A DNA stretch of 63,240 nucleotides, filler included, from Aduncisulcus paluster (Eukaryota), in NCBI GenBank assembly GCA_024181965.1. It is 13 parts of 13 records of this genome, joined end to end, with 100 filler letters (N's around TTAATTAATTAA, not from the genome) between each part and the next. Parts side by side here need not be neighbours in the genome. Positions count along the whole stretch, not along the records: positions 47,487 to 55,914 come from BQXS01011434.1; 12 more parts are not named here. One strand, given 5' to 3'. Both the position numbers and the translations under genes were made by a program. The notes under the pieces are model-generated. The model did not search any database. It saw only the letters and a program-made list of their open reading frames with translations, and was not told where the DNA came from. Shown here piece after piece: positions 1 to 63,240 of the stretch. Position 1 is the first letter of the stretch, and the number at the start of each line of letters is the position of its first letter.

Positions 1-1027
1 GGTAGAGTTTAACAAACTCCTCTTTTGCCCCTTTCCCACGAAATACTGAAAACATGGAATAGGCTTTGAATTTATCCAATGAACGCATTCCCTCATCCAC
101 ATCTGACCCGGAAAGAGCCATTCTCATGTGCGTGGAAAGCAGGGAACTCCAATTTTCAGGAGCTGTTCCTCGATGATCAAAATGGTGTTGAGGGAGGGCA
201 AAAGCATGGGAGATTTTAAGAAGAGGATTTGAAAAGGTCGTACTCACAAGATCATAAAAGGGAGAAGAGGAAGATAATGTGTGAAAAGAGGGAGAAAGTA
301 AAGAACCCAGGATATTTGTAATTTTTCGATTGATTTCAAGAAAAGTCTCAGGAATTCCTTCTTTACGGCAAATTTGCTTCATTCCATCATTAGAAAACGC
401 AATAATACCATCAACAACGTCCAATAGATGAGATAAGGTCATTGTGGCATTGTATTGTTGAATAGTAACTTCTCCATGTGAAAATGGCCATACCGTAACA
501 CATAGTAATGTTGTTCGTCTCAAAAGACTCTTAATATGTTCACAAATATATGTACCAACACCACTACCAGTCCCACCGGCAAGAGAATTGAAAACGATAA
601 TACCTTCGACACCTTCTTCGCACAATGATATTTCTTGCTGTAATTTTTTCTCTACACATTCCCAAATTTTTTTTCCATGATGAGTGTAACCAAATGCCCA
701 AGAATTTCCAGACCCTCCATATCCATACGCAGAAGATCTAGGATCAAAAGAAAGAACATTAGATGTCCTCGAGGAGCATTGAGGATATGATAATCTGAAT
801 TTACAAGTTTTATCAATAACTTTCTGCTCCATATCAATCAGAACACACCTAGGAATCAGTTTTGTTGGACTTCCCTTGCTAACTCGAAAAAAAGATGAAA
901 TATCAAGGGAATTTTCACATTTTGGTGTTTTAGGGATTATAACAGATGTGACAATATCAGAATAGAACGCTGGAATGAGTTGATTTCCGAATTGTCCAAC
1001 GGAGACACATATTATTGAACGAGGCAT
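1..1027 (-). CDS. TUBD1: Delta-tubulin (3'-partial, runs off the window; absent from the ORF track)
   Basis: Manual translation from ATG 1027: MPRSIICVSVGQFGNQL...PRCVLIDMEQKVI...GSGNSWAFGY...SLAGGTGSGVGT...VWPFSHGEVTIQQYNATMTLSHL. GGTGSG is the tubulin signature. DMExKV, GSGNxWAFG and GEVxxQxYN are typical of delta-tubulin. Confidence 0.8.
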   Translation of the reverse strand, partial: MPRSIICVSVGQFGNQLIPAFYSDIVTSVIIPKTPKCENSLDISSFFRVSKGSPTKLIPRCVLIDMEQKVIDKTCKFRLSYPQCSSRTSNVLSFDPRSSAYGYGGSGNSWAFGYTHHGKKIWECVEKKLQQEISLCEEGVEGIIVFNSLAGGTGSGVGTYICEHIKSLLRRTTLLCVTVWPFSHGEVTIQQYNATMTLSHLLDVVDGIIAFSNDGMKQICRKEGIPETFLEINRKITNILGSLLSPSFHTLSSSSPFYDLVSTTFSNPLLKISHAFALPQHHFDHRGTAPENWSSLLSTHMRMALSGSDVDEGMRSLDKFKAYSMFSVFRGKGAKEEFVKLY

Positions 1028-1328
1028 ATAAATTGATCAAAGTTGTAGTATTAAGATCCTTTCAACATAATAAAAAGAATGAATACAAAGAAACTTTTGA
1101 GGTCTCGTTACTTTAACAATTCCCAGAAAAAACAAAGAATGAAAATGCAAGTCTTGCTCCACAGAAAATGAAAATAGAATCGGTAAAACGGGATAAAATA
1201 TAATTTTCATTTGATATCAAACATCAATAAATCCTATACAGATATTGTTTAAACGATGATATTCATTTTTTAAAAATCTCATGCACAACCCGTATTTTTG
1301 AACACGAACAAAGAACCTAATTTGAAAA

Positions 1329-2142
1329 ATGCCTCTTAAGCAAGATTCATTATTAAAATACGACCCTCCGGTTCTTTCAGGAGCAGAGAAGAAGACTACA
1401 AAAGGGAAAACTGGTAGAAAGCTCCTTCCACCCGTTGGAAAGGGAAGTTCAGCTGCATCTGCTCCTGACGATGTTCTTAATGAAATATTGCCACCAAGAA
1501 TTTATCAAGACGGTGATAAAACTTGGATTCAACATGTCAGTACAACTCCTGCTACCAGGATGGACGTTATTAATTTGCAACACTTGTTACAGAAAAGATT
1601 AAAAGAGAGACAAGCCAGAGAAATCGGAATATGCGCTGTTCGCGAAGAGTTATATGCCCAATGTTTTGGTATGTTGTTTTTTGCTTAAATCCGAAGATTT
1701 ATTTGATATATTTATTTGTTTCTTACTTTTTTTTATTATCTTTTTTAATTTTTTAACAATTATTACAGATGAACTCATACGTCAAACAACTGTGGGATGT
1801 TCTGAAAGGGGTGTCCTCTTGACGAAGATAAGAGACGAAATAAGAATGACCGTTCTTTCATATCGTACATTGTATGAATCGGCTGTTGCCTATGGAATGA
1901 GAAAAGCTTTACTTGCTGAACAAGCCCACCAAGAATCTGAAAAACGTGTTGCTCAATTGGAACAACAAAGAGACGATTTGGAAAAACAAACTGTAGAATT
2001 ACGAGCCAGACTTGAAGAAAGTGATAGAAGAGAAGCTGAAAGGCGAGCCATGGAAGAGAAGAAACATGGAGATGAAGTAGATTTCTTAAAAAAACAGGTT
2101 TCTCAGCTAAAGCAACAATTAGAGACATTACTCAGTGTATAG
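1329..2142 (+). CDS. DNALI1: Axonemal inner dynein arm light chain p28; exons 1329-1668 and 1769-2142
   Basis: SLLKYDPPV, ILPPR, VSTTPATRMDVINLQ, RQAREIGICAVREELYAQCF. A 100-nt intron (GTATGT at 1669 to TTACAG at 1768) restores CFDELIRQ...ERGVLL...YESAVAYGMRKAL, followed by a coiled coil. Confidence 0.93.
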
Positions 2143-2815
2143 TCTTATCTTTCAATGATATATTGTATCAGTTTATTTTTTTTTGTTACCTTTCTTCCCC
2201 TATAGTAAAATTCTTTATTGTGTTTTTCGACTGTTTTTAAATCGTTTTGACCTAAAGATAATGACTGTAGGTAAGCCATTTTAATAAAATTATGAATACT
2301 AACCTGTTTGATTGATTTTTTCGCTCGAACAACGGATTTTCCCATATCTCTTTATTCATTGCATATATAGCAATATTTTATGCATATTCAAATGAAATAA
2401 TCCACTATAAATTTGAATATATCTTTAATTCTTGCATTTATTTTTACAATTGTGATTTTCAAAAAAACGAATCATTTTTGATGTCCAAACCGTTTGTAGA
2501 GTTCTTTTTTTCCTTCAGGATTGAAGGAAAATTCATTTATCGTGATGAATTATTCACAAACCACAGCGAAAAGAAGTATTTTATTAAAGTCATGCTATCT
2601 CATCTTAGAGGGTGGTCCGCTGAATTATATCAACGATTGGTGGATCAACCAAATCCTACAATAGCTCTTATGGAGACAGCGGCGGCTGACGTTATAGCTG
2701 GATTAAAATATAAGACTTTACCCAGAGATCAAGTTATGAGAGAAATGCCTCCCATTCAGATAATCTTAGTATCTTCAGNNNNNNNNNNNNNNNNNNNNAA
2801 AACGAATCATTTTTG

Positions 2816-5245
2816 ATGTCCAAACCGTTTGTAGAGTTCTTTTTTTCCTTCAGGATTGAAGGAAAATTCATTTATCGTGATGAATTATTCACAAACCACA
2901 GCGAAAAGAAGTATTTTATTAAAGTCATGCTATCTCATCTTAGAGGGTGGTCCGCTGAATTATATCAACGATTGGTGGATCAACCAAATCCTACAATAGC
3001 TCTTATGGAGACAGCGGCGGCTGAAGTTATAGCTGGATTAAAATATAAGACTTTACCCAGAGATCAAGTTATGAGAGAAATGCCTCCCATTCAGATAATC
3101 TTAGTATCTTCAGGCGGTTCTTCATCAAAGTCATTAAGGGAATTATCCGCAGATTCAGTCTCATCTCTGGTTAGATTAAGAGGAATTGTAGTTTCTGCCA
3201 GCAAGGTTCGTTCGAAGGCCTTAGTTCTCGTTGGAAAGTGTCGTTGTGGGCACACTGTTCATATTCCTGTTGGGCCCGGGTTTACAGGTGCTGCTATGCC
3301 AAATAAGTGCCAACGTGCAGAAGGTAGTGTTGCTCAACCTTGTCCATACAATCCTTATGTTGTTGTGCCTGATGAAAGCACCTTCAGTGATCAACAGACA
3401 TTAAAGATTCAAGAAAATCCCGAAGAACTTCCATCTGGTGAGCTCCCTCGTACTATCTTAGCCACTGCCTCTCGCTATTTGTGTAATATAGTTCAACCCG
3501 GAACCAGGATAAGTGTTCTCGGTATATATTCTATCTTTCAAGCAGGCGGTAAGCGCCAAGGATTGAAAGGAAGAGAGGAGAAGACAGGAGTCAAACGTGC
3601 ATACCTTCGTCTCGTTGGTATAGAATCTCTCACAGAAACCGATTCAAGCTCTTCTGCCCTCACAACCACTTTTACTCGTGATGTTTTATGTCGTACCTTC
3701 AAGATATCAGCGATTGATGACGGACAAATCAACCGTATTTTCAAACATATTGCATCAAAGCCAAATCTTATAGATATTATTAAACGGTCGGTTGCACCAG
3801 CTCTATTCGGTCATGACACTGTTAAATTGGGACTTGCATGCCAATTGTTTGGTGGATCAAGAAAATCATTCCCAGATGGAACGAAATGCCGAGGAGACAT
3901 TAACATTCTGCTCATGGGAGATCCTGGAGTAGGAAAATCCCAGTTTTTGAAATGGATGCACAAAACAGCCCCCGTGGCCGTATACACAAGTGGAAAAGGT
4001 TCGTCTGCTGCCGGTCTCACTGCTGCCGTGACGAAAGATCTCGGTTCTGGTGAATTCTATCTCGAAGGTGGAGCCATGGTGCTCTCTGATGGTGGAGTAT
4101 GTTGTATCGATGAGTTTGATAAAATGTCTGACACCGATCGTGTTGCTATTCACGAAGCTATGGAACAGCAGACCGTGTCTGTTGCTAAGGCCGGAATTAC
4201 AACAATTCTGAATGCTCGTTCGTCCGTTCTTGCAGCTGCAAACCCTGTTTCTGGTCGTTATGATGATCTCAGATCAGCCGCTGAACAAATTGAGTTCCAA
4301 TCCACAATTTTGTCTCGTTTTGATCTTATTTACATCATGAAAGATCGTCCATCTGTGGAAGCCGATCAGAAGGTTGCTGAACATGTCATTTCACTCCATG
4401 AGCGTGCCACTGTTCTCAATGACCACTTGGGAAGTTCGATTGATGTTATTACGAGTAATTTATCCCTTATTGAGGCTGCTCAGATGGTTATTGGTGCCAG
4501 TCTTGACTCAAAGACCACTGAGAAAGATGAAACAAGTAGTAAGGATGAGGAAGACGAGGAGGACGGAGAAGAAACAAAGGAAAGCAAGGCCCTGAAGAAA
4601 GCTGCGAGTGCCCGACGTGATCAAAGTTATCTCTCCAGTCTCGACATTCAACTTGCAGCACCGAATTCTACAATTGACGGCTCACTTCTCAGTGCTTACG
4701 CATCATATACTCGCCAATACATTCATCCGCGCCTTGGAGAGAGTGCTGTTGATCGTCTCAAGGATGCTTATATCCGAATGAGGAAGGAGGCTGATGGTGA
4801 TGAAGGAAAGTCTGCCCCAGGTTCTGTATTCCGTTCCAAACGTAAGTCTGGAAGCACCGTTCCCATCACCGTCAGACAGTTGGAAGCCATGGTTCGTATC
4901 GCAGAGGCCTTTGCAAGGATTGAGATGAAAGAGCTTGTGACCGAAGAGCATGTAGAACGTGCCATTGAGCTATTTAGTGAATCCACAATGGCTGCAGTGC
5001 GGACAGGTGCAGTTGTCGTCGAGGGAATGATGGGAACAGCAGCTCAAAAGGATGTGGAAGAAGTCAAGGAGTTGGTTCGTAACAGGCTTCCATATGGCGC
5101 TTCTATTGGAGTTAAACATATTCGTGCCGACTTAATGAGTAGAGGAAAGAGTATGGGTCTTGTTGATAAAGCTCTTTATTCTTTGATCAGAGAGAGAAAT
5201 TTCGAACTTATTAAACAAGGAAATATTCTTAGAAGAATCCGGTAA
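2816..5245 (+). CDS. MCM5: DNA replication licensing factor MCM5
   Basis: Walker A GDPGVGKSQ, YTSGKGSSAAGLTA (MCM5-type), CCIDEFDKM, DRVAIHEAMEQQT, arginine finger SRFD, ITVRQLEA, and an N-terminal Zn finger. The first ~300 bp are duplicated before the gap at 2779-2798. Confidence 0.93.
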   Translation: MSKPFVEFFFSFRIEGKFIYRDELFTNHSEKKYFIKVMLSHLRGWSAELYQRLVDQPNPTIALMETAAAEVIAGLKYKTLPRDQVMREMPPIQIILVSSGGSSSKSLRELSADSVSSLVRLRGIVVSASKVRSKALVLVGKCRCGHTVHIPVGPGFTGAAMPNKCQRAEGSVAQPCPYNPYVVVPDESTFSDQQTLKIQENPEELPSGELPRTILATASRYLCNIVQPGTRISVLGIYSIFQAGGKRQGLKGREEKTGVKRAYLRLVGIESLTETDSSSSALTTTFTRDVLCRTFKISAIDDGQINRIFKHIASKPNLIDIIKRSVAPALFGHDTVKLGLACQLFGGSRKSFPDGTKCRGDINILLMGDPGVGKSQFLKWMHKTAPVAVYTSGKGSSAAGLTAAVTKDLGSGEFYLEGGAMVLSDGGVCCIDEFDKMSDTDRVAIHEAMEQQTVSVAKAGITTILNARSSVLAAANPVSGRYDDLRSAAEQIEFQSTILSRFDLIYIMKDRPSVEADQKVAEHVISLHERATVLNDHLGSSIDVITSNLSLIEAAQMVIGASLDSKTTEKDETSSKDEEDEEDGEETKESKALKKAASARRDQSYLSSLDIQLAAPNSTIDGSLLSAYASYTRQYIHPRLGESAVDRLKDAYIRMRKEADGDEGKSAPGSVFRSKRKSGSTVPITVRQLEAMVRIAEAFARIEMKELVTEEHVERAIELFSESTMAAVRTGAVVVEGMMGTAAQKDVEEVKELVRNRLPYGASIGVKHIRADLMSRGKSMGLVDKALYSLIRERNFELIKQGNILRRIR

Positions 5246-5357
5246 AAGGCATAATAAACAATATTGATGCAATACCTTGTTGGAATTCATATATTTAGCA
5301 AGAAGCAAGGTAAATTAGAGAAAAAAAGAATACTGATCAACACAGATCAGAGATTAT

Positions 5358-6004
5358 TTATTTCTTAGAGTCCAAGAATTGTTCGTGACAGGCACCACAG
5401 TAGAAGTGAGTCTTGTGCTCAGCAAGGAAAATACCAGCACCACAGTGAGGACACTCACGGTTGATACGTTTAACAGTGTCACCATCGACCTTGTAGTATT
5501 TAAGAACCCTAAGCTTGATCTTCCTCTTGGAAAGATCTCTCTTCTGCTTCTTTGGTCCAGTCTTGGTCTTCTTCTTACGCTTCTTCTTACCACCACGAAG
5601 ACGGAGAACAAGATGAAGGGTAGAATCCTTCATGATGTTGTAGTCACCGAGAGTACGGCCCTCATCAAGCTGCTTACCAGCGAAAATGAGACGTTGTTGC
5701 TCAGGAGGGATACCTTCCTTCTCCTGGATCTTAGCCTTAACGGAGTCGATAGAGTCACTCTGATCGACGTCAAGGGTGATGGTCTTACCAGTCAATGTAC
5801 GTACAAAGATCTAAAATGTAAAAAGAGAAAGAAATAAAACGAAAAAAAATAGAAGAGAAAAGTAAAACAATATTAAATATTGACAAATGAATTATAATCA
5901 ATAACAGATGAAAGTAAAAAACAAATGGAAACAAAAGGTGAATAAATGATACAAATATACAACAACAATAGTAAGAGGCTAAAAAAATAATTTCATACCT
6001 GCAT
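5358..6004 (-). CDS. RPS27A: Ubiquitin-40S ribosomal protein S27a (eS31) fusion; exons 6004-5999 and 5810-5358
   Basis: ATG CAG|GTATGA...TTTTAG|ATC TTT GTA gives [11 protein letters not shown] across a 188-nt intron (5811-5998). LRLRGG is followed by a Lys-rich segment and the CPHC...YCGAC Zn finger. Confidence 0.96.
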
Positions 6005-6354
6005 GACAGTGATAACTAGAGGACGAAAGAGGGAATTAAGGGAGATTCTTAGTCTCAGCTTCCACCTATTTTTGGAAGTTTGAGAAATACGCTTTATAGG
6101 AAGGATGGAAGATTATATCATTAAAGAAAGGTTTGATTTAAACATTAATTCGCAATTATATTCTGAGAATCCGATTCAACTTTTATTTTTTGTGTCAAGT
6201 TCTCGAATACTTCTAGCTCTATTAAACAGAAATAATTTCGTAGTTATTATGGGGAAAAATTTTAGAATTGCTTTCTCAAGTTTTATTTGTCATTTTTTAT
6301 AATTCTACATCTGATTGAAAGTTGTTCAACCATCAATCACCCTTCTTCTGGCAA

Positions 6355-8773
6355 ATGGGGGAGGAAACACGTGAAAAAACTCAAAAGGCACTTACTGTTA
6401 CTCCAGAAAGGAGGAAAATAGTGCTTAGAAATCTTCCTTTCAATGCTGATCTTTCTCTCCTTAGAACCAAGCTCGAAGAGGCCACTAGTGGCAAAGTTGA
6501 CGAATTAATTATTCCAAAGATACATCTCCTTGAACGTTCAAGCACATCTAAGAGGACAAATAACGGTGTGGTCTTCGCTGTCTTTTCTTCAAGGATACAT
6601 GTTGAAAAAGCTTTGAAACTCTCGATAAAAATGAAATGCAGACAAATTGCAATTGATGAAGCTATTCCCAAAGATCAATATGATTCATTACAGGAAGATA
6701 GAGAGCGTAAAATGAAANNNNNNNNNNNNNNNNNNNNGTGCTTAGAAATCTTCCTTTCAATGCTGATCTTTCTCTCCTTAGAACCAAGCTCGAAGAGGCC
6801 ACTAGTGGCAAAGTTGACGAATTAATTATTCCAAAGATACATCTCCTTGAACGTTCAAGCACATCTAAGAGGACAAATAACGGTGTGGTCTTCGCTGTCT
6901 TTTCTTCAAGGATACATGTTGAAAAAGCTTTGAAACTCTCGATAAAAATGAAAGGCAGACAAATTGCAATTGATGAAGCTATTCCCAAAGATCAATATGA
7001 TTCATTACAGGAAGATAGAGAGCGTAAAATGAAAAAAGAAATTGAGGAAGAGACATTACGTCGTGAAGCAGCTGCCGAAGAAAGAAAGAAGAGACGTGCT
7101 GAATCTAGCGTCACCTCCAAAGAAAATTGGACAAAGGCCACTTCTAAAGAGGAACTCCAAGATTTGAAGTCTGATCAAATGGCCCGAACAGTGTTTCTCA
7201 CTGGAATCTGCACAATCAGTCCTCTCGACATGAAAAGAGGTGTAAAAAAAGGTTTAATTCATCCCAATAGTGGGACAGACTCATCTTATGCATTTATTAA
7301 AGGTAAGCTTAATGGTATTATGGGTTCATTTGGCCCCATTGAATCTCTTAAGCTTGTATGTGATAGTTCACATCGTCCAACGGGCTCGGCGTTTGTCCGT
7401 TATTATTCCGCATCATCTGCTCATTCAGCCATTCAAGAATCTCTCTCAAACGTTGGTCGAGGAGTTAAGTGGTGTGTTCAGAGAGATATCTGGGACGACG
7501 GTGAATTTGGAAAGCATATGAGTGCCTGGGTGAAGCGTGAGAGAAGGAAAGGAAATGATGTGGTTGCTGACAAGGGGCAACCAGCTGAATCCCTCACTGC
7601 AAAGGCTCAGAGAGAGGAGATTGAACGTAACATTAAAGATGCCATCAAAGAGGAATCCAAGGATAAGAAACCCAATCCCAAGGATCACAAGAGAGCTGAT
7701 GCCGAGGAGGAGACAAGTGAAGAAGAGGAAGAGGTTGAGAAAGATGAGGAGAAGGATATCGAGGTTTCCAAACGTTCATCCGGTCCATCAACCCTTGGAG
7801 AATACCTCGCTCAGCACAGCAAAGTCCAGATCAACGGCAAACCTTTCCTCATTCTCCCTGCACTCACAAGGGAGGAAGAGGCCGCTCGTCGTAAGAATGA
7901 GAAGCGTATGATGGCCACCATGGCAACAGAGTCCCACGATCCGTATAGCGTCCTTTATCGTGAACTCCTTGGTTTCATTGATCCGAATGATCGAAGGAAC
8001 CTTTGTCTCTCACGTCGTGGTGTACTCGTTCCGCCCAGTGTCAACATATCCAAGAGTAAGATGAGTGAAGGCGATGTTCGTCTCCGAATTGATTCTTGGA
8101 AACGTAAGAAGAGCAAGCTCCAGAGTCCCAATCATTTTGTTTCCCCAGTGTCCCTGTCTATTATGAACATTCCTCATGAAATGGATGAGAAACAACTCAA
8201 AACTGTGTGCATTGCTGCTGCCAACAAGGGAAGGGTCAGTGTTTACATGTACAGTGGGGAAGGTAATGAAGATCTCCTGTCCAAAGTGCCCAAGGATCAC
8301 CGAGGTATGCGAAAGAGTGTTAAAATTATAAAATGTAAGATTACCAAAAGCATTAAGAATGGAAAATTATTACGATATGGTTTTATTACCTTCTCTAGAT
8401 ATGTTGATGCCTGTTCTTGCCTGCGATGGATGAATAACAATGACAAGGGATTTATGGCTGTTGATGAACTTGATTCCTCTCAGGATAAACAACATAGCAA
8501 TAAGAAGAAGGGGAAGAAGGGAAAGAAAGGGAAAGATCACTCTGTTGAAGAAAAGGATGAAAAGGCTCTTCCAAGACCTATTGTTGAGTTTTCCGTTGAA
8601 TCTATCGCCTCTCTGAGAAAGCATGCTCACATCTGTGAAGATGTTAGAAGAAAACAACAACTCAAGGAGAAAGAGAAAGAGAAAACTCAGAAACAATCGA
8701 AACAGAGTAAGAAGAAGGAAGAGAAGCAAGGAGTGGGAAAGAGTAAGAAGGATGATTCCCAACAATCTGAGCA
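6355..8773 (+). CDS. RBM28: Multi-RRM nucleolar protein, Nop4/RBM28-like (3'-partial; ~300 bp duplicated across the gap at 6718-6737)
   Basis: VLRNLPF RRM, ARTVFL...GSAFVRY RRM, DRRNLCLSRRG, KLQSPNHFVSPVSLSIMNIP, YGFITF and RPIVEFSVE follow the Nop4/RBM28 pattern. Confidence 0.75.
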
Positions 8774-8873
8774 NNNNNNNNNNNNNNNNNNNNNNNNNNN
8801 NNNNNNNNNNNNNNNNNTTAATTAATTAANNNNNNNNNNNNNNNNNNNNNNNNNNNNNNNNNNNNNNNNNNNN
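8774..8873. other. Artificial contig linker, N-run + TTAATTAATTAA + N-run (first of 12 in the window)
   Basis: The same 12-mer, with stops in all six frames, sits inside every ~100-nt N block. Confidence 0.98.
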
Positions 8874-11800
8874 CCAACATGACACCAGTCCATTGATGCC
8901 CATTGCTCCCCTGAGTGTAACAGCCCCTCAGAATGGAAACCTTTCAAGAGTCCCAGTTGATCTACTACCTGAACTCATAAGAGACCCTCCTGCAGCTAAC
9001 CATATCCCTGCAGGTCCTCTGTTACCTCTGGCCTCTGCAGAACTCCCACTCCCAGTCTCTCAACCACAACCTGAACCGGTCATACCTCCCCCTAACTCTT
9101 CCGAAACTACACAGAGACCTGCCTCAACAACGACAGACTCACCGCAAGAGCTCGTTTCCTCGACAATCCCGAACAGGCCTGAACATGATAGGCATGGCGA
9201 TGGATATCTCAACAAAGTCATCCTCGAAGCCACTAATCAGCAATCTCTCGATGCCGCCTACAGAGCAGTATCACAAGCAGCTCGAGCCAGAACAGCATCC
9301 AAGCGCCCTCCTCGTCAAACTAAGACCAGTTCAACTGTCCCTCGACGGATCACTATGATCTCACAGATCCATATGGAAGACCTCCCAGAAAATCTATGGC
9401 AGATGATCCAACCCAGTGTTGAACACAAGAATATTCCTGCTATTAATGCTCTGCTACGGAAATATCATGCACTTGAGGCGAAAAAACACAGTCGAGCAAG
9501 GAAGTTCCACATCCAATGCTTTCGTGACCTAAAGAAGGCCATCTCTCTCCCCGGAGCTTCTGCCCCGCCAGATGTCCTAACACGATATGTTTCCCGTTAC
9601 TCTGGACCTGAATCTGACCCTCCTGAATTCCCAGCATGCACTGCAAGAACTGATCTATTCGCGTGTGAATCAATTAGTGTTATGGAAGTCCGGAATGCTC
9701 TCCAGAACATCACTCACTCTGCTGCTGGACCAGACAAAGTTACGTGGAGAGCCATGAAAACCATATCAGCTGCAACCTGGTGCTCACTATTCAATCGAGT
9801 CCTCGATTTGGCAATGATCCCCTCACAATGGAGAAATATCCAAGGCCACCTGATAGATAAGGATGCTGGAGAACCTGAACCACGGAATCCATCAGAGCTC
9901 AGCAGATGGCGACCACTCTTCATTGGATCCCATGCGATGAGACTCATGAGCACAGTCATCAACAGAAGATTGGTGCAATGGATTTCATATAACCATGTTA
10001 TCATGCCTTATCAAACAGGTTTCTTCCCTGAATATGGAACATTAACCAATGTCATGACGGCTAGGGAACTTATTGCTGATGGAGCAACAGGAATAGCCAT
10101 TGATTTATCAGATGCCTTTGGCTCTGTCCATCATGCTCTCTTGAGAGATGTTATCTCCAATACCTGCACAGGGAAAATTGCACACTTCCTCCTCCTCATA
10201 CTCAACCCTTCTGTGCAGCTTGAGGACGGAAGGAGAAGTATATCTATCGGAGTGCCCCAAGGCTCGCCCTTATCTCCAATGCTCTTCAACTTGTCACTTG
10301 ATCGAGCAATTCCCCCGGAAGTCAAGACACACTTGTTAGCCTATGCAGATGATATTCTTCTTCTGCACGAAGACCCCACCACTCTCCAGCGATTCCTCAC
10401 GTCACTATGCGATAGGTTGACACTCCATGGATTCAAAGTGAATGGTAACAAATGTTTCACAATCGGAAACAGTGTTGACTTATACATCAATGGTGATCGA
10501 GTAAGAGATGGAACAGAAAGAGATAAGTATCTTGGTATCTCCATCTCCACTGGCAGTGCAATGAGATACTCATCAAAGACGACGCTAGATCTTGCACTAG
10601 CAGAAGCGACAAGAATTCTCTCCCTTCCTCTCCTCTTGCCTCACTTCCTTGAAGCTGTTAAGACATACATTGCCCCATTATTCATATATATGGGATCACT
10701 AGGACTGGTTAGGAGAGACACATGTCACCACATTGATGTAATGATCAAAAACAAGCTTCGTAGTATCATGCAAATTCATGCCCATGTCCTTCCAGACTCG
10801 TTTCTCTATACTCCTCGTGAGCATGGAGGAATGGGGCTGGCCTCTGTAACGGACATGATCGATGTTGCACGTGCTGGATTGTTATTGCGTGCCTTGTCAT
10901 TTCCCAGCATCGTCCCAAGATTCCACCACTTCTTGGAGGGGATTGTTCACGAATGGAATGAAGGAGCGCTAAACATCACATGGACCGAACATGGAGACAT
11001 GCAGAGAAGACAATCTGACCAGACTATGAACAAACGATTAAGGAATCTCAACTGGTACGGGTGCTTATCTGCAATCAAACGCCTCCAACTGACGCTGCAC
11101 GAAGATGACTGCTTCAAACTCTGTGCTCCTCCATCTACTACCATCACTTTAGACAATCACAAGATGATAGCCAAAAGATATGGACTGATGAGAGCAGCAG
11201 AATGGGCATCATGCCCCTCTAAGGGAGTAAGTGCTCCATACTACATCAAACATCCTCTTTCGTCAATTCTCTTTAGAAGATCTTCCACTCAACAACACCT
11301 GATGATCCTGTTGCGTGCTCAGCAAGCTGCTGTTGCTGGGAGAAGACGCACAGGGGATAGATCATGCCCTCACTGCAGCTGTGATTTCGAATCCCAAACA
11401 CATGCACTGTCTTGTTGTCCCCAATTCATCCCACATTATCGGCGAAGACACCACCAAGTGCGGGATTCTGTCGCCAATTCGATCCGCCAGGTCCACCCAA
11501 CATGGGAAGTGGAAACTGAAGCCTGCTTCTCACCCACTCTCAGACCTGACATTCATGTCGTAAGATCTGATGGGCATGAAATCTGGATAGAGATTGGTAT
11601 CACTCGGGAAAACGCAATCCAAGAGCAGCTAGAAGCCATCTATCAAAAGAAAACACGTCATTATAATCATATTCCCTCTGATGAACTTCTGGTCATGATA
11701 TTTGGTCATGTGGGCATCTCAAGTGTCCAGCTTCAGGCTGAATTAATCGACAAACTTCAACTAAGCGAAAGGAAAGCAATCGATCTCCTGGCTGATGCTG

Positions 11801-11945
11801 GAATGATCTGCTTTTTCCAATCTACTCACATACTTCGAGTCAGGGAAGCTGCAAGACGAGGCCATAACGGGCCCTAAACCAATATTATGCTGACATGTCT
11901 GCCAGTAAATCCCTGCAATTTAAATATATCATAATAATAACAAAC
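8874..11945 (+). mobile_element. Non-LTR retrotransposon with restriction-like endonuclease (R2/NeSL/CRE/Genie-type). Single ORF open from the contig start to 11877.
   Basis: RT motifs AAGPDKV, WRPL, YQTGF, DLSDAFGSVHH, GVPQGSPLSPMLFN, LAYADD, KYLG; thumb GGMGL; CCHC knuckle CPHC..ESQTHALSCC; RHHQV; RPDI..IEIG nuclease motif. Short 3' UTR ending in (ATA)n-like sequence. Confidence 0.92.
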
Positions 11946-11968
11946 TAACTGAATCTTTTACTAGCTAA

Positions 11969-12964
11969 TTACTTTCTTCCTCCAGAAATTCTACTGCTTC
12001 TGCGTTTTCCATGTACTGCTCCACCTGACTCCTGACGAGCCAAGAAGGCTGCAATAGCCTCTTCGGTCCCAATATACCCTCTGCAGAGAGAAGAACCACA
12101 ATGACACTCTTGCAGATGTGTCTCATCAATAACGCTGTAATTTGTGGTGATTTCATCCCCTTCATCAATTTCTTCATCTGCAACAATGTAGACGACAACC
12201 TTTGGGTTCTCATAGCAAACAACAATCTCTAGATAACTACAATTCGGCTCACAGCTATGATTTGCAAAGGCTGCGACACATGCTGACCGGCATGGAGAGA
12301 TCACTCTTCCTCCTCTTAGTGAGATTGAATACGTTTCGTCGGATCTGGCCTTTGAATATGCTACAGAAGGGAGAGAAGATCCACTAAAAGGAGCAATTAG
12401 CTCCCCGTAACCAATACTCCTGGTGGCAAAGAGACCCAATCCATGGGATCCTTTCTTCACCTCATATGGAAACCCGAAACCTCCATAATAAGACGAATCC
12501 CAAGACAACTTTGTCCCCTCAGGTACCTCTGGAACATCTTCCAGTAACACTCTCGGTATTGGCCACATTCGGTAGTACCTTTGGTATTCTGGTCTCTGCA
12601 TTGCATTATACAAATTAGTCTCGATCTTCTTCCTCTCCTCCGGTAGCTTAGACTCGGACTTCAAGGCTCGCTCGAATGATCTTCTTGACATTTTCTTCTC
12701 AATACCGCGGAATCTAATCTCATAACTATCTCTCCCTAACTCGGTCAGAATCTGCCATCTACGCATTTCACAACGAAAATCAGCTAAACTCTTCTTCGAA
12801 ACACTAAAGTAATGTGAAATTATTTCCATAACCTGGAACAGAATAACGGAAAAACGAAATAAGAAAACTGAGGAAGGAATCCAAAATATTATTTACATGA
12901 GATAACATACCTTATGACAACTCGTATTGCAAGCAAAACGAGAAATATAGTTAGATTCACTCAT
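11969..12964 (-). CDS. Compact SET + post-SET lysine methyltransferase; exons 12964-12911 and 12832-11969
   Basis: GLGLFATRSI, AFANHSCEPNC, GDEITTNY and post-SET CHCGSSLCRGYIG. A 78-nt intron (GTATGT at 12910 to TTCCAG at 12833) joins MSESNYISRFACNTSCHK in frame to VMEIISH. Confidence 0.85.
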
Positions 12965-13715
12965 GCTATTAATAGAACAATATGAGAAACAATAGTGAGA
13001 AACATCAAATCAGATCACGAAAACTCTCATGCATGGAAAATCACTAAATTCTTGGATGACCCAAAAAATTTTTGAAGTTCCTTAGATTCAAAAACAGATA
13101 ATATATTATCTGAACAGAAGATAAGAAAAATCAAAATAGCATAGAAAATTCCTGAGCTAAAAATCAAAGCCTATAGGGATATCATGAGGGACAAATTTTG
13201 ACCCCAGGCTCTCGCACAAAGAGAAGGAAAGTTGCGGGGCACAGCTAGCATTATAACCAATGAGGGTCACTACCATATAAATATAATACTAAAATACCGT
13301 TCTGAGAAAGTTGAAATTTGGAACGAATTGACACCCTCAAAAATTTCGACCTCAGAACTTCTCCTCAAAGGGCACGAATTAACAGATATAAATGGAATAT
13401 ATAAATGTAATCGGCCTTAATGGTAATGATCTGAGGCTAAAACCCCCTGGAGATATCCAACATACCCTAGAGGTTCAACAACATCTGACACTAAAATAGC
13501 CATGCTGACTGAACCTGGAAGCTCGTACCTCATATATATCCCTCCCTCTACATGAGTTGCATTTAAATATGAATACTCTGAACCACCCTCATCTCATTCC
13601 ATGCACTTATTATACNNNNNNNNNNNNNNNNNNNNNNNNNNNNNNNNNNNNNNNNNNNNTTAATTAATTAANNNNNNNNNNNNNNNNNNNNNNNNNNNNN
13701 NNNNNNNNNNNNNNN

Positions 13716-14085
13716 TTTCGACATTTAGTATTTTGCAAATTGCATTAATTGAAATAAAGTTCTTTGCTGCAAGTTTTGCAATTTCCTTTCTAAACTCTCT
13801 TTTTTCGGCGGTTTCTTTGGAAGAACTAGTGCTGATACTTTCATGATGTGATTTTGATGTGATATGAGATACTATTGATCTGAAAGACGCATTTATAGAT
13901 TTTTCGCATCTAATGCAATAGATTTTGTGATCAGATTGTGTTATAAAATGTGACGTTATGTCGGATATGCCCATTTCAATTATCTTCTCTTTTGAAGTTT
14001 TCTCCTTACCGCAAAGCAATTTATATTTTCTCCAAACCTTCATGCCTTCTCTATCAGTGCTATTGAAGACACGAGAATAATCCAT
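13716..14085 (-). mobile_element. N-terminal fragment of a C2H2/BED-like Zn-finger protein, probably a hAT/CGGBP1-like transposase (cut by contig end)
   Basis: IYCIRCEKSI...SIVSHITSKSHH followed by FRKEIAKLAAKNFISINAI, a pattern seen at the N-terminus of hAT-related transposases. No catalytic domain is visible. Confidence 0.45.
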
Positions 14086-14317
14086 TTGTTTTCAAAAAAA
14101 CAAATTTCAGAAGTGTCATGTGAGTCACAAAATTTTGTTTCAATTGTGAATGAATATATAGTCAAAACATAATTATTCGTTATAAATTTATTAATCCTAT
14201 GACTGCTCTATTGATAACATGTATTAATGGGATAATTCAAACGGATCAAAAAACATGGAAACACCTTGCTGTAAACGAATCAAAATAAACGATGATTATC
14301 CGATAATCAACCAAGTT

Positions 14318-15754
14318 TTATTCTTTGAGTTTATCTAAGAGTTCGTCTCGATGAGCAGTGACTTGTCTCAAACTGATCCTCAATTCTTCACACTGAGAAT
14401 GATATTTATGGGCATCAGAGGCATTGGAAGCACTCACAATGGCAATTTTCTTTCGTTCATGATCTGTATAACGGACCATGGAATCAAGTTCCGTTTTTAA
14501 CCGGTCAACCCGTCTGATGGCCGAATCCCTATCATCGATGGCTTTTAATTTCTCCTCTTTCTCCAAAGAAAGCTGAGTTCGAAGTTCCTCAGCTTCGGTG
14601 CCGACCATTTTTCTGAACCGATTTGCTTCTTCTTCCATATGAATTGCTTTATCCGCAAGAGATTGATTTGTGGCTCGGAGTTTGGCAATTTCCTTACGGA
14701 GAGCGCCAAGAGTTGCAGAAAATTCTGAGTGTTTCTGTTCTAGTTCATTGGCAGATTCTTCAGCGAAATCAGCCTTCTCTTTCAAATATTGCCTGGTTTG
14801 TTCATCGAGTTTAGAGTGGAGACGTTCAATTTCTCGTCTGCTGCCAATAAGTTGCTCTGTGACCTTTACAAGCTCACATTTAGACGCATTCATGGCCATT
14901 TTAGCTTCATTTTCCCCTTTTAACAATGCTTCTTGCTTGTCTCGAATACTTTTGGCCTCTTCTCGAAGAGATTGGAGTGAATCTTCATAAGCTCGAATCT
15001 GAGCAGTAAATGTTTCAACTTTAACCTTTAATTGGGTATTTTGATGTTTTAATGCATCGATTTGAGAATGAACTTCCTTCTCTCGAGCTGTGATGGTGTC
15101 AGACTTGAAAGTTAGATTGCTAACACGTTTTTTAAGCGTTAATTCAATTATTTCAGCTTCTTTTAATTGTTGACGCATTGTAGATTTTGTTGAAGCAAGC
15201 TCAGATTGAAGACTTGCAATTTCATCTTTCTGACGGTCATCTTCTTCCATTGATATGGATAACGTTGTTTCAAGGGAAGCTACTCTGTCTTTCAGCTCTA
15301 AAATAGTGTCTTTTTGCCCATGATCGATTTCAACTCGTTCTTGCAATTTTGATTTGAGTTCTTCAAAAGAAGAGAGTAAATTATGATAACTAGATTTAAA
15401 ATGTGATGTGGTTTGTTGTTGTGAAGTATATTGAATTTGAAGGCTTGATAATTGTGTTAATAGTTCCTTATTTTGTAAAACTAAAGTTGAATTTTCTGTA
15501 GACAATAAATCTATATGTTCACTGACTTTTGTCTTGAAATCTGTATCAATAACGCATTTTTCTTCCGATTTTTCTCCTTTGTTATGGGCTACTAAAAGTT
15601 TTTTCTGCAGTAAATTATTTAATCTCGTGTTGTCATTTATGGCTTCATCATAGGCCAATTTTAGGCTAGATACCATTGTTTTTAATTTCAATATGGTATT
15701 TGTCAATGTTCTAAGTTTTTCTTGAGCATCTGCTGCATGCAATGATGGCATCAT
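14318..15754 (-). CDS. Long coiled-coil protein, possibly centriolar (weak CEP89-like motifs)
   Basis: 478-aa ORF with heptad E/K/L/Q composition throughout. LKLAYD and LLSTENSTLVLQ loosely recall CEP89. Confidence 0.6.
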   Translation of the reverse strand: MMPSLHAADAQEKLRTLTNTILKLKTMVSSLKLAYDEAINDNTRLNNLLQKKLLVAHNKGEKSEEKCVIDTDFKTKVSEHIDLLSTENSTLVLQNKELLTQLSSLQIQYTSQQQTTSHFKSSYHNLLSSFEELKSKLQERVEIDHGQKDTILELKDRVASLETTLSISMEEDDRQKDEIASLQSELASTKSTMRQQLKEAEIIELTLKKRVSNLTFKSDTITAREKEVHSQIDALKHQNTQLKVKVETFTAQIRAYEDSLQSLREEAKSIRDKQEALLKGENEAKMAMNASKCELVKVTEQLIGSRREIERLHSKLDEQTRQYLKEKADFAEESANELEQKHSEFSATLGALRKEIAKLRATNQSLADKAIHMEEEANRFRKMVGTEAEELRTQLSLEKEEKLKAIDDRDSAIRRVDRLKTELDSMVRYTDHERKKIAIVSASNASDAHKYHSQCEELRISLRQVTAHRDELLDKLKE

Positions 15755-16003
15755 TTTACAGAAAATGGCATGTTTTCATATTTTTCAGATTGAGTTCAAT
15801 AATATTTCAAAAGCTAATATAAAATATTATTAATTATTATATTTATTGGAGAATATATAAAAAAAATTGATTAAATTGCTTTCCAAACACCTTAAAGTTT
15901 TCCGAAAAAACATTCTTAAATAAACATGATCGATTTCTTTATTTATAGGACGTAACAGGTTCTCGCTAAATTTTTAATCACTAGGATTTTACGATAAATT
16001 GTT

Positions 16004-17659
16004 TCAGTAAAATTGGGATTCATTTTGCGAGATTATATTTAATTGTGTAGCAGGAGAGCATTCAACTGTGAGAGGCAATAAGATTCCACTGAATGGACAT
16101 ATAATTGATACTGGATTTGTATTGATTCGAACAACAGACGGACCATACGACCCATTCTCACTCAAGGAGAACTTGTTCATCGTGTAGGAATGATTAACAG
16201 AACTAACATATCCGATTGTCGTAGAAGTTGCCACTTTTGAGACTGTTCCAGAGTAAAATTCGTCAGAATACCATTCAAGAAGGTCACTATTTTCATAGGG
16301 TTCGACCATGGATATAAGATTCTTGACAACCCATCCATTTGAAATATAAGCAGAAATATCGACATTGTAGGGAAATAATGAGGTAATCGGGGTAGATTGG
16401 ATACTAATGGCGAAAGAATCATCCTTATCTATTCTCATTGACGGTAATTGTTCCACTTGAAAGCCACCACACGTGTTACAGGGGAGATGGGAAAAGGAAT
16501 ATGCTGGAGTTAGTTGTAGCGAAGAAATATCATCCATTGAAAAAGATCTCGATGTCACAGAAGAAAAGTATGAAGGAACTAACATATCGGCCGAATTTTG
16601 AGCGAAATATCCAAAGTTAAAGCCAGCGTATGACCCGTTGACACCATCCACTCAATTGTGACCCAGATCCCACGTATGCGGAGTTCTCACCGGTCACAAG
16701 GAACATAAAGGAAGATGTAATATTCGCTGTGCCCGAAAAGCCAGTAGAATCGGCCAGAGAACCTGTTCCTGCGATAAACAAATATATTTCTCCGTGATCG
16801 AGACACAATCCTTCAAACACACCCTCTATGGTTAGGGTGGAATCTGAAAGAGTAACTGAAATATCAGTCCCCACGATTGGAGATAGAATTCCTCCATCAA
16901 AGAGTTCCCAAGTGTCGACTGTGGTTGAATCAGTCGATGTTTTAAGATTATTCTCGCCGAGTATACATTGAGCTTTCGAACTGGATTCGATAGACACGAT
17001 AAAGCAACTTGAAACGGCGAAAGATATTGTCTTTCCAACGTCACTAAGCATAAAACCTTCCTCAAGAAGATCGCTGATGGTAGCTTCTATGGCTCCATCA
17101 GATCCCACAGTAGTCAAAGTGGCATCACACAGAGCGCCAGCAATCAAGTTTGAACCATATGTCGAAGAATCAAGATTGATTTCCCACTTCAAGAACTCGG
17201 ATCGCATTCCATCGAAAGAGAGAGTCATCTGATCACCACCACAAGAAATCAATCCTTCATGGGTGAACATATTGAATGGAAGCACCGATGAGAGAGAGTT
17301 GTAAGGGTTATAATATGTGCTTATAGCGAATGATGATGCAGAATCATCAACCTCTTCACTTGGGGAGAGTGCTGCAGATGCTTGAAGGTCGTGAATAATC
17401 CAATGGGGTTGAATCACACCACTGAATCCACACATGAGAGAAGAATTGTATGAGGGCGGAGGAAAATACTCGGCAAGAACAGAAGTGGTCATGCTCATCC
17501 CCGAACCAAGGGAATGAGCAGGGATGGAACACAGGTGATCCGCATCATCAGAGACGGACACAAGCTCAATGGGAGTATCCCACTCAGAGATAGACTGGGG
17601 AAAAGCGAAACACATTGAGGTCAAAAGAGACGCAGTGTCAGAATGAGTGAATGTGTCAG
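16004..17659 (-). pseudogene. Large S/T/D/G-rich, probably extracellular beta-rich protein; 5'-partial and split by a frameshift near 16655
   Basis: ORFs 16617-17624 and 16004-16651 overlap on the same strand and share composition. The first frame is open to the contig end, and the second has only a GTG start. Confidence 0.5.
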
Positions 17660-17760
17660 NNNNNNNNNNNNNNNNNNNNNNNNNNNNNNNNNNNNNNNNN
17701 NNNTTAATTAATTAANNNNNNNNNNNNNNNNNNNNNNNNNNNNNNNNNNNNNNNNNNNNG

Positions 17761-18747
17761 AAAGGGAACAAGGGAAGTAAGAAATGGCAGACTTTACAGC
17801 CATCTCCACATTTACACAGTGCTCAAGGACAGACGTGGATTAGCCGGTTGTTTGGTACGGTTGGACACTCCTCAGCCGGTGGTTCAGACGGCAAGAAACG
17901 GAAGAATAAGAGGAAAGGCCTTATGAGCTTTTTTGGCAGTTCTTCTTCTCGTCTGCATCCTATCTCTGGGTCTCACTCTGGCTCTTCTTCCTCTTCACAT
18001 TCTTCCTTTGGACGGCTTAAACATGATCCTCTTGGATCCCTCCATCATCTAAAAATGATTCCTTCTTCATACTCAACACATACACACAGTACATCTGTCA
18101 GTGGTGCTGCTTCTCCACACCTTTCCCAATTCCCCCATCTCACTCATTCAGCACATCATCACAACTATGCACATACTATCCATTCATCTGCAAGGATGCT
18201 AGGTTCTACTGCTATCAGTGCTGGTGCTGGTGCTGGTCCTAGTGGAGGTCCTAGTGGAGTTGCTAGTGGAGTTGCTAGTGCTGGGATCATGGGTTTTAGT
18301 AATCCAGGCTCTGCATCTACGTCTGGGTCTACTTCCCCTCTTTCCTCGACTACTGGTGATTATTCCACACGTTCTTTAAAGCAACAGTATGGTGAGCACG
18401 GAGAGTATGTACTGGCACGACGTGTGATCTTTCCCTCTGGCAAATGGATAGTTCTAAGTGATGCTACCGAGCTTACATACCAGCTGAACGGTGGAGGTAT
18501 GAACATTACAAGTTCCTTCAAGATGTGTGTGACTATTCTTTGTGCTGTTGAAATGTACACGGCTCCATCACAGAAATACTCGCCTGGAGGAGTGTATAAT
18601 GTTCCCAAGAGTCTCGATGAGTTAGTTGCAAGGCTACATTTGCCAATGGGTGGTATTGAATTGAGTCAGTTAACAGCTGAACAGACAAGGTTCTTGGGAA
18701 TTCCAACTCCTGAGGGGCCTTACAAACAGGATGACTATGCATACTGA
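17761..18747 (+). CDS. Divergent S-adenosylhomocysteine hydrolase-like protein, C-terminal part preceded by a long S/H/G-rich tract (5'-partial)
   Basis: The C-terminus GVYNVPKSLDELVARLHL..GIELSQLTAEQTRFLGIPTPEGPYKQDDYAY matches the SAHH tail. RRVIFPSGKWIVLS aligns with the DRYxFPDGKxIxLL segment. Confidence 0.75.
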   Translation, partial: KGNKGSKKWQTLQPSPHLHSAQGQTWISRLFGTVGHSSAGGSDGKKRKNKRKGLMSFFGSSSSRLHPISGSHSGSSSSSHSSFGRLKHDPLGSLHHLKMIPSSYSTHTHSTSVSGAASPHLSQFPHLTHSAHHHNYAHTIHSSARMLGSTAISAGAGAGPSGGPSGVASGVASAGIMGFSNPGSASTSGSTSPLSSTTGDYSTRSLKQQYGEHGEYVLARRVIFPSGKWIVLSDATELTYQLNGGGMNITSSFKMCVTILCAVEMYTAPSQKYSPGGVYNVPKSLDELVARLHLPMGGIELSQLTAEQTRFLGIPTPEGPYKQDDYAY

Positions 18748-20901
18748 TAAGACATCACTGATTATCTCTCTTATCTGTCTCTTGTCTGTCTCTCATCTCT
18801 AACTTCTTTTCTGCCTTTTTTTTCTGCTTCCTTTACTGTTTATTTTGATATTTATTAAGATCTAATCTAATTATTTACAATATATTTATTTATTTGATTT
18901 ATTATTTTTATTGTTTTCTTTTTTAACTTTTTCTAAATATTAACTCTTGTTTATAACAATATTAATAATAACAATTGATTTTCTAAAGATGTTATTTTAA
19001 ATTGATATAATATTGAGAAAGTCTTCCTTCCTTTTCTTATTAAGATATTCTAAAAATGATTGGTAACGATTGATCGAATACTTCGAATTTATATAATTTA
19101 TAATCATCAATCTGAATCGTATTAAATCTCTTATGAAATCTCTTTATGATGACGTTTTTAAGAGATGAGTGTAGGATAAGGATGTATTTCCCAATAAACT
19201 AATAAATTCCAATAAAACAATCGTTTATCACTGAGCTTTTTATCCAATCATATTTCAGTGAGGGCAGGTCAAGGGGGATGATGACTTAATAATTAAGTGT
19301 AGATAGTACACTCAGAACTGGGAGTATGTACTATAGAGTTGGTTTTTGACTCTGATGATCTCGGAAATAGCAATATAAGAACTGAATTGACAATCAATAA
19401 TGGTGTGATGTGAGAGCACTACTGAGCAGTTTAACTATTCTAAGCCAGAAGTTCATTGTTCACTGTTCACTGTCCACTGTTCACTCGGAAGTTCTGATCT
19501 TTGATGTCTGCCAGACAGATCACAGTGATCACTCAGTCAATTAGTTAAGTTAGGATATTAGTTAACTAGTTTCACTGGTCTACAAAAAAACGATATAATG
19601 TTTTTTTCATTAATTTTAGTGAATTTGAGTTCATGGCGACCCTATCTGGAACAAAACAAACGATGAAACATTATTACCGCGTTTGACCATTTGATGGATT
19701 GTTGCAGAAGATATTATCAAAATTATTTAATATAATATCTCAGAAAGAATTTTATAGAATTCTATAACTGTTCAGAATGTTCAGAATCGGTTCCAAACGC
19801 TTGAAACGTGATAGTCGAGCAAGAAAGGCATTCCATTGGATTAAGAAAGTGATAATATGATAATAAAAATATAATCAAATCAAACAAAGAAAATTCTTTT
19901 CAGAATACCACTTTATTGCAGCATTATCGTCCCAGAATCATCAAACATTATCGACAATCGGATTATACAACAACAATAACACCTGGCAACAATAATACCG
20001 TTAAGAATGACAACACAACATGGAATTGCAGATGAATCCAAGAAGAAGCTCGGACATCATGGTCGATATGGAGGATAAATCAACCATAGATCTAGAAATA
20101 GCAAATCATACTTTCAAGACCCAATCCAAACAATGGGCACAAAACAACAATAAAAACCACGCCAGAAAACATTTCAAACAAGATCTTGTCTCATAAAATG
20201 AAAATAAAAACGTCTGACTCAGCCTGGGCTCGAACAAAACCAGACAAAATTCTCATCACGATCCAGAGCATGCATGTTCTGCTCCACAAGACACGGCACC
20301 AAGTGGGAGTGGGGACATGTTTATTCATGGAGTTAGATTTTTAGTTCTGAATATTTCTTTTATCATCATTATCATCATTATCATCTTAGTATCATAAATC
20401 ATCTTTATTTATCCACAACAAGACAAGACGGGACAGAATAACAACAAAAAAATAAAGTTCAAAGTTCTTTGGAGTTGCATACGGTACGACTATAGGAACT
20501 CTATCATCATCTGCGGGTGATGCGACAGAAAACAGGGGGGACAACAAAACAGAATGGGGCAATCAATGTAGTATTCGAGATGGCAATGACAATGATGGGG
20601 AGGGAAGTACAACATACAATCAGTTAACAGCAACATTCATTCCAGTCACACGTGATACAATCAATATGACACAGTGAGGGGTTGGTTGTAGGTTGATTGT
20701 GGTTCGAGGATGTGCTGATAGTTCATCTTTGGAGTACGAGTTATTACAGATGGTATCACTTTTATATATGACATACAGATACACCACATTCCAAACAAGG
20801 ATTCCAAAGGCAAGGAGCACAGATCAGTGAAAAAGCGCAAATCTCAGATGTATCAGATGATCAGGATATGGCATTGGAGTTGGAGTTGGATTTGACTGCG
20901 G

Positions 20902-21112
20902 GGAAATGTCATATTCCATGAAGCATCAGGGGATTAGATTCGTAGCAGTATACAGACATATGTATACCATCATATTCCGAGTTCTTGATATTTTTGATTG
21001 TAAGCAAAAGCAAGTGAAAATGAAACAGAAAGGCAAGGATAAGGATAGAAATGAAATGGAAATATATCCATGTTATTGAATAGCATTGAAATCGTTCATA
21101 AATGTTCTTAAC
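20902..21112. repeat. Dispersed ~210 bp repeat, copy 1
   Basis: GGAAATGTCATATTCCATGAAGCATCAGGGGATTAGATTCGTAGCAG...AAATCGTTCATAAATGTT recurs nearly identically at 47832-48041. Both copies are preceded by GGAGTT hexamer repeats. Confidence 0.9.
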
Positions 21113-21367
21113 ACGTGAAATGGAACTATATCCAGTCCTGAGGGTTCTCCAAAAGCCTGAGATATCGAGAATAAACACCATGGCATGGAAATGAAAATAA
21201 AACATGTTTTTATCATTTACCAGCATTTAACTCGTTTATATGTGTTTTTTTAAATTTCCAATCTTATNNNNNNNNNNNNNNNNNNNNNNNNNNNNNNNNN
21301 NNNNNNNNNNNTTAATTAATTAANNNNNNNNNNNNNNNNNNNNNNNNNNNNNNNNNNNNNNNNNNNN

Positions 21368-21820
21368 CCTAGCCTTCACATCTTCTTTCAAGGGGAAAGG
21401 TCGTAAAGACTTTACGTATGCGTCCATCAAGATTTCCTTCGTGTCAGTGTCATCACTATCTTTCAAACTCTGAGCTGCTTGTAAGAAATCGTCCGTATGC
21501 TTCTCTAGAACCTCGACTGAGTACTTCTCTTCCATCTTTAAGGAACGGAGGGTTCCCAATACCATTTCAATTGGTTTCGAAGCAAATAATTTATCTACTT
21601 CCGAAATAAATTTGTCTACATCTGTTTTAGCCAACACTCCTTTTGATTTTGTCCGAATCTGTAAAATCCTGAAAGTGGTGGGCTTCATGCAATTTTCAAA
21701 TACTACCCCTTTATGTCGAGCTCGAAATTGCGTGAATTCATGCTTGAACTCTCTCCAATTTTCTTCGGAACACGATTTCAAGAACGGGGGTCTATCCTCA
21801 AGTAAAACGGTTTTTTCCAT
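21368..21820 (-). mobile_element. Retrotransposon Gag-like N-terminal fragment (cut by contig end)
   Basis: PPFL...NWREFKHEF...LRSLKMEEKYSVEVLEKHTDDF...MDAYVKSLRPFPLKEDV resembles the capsid helical pattern of Ty3/Gypsy Gag. Confidence 0.5.
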
Positions 21821-22275
21821 TTTCGAATGTATTGAATTTGATCAAATTGTGATGATTCTAAAATAAAGCAAACCGATACTATTTATACCGTTAGCAAATT
21901 TACTTATATTACAATGCATCTTGAGATCGAATTTTTTGCAGTTGGTGTTATTCTGTTATTCTGTTCATGTAATCATGAAAAAACCTGCACAATCAATTTT
22001 ATTGTTCATATTAAATACTTTCTACAACTAAAATATGTTTATTTTGGATTGGATCATGAAGAAAAATATATCTCATGAAATAAGATAATATTGATATAGT
22101 GACCACATAATACTTTAATAAATTATAATAAGAATATTATTAAACACAATAAAAATTTATTTTAACAAGGTTTAAACAGAGTAACTTTTTGAAAATACTT
22201 TTTACCTGAAGAAGTTACTCCGTTGAGTATTTTCGCACCCGTCCTGAAAATCTGCTGAGAAAACCCAAAAATAAA

Positions 22276-34935: not shown

Positions 34936-35732
34936 TCGAAAAAAGAGGTTGAGATGTTTTTGAAGGAATCAACATAATAATTCAAAAAAATCAAAACGTA
35001 TTCTCGGCAATTTAATAATGAAGGGGATATTTTTATAAATCTGATACATGTATTCCTTGTTAAGATTTCCCTGATTGTTTTAATAAAAATTTAATAAAAA
35101 AAAACAAGCCATATTTATTCTAATAGTATTTTTGTTCATTATTATTAAAATAAATAAATTTGCGTAATAAAAAACTAATCAATTGGAAGCAATTCATGAA
35201 AAGCAACTTTTTCTCACCTGAGCGGAGAAATACAGAACATAGCATCAATATCATAAGCTAGATAACTATTTACAAGAAAGAATGAAAAAGGTACATAATA
35301 TTAGATATTTTTTGATATAGAAGCCCACATTTCTTAACCACCGCCGGTGGAAAGTTTGTGTTGTTGGAAAAAAATATATTAAAGAAATGTACAGTGCAAC
35401 CACCGTACAGGGGGGACCCCCACGGATGGGGGTAAAAGGGGGGAATTTTACTCATAGATAGAAAGGAGATTGGTGAAGTTAATAATAAAAAGAATAAAAA
35501 GAATACTTCATAGACACAGTTCTAGTTCTCTTCTTATGTTTCAAGGAGAAGAGAAAAGCTTGGATTCGGCAAAATAAAGGAAAGATCACGAATCGAGAAT
35601 CACCATCCAAGAATAAGAAGATGTGACACACAGATTGGGGGAACAGCATTGATGTAATTGATGTTATCGATGTGTTATTCGAGATTCAAATGAGTAAAGC
35701 GAGGGGCAGTTGTGTCATTTTCTCAATTATTT

Positions 35733-36315
35733 TCAGAGACAATGGGTGGAAACCAGGAGCAACGAACAGAACCAGAGAGTTGAGTGTTTTTAGTTTGTAG
35801 CAGTATTTTAGGGAGTAGTATGGCAAATATCAAACGTTTAAGTTCAGTTTTATGTCAATAAAAAGAACGATAATGTGTGAAAAGGTTCGAGAGCCAAACA
35901 GATATCATTGACACAATAACAAGCAGTAGAGAGAATAATACCGTGAACTTCGAATTGCAATGAGTTTAAGCTCCGTTTTTAACGTGATATTCCAGGAATA
36001 TCGGGGAAAATATTATTAAGACATTGTACAATGAAGATGTTATGAATGACACAGTATAAAGAGGGGAATCAAATCAATAAATACATGCCATTTGCTCCAC
36101 AAAATGTTTTCGGGATGAAATTATACCTTTTATCATGTTTTATCCTCTAATTCTCATTGATAAAAATTTCATCCCAAGAAAGAGAATAAAACACCACATT
36201 TCGATGTTTAGAATTGAATATTTCAGTTAACAGTAATCAGCAACAATACATTTTGGTGGGAATCACTTTCAATAGGATTGTATGTCTGTCAAAACAAAAA
36301 AAAAAGTTGACAAGA
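35733..36315 (+). repeat. ~580 bp direct repeat, copy 1 (downstream of BBS4)
   Basis: TCAGAGA.AATGGGTGGAAACCAGGAGC...GTTGACAAGA recurs at 37952-38523. Confidence 0.93.
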
Positions 36316-36545
36316 CTCTTGTCACGATCGGATCGTGACTTAAAAAATAGTATAAAATATGTTTGCAAAGAAAATAATGAGCAAAAAACATAGATTTACA
36401 ATAAAGAATTAGATTCGGATCTATTAATATTGATCGTGGTCTGACCACGGTGGTCAAATCAATGATTTATTAAAATATACAGCATATATCTGAATGATTT
36501 GAATTCTCATTACAATTTAAATATTAAATATTTCAAATATAAAGT

Positions 36546-37838
36546 TTATTCGTTTAGCTCTCCACGAAGTAAAGATATCTTTTCCCTCATTTCCCTATCA
36601 TCGTAGATATATTCGCCCTTTTCATCCATAAGCGATCCTGTGGCTTTTGAAAGCATTGAATTGGCTTCTGAGTTTCTTTTAGCTCTATGGCACACTATAG
36701 CATAATTTATACGTACTAGAGCACAGTCTGATATGCTGATTGACCTTCTGAATGCATTATTAGCGTTCTTATGATCTCCAAGACGACTTACAGCAATACC
36801 AAACAACATTAACAGAGCAGGATGGTTAGGTTTCAATCCAATGGCAGCACTTAACTGCCGGAAAGCATCGACATCACGCTCACAGAACAAGCATACGAGA
36901 CCTAGGTTATATCTAATCCGCCAGTTCAATGGCGCCAAGGTTGAAGCCTTGAACAAACATCCAAGTGCACGTAAACTATGTCCTTTACACACAGAAGGGT
37001 TTGATTCATTTTGGCGACATAGACCATAGTAACCCATACCAATATTGTTCCAAATAAAGGGATGTTCAGGGATATGGAAGATAGATATACGATATTTCGA
37101 CAAGGCTGGCATGATATCTCCCTTTTGTTGAATAATACATGCGGCCATAAACGCACATTCAGGATCACTAGGGTTTCGAGTGAGGGCATTTCCAATAAAT
37201 TGAAAGGCTTCAGAACTCAACCCCATTTGGAGGCAACACTTTGCAGCTTCTCGCAATGGAGCTATGCTATGCGGTTCAGACGCAGCAGCTTCTTTAAATT
37301 GGGCAAGACAATTCTGGAAGAGTAAATTATACTGCTCTGTATCTCCTTTTCTATTCGCTGCATCGGCCATAATAAAATAAAGATGGCCAAATTCTATATA
37401 TGTTTGAAGTTTTCGACCCAAAGACAATGCTTTGGACAAGAAATAAGATGCTTTGGGATAATCCTTCAGAGCAACCCATGAAATTCCAATAAGATGATGA
37501 ATATGCCAATTAGAAACGGTTTCTAACTCAGATAATGTGTCAATGGCACGTGAATAAGATCCATTGAGGTAAAAACACCGGGCAAGAGATATTTTATAAA
37601 ATATAGATGTAGGGTTAAGTTTTAAAGCGGCTACTAATAAAGAAATTGCATTATCCAATTCTCCGCATTCTTTTTTAATCATAGCTGCAAGGTGCAAAGC
37701 GTAGGCAGATACTTTGCCTTGACTTTTTAAAGTCATGATTATTTCCAAGGAATAATCGTGTGATCCTTGAAGGTAAAGGTGATGTATGTACCAATTCCTA
37801 TTTTCGTGGGATGGGCTATCAAAGGATCTCTTCGCCAT
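36546..37838 (-). CDS. BBS4: BBSome subunit BBS4 (TPR protein)
   Basis: NWYIHHLY, TPR array, ALSKYR, IWNNIGMGYYG, CLFKASTLAPLNWRIRYNLGLV, LSAAI, LVRINYAI. The first ATG is at 37838; the ORF track starts at TTG 37886. Confidence 0.87.
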   Translation of the reverse strand: MAKRSFDSPSHENRNWYIHHLYLQGSHDYSLEIIMTLKSQGKVSAYALHLAAMIKKECGELDNAISLLVAALKLNPTSIFYKISLARCFYLNGSYSRAIDTLSELETVSNWHIHHLIGISWVALKDYPKASYFLSKALSLGRKLQTYIEFGHLYFIMADAANRKGDTEQYNLLFQNCLAQFKEAAASEPHSIAPLREAAKCCLQMGLSSEAFQFIGNALTRNPSDPECAFMAACIIQQKGDIMPALSKYRISIFHIPEHPFIWNNIGMGYYGLCRQNESNPSVCKGHSLRALGCLFKASTLAPLNWRIRYNLGLVCLFCERDVDAFRQLSAAIGLKPNHPALLMLFGIAVSRLGDHKNANNAFRRSISISDCALVRINYAIVCHRAKRNSEANSMLSKATGSLMDEKGEYIYDDREMREKISLLRGELNE

Positions 37839-37951
37839 GTTGTCAAAAACGAGAGGCTCACTATACAGATTTGGGGTTTCTTTCAATTGAACCTTTATTT
37901 GTTTAAATAGCTTAAAACTCTTCTTTCAACAAGGATTTTTTTATTTTTTTG

Positions 37952-38523
37952 TCAGAGATAATGGGGTGGAAACCAGGAGCAGAAAGTTGAGTGTTTTTAG
38001 TTTGTAGCAGTATTTTAAGGAGTAGTACAGTAAATATCAAACGTTTAAGTTCAGTTTTATGTCAATAAAAAGAACAATAATGTGTCAAAAAGTTCGAGAT
38101 CCAAACAGATAGCATTGACACACAATAACAAGCAGTAGAGATAATAATGGAATGAACTTCGAATTGCAATGAGTTTAAGCTCCGTTTTTAACGTGATATT
38201 CCAGGAATATCGGGGAAAATATTATTAAGACATTGTACAATGAAGATGTTATGAATGACACAGTATAAAGAGGGGAATCAAATCAATAAATACATGCCAT
38301 TTGCTCCACAAAATGTTTTCGGGATGAAATTATACCTTTTATCATGTTTTATCCTCTAATTCTCATTGATAAAAATTTCATCCCAAGAAAGAGAATAAAA
38401 CACCACATTTCGATGTTTAGAATTGAATATTTCAGTTAACAGTAATCAGCAACAATACATTTGGTGGGAATCACTTTCAATAGGATTGTATGTCTGTCAA
38501 AACAAAAAAAAAAGTTGACAAGA
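37952..38523 (+). repeat. ~570 bp direct repeat, copy 2 (upstream of BBS4)
   Basis: Matches 35733-36315. The 3' two-thirds is almost identical, while the 5' third has several substitutions and indels. Confidence 0.93.
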
Positions 38524-38635
38524 TCGTGAATCTGAATTGAATAAGGGATCACAGATCGGTCGGAGCGTCTTTATTTTATATTCAAATAAATTTGTGTATT
38601 TATTTTATAGTAAGGCATCCTGAATATGATTCAAT

Positions 38636-39049
38636 TCACTTTGCTTTATTTTTCGATACCTTTAAGGCTCTTTTCTTAACATTCTTTTTCATTTTCCCTT
38701 TTCTTTTTTCACGATTTGCTTCCTTTTGTAATTTTTTAAACTCTTTCCACTCTTCTTTGCTCATATCTTTCCTACTGATTGTTATAGCACCTTCCTCTTC
38801 CTCCTCTTCCTCCTCTTCCTCTTCTTTCTCTTCCTCTTCCTCTTCTTCCACCTTCTCACTTTCCTCTTTCTCTTCCTCTTCTTCCTCCTTTCGATCTTCA
38901 ACTAAATGCACCAAATTCATATAAATGTCCGAAGGGAGTTGGAATATTTTTTCTCCATACTCTGTTAGAGATCGTGGAATATGTGAGTGCAAGAAAAAGT
39001 CGACATCTTCCTCTTCAGCTCTTTCGGTGGAATATCTATATACTTTCGA
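38636..39049 (-). CDS. RIO1: C-terminal fragment of RIO1 kinase (5'-partial)
   Basis: FLHSHIPRSLTEY, an acidic tract, then KEEWKEFKKLQKEANREKRKGKMKKNVKKR, which match the RIO1 tail motifs IPRxL and KEAxREKRKxKxxKxVKK. Confidence 0.7.
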   Translation of the reverse strand, partial: SKVYRYSTERAEEEDVDFFLHSHIPRSLTEYGEKIFQLPSDIYMNLVHLVEDRKEEEEEEKEESEKVEEEEEEEKEEEEEEEEEEEGAITISRKDMSKEEWKEFKKLQKEANREKRKGKMKKNVKKRALKVSKNKAK

Positions 39050-39149
39050 NNNNNNNNNNNNNNNNNNNNNNNNNNNNNNNNNNNNNNNNNNNNTTAATTA
39101 ATTAANNNNNNNNNNNNNNNNNNNNNNNNNNNNNNNNNNNNNNNNNNNN

Positions 39150-39566
39150 CCTTTGTTCCTCTTCTCGTTTCTTCATTTCTTCCTCTCTTCTCTTCCTTTC
39201 TTCTTTTCTTCTCAGCATTTCTTCTTCGTGTTTTCTTTGCTCTTCTTCTCTTCTCATGATCTCTTCTTCCCTTTTTCTTATTTCTTCTTTCCTCTTCTGT
39301 ATCTCTTCTTCCTTCAACTTAGCTTCAATAATTCTCCGAGTTTCCTCTTTCATTCTTCTTGTTTCTTCATCCTGTATTCTTCTTTCCTCACTAAGCCTAC
39401 TTTCGATCATTTTTGTTTCCTCTTCAGGATTTCTCCTGGGAAGAGCAACACATTTCATTGGTTCATTTTCTTCAAAAGAAAAGGAACTTGGAAACGAAAA
39501 GCTATCTTCTTCCATCGAGAAAACCCGAATTTTATCAGAAGGCTTTGATAAAGTTGGGATATTCAA
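39150..39566 (-). CDS. E/R/K-rich charged helical protein, N-terminal fragment
   Basis: Open frame running into the contig end, with EEExxRK-type repeats. Confidence 0.5.
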
Positions 39567-39823
39567 ATAAAAGGAATGTATTATGAACTAATTCAGATAG
39601 TATAATCATACTTGGACTATTATACTTTATTTCAAGGTGTATTTCATGCTCTATGGTTCTTTTTCCGATCTGGAGGATGATTACATTATTGAAAATTAAT
39701 TTAAGGTAAAATTGCCATAAATAACTCTAGTTACATTAATATCTTCCGTAATATATTTTGACTAGTTGAAGATAACAGTTTGAGTTCTTTCCTCTTTCAT
39801 TTCTTGACACAAACACAAAATAT

Positions 39824-41305
39824 ATGTATAGATTTAAATTACGATTTATTGATGGAAAAACGGTGATAATTTCGCTCCCTGATGAGGCCACCTATAATCA
39901 ACTGTGTGCTGAAATTGCCTCTCACTGTTCAATCTTGAAAGATAATCTTGTGATATATTATCAATCTCGAGCTGGAAGACAACAACTTGAGTTGGAATCT
40001 CATCAATTACTTTCAATTCTTGACTCGCTCCCAAAGTCCTGTTTATTGCATATTGAACAAAAAGAAATTCCTCTTTCTCCTACCGTCGAAGAGATTCCTT
40101 CTCCCCCAATTGAGTATCCTGCGACCCAATATACGCCTATTCCGACTCCAAGTAGATATCCAATTGTTGATGTGACATGTCCTGATGATCCCATCGAAAA
40201 AGAAGAATTGGAAGTTCCTATCTTTGACGTTGAAAGTATTCTTCGTGCGGCCGAGTCAATCCCTTCTAAATCAACAACTCCTCCAGCAATATCTTCCATT
40301 ACACCTGATGTTATCTCGAGGTTAGTTGAAGGATCGCCTTCGTCAAACCCTTCAACCGGCAGTGGGAGCTCTACGGGGTCTTCCGAACTTCCAAAAATAG
40401 AAACTCATCTTCCTGGTGAACGTCCTCTTGATTCCACTTCATATGAAACATTATTGAAACCTATTGCGACACTCTCTGAGATGGAAATACTCCACCATAG
40501 ATGTCACATCCATTCGCTGTTAGCATTTGCCCATAGTCTTCATTCTGCATTGGATTCGTCCTCTCTAATGGCTCTTGGCTTCCGTCCTGTTCTAAAACAT
40601 GTGAGTGGTGATGGTGGATGTCTTTTCCACTCATTATCTTTCCTTTCAATGTTGTCAATGAAGCAAACAAGGGATATCGAACGCAAAATACTGTCAACAA
40701 TTGGAATAGACTTCCACTTTAACCCTAAATGGCTCAGACGATGCGTCTGCAGTGTTTTAAACCTCTTTCCAAATGCTTTTTCCGGAATGTTGGATGAAAA
40801 AATTGATATTTATGCTACAAAGATGGCTGACGAGAGTACCTGGGCTGGAGCCGTTGAAATTGATATTTTAGCAGCCATTCTTGACATAGAAGTCCATGTT
40901 TTGTCGGTGGAAACTATGCAAACCCATCGATTCGGGAGGGGATATCTGGCCGAAAGAGTGCGTCGGGTCCTTGAAAAGTCTCGTTTTATCTCTGAAGAAC
41001 AGGTTTCTAAGAGAGTTATTGGGCCAAGATTATATTTATGCTATGATGGTTCCCACTATAATCCTCTTTATTTCAAAGACGGAAGTGGGCAAGAAATCAA
41101 ATGTTTTATCCCTTCCGATGAGGGAATACCAGAGCTTTTCAAGAAGGAAGTGGTATCGGTGCTACACGCATGCAAAAAGTATACAAAGCAATCCAGCATG
41201 AAAATTAGATGTGGAAATTGTGGAGTTATCTTAAGTGGAATGAAAGCTGCTCAAAAACACGCAGAATATACAGGTCATCAGAATTTTATGGAGGCAGGAA
41301 TGTGA
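39824..41305 (+). CDS. OTU1: OTU1/YOD1-like deubiquitinase (Ubl/UBX-like, OTU, C2H2 ZnF)
   Basis: N-terminal ubiquitin-like fold (FKLRFIDGK), GDGGCLFHSLS, TWAGAVEI, YDGSHYNPL, and CGNCG...AQKHAEYTGHQNF. Confidence 0.88.
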   Translation: MYRFKLRFIDGKTVIISLPDEATYNQLCAEIASHCSILKDNLVIYYQSRAGRQQLELESHQLLSILDSLPKSCLLHIEQKEIPLSPTVEEIPSPPIEYPATQYTPIPTPSRYPIVDVTCPDDPIEKEELEVPIFDVESILRAAESIPSKSTTPPAISSITPDVISRLVEGSPSSNPSTGSGSSTGSSELPKIETHLPGERPLDSTSYETLLKPIATLSEMEILHHRCHIHSLLAFAHSLHSALDSSSLMALGFRPVLKHVSGDGGCLFHSLSFLSMLSMKQTRDIERKILSTIGIDFHFNPKWLRRCVCSVLNLFPNAFSGMLDEKIDIYATKMADESTWAGAVEIDILAAILDIEVHVLSVETMQTHRFGRGYLAERVRRVLEKSRFISEEQVSKRVIGPRLYLCYDGSHYNPLYFKDGSGQEIKCFIPSDEGIPELFKKEVVSVLHACKKYTKQSSMKIRCGNCGVILSGMKAAQKHAEYTGHQNFMEAGM

Positions 41306-41560
41306 TAAATGTGTGAATAGTTTATTTAAAATGTAAATCTTCTCCAAAGCTTATCACTGGTAAGATAATTATGCAGGTTCTCTCACATCCTTGCTTGGTG
41401 AATTATTTTCTCAAAAATTAACATATTATTTAATAAATGCTCATTTAATTAAATTATTAATGTTTATTTGTCGTTATATATTTAACAATGACAATATATA
41501 AGAAATCATCTCAGTTTTGTGGTATCTTAAAAGGATATACCTAAAATAAGATTAATAATA

Positions 41561-43986
41561 ATGTATAGGAACTATACATATTCTTCCCCAATCCCTAATG
41601 GTGCGGATATACCAATGAAAGGAGCTTTCTCCCCTTTCGCAAGAGATTTCTCAAAATCTGAGCTTTCTACCTACAAGCAAATATTTTTAGCTATTTCTAC
41701 TGTTGGTATTGTTACAGGATCATCGGCTGCTCATGTCTTAAAAGCAGCCATTGGTGTTTCTAGACGAGAATTGAGACACATATATGATCTTAGCAATTGT
41801 TCTCGAGGATTGAGTCAAGAAGAGTTCTATGTGATGATGAGATATATTGCTGCTGCTCAGCAGGGACTTCCTCTGTCAATTGAGACTGGTCGTTTCCCTG
41901 TTGTTCCTGTTGCTGATATTGACAGATCTTCTTTGTTTATAGGGCTCCAATCGTTTGAGAAAAAGATGAAACAAACTCAATTGTTAGCTTCTAAATCCCC
42001 ACAATTCCCTTCTTCTCCTCTTATCACTTCTTCCCATCTCCACTCCCCATCGTCATATCAATCTCCTCTATTCAAGCCGAAATCAACAGTAGGATTAAAA
42101 ACTATGCCAACTTTTCAATCGTCATCGACAGTTCCGATTCCTTCAACGGAGAATATTCTCAAGCTGCATGAAGTGTTCTTGTCAAGGGCCCGGGAGAGGC
42201 TGTTTTATGAGCCCGCGTGTGAAATTCGTGGTTCTGAAGACTATATTGATGATAGATCATCGTCTCAACGTGATCATTCGCCACCTCTTCCAAATTGGTA
42301 TTTTGAGAATGTTATCACTGAAAGTGAACTTCGTGACTTGATATCTCCCTATGTCAGTTCTGTCTATTTCCACCGTATGGTATTTTCCAGGGTATCTGAC
42401 TATTCATATGTTGCCGGTTCAGGTTCGACACAGGCTCGTCGTGATTGTCTGGATGAGTTCTCCGATAAACTTACCCATTCTTCTGGATATGGTCGTAAAA
42501 AAACATCCAAAGCCACACCTGGTGTTCATTCTCACTCATTCATTGAACAACGGTCTCCTGTACTCCAATTTGGAGGATTTAGTAGTGGAGTCGACCAATA
42601 CCCTCATCAACCAGCTTCCATTTTGAATGGACATTCTCAAGATAAACCCATTTTTAGACATGATTCCTTTTCTAGTGATCCAGTTCTCCTGTTCCCGTTC
42701 TATCTTGTTCTTTGTTCCATCCGTCTTTTGAGTTGTAGCCACCTTCCATCTGATATTGATCCAATCGTGGTTGAATGTCGTCAACTGTGCCAAAAGTTAT
42801 TTGAAGGCGAAACCGAAGAGGCTCATAATAGTGACCGGTCGACAACAACTTCATACCAAACCGATGCTCATGAATCAGTTTCCGAACAACATCGTGAGGA
42901 TGAGGATAGTGTTGGTGCTGACACTGATGGTCAATACGGTATTCAATCCCATCTAAAAATAGAACAGAATGATGAACAACATAATGATGATGCTCCTGCT
43001 GAAGAGCATCATGGCGATGCTCGAGTGAGAGACTGGGCGCATGAATATGGTCAAGATACTGGTGGTGAGCAGTCTATGATGGTTGATAAGCACCATCGTG
43101 ACTCCACACCACCTCTCCTTGACTCCGTTTCTCCTCCAATCCACTTGGGTTTGTCTGATGAGAGGATGAGATACGGCATGCAGGGTGGAGGAGAGAGAGA
43201 GAATGCCGGAATAGACATTGAGGAAAAGAAGGAACAAGAAGAGGAAGATGAGAATGAGGATAGTCAGTGTGATGATGATAGCGGGTTTATATCAGTGGAA
43301 GAGAAAGAGGAAGCAATGGATAATGTGTCTTTGGAGTCACATTCAGAATCCAAACTTAAAGAGGAAAGCAAGGGAGATGATATGAACATAGACAGAGAGG
43401 AATGGAGAAAAGAGAAGGAAGAGTGGAGAAAAGAGAGAGAAGAGTGGAAACAGGAAAGAGAAGAGTGGAGAAGAGAGAGAGAAGAATGGAGAAGGGAGAG
43501 AGAAGAATGGAAAAGAGAAATGATTCGGTATTTATCCCATATGAAAGATCAGCAACAAGAAGAAGAATCTTCTCAGCTCGAAGTGAATACTGTTGAAGTT
43601 GAGTTATTAATTACTGGCACTGAAGGTGATAATGTTCCTTCTCAAATTAAGGACATTGCCGGAATTGGAGAGATTGCCGGAATTGATGATGATGAGGTAT
43701 TCATTGTTCAAGAAATGGTTCATGCCCTTCCACATGAGATCGTTGAGAATGGTGGAATTGTTCTTGATGTCGACAATGAAAAAGAAGAGAATGGTGGAAT
43801 AACACTTCATATGGACGATATTGACAATCAATCTCCAGTAGCTACACTCGTAGTGGGATCTGAACATTCACACAATCACGAAGAAGAGGAAGAAGAGCAG
43901 GAGAAAGAGGAAGAGGAGAAAGAGGAAGAGGAGAAAGAAGAGGAAAAAGAAGAGGAAGAGGAAGAGGAAGAAGAAGAGGAAGAAGA
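41561..43986 (+). CDS. EH-domain protein with acidic low-complexity C-terminal half (3'-partial)
   Basis: YKQIF..GIVTGSSAAHVLKA..GVSRRELRHIYDLSN..GLSQEEFYVMMRYIAAAQQG is EH-domain-like. EREEWRR heptad repeats occur at ~43393-43512. Confidence 0.65.
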
Positions 43987-44086
43987 NNNNNNNNNNNNNN
44001 NNNNNNNNNNNNNNNNNNNNNNNNNNNNNNTTAATTAATTAANNNNNNNNNNNNNNNNNNNNNNNNNNNNNNNNNNNNNNNNNNNN

Positions 44087-46561
44087 GCTGCACCTTTAGT
44101 GATTGACAGGAAACCATCGGGGAAACTACGGCTTTGCTGTGGTTATGTAAGGCTAAACAAAATAACAATAGATGATGAATACCCTTTACCCCGACAAGAC
44201 ACCCTTTTCTCGGCCTTAGAAGGTCAAACAATCTTTGCAGCGTTAGATCTACGAAATGGTTACTATCACATAGAAGTTGAGGAAGCTACGAAGAAAATGA
44301 CGGCGTTCATTACACCGTTTGGATTATTCCAGTGGAATCGTATGCCTTTCGGACTTAAGACGGCTCCTGCACACTTTCAACGATGTATCAACGAAGTTTT
44401 AAAGGATTTGGTGCCCAAAACGTGCTTAATCTACTTAGACGATATTTTGGTTTTCGGTAATAACGAATTACAGTTTTTAGATAACTTAAAAAGTGTTTTG
44501 GAACGATTAGCGGAACATAACTTATGTCTAAATCTGGACAAATGTAAAATCGGGATGAGGAGAGTCCGTTATCTGGGTTTCAACATTTCATCACAAGGAA
44601 GAACAATTGACAAGAAGAGGTTGGAAACATTGAGGAAAATGAAGACCCCAGCAACACTGAAAGAAGTACAGAAGTTGATAGGAAATATCAATTTTCTCCG
44701 ACAATTTATCTTAGATTATTCCCGCGTATGTGAACCGATAACAAGATTAATGAAAGGAAAGGCACAGGAAATAACATGGGGAAGTGAACAAGATAGAGCC
44801 TGGAACACGATCCTTGACCGATTGGACCACCACCTGGTGCTGGAACATGCTTCACACGAAGGAAAATTTATCCTGAGAACGGATGCGTCTACATCAGGTA
44901 TTGGGGGAATTTTGTTACAAAGACAATCCTCAGGAAAAGAGAGACTCATAAATCTATTCAGTAAGAAATTCACGGAAACAGAAGCAAAATGGAGCACAAT
45001 CGAACAGGAGGCGTTTGGTGTTCTATTTGGGATACTCTCAAATGAATATTTCTTGTTGGGGAAAACATTTTTGGTTGAAACAGACCACAGAAACCTTAAA
45101 TACATTTTCACGAGTGAGGTACCAAAGTTAGTGAGGTGGAGAATGAAGTTATCACCATTTTCTTTTGAGGTAAAACATATTCCGGGAACCGAGAACTCAA
45201 CAGCCGATTTTCTCTCGAGAATTAAAACATCGGACGAAGATCACACACCGAATAGTATCCTTGTACACAGTGTGGTACAAAAGGACACGTATCGAGAAAG
45301 AGAGGAGATATTGAAGAAAATACACGAAGAACTAGGACATGCCTCAGAGAATCTAATGATTAGGGTACTCAAGGAACGGGGTTTTACGTGGAGATCGATG
45401 CATGTACAAGCCCGAGATTTATGTCGGAAATGTCTGCGTTGTCAGAAAGTACACAAGGGGAGACCACTCCCAGTGGGGCACCATTTGAAGGCTTCGACCG
45501 TTTTTGAATGTGTATCAATTGATACGGTTGGTCCTTTACCAGTGGACAGCAACGGATTTAAACACCTTCTCGTGGCAATCGATGACTTCTCGAGGTTCGT
45601 CTTAATTCACCCTTTACGTTCTTTGATGGCGACGGAAGTGGCCAGAGTTTTGTTCACATATATTTTTTCCATCCACGGACCTCCCTCGGCGATTAGATCA
45701 GATGGTGGTTTTGTGAACGAAACTGTGAGAGAATTATGCAAATTATGCTCAATCGACCTGATTACAACTCTCCCATATAACCATGAGGAGAACGGGTTAG
45801 TAGAAAGGTTGAACCGAGAAATACGTCGAATATCAAGAATTTATTTTATGGACTCGGATTCTCCAGACTATATGCTGGATTCTGCCGCATTGGTGTCAGC
45901 CCTAAACACCAGGGTACACTCTTCAACGGGGTTTTCCCCGTATTCCGCGATTTTCGGGACAAAGAGAAGGCTGACAACTCTCCCTCCAAATCCCCACCCG
46001 ACCTGTACTCTAACAAAAGAGAAAATTGTCGAGTTAGATGCACGGTTGAGGAGGATAAATACTATTTTGGCAGATAAGCAGGAAAAGACATATCAAAAAC
46101 AAGATCGGAAGATAGATGAAACACTGAGCTTCAAAGTGAACGAACTTGTTTTACTCGTACCAGCGAAAACACCAAGGAAACACGTGCCGGTGGTAAAGGG
46201 ACCGTTCGAGATAAAATCGTTTCTTGGTGATAGATACGTTCTTCAAACCACAGACGGAGGAAGTTCGTTTACTGTGCCCCACCGTCGATTAAGAAAATAT
46301 ACTCGGGGAGAAGAATCAGATGAAGAGCTGAAGAGAATTTCAGCGAAGGATGAAAACGAGTATTTGGTCGAGAAGATCCTTTCGAAGAGATTCGGAGGAA
46401 AGAAACCTATCGAATTTAAGGTAAGATGGGCTGGATACGGAGAGGAAGAAGACTCCTGGCTCCGCTGGAAGGAGGTAAAAGACCTCGAAGCACTCGAAAC
46501 CTTTCTAAGGGAACAGCCGAGGCTGCGAGAAAGGATAGAGTCGAAACAAATGAAGTTATAA
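44087..46561 (+). mobile_element. Ty3/Gypsy LTR retrotransposon pol: RT, RNase H, integrase, chromodomain (5'-partial)
   Basis: LDLRNGYYHI, KMTAFITPFG, RMPFGLKTAP, YLDD; RNase H TDAS, E, ETDH, ADFLSR; integrase H..GH...CLRCQ, IDTVGP, SDGG, ENGLVER; chromodomain EYLVEKIL..EFKVRWAGYGEEEDSW. Confidence 0.96.
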
Positions 46562-46756
46562 GATCGAATTCTGGTTTGTCAACATCACTCAATATTTTTT
46601 ACAAAGAGATGCTCCCCAGTTTCTAAGACTGCTACATATTGGGTATCAAGACCCTTCCAGAGAAAGACAACAATAACATGTCTTCGAAAATCATTATGTG
46701 AATCCTTTTTTAGGGAAAGTGCATTATCCTATTCTCAAAGTTGGGGTTTAGCCCGT

Positions 46757-47275
46757 ATGGCCGATCACGCTCCCCAGACAATAGACAAGTATTATGTAAG
46801 AAATCGGTACTGCAAGACCTCAACTACTGGATTACTGCATAAATTCTTGACAAGACAATATAAGGAAGGAGAAGAGGAAGGAAGTTTTGAAGGAGAAGAG
46901 GAAGGAAGTTTTGAAGGAGAAGAGGAAGGAAGTTTTGAAGGAGAAGAGGAAGGAAGTTTTGAAGGAGAAAAGGAATCCTCCTTCGAAGATTGGTGGAGGG
47001 AAATGATGGAGGAAGAAAGGAAGGAAGGAGAAAGAGAAAGTGAAAAGGAAGGAGAAACGGAAGGAGAAAGGGAAAGGAAGGAAAGAGAAGTAGAAGAATG
47101 GTTGTTAGAAACGACCAGACTAAGAAAAGAAGACCGGAAAATTCTTAAACAATCAGATAAGAACCCGCTACAAAGTTTTCGAATTCTCAACAAATATTTG
47201 AATGGAGATGAAGAGGACTCAATTCAAAGTAGCAGTAGTGACACTGATTTCCAATCGTGTTCATCTAAACTGTAA
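46757..47275 (+). CDS. Acidic ORF downstream of the Gypsy pol, containing a 24-bp tandem repeat
   Basis: 172-aa ATG ORF. GAAGGAGAAGAGGAAGGAAGTTTT occurs 4 times plus a partial copy at 46865-46969 (EGEEEGSF). Confidence 0.4.
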   Translation: MADHAPQTIDKYYVRNRYCKTSTTGLLHKFLTRQYKEGEEEGSFEGEEEGSFEGEEEGSFEGEEEGSFEGEKESSFEDWWREMMEEERKEGERESEKEGETEGERERKEREVEEWLLETTRLRKEDRKILKQSDKNPLQSFRILNKYLNGDEEDSIQSSSSDTDFQSCSSKL

Positions 47276-47325
47276 TAAAAATAAAATTTCATAATATACA
47301 ATAAAAACTTTGATAACTTGTCTTA

Positions 47326-47371
47326 CTTCCTTTCTTCCTTCCTTCCTTCCTTCCTTCCTTCTTTCCTTCCT
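47326..47371. repeat. (TTCC)n microsatellite
   Basis: Imperfect TTCC run near the contig end. Confidence 0.85.
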
Positions 47372-47576
47372 TTTTGAACGTTGAACNNNNNNNNNNNNNN
47401 NNNNNNNNNNNNNNNNNNNNNNNNNNNNNNTTAATTAATTAANNNNNNNNNNNNNNNNNNNNNNNNNNNNNNNNNNNNNNNNNNNNCTCTAACTGATTTT
47501 GAGAACTTTGATTTCTGAGCAAGAGAAAATAAATCTGAAAACCAAAAAAAATCAATTCGTTTGTTCTTTTCAGGTG

Positions 47577-47758
47577 TTATTTCTTGATTCCTAATAATTC
47601 AACATCAAATATGAGAGTGGAATCAGGTGGAATAGAATCGCCAGCTCCACGGCCCGTGGCATGGACACCATAACCATAATCAGGATCGATTTGATTACAA
47701 TCGTGGCTCTTTCACCAACACTTAATGTAAGAAAGGCTTCATCCCAACCACTGATAAT
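47577..47758 (-). pseudogene. FKBP-type peptidyl-prolyl isomerase pseudogene fragment (C-terminal half)
   Basis: IISGWDEAFLTLSVGERATIVI then, after a 5-nt insertion, DPDYGYG..RGAGDSIPPDSTLIFDVELLGIKK*. The N-terminal half is replaced by GGAGTT repeats and the dispersed repeat. Confidence 0.85.
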
Positions 47759-47831
47759 CAGGAATTGGCATTGGATATAGAGTTGGAGTTGGAATTGGAG
47801 TTGGAGCGGGAGTTGGAGTTGGGGAGGAGGA

Positions 47832-48041
47832 GGAAATGTCATGTTCCATGAAGCATCAGGGGATTAGATTCGTAGCAGTATACAGACATATGTATACCAT
47901 CGTATTCCGAGTTCTTGATATTTTTGATTGTAAGCAAAAGCAAGTGAAAATAAACAGAAAAGCAAGGATAAGGATAGAAATGAAAAGCAGATATATCTAT
48001 ATTATTGAATAGCATTGAAATCGTTCATAAATGTTTTTAAC
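47832..48041. repeat. Dispersed ~210 bp repeat, copy 2
   Basis: Near-identical to 20902-21112, which is on a different contig. Confidence 0.9.
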
Positions 48042-48349
48042 TTTCCTATCGTGTCTATTGAAGGGTTGTATATTTGGTCATCTATTTTTCCTTGTGTTAA
48101 TAGCAAATTGTATGTTTACTATATATCATAGCTTTTGTTAAATGTACATTAAGAAATATTTTAATTGGATTCATTCAATTATATTCACTATATTGTGCTG
48201 TGTGGTCGTTTCTTGTTCGTTTTGTTCGTTTTGTTAGTTTTGTCTTTGTTTCTCGGACTATTCTCCTTGAAATTGGCAATTATTCTGTTTGTTCACAAAT
48301 ACTATTATTATTCTGCTTGTTTTTATTTTTTAGATAATATTCTATTCAA

Positions 48350-49455
48350 ATGAGTTCATCCACAGATTCTGTTATTCAAACTGTAGAACCTGTGTTTGTT
48401 CATAAAGGACGGTGGTATTGTTGTCCAATCTCCCTCGATGCCCCCAATATTAAGAGTGCGGAGTTTCCAACTATCAAAGCAATAGATGGAACAAGGAAGG
48501 AAGTGATAGATGGTACGATCAGAGTTCTAACGCACAAAATATAATGAAAGGAGGAGGTAATAGCGGACATTTTACCCATATTTCCATTCCTTTCTTTTCA
48601 TCTTCCCCAATGAAAGGGGCGTATATCTGTCTCCATCCAGGAATGTATTCTTCAACTCCATCGCATCTTATCTTCACTCTCACATCTTCAAAGGGTGATA
48701 AAACATCCAAAAAATACGAATTTCCTGGATTCTATCCTTATTGTTGGTATTTCCTTCCTGTTGATCTCCCTGATGTTGTTCTGTGTGAGATTACAGGGAA
48801 AGGAAGAAAGGAAGAGTGTTTTAGAATCGAATCCCTTATTTTCATTAGTAGAGAAGAAATCTCTGAAGAAATCAAATCTCGTGAAGCCAGAGAGAAACTA
48901 TGGTCTGAAGCTCCAGTTGTGAAACCAGAGTTTGTTAAGGAAGGAGATGAAGAATCTGAAGGTAGAGCTTCTATACCCATTCTACGTGATGATCCAAAGC
49001 TTGTAGATCCTTCATTCTCAATGGTTAAGTGCAAGAATGATGCGTATTGTAAGGAATCTAAGTATTATGATCGGAGTTCAAAAGCACAAAGAATGTTAAA
49101 AGGAGAAGACAAAGTATGGTTATCCCATATTTCCATCCCTTTCCCATCACCTAATCCCATGAAAGGTGCTTATATTTGTGTGAGGAAGGATCATAGTTCA
49201 CCCTCTCTTCTCTTCACTTTCACTGATTGTGATGGTAAGAAGACATCCAAGAAGTATGAATTTACATGTCCTAAACATCAGTATCAATGGCACTTCCTTC
49301 CTATTGATTTGGATAATATCGTATTGTGTGAGATTGAAGGGAAAGGAAGGTGGTGTAATAAGAATAGTCGATATTTCTGGATTTTCTCCCTAGTTTTTAC
49401 CCTGCCAGAGGAAACTATTGCAGCTGAACGATTATCTCTACTTCCATGGAAATAA
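48350..49455 (+). pseudogene. Lineage-specific two-repeat protein ('HISIPF..SPMKGAYIC' family), frameshifted near 48500
   Basis: Two ~150-aa units share V.P.FV, AQ.M.KG, HISIPF, PMKGAYIC, FT.T...G.KTSKKYEF and W.FLP.DL..VLCEI.GKG. A 1-nt deletion near AAGGAAGTGATAGATGG would join ORF 48350 to ORF 48544 via DRWYDQSSNAQNIMKG. Confidence 0.7.
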
Positions 49456-50799
49456 TTCAAGGATAATGATATTGTCTGTAAATGCTATTCTTTCATGAAG
49501 GAGATCCTGCATTTCGATGCCATTTCTCAGATTGCGTAGAGTGGGGGACTTTGTTCAATTTTCTATATCTCTTAAAATAACTCACTGCTATTGCTCCAAA
49601 GGTGATGGATATGCTTGCCCAATGTGATGCTGAACATGTAACAACTCATCATCGAAATTCAAATTTTCCAATATTTGCATGTTCCTGTCGGGCATTGAAA
49701 AAACTAACCCACATTTATAACATTGTTACTCAATATATACCTGCTTTATGGAATATGCATGCAGTTTGAAATGGTTTGTTCTATTTTTAGAATTTCTATT
49801 TTTAGAATTCAGATTTTTGAATTGGATTGTTTTGCCTGAAAAAAACATTAATAGGTAGAATTACAAAGTTTTTTTTGGGTTACTTGTCTGTATTTTCTCT
49901 TTGATCCATGTTCAACATGTTGAGTCGGTTAAATTCAAGTTTTTCGTGATTTTTTCTCATCAGATAATTAGAACATTAGAATACCATCAAGGTATTTTTT
50001 CTCTTTTGGTGTCAGGATTTGCTTCTCACATCTATATCCTCTTCATGGAGTTTTCTCTTCAAACAGTAACTTTGCCTCTGTATTACCCTTTCAAAAGAAT
50101 TCATGTTGCCTCAAATGTTCTCCTCTTCCTCTAATTTGATTCCAATAGAGCGATCTTCCTTCTATATTGAAGACCATGAATAAAATCGGTTAGAATCCAA
50201 CTTGGATCGTATCATCTATCTGAAGAAGCAATGAATTGTTCAAGAATGAGATTATCATCTCAAGGTTTTCAAAAAGGTGTATTATTTTCAACTGTAGTGG
50301 TGTAAGGTTTTAAAACTGGTTTGACCTCTATACCATAAAAGGCCTATTCCAGATATGGTGACCCTTACACCACTACACAACAACAAGATCAGTTTTCATA
50401 GCATCATGAATCATGATGTCATCACGCATGTTAGCTGAGCTAATAGCTCTATTTTACTCGCCTTTTGTCCTTTCAGATAAATTATCTGAGATAATCACTA
50501 AATTGAAGAGATCACCAATATCTTGAGTTTATTTAATTTGGTGGACTCAACTTCAATCAAAACGAAGAAATTGTTTTAATTTCCCGCAAAAACGTCACAT
50601 TCAAATTCAGTAACAAGTATTTTCATGCTCCACTAGTGGAAATTGGAGCTGAACATCTATATTTAGAAATTCTATTTTTAGAACACACATTTTTAAATCT
50701 GTTTAAAATTGGGTAAATCTCGGAAAATATTGATAAATAGCAGTGTTATTGTTTGTCTTTGACTTCCAATTCTTAAAGACACAACTCAGAAGCCACATA

Positions 50800-50945
50800 T
50801 TCTCATGATACGTATAGGAAGATGAAGAGATAGGAATGAAGATATGGGTAAATGCCACTATTAAACTCTTCTTTCATTGTACCTTGTACTCTAGAACTCT
50901 GACCGTACTCTTCACCGAATTTCCTGGATTCATCATTGCAATAAA
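50800..50945 (-). pseudogene. Decayed fragment of the same two-repeat family, in inverted orientation
   Basis: The reverse complement GTACGGTCAGAGTTCTAGAGTACAAGGTACAATGAAAGAAGAGTTTAATAGTGGCATTTACCCATATCTTCATTCC resembles 48513-48610. Confidence 0.7.
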
Positions 50946-51088
50946 CAAATCATCACACAAAAACAATATTTCTTCCTTCCTCACATCTAACATTTAAAGG
51001 ATATTTCATCGATGTGTATCCTATTTTTAGAAATTCTATTCTAATAGAATTGAAACTTACTAACTCAATAACATTTATCACGTAAACA

Positions 51089-53797
51089 TCATTTTTGAAC
51101 AGAAATATAAGCCAATCTTTGTCTTATCAGTCTTGATTCTTCCAATGACAAACAACATGATCGTTTAAAGCTTCGCCACACAGCTTCTCTCGCTGTTTCA
51201 TTCAAACATCCCAAGACACATCGTATCACAGCACATGATGCAGCAATAATCTTTGTATCCGAGTGGCTATCATGCTTGGATTCATGTGAACATCCATACT
51301 TGAGAATCGAACATTGAGACACCATTAGTAGAGCACACATAGTCGCTATCAACTTCTCTCCATACTTCGCATTACAAATAGAGATGGAAAAAGAGAGTAG
51401 AGGAAGCAAAGATATACTCAAAAAACAGAATGGCCGCTTCTTAGTGGATGAAGATCGCTTGAGTTCCTCAAGATGATTCAGAACAGGAGTAGGAGCGAAC
51501 GAGTGGGAATAGTATTGCCTCAAACAAGGAGTTCTAGACACCGAACATCCACATGGACACTGTGATACGTCAGATAAATAATATCCAGCCTGCTTGCCAT
51601 CAGACTTTCCAGATTCTTTTGATATCGATTTAGGAAATAACATCGAAGCTGGTCTTTCCCCCAAAGATTTGTCACGAATACCACCAATACTGACCCAAAG
51701 TTGTTCATTATCAATCAAATCTAAAAATATCGATTCGGACACTGACTTACGTCCAATTCCAAAAATAGATCCGAAATCGAATGATGACAGTTTCTCCATC
51801 TTTGAAGACACAGAAGGCGAACGAAAATCAACCTTCCCTGAGGAAATATGATGTGATAGTTGACACTGAATGGATTGAATGCGACCAAGGATGACCGATT
51901 CGGATTGAAAAATGTTGACGATCTCACTTCCAGCTTTTGAGATTTTTTCGTGAGATTCCTTGTTCTTGTGAGTTTCCCCTTCATCCCTCACCCATTCGGG
52001 TATTCCATCAAACTGCAGTAAACAGAAACAACACTCAACTTGAATGATATTCTCACAAACAGATAATAATAAATCACACGACGAGGATGAATAGTGAGTT
52101 TGAACAACACTAGAAGTTGCAATTGAGGAGCTAAAATCTTCATCTTTCTGTTGACAATATACAGAATCAGAGGCAGTTCCACACAGTGATCCACAGGTTA
52201 CCCACTTCAGACACGTTTGACAATACATCACAGCCAACGACAACTGAGAAAGGATAGACTGACGTTTATCATGGAGAGAAATGAGGTCAAACAAACTCAA
52301 CGCATATATTTGATCACGTTCTGCCTTGAGAATTGTCGTATCTACCGATATTCTTTCGTTAATTTGTTCCCATTCATGCATCCACTTTCTTTTGTTGACA
52401 ACATACGTCACAGTTTCTCTAAAACATGCTTTTGAACAAGCAGAACACCCCTTTAACACGAAAGATAACAAACCTTGGAAGATATTATCGGAGCTTGAGG
52501 ATGGGGAACACATGCATATGGGATATTTAATCTTCGCTAACACCCGTAAAAGAGCTTGTTGATCCACCATTGAACGCTGAGTCTTTTTCTGACGAAGAAT
52601 TGCAGATAGAGAGAGAGCACCAGGAACAACAGATTGAAACAAATCGCTCGTTCCATCTCCAAGAATCATTCGCGAATCTGGAATTTCTTCATTGCTTCTT
52701 AGTATAATTCTAAAAATAGAATCTGAGAGAGATGATAAACACAATCTTCTCAAGGGAAATGAATCACACAATAGGCATCTGGAAATAAGAGAGAGAAAAA
52801 CAGAAGTTGACGAGGCCAAGAGTTTATCAATGATAGTAACACCCGACTTTGATGATTTCTGTTGTTGTATTATTGATGGAGTCGAATTGACTGAGCTTGA
52901 AGGACAAATACTACTTAGACAGACAGAGCAGAGTCGGATGGCACAAGCTCGTTCAGAAACATCCCTTTGCAACAAAATAGCAATCAAATTCATTAAAAAA
53001 GAAGAGTTACCCTCAATTCTCCTTGTGAACAATTGAATCGGAGAAAATACAAGGGATTTTTCGTGTGGGAATGGGCAACAAAGGATCAAGAGAGAGGTTG
53101 TAGGATCAGGAGAATGTAAAAACAATAAAATGAAGAGAAATACAAACTTTTCCATAATATTAGACGGATAAGAGTCTGAAAAATTGGCTGAAATGGTTGG
53201 ATAATAGGTAAAACGGATAGGTTCGCTGATTGGTTTAGAAGAAGAACTCTTATTGGAAGCCTTTTTCACTGTAAGACCCGAATAATCCTCAAAATCATCA
53301 GATTCAGAATCAAAATACTCGAAAGAGATTGATTTTCGTGAGCCAATTTCAGATTCATCGCAGGAAGATTCATGGGATTCTTTGTAAGGATCATCTTCAC
53401 ACGATTCATTATTATTATTAATTTGGATTAAAAAATCACCAGAAATAACCGAAAGAAATGTGTGAAGAAGAGAGGATATATCAGTAATTGAAACTACGAA
53501 GAGGTGAATTAAGGAAAAACAAAGTTGTTGGTCGATCCAATCTTGGAGAAAAATATAACACATCAATGAAAGGATACTTGGAAACAAGGAAGAAGATTGG
53601 ATATTCGAGAGTTGAATAACATCAAGCAATACCGTTACTCTCTGGTTGTCTTTATGGTAAACTGAAAGGGACAAATCTTCATAAAGATTTGATACCAATT
53701 GTTCTTCACCTTCTTTTGAAAGCAATTCATCGGAGGAATTCTTTGACAGAGTATGTTTTTGCTGGATTAGTTGACTCGGAGAATAATGATAAGACAT
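51089..53797 (-). CDS. Large hypothetical Ser/Leu/Cys-rich alpha-helical (possibly HEAT/ARM) protein
   Basis: Uninterrupted ORF of more than 900 codons with no recognisable motif. The start is uncertain (ATG near 53797, MSYHYSP; ORF track starts at 53896). Confidence 0.6.
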   Translation of the reverse strand: MSYHYSPSQLIQQKHTLSKNSSDELLSKEGEEQLVSNLYEDLSLSVYHKDNQRVTVLLDVIQLSNIQSSSLFPSILSLMCYIFLQDWIDQQLCFSLIHLFVVSITDISSLLHTFLSVISGDFLIQINNNNESCEDDPYKESHESSCDESEIGSRKSISFEYFDSESDDFEDYSGLTVKKASNKSSSSKPISEPIRFTYYPTISANFSDSYPSNIMEKFVFLFILLFLHSPDPTTSLLILCCPFPHEKSLVFSPIQLFTRRIEGNSSFLMNLIAILLQRDVSERACAIRLCSVCLSSICPSSSVNSTPSIIQQQKSSKSGVTIIDKLLASSTSVFLSLISRCLLCDSFPLRRLCLSSLSDSIFRIILRSNEEIPDSRMILGDGTSDLFQSVVPGALSLSAILRQKKTQRSMVDQQALLRVLAKIKYPICMCSPSSSSDNIFQGLLSFVLKGCSACSKACFRETVTYVVNKRKWMHEWEQINERISVDTTILKAERDQIYALSLFDLISLHDKRQSILSQLSLAVMYCQTCLKWVTCGSLCGTASDSVYCQQKDEDFSSSIATSSVVQTHYSSSSCDLLLSVCENIIQVECCFCLLQFDGIPEWVRDEGETHKNKESHEKISKAGSEIVNIFQSESVILGRIQSIQCQLSHHISSGKVDFRSPSVSSKMEKLSSFDFGSIFGIGRKSVSESIFLDLIDNEQLWVSIGGIRDKSLGERPASMLFPKSISKESGKSDGKQAGYYLSDVSQCPCGCSVSRTPCLRQYYSHSFAPTPVLNHLEELKRSSSTKKRPFCFLSISLLPLLSFSISICNAKYGEKLIATMCALLMVSQCSILKYGCSHESKHDSHSDTKIIAASCAVIRCVLGCLNETAREAVWRSFKRSCCLSLEESRLIRQRLAYISVQK

Positions 53798-54128
53798 TCC
53801 TAACAATATGTTTGTGATATTTTTACAGCAATATATTTCAATGGAAACAAAAATTAATCGAATCATCGAAAGAGTAGGAAGATTGGTGGAAAACAATATT
53901 GGGAGTTAAGATTCAAATATTTTCTAGTATTAGTTGAATAATATCATTTAACATCACCCTAAAATGAGTTTTACTCATTTTTCACGTCCTATAATATGAT
54001 GTATTTGCAGCAAAGACGATTTTTTATTTATTTTTGCTGGAAGTTGAAAATAACAAAGAAGACATGTCAAAAGTATTAAAATAGAGATAAAATAAAAACA
54101 ATTGGCTAAATTTATTGAATAATTAACA

Positions 54129-55340
54129 TTACTCCATCTTACGGGGCTTCTTTCTCTCAACAATCTTATCGAGGATACGAGCAGAGTCCTTAAACCTAGT
54201 GATCATCATCATAGAAGCAATGATGTAAGGTTTCCACTGAGCTTCCTTGTACATGGCAACACGATGGCGGTCAAAGACAGAAGCAGCGAATTCACCATGC
54301 TTGCAAGAAACACCGGTGATATCAGCAGGGAGACAGTGCATGGCGAGACAGTCAGGAGTGTCAGCACCAGGCTTAGTGAGCTTGGCAAGTTCTTCAGTGT
54401 ATTCCCAATCCATATGCTTGGCATTCTCAGCAAGAGCTTTCTTTTCGAGCTCATCCATCTGAGGGGTACCATCAGCAAATCCAGCATCGATGAGGGCAGC
54501 CTTCTCGATCATGACAGAGGCAGGGGCCCAGGACTTGACGTAAGCGACATCAGCATCCTTGAGTCCAGGCTCCATAGAAGAGTGGACAGAGAGCTTTCCA
54601 CCGCCAATCTCAGCCTGCTTCTTGGCCTCTTCCATAACGTGGGGAAGGAGGTCGTAACCCTCAGGGTAACAGAGGTGAACATCAGCTCCGAATCTGGGTA
54701 ACAAGGCGATGATTCCTTGAGGAACAGAAAGAGGCTTACCGTATGAAGGACTGTAACCCCATGACATGCAGATCTTCTTTCCCTTAAGATTCTCAACGCC
54801 ACCGAAATGGTCGACGAGGTGAGCAAGATCACTCATAGATTGAGTAGGATGGTCCTCATCACATTGAAGGTTAACGATAGAGGGACGTTGGGGGAGAACT
54901 CCTTCTTTGAATCCAGCGTCAACGGACTTGGCAACTTCAACCTGGTAGGTGTGACCTTTACCAACAAATTTATCGTCACGGATACCAATGACCTCAGTAA
55001 GGAAGGAGATCATGTTGGAGGTTTCACGGACGGTTTCTCCATGGGCAATCTGAGATTTTTTCTCATCAAGATCAGACACAGTGAGACCAAGGAGAGTAGC
55101 GGCCTTTGCAAAAGAGAAACGGGTACGAGTGGAGTTGTCACGGAATTGAGACACAGCAAGAGCACCGGAGAAACAGGAACAGTCAATGTTCTCTTTGTAG
55201 AGGATCTTAAGAGCCTCAGCGATCTCAAGAGTAGCATGGATCTCGTCTTGAGTTAAATCCCAGGTACGGAGCCAATCTTTGTCGTAAAGATCAATTTTAC
55301 GAGCTCTAAGAGTTTCAATAATCTTCTTAACCTTCTCCAT
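54129..55340 (-). CDS. ygeW: Knotted carbamoyltransferase, YgeW family (bacterial type)
   Basis: FRDNSTRTRFSF, SQIAHGETVRET, IGIRDD, NLQCDEDHPTQSMSD, WGYSPSYGKPLSVPQG, YVKSWAP, MHCLPADITGVSCKHGE and KPYIIASM are YgeW-specific extensions of the STRT/HPTQ/HCLP carbamoyltransferase motifs. Confidence 0.92.
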   Translation of the reverse strand: MEKVKKIIETLRARKIDLYDKDWLRTWDLTQDEIHATLEIAEALKILYKENIDCSCFSGALAVSQFRDNSTRTRFSFAKAATLLGLTVSDLDEKKSQIAHGETVRETSNMISFLTEVIGIRDDKFVGKGHTYQVEVAKSVDAGFKEGVLPQRPSIVNLQCDEDHPTQSMSDLAHLVDHFGGVENLKGKKICMSWGYSPSYGKPLSVPQGIIALLPRFGADVHLCYPEGYDLLPHVMEEAKKQAEIGGGKLSVHSSMEPGLKDADVAYVKSWAPASVMIEKAALIDAGFADGTPQMDELEKKALAENAKHMDWEYTEELAKLTKPGADTPDCLAMHCLPADITGVSCKHGEFAASVFDRHRVAMYKEAQWKPYIIASMMMITRFKDSARILDKIVERKKPRKME

Positions 55341-55672
55341 TGTAACAAAAACTGGAATAATTTTGTAGACTTTCTATGAATACTGCTTCATCACAGTCAA
55401 TGGAAACCTTTTCAAACCAATAACAAATTCAAAACAATAATATGATATAAATTCATCCAGCTTTACGTCAATATTTTTCTCATTTTCGTCACAAGAACCC
55501 GACAGGGGTTCAAACTCAAAATAAAGGAAAAATAAGGTGGCATAAAGATATTTTATTGTTTGGAATATCAGTGACGCAAAATAAATATAAAAAAATTCTC
55601 AAAAACAAAAGATATCATCTCCAATGATTATCAAGGGAAGATGGCTCATCAACCTCGGGATAATGGACAAAA

Positions 55673-55914
55673 TTAGAAAGGTTTGAAGGTCCATCCGCAT
55701 GCTAGACCAGCGGCAAAACCAAGAACGACAAGGGCAATCATTAAAATGATGGTTGAGGGAGTAATAGTTTTCACAACAATGGGTTGAGAATGACTATGAG
55801 GCTTTTCTTGTGGAATGGAGTCCGAGACAGGGACAGGTTTAATTTGAGAAGATCTTCCAGACATTGGTATTTCGTATACGGGCAAAAAAAGATCTGTCAC
55901 AAATCGAAACAACA
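55673..55914 (-). CDS. C-terminal fragment of a protein with a C-terminal transmembrane anchor (5'-partial)
   Basis: Frame is open from the contig end; hydrophobic TIILMIALVVLGFAAGLACGW lies just before the stop. Confidence 0.5.
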
Positions 55915-56614
55915 NNNNNNNNNNNNNNNNNNNNNNNNNNNNNNNNNNNNNNNNNNNNTTAATTAATTAANNNNNNNNNNNNNNNNNNNNNNNNNNNNNN
56001 NNNNNNNNNNNNNNGAGAAAAGACAAAAACAAGCCAGGCGTCTATACAGAACCGTCAGAGAAGCAAAATAAAGCCTGAGATTTCGATTCATTAATAAAAT
56101 AGAAAATGTATATTTAAACAAAAAAATAATTAATATTATTCGGTAATTATAAAGCAAAAAGCATTTCGATAAATTGGCAATCCGAGATTTTAATTTAAGA
56201 CAAAGAATAGTATTAAAGGAATATAACAAAAAAATTATTCAAAATTTTGACATTAATTGGACTGGACATCAAAGTTAGATAAGACATATTGGTATTCGAT
56301 ACACAAACAAAAGAATAAATATTAAATGAAAAATGTTTGGAAACAAAACAAAACAAACAAAAAATGTTGGGTGGGTTTCCAATTCAAAAAGAAGAAAAAC
56401 ATAATAATAATAATAGCGAGCCATAAATCCGGAAGAAAGAAGAAGAATACACAAGTCAACAAAAGTCAGAAATGAGCTAAAAATAGTTATTGGGCTAAAA
56501 ATAGAGCTGAGAGGATCAGAGACGAAGGGTGAAGATATGGATGTATGCTATAAAATAATTTGTTTGTCTGAGGAATAGTCAAAATTCAAATATAAATTGT
56601 CAAATCTGCCCAAA

Positions 56615-58378
56615 TTAATGAACACAAAATAGCATACCATTGTCATATCTTGCAGTATCATCCTCCCACATTGAACGATTACATTCACACTCGGCAACAT
56701 TGGAGGAAACGGCAATATAACCGTCTTGAACCGAATAATAGACTTCTTCCTCCTTGGTTAAACACATATTCATGTACCCAACAGCAATACTGGTGAACCA
56801 AGACCACCCACCATTGAAATAGTTGCTGAGAAATGGTGCTAAATATAGAGTTGATGCTATATTTAGAATTACTTCCCACTTTGAGAGATCGTTATCACTG
56901 GAATAAGGTGATGAGGTTGAGAAAATACTATTAATAGAAGATTTCTGCTTGGAGGAATAAACGATTGAATCAAACCCTTCGAACCCTTGGACAATATTGA
57001 GAAAAGCATGGTCTGAAATCACTAAACCTTTGAAAGTAACGGTAGTCAAGAATTCTTTTGAAAATACATCAGTGCCATTCGAGTCAACGCCTCTGATTCG
57101 GATAAATAAATCGGTGTAGGTCATGCTAAATCCGTCACAGAAAATGGTTGGGAGATCGGGAAGGACTGGATCATAATCAGGATCAACAAAGAGCCAATCC
57201 ACCTCGATATCACATCCATCACACAACAAAAGCTCGGGAATCTGCATTGATTCATACGTGTCAGCTTCAAAGAAAGGCGATAACGAAGACAATCCTTCAG
57301 TATCTGCGGTGCACCCGTAACGACCTTCAACACAGGATAATTTGTATTTTGTTCCAGTGAAGCCACCTGAAGAATTCCAATAGCTTCGATTTGTCACCGC
57401 TTGGGTGAACCAGGCGCTGTGAATCAGTATAGGTGAAAGGAAATAGGTAAAATCGGTATTTGTGAGCACTTCTGGAAAAGTGGGATACCACCCAGGGTCA
57501 TAATTGGCCATTAATGGGTCTAAATTGAGGTTAGAATCATCAAATGAGTCATCCACACGGATAGAATACCCACTATAGTAAGGAGCTGTGATATAACTAT
57601 CTGATATGACAAATCCAGGTGAGCCAGACATGACAAAATAGGTAATATCTGGCCAGTGTGTATAGTGAGAAGCACCACCTGAGTGATCAAGCTGCTCGTT
57701 AACGGCTATAGTGAACTGTTGAGACAATAGCGAGGTGAACCAAGGAACAAGAGTGGATTCAAGCACATAAGTGAGAGATTGAATAAGAGGATTAACGTCC
57801 CCAACAAATACTATTTGGAAAAACCCAATTGATAATTTTAATGTGTCAAGTTGAGGAATATCATCATATCCACAAGAATTGTCACCACAGGATTGGTCAG
57901 TTGAATCTGCCTTTATATCAACAGAGAACGTTGCAAAGACAGAAACATCTTCAAGAGTCAAGGTAATCCCTCCAGAATATTGAGAATAGGGGTAAGTCAA
58001 CAGTTTAATACAATAATCGGCAGAAATCACAAATCCACCTCCATCAAGAGTAACACTGACATCTTTTCCTGCTAAAAATGATATATATGTTTGATTGTCG
58101 TCAAAAAACGTAAAAGATTCGATATCAATATCGTTTAATTCAAATGATCCCTCGGCTATTCCCAAAGAAATATCAAAACTCACATCAGGAATATCAATTG
58201 AATTGACTATTTCAACAATAAAAGGTTCTAGACCAACTGAAATCAAATTATAGAGCCCAGACTTGGTTATTACAAATTCTAAATCACTAGTCGGTAAATC
58301 AATCTCATTAAAGACAAAAATGAAAAGGGAATAAACAATAAATAAAGAAAAAAATAATTTTAATCGAAAAGTCTTCAT
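56615..58378 (-). CDS. Secreted BPI/LBP/CETP (TULIP)-like lipid-binding protein
   Basis: Signal-like MKTFRLKLFFSLFIVYSLFIFVF, then FVITKSGLYNL...IVNSIDIPDVSF...GSFELNDIDIESF, the typical start of a BPI N-terminal domain. Confidence 0.65.
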   Translation of the reverse strand: MKTFRLKLFFSLFIVYSLFIFVFNEIDLPTSDLEFVITKSGLYNLISVGLEPFIVEIVNSIDIPDVSFDISLGIAEGSFELNDIDIESFTFFDDNQTYISFLAGKDVSVTLDGGGFVISADYCIKLLTYPYSQYSGGITLTLEDVSVFATFSVDIKADSTDQSCGDNSCGYDDIPQLDTLKLSIGFFQIVFVGDVNPLIQSLTYVLESTLVPWFTSLLSQQFTIAVNEQLDHSGGASHYTHWPDITYFVMSGSPGFVISDSYITAPYYSGYSIRVDDSFDDSNLNLDPLMANYDPGWYPTFPEVLTNTDFTYFLSPILIHSAWFTQAVTNRSYWNSSGGFTGTKYKLSCVEGRYGCTADTEGLSSLSPFFEADTYESMQIPELLLCDGCDIEVDWLFVDPDYDPVLPDLPTIFCDGFSMTYTDLFIRIRGVDSNGTDVFSKEFLTTVTFKGLVISDHAFLNIVQGFEGFDSIVYSSKQKSSINSIFSTSSPYSSDNDLSKWEVILNIASTLYLAPFLSNYFNGGWSWFTSIAVGYMNMCLTKEEEVYYSVQDGYIAVSSNVAECECNRSMWEDDTARYDNGMLFCVH

Positions 58379-58860
58379 GGTGATCGAAATACAGCGAAGA
58401 AAACGTCTCAGTTCAAAATCGACACTGTTCTTGACTTGATCAATGAGCATTTATTTTAAATCTCGCAAATTAAACCAAAATTTTACCGAATTGAATGTTG
58501 AGTCAACATATTTATTTTACGTTTCGTCGAGTATTGCACAAAGCTTCTATCATTAAAAATTTAGCGAGAACCTGTTACGTCCTATCATAGAATGAAATGA
58601 TTTCAACTGAGTCTGTCGATTATCGTGAAGGTGATCTCCGATCTAAATTCCTTCCTTGGAGCCGCTCAATTTGTTTCAAACGAGAATATCGCTGTTCAAA
58701 AAGGCCATCTCAGATGACAAGGCTTGTCAAAAAACAGGCATATTAAATTTCCAAAATAGCACTCTAACAATGGTAATAGTAAGGGATAATATTATATTAT
58801 ATTTTCATTCTTTCTCAGTCTCTAAGAATAAGATCGAATTTGCGGAGGAAACTCAACCTT

Positions 58861-59343
58861 TCATTTAGGTTTAAACCGACTCAGAACATGTTCATCTTTC
58901 CCTTTGCTCGCCGATTTTTTTCTGTTTCTCTCCGATTGTGCCTTATATACTTCTTTTTTGCGTTCCATTCTCATTTCTTCTCTTCTAACGTGTTGCTTGC
59001 TTGCAAATCCTTTCTTGGCTCGAGTCTTTGTTCTATTTTCGAATCTTTCCATTCTTTTTTGATGCTTTTCTTCCATTTGTTCTTCCTTTATATTTTCCAG
59101 TTCCTTTCTTACCAAACTAACCTCACTTCTTGTCGTAGCTCTAAGACCGAACCTTTCCCCGCCTCCAACGTCTGCCCTAACGCCAAGTCCACTCATTTTG
59201 ATCATGTCAGGCTTCAATTTCTCAAGTAAAGATTTAACTTCGCATTCTTGGAATTGTTTCTTGTCCATGTGTGGATTGTAGAAAAATGAATCATATAATG
59301 GATCACTAACATTAGGAACGGGGATGCAGCGAATCCCTCCGTC
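58861..59343 (-). CDS. Basic K/R/E-rich C-terminal fragment of an unknown protein (5'-partial)
   Basis: The frame stays open from the contig end (DGGIRCIPVPNVSDPLYDSFFYNPH-MDKKQ...) to the stop at 58861. Confidence 0.45.
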   Translation of the reverse strand, partial: DGGIRCIPVPNVSDPLYDSFFYNPHMDKKQFQECEVKSLLEKLKPDMIKMSGLGVRADVGGGERFGLRATTRSEVSLVRKELENIKEEQMEEKHQKRMERFENRTKTRAKKGFASKQHVRREEMRMERKKEVYKAQSERNRKKSASKGKDEHVLSRFKPK

Positions 59344-59443
59344 NNNNNNNNNNNNNNNNNNNNNNNNNNNNNNNNNNNNNNNNNNNNTTAATTAATTAAN
59401 NNNNNNNNNNNNNNNNNNNNNNNNNNNNNNNNNNNNNNNNNNN

Positions 59444-62306
59444 TGCTTCGTGCAAGGGATTCAATTGCTCCTTGAATGATTTTTGTACCTTGATCAACGT
59501 CTCCTTCTTCCTCAAGTTCTTTCTTCAACGCTTTTTCTGTCACTAATTGCCGTGATAAGCTGAGTAGATCTATTTTAGATTCTAAAACATCAGAAATGAT
59601 ATCTTCACTCAATTCTCTTCGTAGAATCTTATCACTTCTATCCTCAATGGTTGTAGTCGCAGTTTCTTTGATTGAAATGAACTGACAGCTTTTAGTGTCT
59701 TCCATAATATCATCATCGTACATGTCATAACGTTTCAACATTTCATTTCGCCCAAGAGTCTTGCAGACGAATTGAAAGTTATGATTAGTACTAAAAAATG
59801 TTTTTGCTTCCCCTGACATTGCCCTCCTATGACAACAAGGCATTCCAACACAGTGTGTTTTGACATCATGACACTCTTCGGCAAGTATTTTACCCATATA
59901 TTGGGAAGGAATCTGCTCATGGAAGTCTTTACCCTTTTTCACATCATTAATGATGTTGTCACACGTCTTTCTCCACCATTTTGATGCAATGTCCAACAGA
60001 AGTTCCACGGTTCTTGATAAAGTGGCTCGGTTGGCTCCAAATTTTTTTATAATCTCTTTCTTTATGGCTGAGTTCGATGTTTCGGCCCTTGAGCTTGCTG
60101 TTTGACCAGCTGTGAATACTTTTGCACGGAAGCAACCTAAAAATTTGGTTCCTTTTGCAGCGATAAGATCTTCTAGATTTGAGATAGCAAGACTTTTCTT
60201 CTTCTTGGAGGATTGTTGTAATGTTTCCGTCCATTTTTCTTCGCTTTTATGGGGATATTTCCTCGCCAGAAGTCTTATCGTATCTTTTAGCGTCACACAA
60301 GAAAACATCAACTCTTTCATAACTAACTTTTCTTGTTTTGACAAGGAAGGACGTCTTGAAAGATGAAAAGAACAAAGAAAGGGATGATCTGTTCTTTCTT
60401 CAAAGAGATCTGTTAGTGTTGGACTTTCGTCGGTAATCACTGAATTGAATCTCTTCCTTTTTCGGCATAGAATATCAATTCCCAAAAGCGCAGCTCTTAG
60501 CTCTTCTTTCCTCTCCCCTTTAGAATTGCAGATAATGAAGCCAATAAGAAGATTATTGCCTGTCGGAGCTACAGTGGTCAATGGATATAGAATCTGTCCA
60601 CTTCTGATGGTGGAATAAGTACCATCCACAAATAGGACTGGAAGCAAGTTGTCATCGATCATCCTTTCGAATTGAACACAAATACATAGGAGGGATTTGA
60701 GGAAGTTGTCCTCATTGTACAACACAAACGTGTGCATTGTCTCAGTTTTGTTTAGAATTGAGATTGTTCTCTCCATCTCTTCTCTCTCATCATCATGATA
60801 TGCTTTGAAACTATCATTATAGAGTCGTGATACTCGTTTCTTGTGTTCATATGACAATGTGGTTTTCAATTCAGCTTCTATTTCTTCAACACATTGATCC
60901 AGTTTCTTGGTTTGTACTTGTTCTTGTATAAGAGATTTGATTTTGGCTGTTCTTAGGCATAAAGAAATATCTTCTTTCTCCTCAATGCAATTCATGTCAA
61001 TGCAACACTGAGGATCGTGATTGTTCTTGCTTTCTCCCACTTTGTATTCACCGTCTCCATTTGAATATAATACCTTTGCAGTGAGTTTAATCCTATATTT
61101 ACAATCTCTACACTGGGTACACAATACAGACCCTGAAATCGAAATTGGCTTTGGTAGTTGTCTACGTTCCTTCGCGTTTACATCAAATCTCCCCTTTGCC
61201 CCTTCATAACTAAATCTCATCCGGAAATTGAGTTGTTTCCTTAAATACTCTGCAAGCCCTTTCCTCGTTGTCTCTATGTGTCCTAAGGTACCTTTGACCT
61301 TCTCTTCCATCGAGTTCCTTATTAAATCAATGTTTATGTCGTCTTTCGGTCTCTTTGACTCGGTTTCAGACTGGAATTTTGTACTACAAAGCCTAGTCGA
61401 CATGATTTTGGAATCACTATGGCCATGGGATGAATGAACATCAATAACACTATCATCATTAGTCGTAATTTCAATCCCATCCCACCCATGATCATCAGAT
61501 GTGGGGATTTCTTTCTTACTAAGAAGTCTAGAAGACTCGGAGGACTCGGAGGTGATATAGTTTGCCGTCGCAATGATCGCATATTTGAAGACGTTTTCCA
61601 TTCTTGTAATCGATGAGTGTATCTTTTTTAAATGCTCTTCGATTTGAGCTGTGGATGATTTTGCTTCAACCGAGAGTTCTGAAGAATATCTCCTTTTTAG
61701 AGATGGTTCTGATTCAATTTCTTGGCAAAATTGGTCCTTTGGAGATTTCGTTATTGGTGAAATGGGTCTATTTAGAACCTCAATTTTTTCCTTGGCTTTT
61801 GGTCGCAAATCATGAGAAATAAAAACGGTTTCACAAAAGAATTGCATCGATGAACTAAGGTTTTCAAGGTAATTCATACCTCCACTAAGGTAATGGTTGA
61901 AGGGGGATAATGGAATCCCATTTGTTCGCAATATAAGTATAACTACCTTATCTGATGTAGGAAATCCAACAATTTCTGCAAGATCAAAAATTTTCCCATT
62001 TATACTTTGAATTATTACAATGGTTTGGCTGAATAATCTAGAAAGTGCCCAAACTTCTGGTGTGCCGGCATATTTGTTTTTTTTGCGGTCGGAAATATAT
62101 ACTTTAAGAGATATTTTTCTAATTTCATCAAAATTATTATAGTAATCTGGATTTCTAATCATTTCCTCATGCACCATGTCTCGGAGCGAATGGAACTTTA
62201 TATGCTGTTGAGTTGCCTTTAAAAAGGCATGATATAAGCAATATCCATCTCCTGGAACGTTTTCAATTGTGATTCCATGATGTTTAGCTAGTTTGTCTTC
62301 ATCCAT
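59444..62306 (-). mobile_element. Mutator (MULE)-like transposase with an N-terminal OTU cysteine protease domain (3'-partial)
   Basis: OTU: VPGDGYCLYHAF, YAGTPEVWALS, NHY. FAR1/WRKY-like: CRDCKYRIK...NNHDPQC. MULE core: LFVDGTYS, YPLTTVAPTGNNLLIGF, VITDESPTL, FLCSFHL, TASSRAETSNSAIK. SWIM-like: GMPCCH. Confidence 0.85.
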
Positions 62307-62599
62307 TATCTATCTTGCGCACCAATCAATAATATTTTTAATAATCATTATTCTCGGATATAAATATGATTAATATACAAAATTATTATAATAAAATCTG
62401 CTTTTATTGGTTATTTTTGTATTTTTTTGAAAGTTTTGTTTTTGCTGGCTTCTTGACCTATTATTTTCATTTTTAATGAAGTTTTAGCCATAAATATACA
62501 AAAGTTATAAAGAATTTAGAGGTTTTATTATGAATTTAATCTATATTCAAGGCGATAACATTTTAACGGTATTTTTGACCGAAATTGGCGATATGAACA

Positions 62600-62779
62600 A
62601 TAGGGGAATTTCCGAATAGGGGGGGTATTTCGAAATAAAAGGGTAATAAACTTTATTAGTTAGGAATAAACTTTATTGGCGACCAATTTCGAAATTGACC
62701 CCCAATTTCGAAATAGCTAGGGAATTAATGAAATTGCGCAGCAATTTTGAAATTGGTCGGCAATAAAGTTTATTGGTGG
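62600..62779. repeat. Inverted-repeat/palindrome cluster, probable transposon terminus
   Basis: 62665-62697 and 62742-62774 are 33-bp inverted repeats with 2 mismatches. AATAAACTTTATT and ATTTCGAAAT units occur several times. Confidence 0.8.
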
Positions 62780-62795
62780 TTTGTACAGCAAATCG

Positions 62796-63240
62796 ATGTC
62801 ATTTAGAGCATCATTGGATTTAGAAAGGGCTTCTCAAGCGATACAAGATGCTGAGATTGTTGATCATATGGATCATTTGATGACACATCCCTTAGAACCC
62901 CAAAGCCGACGCAGCCAACATGGATGTAAGTGTATATACATTCGAGAAGCTTATATGGAAGCAAATGATGAAGATTTTAAGTTCTTTTTTGGCGTTAACC
63001 GTGCAGAATACGGGTACATTGAAGGTAACTGTTCCGATTGCTTTATGCCTTCAAGACGAGGCAGAAGAGCCAAATTGACACCACGAGATTCTCTGTTATG
63101 GTCATTAAGGTGGCTGAGAAGCGGAATTAATATGAAAGAGCTTGCTAAACTAAGCTATGTAAGCTATGTAACGTTTCATCGGGCTATCTGGCAGGCCTTA
63201 GTAATTATGGAGGAACAAATTGTTCCAAAATTATTATTTA
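62796..63240 (+). mobile_element. N-terminus of an ISL2EU/PIF-Harbinger (IS5-related) transposase; runs off the window and is absent from the ORF track
   Basis: Manual translation: ...DEDFKFFFGVNRAEY...RRGRRAKLTPRDSLLWSLRWLRSGINMKELAKLSYVSYVTFHRAIWQAL, which is the HTH pattern that precedes DDE_Tnp_4 domains. Confidence 0.65.

What the first reader, a model, noticed from the sequence alone, without database searches (positions are those of the whole stretch)
54129..55340. Bacterial-type YgeW knotted carbamoyltransferase in a eukaryote: candidate lateral transfer of anaerobic purine catabolism
Seen: an intact, intronless 403-aa ORF with the full YgeW motif set. It lies on a contig that also carries host-type sequence (the lineage-specific repeat family, the dispersed repeat, AT-rich spacers) and has no operon neighbours. 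Its codon style (many AAG/GAG/ATC/TCC codons) resembles the ubiquitin-RPS27a gene, suggesting amelioration and high expression. Established: YgeW is distinct from ordinary OTC/ATC. In E. coli and gut anaerobes it lies in the cluster with ygeX/dpaL, ygeY, hyuA/hydA, ssnA, carbamate kinase and xdh-like genes that is linked to anaerobic urate/purine breakdown. Inference: this protist may make carbamoyl phosphate, and ATP through carbamate kinase, from purine-derived ureido compounds. I do not know of this route being described in a eukaryote.
Basis: partly seen in the sequence, partly recalled or inferred. Interest (0 to 1): 0.85.

Follow-up and report, generated by a model that had tools for sequence, protein, structure and literature searches.

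The report
Bacterial-type YgeW enzyme in anaerobic protists
The anaerobic protist Aduncisulcus paluster carries an intact gene for YgeW, a bacterial enzyme recently shown to help turn uric-acid breakdown products into ATP, and the same gene occurs in at least nine related protists, so it was probably acquired from bacteria long ago; whether the rest of the pathway came with it is unknown.

Summary
The 403-aa ORF at 54129-55340 (-) is real and intact. It passes both NCBIfam YgeW equivalog models and is 55-57% identical to the solved YgeW structures. The window is not one contig: it is 13 Aduncisulcus paluster contigs joined by artificial N44-TTAATTAATTAA-N44 linkers, so YgeW is linked only to 47487-55914 (8428 bases).

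It is a host gene, not a food-bacterium contaminant:
- Its nearest relatives are nine other named metamonads, eight of them on contigs of 64 kb to 3.9 Mb. They form one clade (UFBoot 95 / SH-aLRT 97).
- A 4-residue insertion is shared only with Dysnectes, Kipferlia and one unnamed sequence.
- Its codon usage matches the host ubiquitin-RPS27a gene (RSCU r 0.88, against 0.45 for 14 other ORFs).
- Its neighbours are an orphan ORF and a high-copy repeat.

Two 2025 studies showed that bacterial YgeW phosphorolyses 2,3-diureidopropionate to carbamoyl phosphate, which carbamate kinase converts to ATP. Metamonads have carbamate kinase. The likely role is therefore a second carbamoyl-phosphate/ATP source. 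No whole genome was available, so the presence of the partner enzymes is untested.

The public record already names the protein YgeW, but no paper I could search mentions it in any eukaryote. I class it as a new member of a known kind, of moderate interest.

The parts
54129..55340 (-). YgeW-family knotted carbamoyltransferase CDS, 403 aa, single exon, TAA stop
   Evidence: ORF. NF005538 566 bits against 453, and TIGR03316 554 bits against 500. Matches 3q98 and 2yfk at E about 1e-143. Motifs intact.
47487..55914 (.). The real contig (8428 bases) that carries YgeW. Everything outside it is joined artificially.
   Evidence: Linker blocks on both sides.
47387..47486 (.). Artificial linker N44-TTAATTAATTAA-N44 (six-frame stop spacer)
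   Evidence: One of 12 identical blocks.
55915..56014 (.). Artificial linker N44-TTAATTAATTAA-N44
   Evidence: One of 12 identical blocks.
55673..55864 (-). Small upstream ORF (63 aa, hydrophobic stretch). The deposited 459-aa model splices it onto YgeW; it is probably not part of the enzyme.
   Evidence: P0001 sequence compared with the ORF. The nine other named metamonad homologues lack the extension; eight are 399-413 aa, and the 720-aa Kipferlia model has an unrelated low-complexity N-terminus. A contig of run X2 covers 55323-55691 colinear with the genome, across the predicted acceptor site.
51089..53866 (-). Neighbouring 925-aa Ser-rich ORF, an orphan
   Evidence: No Pfam domain. Its only hit among 8000 scored candidates is itself (P0296), on the same 8428-base contig.
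47487..50000 (.). High-copy repeat region of the host genome. It includes the ORF 48544-49455 (303 aa, no Pfam) and the dispersed repeat 47809-48041.
   Evidence: Summed depth in run X1 reaches 1.4e6, against about 1300 for the single-copy part. 47809-48041 matches 20876-21112 on another piece at 92% over 237 nt.
5358..5810 (-). Ubiquitin-RPS27a ORF on a different contig, used only as a codon-usage reference for a highly expressed host gene
   Evidence: Found by peptide motifs. Preceded by '...ttttag', so an intron probably follows the start codon. RSCU r 0.88 with YgeW.

Best explanation
This is a genuine nuclear gene of the free-living anaerobic metamonad Aduncisulcus paluster. It encodes an orthologue of bacterial YgeW. 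The gene entered the metamonad lineage from a bacterium before Preaxostyla separated from Fornicata plus the Barthelona/Skoliomonas-type lineages, and has since been inherited vertically.

The protein is a cytosolic enzyme without a targeting extension. It most likely does what E. coli YgeW does: it uses phosphate to cleave a ureido group from 2,3-diureidopropionate, or a close ureido-amino-acid analogue, and releases carbamoyl phosphate. The carbamate kinase that metamonads already use in the arginine deiminase pathway would then turn that carbamoyl phosphate into ATP, ammonia and CO2.

Shown here: family membership, intact motifs, eukaryotic ownership, the metamonad clade, and codon adaptation.

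Inferred: the substrate, the coupling to carbamate kinase in this organism, the cytosolic location, and the source of the substrate (the organism's own upstream enzymes, or compounds released from digested bacteria).
For: Family:
- Both YgeW equivalog models are passed, and the OTC, ATC, AOTC and PTC models all fall far below their cut-offs.
- Full-length matches to the two solved YgeW proteins.
- 56% identity to E. coli YgeW, with every carbamoyl-phosphate and catalytic motif and the YSPSYGKPLSV loop invariant across 11 aligned sequences.

Host ownership:
- After the self hit, the best hits among 7997 scored candidates include Dysnectes, Blattamonas, Monocercomonoides, Carpediemonas and three 'Eukaryota sp.' isolates, on contigs of 269 kb to 3.9 Mb.
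- Barthelona sp. PCE has it on a 2.1-Mb contig, and Kipferlia on a 64-kb contig.
- Careful IQ-TREE (LG+C20+F+G4, 53 rows): nine named metamonads plus four unnamed rows form one clade at 95/97, with Preaxostyla at 100/100.
- Quick tree (60 rows) with Kipferlia and seven named bacteria: a 14-row clade at SH-aLRT 97, and (Aduncisulcus,(P0002,(Dysnectes,Kipferlia))) at 97/99/90.
- A 4-residue insertion before HCLP occurs in 4 of 123 measurable rows: Aduncisulcus, Dysnectes, Kipferlia and P0002.
- The Arg of LRTW occurs in 14 of 14 clade rows and 2 of 2 sister rows, and in 0 of 106 other bacterial rows.
- Codon usage matches the host ubiquitin-RPS27a gene (r 0.88).
- The neighbours are an orphan ORF and a high-copy repeat.
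- Two runs of a different study from 2013 hold four pieces of the CDS and its 3' end at 99-100% identity.

Function:
- E. coli YgeW with HyuA and phosphate, or with YqeA and ADP, cleaves diureidopropionate and yields ATP (passages of PMC12507026 and bioRxiv 10.1101/2025.04.24.650524).
- Carbamate kinase, OTC and ADI are reported in Carpediemonas, Monocercomonoides and other metamonads (passages of PMC5052871 and PMC10703272), so YgeW is an addition to OTC, not a substitute for it.

Weak hint of high expression:
- In X2, a run of the same sample whose RNA label is only a guess, summed contig depth over the CDS is 7e4 to 3.5e5, against 102.6 for the contig over the neighbouring ORF.
- In the DNA-guessed run X1 the corresponding figures are about 2250 and 1300.
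- The tool warns that contig depth is a poor measure of expression.
Against: - No partner enzyme was found or could be sought in this genome. The window samples only 63 kb of a 29.4-Mb assembly.
- Carbamate kinase is documented for other metamonads but not, in what I read, for A. paluster itself.
- The M. exilis genome paper states that the species lacks purine and pyrimidine catabolic enzymes.
- The two biochemical studies disagree on which ureido group YgeW removes, and no eukaryotic YgeW has been assayed.
- Logan contigs break at both borders of the CDS, so physical linkage to the flanks rests mainly on the deposited assembly.
- The bootstrap of the careful tree had not fully settled (correlation 0.987).
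- Barthelona and Carpediemonas are long branches. One unnamed row inside the clade (P0106, from metagenome assemblies) is of unknown origin.
- No run is on record as RNA.
Confidence: 0.62

Rival explanations
1. The whole anaerobic 2,8-dioxopurine (reductive urate) pathway is present in A. paluster, so the protist itself degrades urate or purines to pyruvate, ammonia and ATP.
For: In bacteria YgeW rarely stands alone. Of 39 loci with full 10-kb flanks, 37 have at least one partner nearby; YgeY is present in 36, and the ring-opening and redox enzymes in 15-17 each. Fusions of YgeW with M20, amidohydrolase and YgfK-like domains exist. Purine crystals are reported in an anaerobic metamonad termite symbiont (passage of bioRxiv 10.1101/2022.01.11.475817), so a purine store that needs an oxygen-free breakdown route is conceivable.
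Against: No partner was seen, but only 0.2% of the genome was searched. M. exilis, which has the orthologue, is described as lacking purine and pyrimidine catabolism. The upstream steps need molybdenum-cofactor and large Fe-S flavoenzymes; I recall these as uncommon in metamonads and did not test this. A 2025 commentary calls the pathway restricted to bacteria.
Confidence: 0.13
2. It is a real host gene, but it acts on a different ureido substrate or in the biosynthetic direction, for example carbamoylating a diamino acid. It would then have nothing to do with purine breakdown in the protist.
For: About 40% of residues differ from every bacterial YgeW. Clade-specific substitutions lie next to catalytic motifs: LRTW, DEDHPTQ and IRDDK. 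Related transcarbamylases that carbamoylate 2,3-diaminopropionate are known (passage of PMC4581275).
Against: It passes models curated as equivalogs. The loops of the second-substrate domain are invariant from E. coli to the metamonads. Strong codon adaptation fits a high-flux catabolic or energy enzyme better than a rare biosynthetic one, but this is only an inference.
Confidence: 0.2
3. The contig is a contaminant from a food bacterium in the xenic culture, or a chimera of bacterial and protist DNA.
For: The culture contains bacteria. Contaminants were removed from the assembly only when more than 95% identical to a non-metamonad database entry. The assembly is highly fragmented: 25,863 contigs, N50 4.6 kb (whole text of PMC9933649). 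Logan contigs break at the borders of the CDS.
Against: - The closest relatives are metamonads on megabase contigs, not bacteria.
- It has the fornicate-specific insertion.
- It has host-type codon bias.
- The gene has no bacterial neighbours, and one neighbour is an orphan.
- A high-copy repeat lies on the same contig.
- The same sequence is present in runs of another study.
Confidence: 0.02

Closest known systems
E. coli YgeW (b2870; PDB 3q98) and E. faecalis YgeW (PDB 2yfk): knotted catabolic carbamoyltransferase of the reductive urate / 2,8-dioxopurine pathway
   Same: Same length class and colinear over the whole protein. 55-57% identity. All catalytic motifs are present. Equivalog model thresholds are passed.
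   Different: - It is encoded in a eukaryotic nucleus as a solitary gene, with none of the other ygeWXY-hyuA-yqeA genes within its 8.4-kb contig.
- It has clade-specific substitutions and a 4-residue insertion before HCLP.
- Its codon usage is that of the host.
- Its activity is untested.
Arginine deiminase pathway of metamonads (ADI, catabolic OTC, carbamate kinase)
   Same: The logic is the same: a transcarbamylase run in the phosphorolytic direction makes carbamoyl phosphate, and carbamate kinase converts it to ATP. ADI and OTC are also thought to have reached the metamonad ancestor by lateral transfer (passages).
   Different: It is a different subfamily: the OTC models score 107 bits or less, against cut-offs of 280 or more. 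Carpediemonas and Monocercomonoides have both a canonical OTC and a YgeW, so YgeW is a separate input.
Stand-alone bacterial YgeW-YgeY-carbamate kinase modules
   Same: These are YgeW without the upstream ring-opening and redox enzymes, as may be the case in metamonads. An earlier scan note (e1-356595) describes one, and 2 of 39 full-flank loci show YgeY with carbamate kinase (one also with YgeX) and no ring-opening or redox enzyme.
   Different: In bacteria the companions are adjacent and can be seen. In the protist they are unlinked, if present at all, and could not be sought.

Membership tests
YgeW knotted carbamoyltransferase (NCBIfam NF005538 / TIGR03316 equivalogs) | Whole-protein score above the curated equivalog cut-offs | tested here: met
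   566.4 bits against 453, and 554 bits against 500.
YgeW knotted carbamoyltransferase (NCBIfam NF005538 / TIGR03316 equivalogs) | End-to-end colinearity with the solved YgeW structures | tested here: met
   Query residues 2-398 align with 3q98 residues 6-395 (E 3.8e-144). Query residues 1-402 align with 2yfk residues 1-396 (E 5.9e-143).
YgeW knotted carbamoyltransferase (NCBIfam NF005538 / TIGR03316 equivalogs) | Carbamoyl-phosphate and catalytic motifs (STRTR, HPTQ, HCLP) plus the YgeW-type KSW and YSPSYGKPLSV segments in place of the OTC ornithine-binding loop | tested here: met
   Invariant columns S70-R74, H164-Q167, K269-W271, H335-P338 and Y196-V206. That OTC has a DxxxSMG loop at this place is recalled, not tested.
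YgeW knotted carbamoyltransferase (NCBIfam NF005538 / TIGR03316 equivalogs) | Trefoil knot in the fold | not tested
   No structure was predicted. The knot is inferred from 55-57% identity to knotted structures; the title of the structure paper was seen only in a reference list, and the paper itself is not held.
YgeW knotted carbamoyltransferase (NCBIfam NF005538 / TIGR03316 equivalogs) | Phosphorolysis of a ureido group of 2,3-diureidopropionate to carbamoyl phosphate | not testable with these tools
   Shown only for the E. coli enzyme (passages).
Reductive urate / 2,8-dioxopurine pathway (XdhD, YgfK, SsnA, HyuA, YgeW, YgeY, YgeX, YqeA) | Partner enzymes encoded next to YgeW | tested here: not met
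   No partner lies on the 8428-base contig or on any of the 13 pieces. Clustering is not expected in a eukaryote.
Reductive urate / 2,8-dioxopurine pathway (XdhD, YgfK, SsnA, HyuA, YgeW, YgeY, YgeX, YqeA) | Partner enzymes encoded anywhere in the genome | not testable with these tools
   No whole genome is held. Homology searches list only the best 120 hits, which bacterial proteins would fill for a bacterial query.
Ornithine carbamoyltransferase (canonical OTC) | Score above the OTC equivalog cut-off | tested here: not met
   TIGR00658 scores 106.9 bits against 280.85. All other OTC, ATC, AOTC and PTC models are also below their cut-offs.
Laterally acquired, vertically inherited metamonad gene | Metamonad sequences form one clade nested among bacterial sequences, with internal branching compatible with organismal relationships | tested here: met
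   Clade support is 95/97 and 97. Preaxostyla are supported at 100/100. There is a fornicate-specific insertion. The deeper internal nodes are poorly resolved, and four unnamed rows sit inside the clade.

The most novel reading that the evidence does not exclude
A broad set of anaerobic eukaryotes (oxymonads, Carpediemonas-like fornicates, barthelonids and Skoliomonas-type isolates) run at least the lower, ATP-yielding branch of the anaerobic uric-acid pathway, which has been described only in bacteria. An anciently acquired and strongly codon-adapted YgeW would feed carbamoyl phosphate from purine-derived ureido acids into their carbamate kinase. The ureido acids could come from digested prey bacteria or from the cell's own purine stores. 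This would be a previously unrecognised route of substrate-level phosphorylation in eukaryotes with reduced or absent mitochondria.
Probability: 0.3. Interest if true: 0.75.

Novelty: new member of a known kind. Interest (0 to 1): 0.55.

Why it matters
The anaerobic urate pathway was solved only in 2025 and is described as restricted to bacteria (passage of PMC12990295). A conserved, apparently highly expressed YgeW in ten metamonads extends one of its enzymes to eukaryotes. The ten include Monocercomonoides, the model eukaryote without mitochondria.

For organisms that live entirely on substrate-level phosphorylation, a second carbamoyl-phosphate source beside arginine would be a real addition to the energy budget. 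It would also revise the statement that such protists have no purine catabolism. The idea is directly testable with one recombinant enzyme and one genome search.

Lateral acquisition of bacterial catabolic enzymes by metamonads is common, however, so the finding fits an established pattern and does not break one.

For the scan itself, this window is a concatenation of unlinked contigs. Any inference from gene neighbourhood across the linkers is void.

Tried and rejected
- tblastn of 11 E. coli cluster proteins against the window: only YgeW hits; the other hits have E of 0.069 or more. This is uninformative, since the window is about 0.2% of the genome.
- RNA evidence: no RNA holder is listed. 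All four runs have guessed kinds and are kept only as contigs. They cannot show transcript ends, strand or level. No joint at the predicted intron is among the 15 joints listed, but 56 more were not shown.
- Earlier scan notes: none on this genome and none for metamonad partner genes. The sequence look-up gave only bacterial YgeW clusters.
- Donor lineage: the sister pair P0009/P0011 is unnamed, and its best match among prokaryote species representatives is only 72%. With named bacteria added, the sister position is a polytomy of that pair and a Planctomycetota MAG. The donor is left unresolved.
- Neighbour as a taxonomic marker: the 925-aa ORF has no homologue except itself, so it shows only that the flank is not recognisably bacterial.
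- The E. coli YgeW structure paper (PMC3115391) is not held, so residues of the second-substrate pocket could not be named.
- A degenerate DNA pattern and a first peptide pattern for the ubiquitin N-terminus found nothing. The gene was found with other motifs.
- The deposited 459-aa model with a hydrophobic N-terminal extension was considered as a possible membrane or organelle form. I rejected it as the main product.
- Row rep_P0162 (branch length 6.4, odd composition) was dropped from the last tree. The FastTree overview used the 133 rows of 370-430 aa plus 13 distant representatives.
Full report
**What is in the sequence.**
- It scores 566.4 and 554 bits on the two NCBIfam equivalog models for the knotted carbamoyltransferase YgeW (cut-offs 453 and 500). 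The best ornithine, aspartate, N-acetylornithine and putrescine carbamoyltransferase models reach at most 107 bits, against cut-offs of 237-660.
- Pfam sees the two generic transcarbamylase domains.
- Against the Protein Data Bank it aligns end to end with E. coli YgeW (3q98, E 3.8e-144) and the E. faecalis protein (2yfk, E 5.9e-143). The next hit, an OTC, is at E 3.6e-14.
- In an 11-sequence alignment it is 56% identical to E. coli YgeW and keeps STRTR, HGET, IRDD, HPTQ, KSW, HCLP and the YSPSYGKPLSV loop.

**The window is not a contig.** Twelve identical blocks of 44 N, TTAATTAATTAA and 44 N divide the window into 13 pieces.
- The piece holding YgeW, 47487-55914, is 8428 bases.
- The block is a six-frame stop spacer that joins unlinked contigs.
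- The clearly eukaryotic genes of the window all lie on other pieces and give no physical linkage: MCM5, a Ty3/gypsy polyprotein with chromodomain, OTU1, protein kinases, SET, PPPDE and the ubiquitin-RPS27a gene.

**Whose gene is it?** The identical protein is deposited as 'Putative carbamoyltransferase YgeW [Aduncisulcus paluster]'. The genome announcement (whole text read) describes a 29.4-Mb draft of 25,863 contigs (N50 4.6 kb, GC 39.1%) from a culture containing food bacteria. Contaminants were removed only when more than 95% identical to a non-metamonad entry, so contamination was a live possibility. Five independent lines exclude it.

1. After the self hit, the best hits among 7997 scored candidates include Dysnectes brevis, Blattamonas nauphoetae, Monocercomonoides exilis, Carpediemonas membranifera and three 'Eukaryota sp.' isolates, at 60-62% identity on contigs of 269 kb to 3.9 Mb. 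Bacterial proteins follow at 58-62%. Barthelona sp. PCE (2.1-Mb contig) and Kipferlia bialata (64-kb contig; a 720-aa model whose YgeW part starts at an internal Met) bring the count to ten named metamonads.
2. In a careful IQ-TREE analysis (LG+C20+F+G4, 53 rows), nine named metamonads and four unnamed, mostly transcript-sized rows form one clade at UFBoot 95 / SH-aLRT 97. Preaxostyla are supported at 100/100 and the remaining lineages group at 86/70 (the bootstrap had not fully settled). A quick tree of 60 rows with Kipferlia and seven named bacteria gives the 14-row clade at 97, and (Aduncisulcus,(P0002,(Dysnectes,Kipferlia))) at 97/99/90.
3. A 4-residue insertion just before the HCLP motif is present in 4 of 123 measurable rows: Aduncisulcus, Dysnectes, Kipferlia and P0002. 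Of the rest, 117 rows have the standard spacing, and Carpediemonas and Barthelona are one residue shorter. The Arg of LRTW is found in 14 of 14 clade rows and 2 of 2 sister rows, but in 0 of 106 other bacterial rows.
4. Codon usage is that of a highly expressed host gene. RSCU correlates 0.88 with the ubiquitin-RPS27a ORF and 0.45 with 14 pooled ORFs. TAT, ATA, CTA, CTG, ACG, GCG, CCG and GGG are all absent.
5. On its own contig the gene is flanked by a 925-aa ORF with no homologue other than itself, ORFs without Pfam domains, and a repeat region. Summed depth of the repeat in the DNA-guessed run X1 is up to 1000 times that of the single-copy part. One 237-nt element recurs on another piece at 92%.

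In addition, two runs of a different study (2013) hold four pieces of the CDS at 99-100% identity.

**Gene model.** The deposited 459-aa protein joins a small upstream ORF (55673-55864, with a hydrophobic stretch) to YgeW through a predicted GT..AG intron.
- None of the nine other metamonad homologues has such an extension.
- A contig of run X2 runs colinear with the genome from 55323 to 55691, across the predicted acceptor.
- No joint at that intron is among the 15 listed, though 56 were not shown.

I take the 403-aa ORF as the product. It starts where the bacterial proteins start, so a cytosolic location is the simplest inference.

**What it does.** Two 2025 studies reconstituted the anaerobic uric-acid pathway (passages read):
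- XdhD reduces urate to 2,8-dioxopurine.
- YgfK reduces it further.
- SsnA and HyuA open the two rings to give 2,3-diureidopropionate.
- YgeW removes one ureido group by phosphorolysis, producing carbamoyl phosphate.
- YgeY hydrolyses the other ureido group.
- YgeX converts diaminopropionate to pyruvate.

With the carbamate kinase YqeA and ADP, the YgeW step yields ATP. The studies differ on whether the 2- or the 3-ureido group is removed.

Carbamate kinase and catabolic OTC are known in many metamonads as part of the arginine deiminase pathway, including Carpediemonas and Monocercomonoides (passages). These two species therefore have both OTC and YgeW, and YgeW is an extra input, not a replacement. 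The best-supported mechanism is thus a second carbamoyl-phosphate-generating reaction plugged into an existing ATP-forming kinase. The substrate and the coupling are inferred, not shown, and I did not see carbamate kinase reported for A. paluster itself.

**What remains open.** The pathway context could not be tested.
- No whole genome is held, and the window holds no partner.
- In 39 bacterial loci with full 10-kb flanks, YgeY accompanies YgeW in 36, carbamate kinase in 18, XdhD-like in 17, and YgeX, HyuA, YgfK and SsnA in 15 each. Two loci have none.
- Fusions of YgeW with M20, amidohydrolase, YgfK-like and amino-acid-kinase domains exist.
- YgeY is therefore the first partner to look for.
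- The M. exilis genome paper states that the species lacks purine and pyrimidine catabolic enzymes. That was written before the pathway was known, but it argues against the recognisable upstream enzymes.

**Donor.** The sister of the metamonad clade is an unnamed pair (P0009/P0011; 96/93). Its best match among prokaryote species representatives is only 72%. With named bacteria added, the sister position is an unresolved group of that pair and a Planctomycetota MAG. The donor is unresolved.

**Novelty.** Public records already call the protein YgeW in A. paluster and C. membranifera.
- Searches of the paper library found no paper that mentions YgeW or the pathway in a eukaryote. These covered YgeW; YgeW with 'protist'; 'dioxopurine' with 'eukaryot'; pathway gene names with eukaryote terms; and metamonad names with 'knotted carbamoyltransferase'.
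- The two papers holding both 'YgeW' and 'protist' do not link them.
- The main texts of four metamonad genome and metabolism papers do not mention it.
- A 2025 commentary calls the pathway restricted to anaerobic bacteria.

I therefore rate it a new member of a known kind. It is a known enzyme family, found as an old, conserved and codon-adapted gene in a new domain of life, within a lineage where lateral acquisition of such enzymes is common.

**Verdict.**
- Observation: real, but the linkage argument was built on an artificial concatenation.
- Lateral-transfer reading: supported, and widened to many metamonads.
- Pathway reading: plausible but untested.
- Interest: 0.55.

Noticed in passing
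window, 12 sites (for example 8774-8873, 47387-47486, 55915-56014): Identical N44-TTAATTAATTAA-N44 blocks join 13 unrelated contigs. Three further N20 gaps (2779, 6718, 23944) lie inside pieces. Gene order across the blocks has no meaning.
   Followed up: yes
window 47487-50000: A very high-copy repeat of the host genome. In run X1, 12,338 contig records were laid on the whole stretch, and the summed depth in this region reaches 1.4e6, against about 1300 elsewhere. The region contains a 303-aa ORF (48544-49455) without a Pfam domain and an internal 67% self-repeat (48514-48806 and 49066-49349).
   Followed up: partly
window 54159-55352: In the DNA-guessed run X1 the YgeW CDS has about 1.7 times the depth of its flanks (2253 against 1300-1314). 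The Logan contigs break at both CDS borders, and variant letters occur at 55074, 55304, 55306 and 55308. This suggests a second near-identical copy or allele.
   Followed up: no
window 55353-55864: The deposited gene model adds a 56-residue N-terminal extension with a hydrophobic stretch through a predicted GT..AG intron. It is probably an annotation artefact. The Kipferlia model (P0284) has a similar spurious 304-residue N-terminus.
   Followed up: partly
window 5358-5840 (-): The ubiquitin-RPS27a fusion ORF starts at 'IFVRTL' directly after '...ttttag'. The first two codons are probably on a separate mini-exon, with an intron after ATG-CAG.
   Followed up: partly
window 44099-46561 (+) and 8893-11877 (+): A Ty3/gypsy-type polyprotein (RT, RNase H, integrase, chromodomain) and a second reverse-transcriptase ORF, each on its own contig.
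   Followed up: no
proteins P0122, P0285, P0287, P0131, P0288, P0289, P0291, P0292: Natural fusions of YgeW with the M20 (YgeY-type) amidase, with amidohydrolase (HyuA/SsnA-type), with a YgfK-like Fe-S protein, and of a more distant YgeW-like domain (38% identity) with an amino-acid (carbamate) kinase. These are Rosetta-stone support for the functional links.
   Followed up: partly
proteins P0106 (cluster of 6, contigs up to 11.7 kb) and P0009/P0011: Unnamed sequences from metagenome, Logan or NCBI sources sit inside the metamonad YgeW clade (P0106) or as its sister (P0009/P0011). Their organisms are unknown. They may be further anaerobic eukaryotes or the closest surviving bacterial relatives.
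   Followed up: partly
window 54111-54128 (-): An AATAAA hexamer lies about 13-18 nt after the TAA stop, and a contig of run X3 ends 13 nt after the stop. This fits a very short 3' UTR, but contigs cannot show transcript ends.
   Followed up: no

Follow-up and report, generated by a model that had tools for sequence, protein, structure and literature searches.

A Mutator-like transposase with an N-terminal OTU domain in Aduncisulcus paluster, probably from a mobile transposon family

Transposons that carry ubiquitin-type proteases

Ubiquitin and ubiquitin-like proteases have been recruited repeatedly by DNA transposons and viruses. In Medicago truncatula, transposases of Mutator-like elements (MULEs) carry a C-terminal papain-like protease of the OTU superfamily (PMC1702500; Babu, Iyer, Balaji, Aravind 2006). 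Other MULEs, from Arabidopsis, melon, rice, maize, hydra and lancelet, bear the SUMO protease Ulp1, or peptidase C48 (PMC2836005). OTU domains are also known on Ginger1 transposases and Helitrons (PMC2836005, PMC9741609), and an IS5-like transposase in Trichomonas is another recruiter of a ubiquitin-type protease (PMC2836005). The VTD domains of Helentrons are active deubiquitinases that cleave ubiquitin chains, and according to the same source none of the OTU domains of transposons has been assayed enzymatically (PMC9741609).

Here we describe an open reading frame (ORF) from the free-living fornicate protist Aduncisulcus paluster, a relative of Giardia, in which an OTU domain precedes a Mutator-type transposase. 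The window, that is, the whole stretch of DNA analysed, is 63,240 nucleotides long and is an artificial chain of small contigs with 12 linkers of N runs around TTAATTAATTAA. The ORF lies on a contig of 3,797 bp at 59444-63240. We read this stretch as a 3'-incomplete copy of an autonomous-type MULE with an OTU domain fused to its transposase. The sequence evidence suggests that the family is mobile, or recently was, and that the ORF is not a domesticated gene. For identity and mobility jointly, we put the probability at about 0.75.

The Medicago transposases and the Aduncisulcus protein (P0001) share a general plan. Each combines, in one ORF, a Mutator transposase (DDE core, with a zinc-finger DNA-binding domain and a SWIM motif that are both putative in P0001) with an OTU-superfamily protease, and both appear to come from recently expanded families (PMC1702500 for Medicago). 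The protease is C-terminal in the plant proteins, whereas in the metamonad protein it is N-terminal and comes with the start codon. The plant arrangement (PMC1702500) fits the remark in the initial annotation of this locus that MULE proteases are mostly separate or downstream modules. Since the distant relatives that sequence searches found for P0001 lack an OTU domain, the fusion is probably independent of the Medicago case.

Ulp1 MULEs likewise pair a Mutator element with a cysteine protease of the type that acts on ubiquitin-like modifiers (judged by sequence for P0001), but the protease family is Ulp1 (C48) in those elements and OTU in P0001 (PMC2836005). A Pfam search of P0001 for Ulp1 (peptidase C48) gave no match at E <= 1. 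Like P0001, the Ginger1, Helitron and Helentron proteins are DNA transposon proteins with a fused OTU or other deubiquitinase domain (PMC2836005, PMC9741609). They differ in the transposition enzyme, which is an integrase-like DDE protein in Ginger1, RepHel in Helitrons and a MULE DDE transposase in P0001. Furthermore, the Ginger1 OTU domain is C-terminal and that of P0001 N-terminal. In the ESM Atlas, a plant cluster automatically named 'OTU domain-containing protein' contains MULE in 93% of its members, according to the cluster label and statistics.

The pairing of a protease with a MULE therefore has precedents; what is new is the N-terminal position of the OTU domain and the metamonad host. 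The literature covered, to which subscription journals and Repbase Reports mostly do not belong, describes neither an N-terminal OTU domain on a Mutator transposase nor such an element in metamonads.

Architecture of the OTU-transposase ORF

The ORF occupies 59445..62306 on the minus strand, with its ATG at 62306, and comprises 954 sense codons by ORF listing and translation. It is free of introns and intact to the contig end at 59444, where the frame is still open; given the base composition of the contig, 954 codons without a stop would arise by chance with a probability of ~1e-31. Because the frame meets the contig end, P0001 lacks its C-terminus and the element its 3' end. Beyond that end lies an assembly linker (N run, TTAATTAATTAA, N run; 59344..59443, no strand), which is not biological sequence. 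The 3' truncation of the element is thus a product of the assembly and not of biology.

The initial annotation had described a single uninterrupted ORF of about 950 codons, and the open frame agrees with this, on the minus strand and with no stop codon. All the motifs that it named (GDGYC, NHY, VDGT, ITDE, CxxH and RAET) are present in the translation. As for the domain order, the N-terminal OTU domain and the in-frame MULE core are upheld, while the zinc DNA-binding and SWIM labels found no Pfam match. Judged from the sequence, one ORF encodes an N-terminal OTU domain, a low-complexity linker of ~220 residues, a putative zinc DNA-binding region, a DDE core and a SWIM-like cluster.

The OTU cysteine-protease domain (residues 1-157; 61836..62306, minus strand) is identified by Pfam, Atlas structure and motifs. 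Pfam OTU (PF02338) scores 33.2 bits on the whole of P0001 and 35.3 bits (E 1.9e-8) on residues 1-157 alone, against a cut-off of 23.3. GDGYC spans residues 19-23 and NHY residues 137-139, and the OTU motif positions, all on the minus strand, are Asp20 (62247-62249), Cys23 (62238-62240; catalytic by motif) and His138 (61893-61895). The Pfam alignment of the isolated domain covers residues 18-113 and ends there, so the His box at 137-139 is placed only by motif and by the Atlas structural alignment. We thus find the proposed OTU domain confirmed by a profile above cut-off, with D20 and C23 in their places and H138 as the probable catalytic His.

Structural comparison points the same way. The ESM Atlas model of residues 1-156 matches OTU models with a TM of 0.69-0.73 by query, and OTU appears in 26 of the 30 feature matches. 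An AlphaFold2 model of residues 1-160, built without an alignment, had a pLDDT of 34.2, too poor for use. Weak PDB sequence matches (E 0.017-0.3) were to OTUD3 and to nairovirus L OTU domains, and the GDGYC box aligns with the Cys boxes of OTUD3 and of the host OTU1. In a word-based search with residues 1-157, the only close OTU relatives were the element's own derivatives (2 matches from 11 candidates).

The host OTU1, a YOD1-type deubiquitinase at 39824-41305, lies in the same window but, as the window is a chain of contigs, on a contig unrelated to the OTU-MULE ORF. It appears to have the fold and the Cys and His boxes in common with the element's OTU domain. However, host OTU1 consists of UBX-like, OTU and C2H2 zinc-finger domains, and the element's domain aligns with it only in the Cys box (7/15 identical residues, E 0.005). 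This agrees with the earlier view that the two are clearly different.

The MULE DDE catalytic core (residues 540-750; 60057..60689, minus strand) is recognised from relatives, from aligned catalytic columns and from the Atlas. Its motifs are FVDGT (559-563), ITDES (624-628), CSFH (645-648) and RAETS (740-744). On the minus strand, these supply D561 (60624-60626) and D626 (60429-60431) as the first and second D of the DDE triad, C645 (60372-60374) and H648 (60363-60365) of the CxxH motif, and E742 (60081-60083) as the final E. Pfam MULE (PF10551) matches P0001 with 16.1 and 17.1 bits (E 0.016 and 0.0077), below its cut-off of 27.6. The MULE assignment therefore needs support from other evidence.

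Such evidence comes from distant relatives. An exhaustive phmmer search with residues 340-870 returned nine proteins at E <= 0.001, and six of these are distant relatives with 25-30% identity (E 1.1e-9 to 9.4e-5). Pfam MULE is found in five of the six, above cut-off in two (P0009, 81.4 bits; P0010, 31.3 bits), and SWIM reaches its 19.6-bit cut-off in three, with P0009 just under it at 19.1 bits. None of the six has an OTU domain. D561, D626, C645xxH648 and E742 share alignment columns with the D, D, CxxH and E of P0006-P0010. The best 10 Atlas matches with a Pfam family all belong to one family or clan, MULE, and the structure rows of the Atlas consist of FAR1 or MULE clusters, FAR1-like ones leading, with a TM by row of at most 0.60. 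An AlphaFold2 model of residues 340-954 from an 8-row alignment (A1) was too poor for use (pLDDT 39.6), and a PDB profile search with A1 gave 0 matches at E <= 1. We conclude from the distant MULE/SWIM relatives, the aligned catalytic residues and the Atlas look-alikes that, on sequence grounds, the transposase part of P0001 belongs to the Mutator superfamily. The DDE core proposed at the outset thus stands by alignment with MULE relatives, while Pfam MULE taken alone stays under its threshold. Likewise, the check by HMM and structure prediction that had been suggested succeeded with the OTU profile (33.2 and 35.3 bits) and with the Atlas, but not with the MULE profile or with our own AlphaFold models.

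Between the protease and the transposase lies a linker (residues 158-375; 61182..61835, minus strand) in which Ser, Glu, Ile and Lys are abundant and no known domain is recognised. Residues 151-340 (n=190) include 32 S, 19 E, 19 I and 18 K, and Pfam found no family in the linker except one chance-level match. The putative zinc-chelating DNA-binding region (residues 389-435; 61002..61142, minus strand) has Cys396, Cys399 and Cys402 at one end and His430, Cys434 and Cys435 at the other, and aligns with the CxxC...HxH region of the relatives P0006, P0008 and P0010. Its only Pfam match is a chance-level one to CpXC (E 0.03). By analogy with the domain described in PMC1702500, it may be a MULE DNA-binding domain of the WRKY-GCM1 type.

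The SWIM-like Cys/His cluster (residues 812-828; 59823..59873, minus strand) is a pattern in the sequence, with CHDVKTHCVGMPCCH at residues 812-826. Pfam SWIM in the relatives P0006, P0008, P0009 and P0010 sits further C-terminal than this cluster. No Pfam match in P0001 was obtained for SWIM, FAR1, DBD_Tnp_Mut or other zinc-finger DNA-binding models; the zinc-binding and SWIM labels are putative and follow from Cys/His patterns (396-435 and 812-828) that align in part with relatives. To judge from a deletion derivative, P0013, the missing end of P0001 would add ~119 residues with a Cys-rich tail. The tail of P0013 may resemble a CXC domain; Pfam found nothing in it at E <= 1.

Next to the element, an ORF at 62796-63239 resembles by eye a Harbinger-like helix-turn-helix. 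It has no Pfam match even at E <= 10.

Copies and deletion derivatives

Within the window, no other copies of the element were found: tblastn with P0001 matched only its own ORF, and a blastn comparison of the contig with the remaining window sequence yielded just two chance-level matches of 22-35 nt. The copies reported here come from two other sources, the proteins named Aduncisulcus paluster and the contigs of the public sequencing runs X1 (presumed DNA) and X2 (presumed RNA, like X3). All close relatives of P0001 are named Aduncisulcus paluster.

Several of these relatives are internal-deletion derivatives. In the genomic gene model P0012, and likewise in P0013 of a transcriptome-derived set, residues 1-48 are joined to residues 925-954, with 100% identity in both parts. 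Among the derivatives, only this one retains the 5' end of the element; it begins at the same ATG, and its 48 OTU residues are all identical to those of P0001. At the joint, GAAA is common to both sides, a microhomology of 4 nt. We rejected the reading of the 49-924 deletion as an intron, since GT..AG does not result wherever in the 4-nt overlap the cut is set. The joint 59533>62162, with 4 shared letters, occurs in contigs of both X1 and X2, and the X1 contig with this joint has a depth of only 24.8. Three more joints are found in X1 (59484>62207, 60240>62244 and 60023>60476, the last with 31 filler letters), and two were seen only in X2 (59714>59802 and 62148>62308). P0002 consists of residues 282-394 (81% identity) and 865-954 (68%).

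Other copies have decayed. A second full-length variant is dead, with Y503*, E200* and frameshifting insertions. Its 27 listed ORF differences comprise 11 synonymous and 16 non-synonymous changes, a count that gives no selection test because the copy is dead and 60 further differences fall outside the listing. Two fragments, P0003 (73% identity) and P0014 (65%), are older; both have E where P0001 has D561. The dead variant and the old fragments lie on different contigs. The initial annotation had held that a single copy without TIRs would indicate a domesticated gene; the deletion derivatives, the dead variant and the old fragments show that the copy is not single.

Only one intact full-length form was seen in the X1 and X2 contigs, and the proteins and run contigs searched yielded no further copy in which the OTU domain is whole. 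The conservation of the fusion is therefore read from the first 48 shared residues only. Thus, the expectation that other copies should not lack the OTU domain is borne out in part, by the P0012/P0013 derivative, which retains the 5' end and with it these 48 residues.

The element's 5' non-coding and subterminal stretch (62307..62602, minus strand) is delimited by contig matches and flank divergence. In record 16, a variant contig, the match covers 62348-62602, and the sequence beyond it is unlike the window. In other contigs the match begins only at 62598 and extends rightwards, and to the left of it they show two or more different neighbours. The 5' end of the element is thus probably at ~62598-62602. 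As the contig stops at 59444, short of the 3' end, only the 5' boundary is estimated. The summed depth in X1 is 36,090 in bin 59444-59570 and 44,107-59,255 in bins 62238-62745, against 1,145-4,083 in the interior bins of the ORF (60333-62110), so that the ends are ~30-fold deeper than the interior, although contig depth does not equal copy number.

Alternative readings and the role of the OTU domain

A fragmented assembly, a repetitive element and a ~30-fold gap in depth between ends and interior are a setting for assembler error, in which an OTU gene and a transposase gene might have been joined into a chimera. This is extremely unlikely here: the frame is continuous over 954 codons, record 7 of X1 spans 61654-62118 with 1 difference and no break from OTU domain to linker, and record 15 of X2 spans 61943-62191 with 0 differences. 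The derivatives, moreover, fuse the OTU start in frame with the transposase tail, and therefore both ends belong to one unit. The several internal-deletion derivatives, with microhomology or filler at their joints, bear also on whether the ORF is a domesticated, host-serving gene of MULE origin, like FAR1/FHY3, MUSTANG or ZSWIM. Together with the dead variant and old fragments on different contigs, the far deeper ends, the divergence of flanks past ~62602 and the intact DDE residues, often lost in domesticated MULE genes, they make domestication very unlikely, even though a recently domesticated or a dying family would also show one intact full-length form, the element is seen without its 3' end and hence without a TIR/TSD pair, and FAR1-like clusters head the Atlas structure rows.

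MULEs capture fragments of host genes, and the OTU domain could be a passenger, a host or foreign gene fragment captured in Pack-MULE fashion, in frame by chance and with no role in transposition. Its absence from all six distant MULE relatives, which makes the fusion lineage-specific, would fit. We nevertheless regard a passenger as unlikely, since the OTU domain appears whole, provides the start codon and has kept D20, C23 and H138. Nor is it a recent copy of the window's host OTU1, given that the Cys box alone aligns, and the word-based search recovered only the element's own derivatives. Furthermore, proteases of the deubiquitinase type were recruited independently by Mutator, Ginger1 and Helitron elements, which speaks for a benefit of such domains to transposons. 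Their use might also lie in processing. OTU-like viral proteases cleave after Gly-Gly, and the sole Gly-Gly in the 954 residues (LSGG, 140-143) comes right after the His box; between the OTU domain and the DNA-binding region lies a low-complexity linker of ~220 residues. The ORF would then encode a polyprotein, from which the OTU domain cleaves itself or the linker off the transposase. However, one GG is at chance level (~1.6 expected), its position 4 residues from the predicted catalytic His is awkward for cleavage in cis, and cellular OTUs are isopeptidases. Self-processing was proposed for the Medicago MULEs with a C-terminal OTU-superfamily domain (PMC1702500), but according to PMC9741609 it has been demonstrated for no transposon OTU; for P0001 we consider it quite unlikely.

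We therefore return to the reading of the stretch as a copy of a mobile MULE with a fused OTU domain. Beside the observed domain order, catalytic motifs, copies and derivatives, we infer an enzymatic activity, a substrate and a transposition benefit for this domain. By analogy with other protease-bearing transposons, the OTU domain may be an active isopeptidase supplied in cis with the transposase. Its target would be ubiquitin, or a ubiquitin-like modifier, attached either to the transposase itself or, at the donor or target site, to chromatin or repair factors, and removal of this modifier would stabilise the transposase or steer repair. We propose this deubiquitinase mechanism tentatively, at a little under even odds. 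The internal-deletion derivatives are of the type left by abortive gap repair after excision.

A more extensive scenario is possible but doubtful. In it, the OTU domain would be an active deubiquitinase required for transposition, the family would still be active in a culturable free-living fornicate, and the transcribed in-frame derivative, in which nothing but the Cys loop of the OTU domain and the Cys-rich tail remains, would regulate the full-length enzyme. A sign of recent activity is that a deletion derivative is 100% identical at its flanks and is also present in the transcriptome-derived protein set.

For annotators, this family counsels caution, as draft-genome models such as P0002 fuse transposon remnants with host-like sequence. 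With P0001, a metamonad joins the list of hosts of protease-bearing MULEs. The element has value as a test case, having an intact, intron-free ORF and an N-terminal protease that is easy to delete or mutate. If the OTU domain is indeed needed for transposition, this element would offer a compact single-ORF system for understanding why DNA transposon superfamilies recruit ubiquitin-type proteases.

OTU domain and transposase in a single reading frame

The last contig of the window (59444-63240, 3,797 bases) encodes P0001, in which an OTU domain lies in frame at the N-terminus of a Mutator-type (MULE) transposase. This structure, proposed in the initial annotation, is upheld by a Pfam OTU match, MULE-bearing relatives, and aligned DDE residues. 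The single uninterrupted frame of about 950 codons is also confirmed. It runs on the minus strand from an ATG at 62306 to 59445 and comprises 954 sense codons, a length with a chance probability of ~1e-31 given the base composition. The frame is nevertheless cut by the contig end and contains no stop codon, and thus the C-terminus of P0001 and the 3' end of the element lie outside the window. A contig from the public sequencing runs (X1, X2, X3) extends past 59447 in the same frame, where 30 letters read RGGQVHRGT against RGAQVHRGT in P0013, a protein from a transcriptome-derived A. paluster set (8/9 identical). The ORF therefore continues beyond the gap.

The window does not represent a continuous piece of genome but an artificial concatenation of small contigs. 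TTAATTAATTAA flanked by N runs occurs 12 times (0.05 expected by chance), forming 12 N...TTAATTAATTAA...N linkers (8818-59399) between contigs roughly 1.2 to 8.4 kb long; 20-N gaps lie at 2779-2798, 6718-6737, and 23944-23963. Adjacency across a linker is biologically meaningless, which applies to every finding on the window. The A. paluster draft genome is described as highly fragmented (N50 4.6 kb, 39.1% GC; PMC9933649).

The OTU domain retains its Cys box and probably its His box. Pfam OTU matches residues 18-112 of the whole protein (33.2 bits, cut-off 23.3) and scores 35.3 bits on residues 1-157 alone (curated cut-off 23.3). The annotated Cys box (GDGYC, residues 19-23) and presumed His box (NHY, residues 137-139, beyond the end of the Pfam alignment) both stand in the sequence. 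The sole Gly-Gly of P0001 (LSGG, 140-143; ~1.6 GG expected by chance) directly follows the His box. The ESM Atlas model aligns residues 1-156 to OTU models (TM 0.69-0.73 by query), and of the 30 clusters nearest by features, 26 carry OTU. Solved OTU structures (OTUD3, nairovirus L proteins, and yeast OTU1) are weak sequence matches, with E 0.017 to 0.3.

A host OTU1/YOD1-type deubiquitinase with UBX-like, OTU, and C-terminal C2H2 zinc-finger domains is encoded at 39824-41305 on the plus strand; this cellular gene is unremarkable, and its contig is unrelated to that of the transposon. The element OTU had been called clearly distinct from it, and indeed only the Cys box is common to both (7/15 residues identical, E 0.005). 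The element domain is therefore no recent copy of the host gene.

We accept P0001 as a member of the Mutator superfamily, although its Pfam MULE score (residues 557-649, 16.1-17.1 bits) lies below the curated cut-off of 27.6, because its distant relatives carry MULE and SWIM domains, the catalytic columns align, and ESM Atlas matches agree. An exhaustive phmmer search with residues 340-870 against 1.84 billion representatives gave nine matches at E <= 0.001: three short, close fragments (identity 73-94%) and six distant proteins (25-30%, E 1.1e-9 to 9.4e-5). Five of these six match MULE, two of them above the cut-off (P0009, 81.4 bits; P0010, 31.3 bits). SWIM reaches its 19.6-bit cut-off in three and falls just under it in P0009 (19.1 bits); one relative has no Pfam match. 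D561 (FVDGT), D626 (ITDES), C645xxH648, and E742 (RAETS) share alignment columns with the relatives' D, D, CxxH, and E, and a CxxC...H pattern N-terminal in the transposase part is shared with relatives. In ESM Atlas, the best ten matches bearing a Pfam family all share the MULE family/clan, and neighbouring structures belong to FAR1 or MULE clusters (TM by row up to 0.60).

The annotated MULE core stands in its catalytic residues and its relatives, but not in its own Pfam score. Similarly, the SWIM-like motif and zinc-binding region are present as Cys/His patterns, but no SWIM or DNA-binding Pfam model matches P0001 itself. A profile search of the PDB with the alignment of P0001 and its relatives gave no match, and our AlphaFold models of parts of P0001 (pLDDT 34.2 and 39.6) were too low in confidence for use.

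A hypothetical A. paluster protein of 556 aa (P0011, no Pfam match) is very distantly related to the C-terminal half of the transposase, with 29% identity across query residues 325-500 (E 9.4e-5). This hints that the genome may harbour more than one MULE-like lineage.

Derivative copies and mobility

The element family is, or recently was, mobile, and its copies look like products of cut-and-paste transposition and gap repair. The window contains no other copy. The initial annotation would have read a single copy without TIRs as a domesticated gene, but the element is not single-copy: there are deletion derivatives, a dead variant, and old fragments. In both P0013 and P0012 (a gene model from a 14,107-bp genomic contig), residues 1-48 are joined straight to 925-954, and both segments match the window ORF at 100% identity. 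GAAA is common to both sides of the 48/925 junction at the DNA level, and no cut placement yields GT..AG, which rules out an intron. The loss of 49-924 is therefore a deletion, of the type that interrupted gap repair leaves after excision. P0013 continues for 119 further residues (its residues 79-197, which lie past the end of the window's contig), likely the missing transposase C-terminus to judge from sequence. Pfam finds nothing in this tail at E <= 1; its Cys-rich stretch has a CxC..C..CxC..C..CxC..C spacing reminiscent of CXC-type zinc clusters.

P0002, a hypothetical A. paluster protein of 1352 aa, begins with a transposon remnant and then passes into a long, unrelated sequence rich in FG repeats, with GFGQ/FG-type repeats at its end. 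The remnant retains residues 282-394 (81% identity) and 865-954 (68%) without the intervening part, and is a second, older deletion derivative; the model reflects exonisation of a transposon fragment or else an annotation error. P0003 and P0014 (73% and 65% identical to P0001), in both of which Glu replaces D561, are older fragments.

Run contigs also contain joints that link two window positions with the DNA between them absent. Joint 59533>62162, with four shared letters, is in contigs of X1 and X2; X1 also has 59484>62207, 60240>62244, and 60023>60476 (with 31 filler letters). A second full-length variant approximates the window form in depth (e.g., 1,314 versus 1,266; 1,286 versus 1,269) and is dead, since it carries insertions of 11, 1, and 8 bases as well as Y503* and E200*. 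None of the further copies recovered spans the entire OTU domain; solely the derivative with the same ATG and first 48 OTU residues may speak for conservation of the fusion.

Summed X1 depth is 36,090 in bin 59444-59570, 44,107-59,255 in bins 62238-62745, and 1,145-4,083 in bins 60333-62110; contig depths of this kind do not give copy numbers, and the DNA origin of X1 is a guess. This pattern fits the joints and hints that numerous short derivatives have their ends in common with a few long copies. The 5' boundary lies at about 62598-62602: a variant contig departs from the window sequence after 62602, and others, which have two or more different left neighbours, match from 62598 rightwards only.

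Sequence flanking the element

Dense inverted and direct repeats of ATTTCGAAAT-like units occupy 62608-62774, between both transposase-like ORFs, and include a 45-nt arm pair (62665-62709 / 62730-62774, 87% complementary). They form the deepest part of the contig in X1 (59,255), have several loose ends at 62636 and 62682-62684, and could represent a MITE or terminal repeats belonging to the neighbouring element. A 148-codon ORF (62796-63239, plus strand) points away from the MULE ORF and is still open where the contig ends. On visual inspection it looks like the helix-turn-helix portion at the N-terminus of Harbinger/PIF-type transposases; Pfam returns nothing for it even at E <= 10. Its region is repeated, with depths of about 11,900-23,200 in X1 and about 45,000-50,300 (extremely abundant) in X2, and a 367-letter X3 contig under another organism label equals 62758-63124 with zero differences. 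On the neighbouring contig, minus-strand ORFs of 611 codons (56615-58450) and 135 codons (Lys/Glu-rich, 58861-59268) are present.

Known pairings and the possible role of the OTU domain

Mutator transposases paired with OTU-type proteases are already known. Recently expanded Medicago MULE transposases are reported to carry a C-terminal OTU-superfamily protease (PMC1702500), and an ESM Atlas plant cluster auto-named 'OTU domain-containing protein' has MULE in 93% of members. Ginger1 transposases with C-terminal OTU or Ulp1 domains, Mutator elements with Ulp1 in plants, hydra, and lancelet, some Helitrons with OTU, and a Trichomonas IS5-like transposase fused to a C19 ubiquitin hydrolase are likewise described (PMC2836005). 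Unlike in Medicago, the protease of P0001 is N-terminal and provides the start codon, and the host is a metamonad rather than a plant. None of the six distant MULE relatives carries OTU; therefore, the fusion looks lineage-specific, and it seems independent of the plant fusion. We found no description of an N-terminal-OTU Mutator arrangement in the literature within scope, which excluded Repbase Reports and most subscription journals.

A single ORF encodes, in order, an apparently intact OTU triad and a linker, followed by a zinc-binding region, the intact DDE core, and a Cys/His cluster. The OTU domain may be an isopeptidase delivered together with the transposase, which would take ubiquitin or a ubiquitin-like modifier off the transposase, or off chromatin or repair factors at the transposition site. 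We give this role a probability of roughly 0.4. The OTU could instead be a captured passenger without function, which we consider unlikely, or, somewhat less probably still, it could process its own polyprotein, as put forward for the Medicago MULEs (PMC1702500).

Two further explanations concern the locus itself. That P0001 is a domesticated gene is improbable, because derivative copies of the element exist. Least credible of all is an assembly chimera of OTU and transposase, since independent contigs span the OTU-linker region (X1 record 7, 61654-62118; X2 record 15, 61943-62191). Helentron VTD domains are reported to be active deubiquitinases, and the same study notes that no assays exist for OTU domains of transposons (PMC9741609). 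The A. paluster element is chiefly of value as a compact and, it seems, recently active system in which to test the role of transposon-borne deubiquitinase-type domains.
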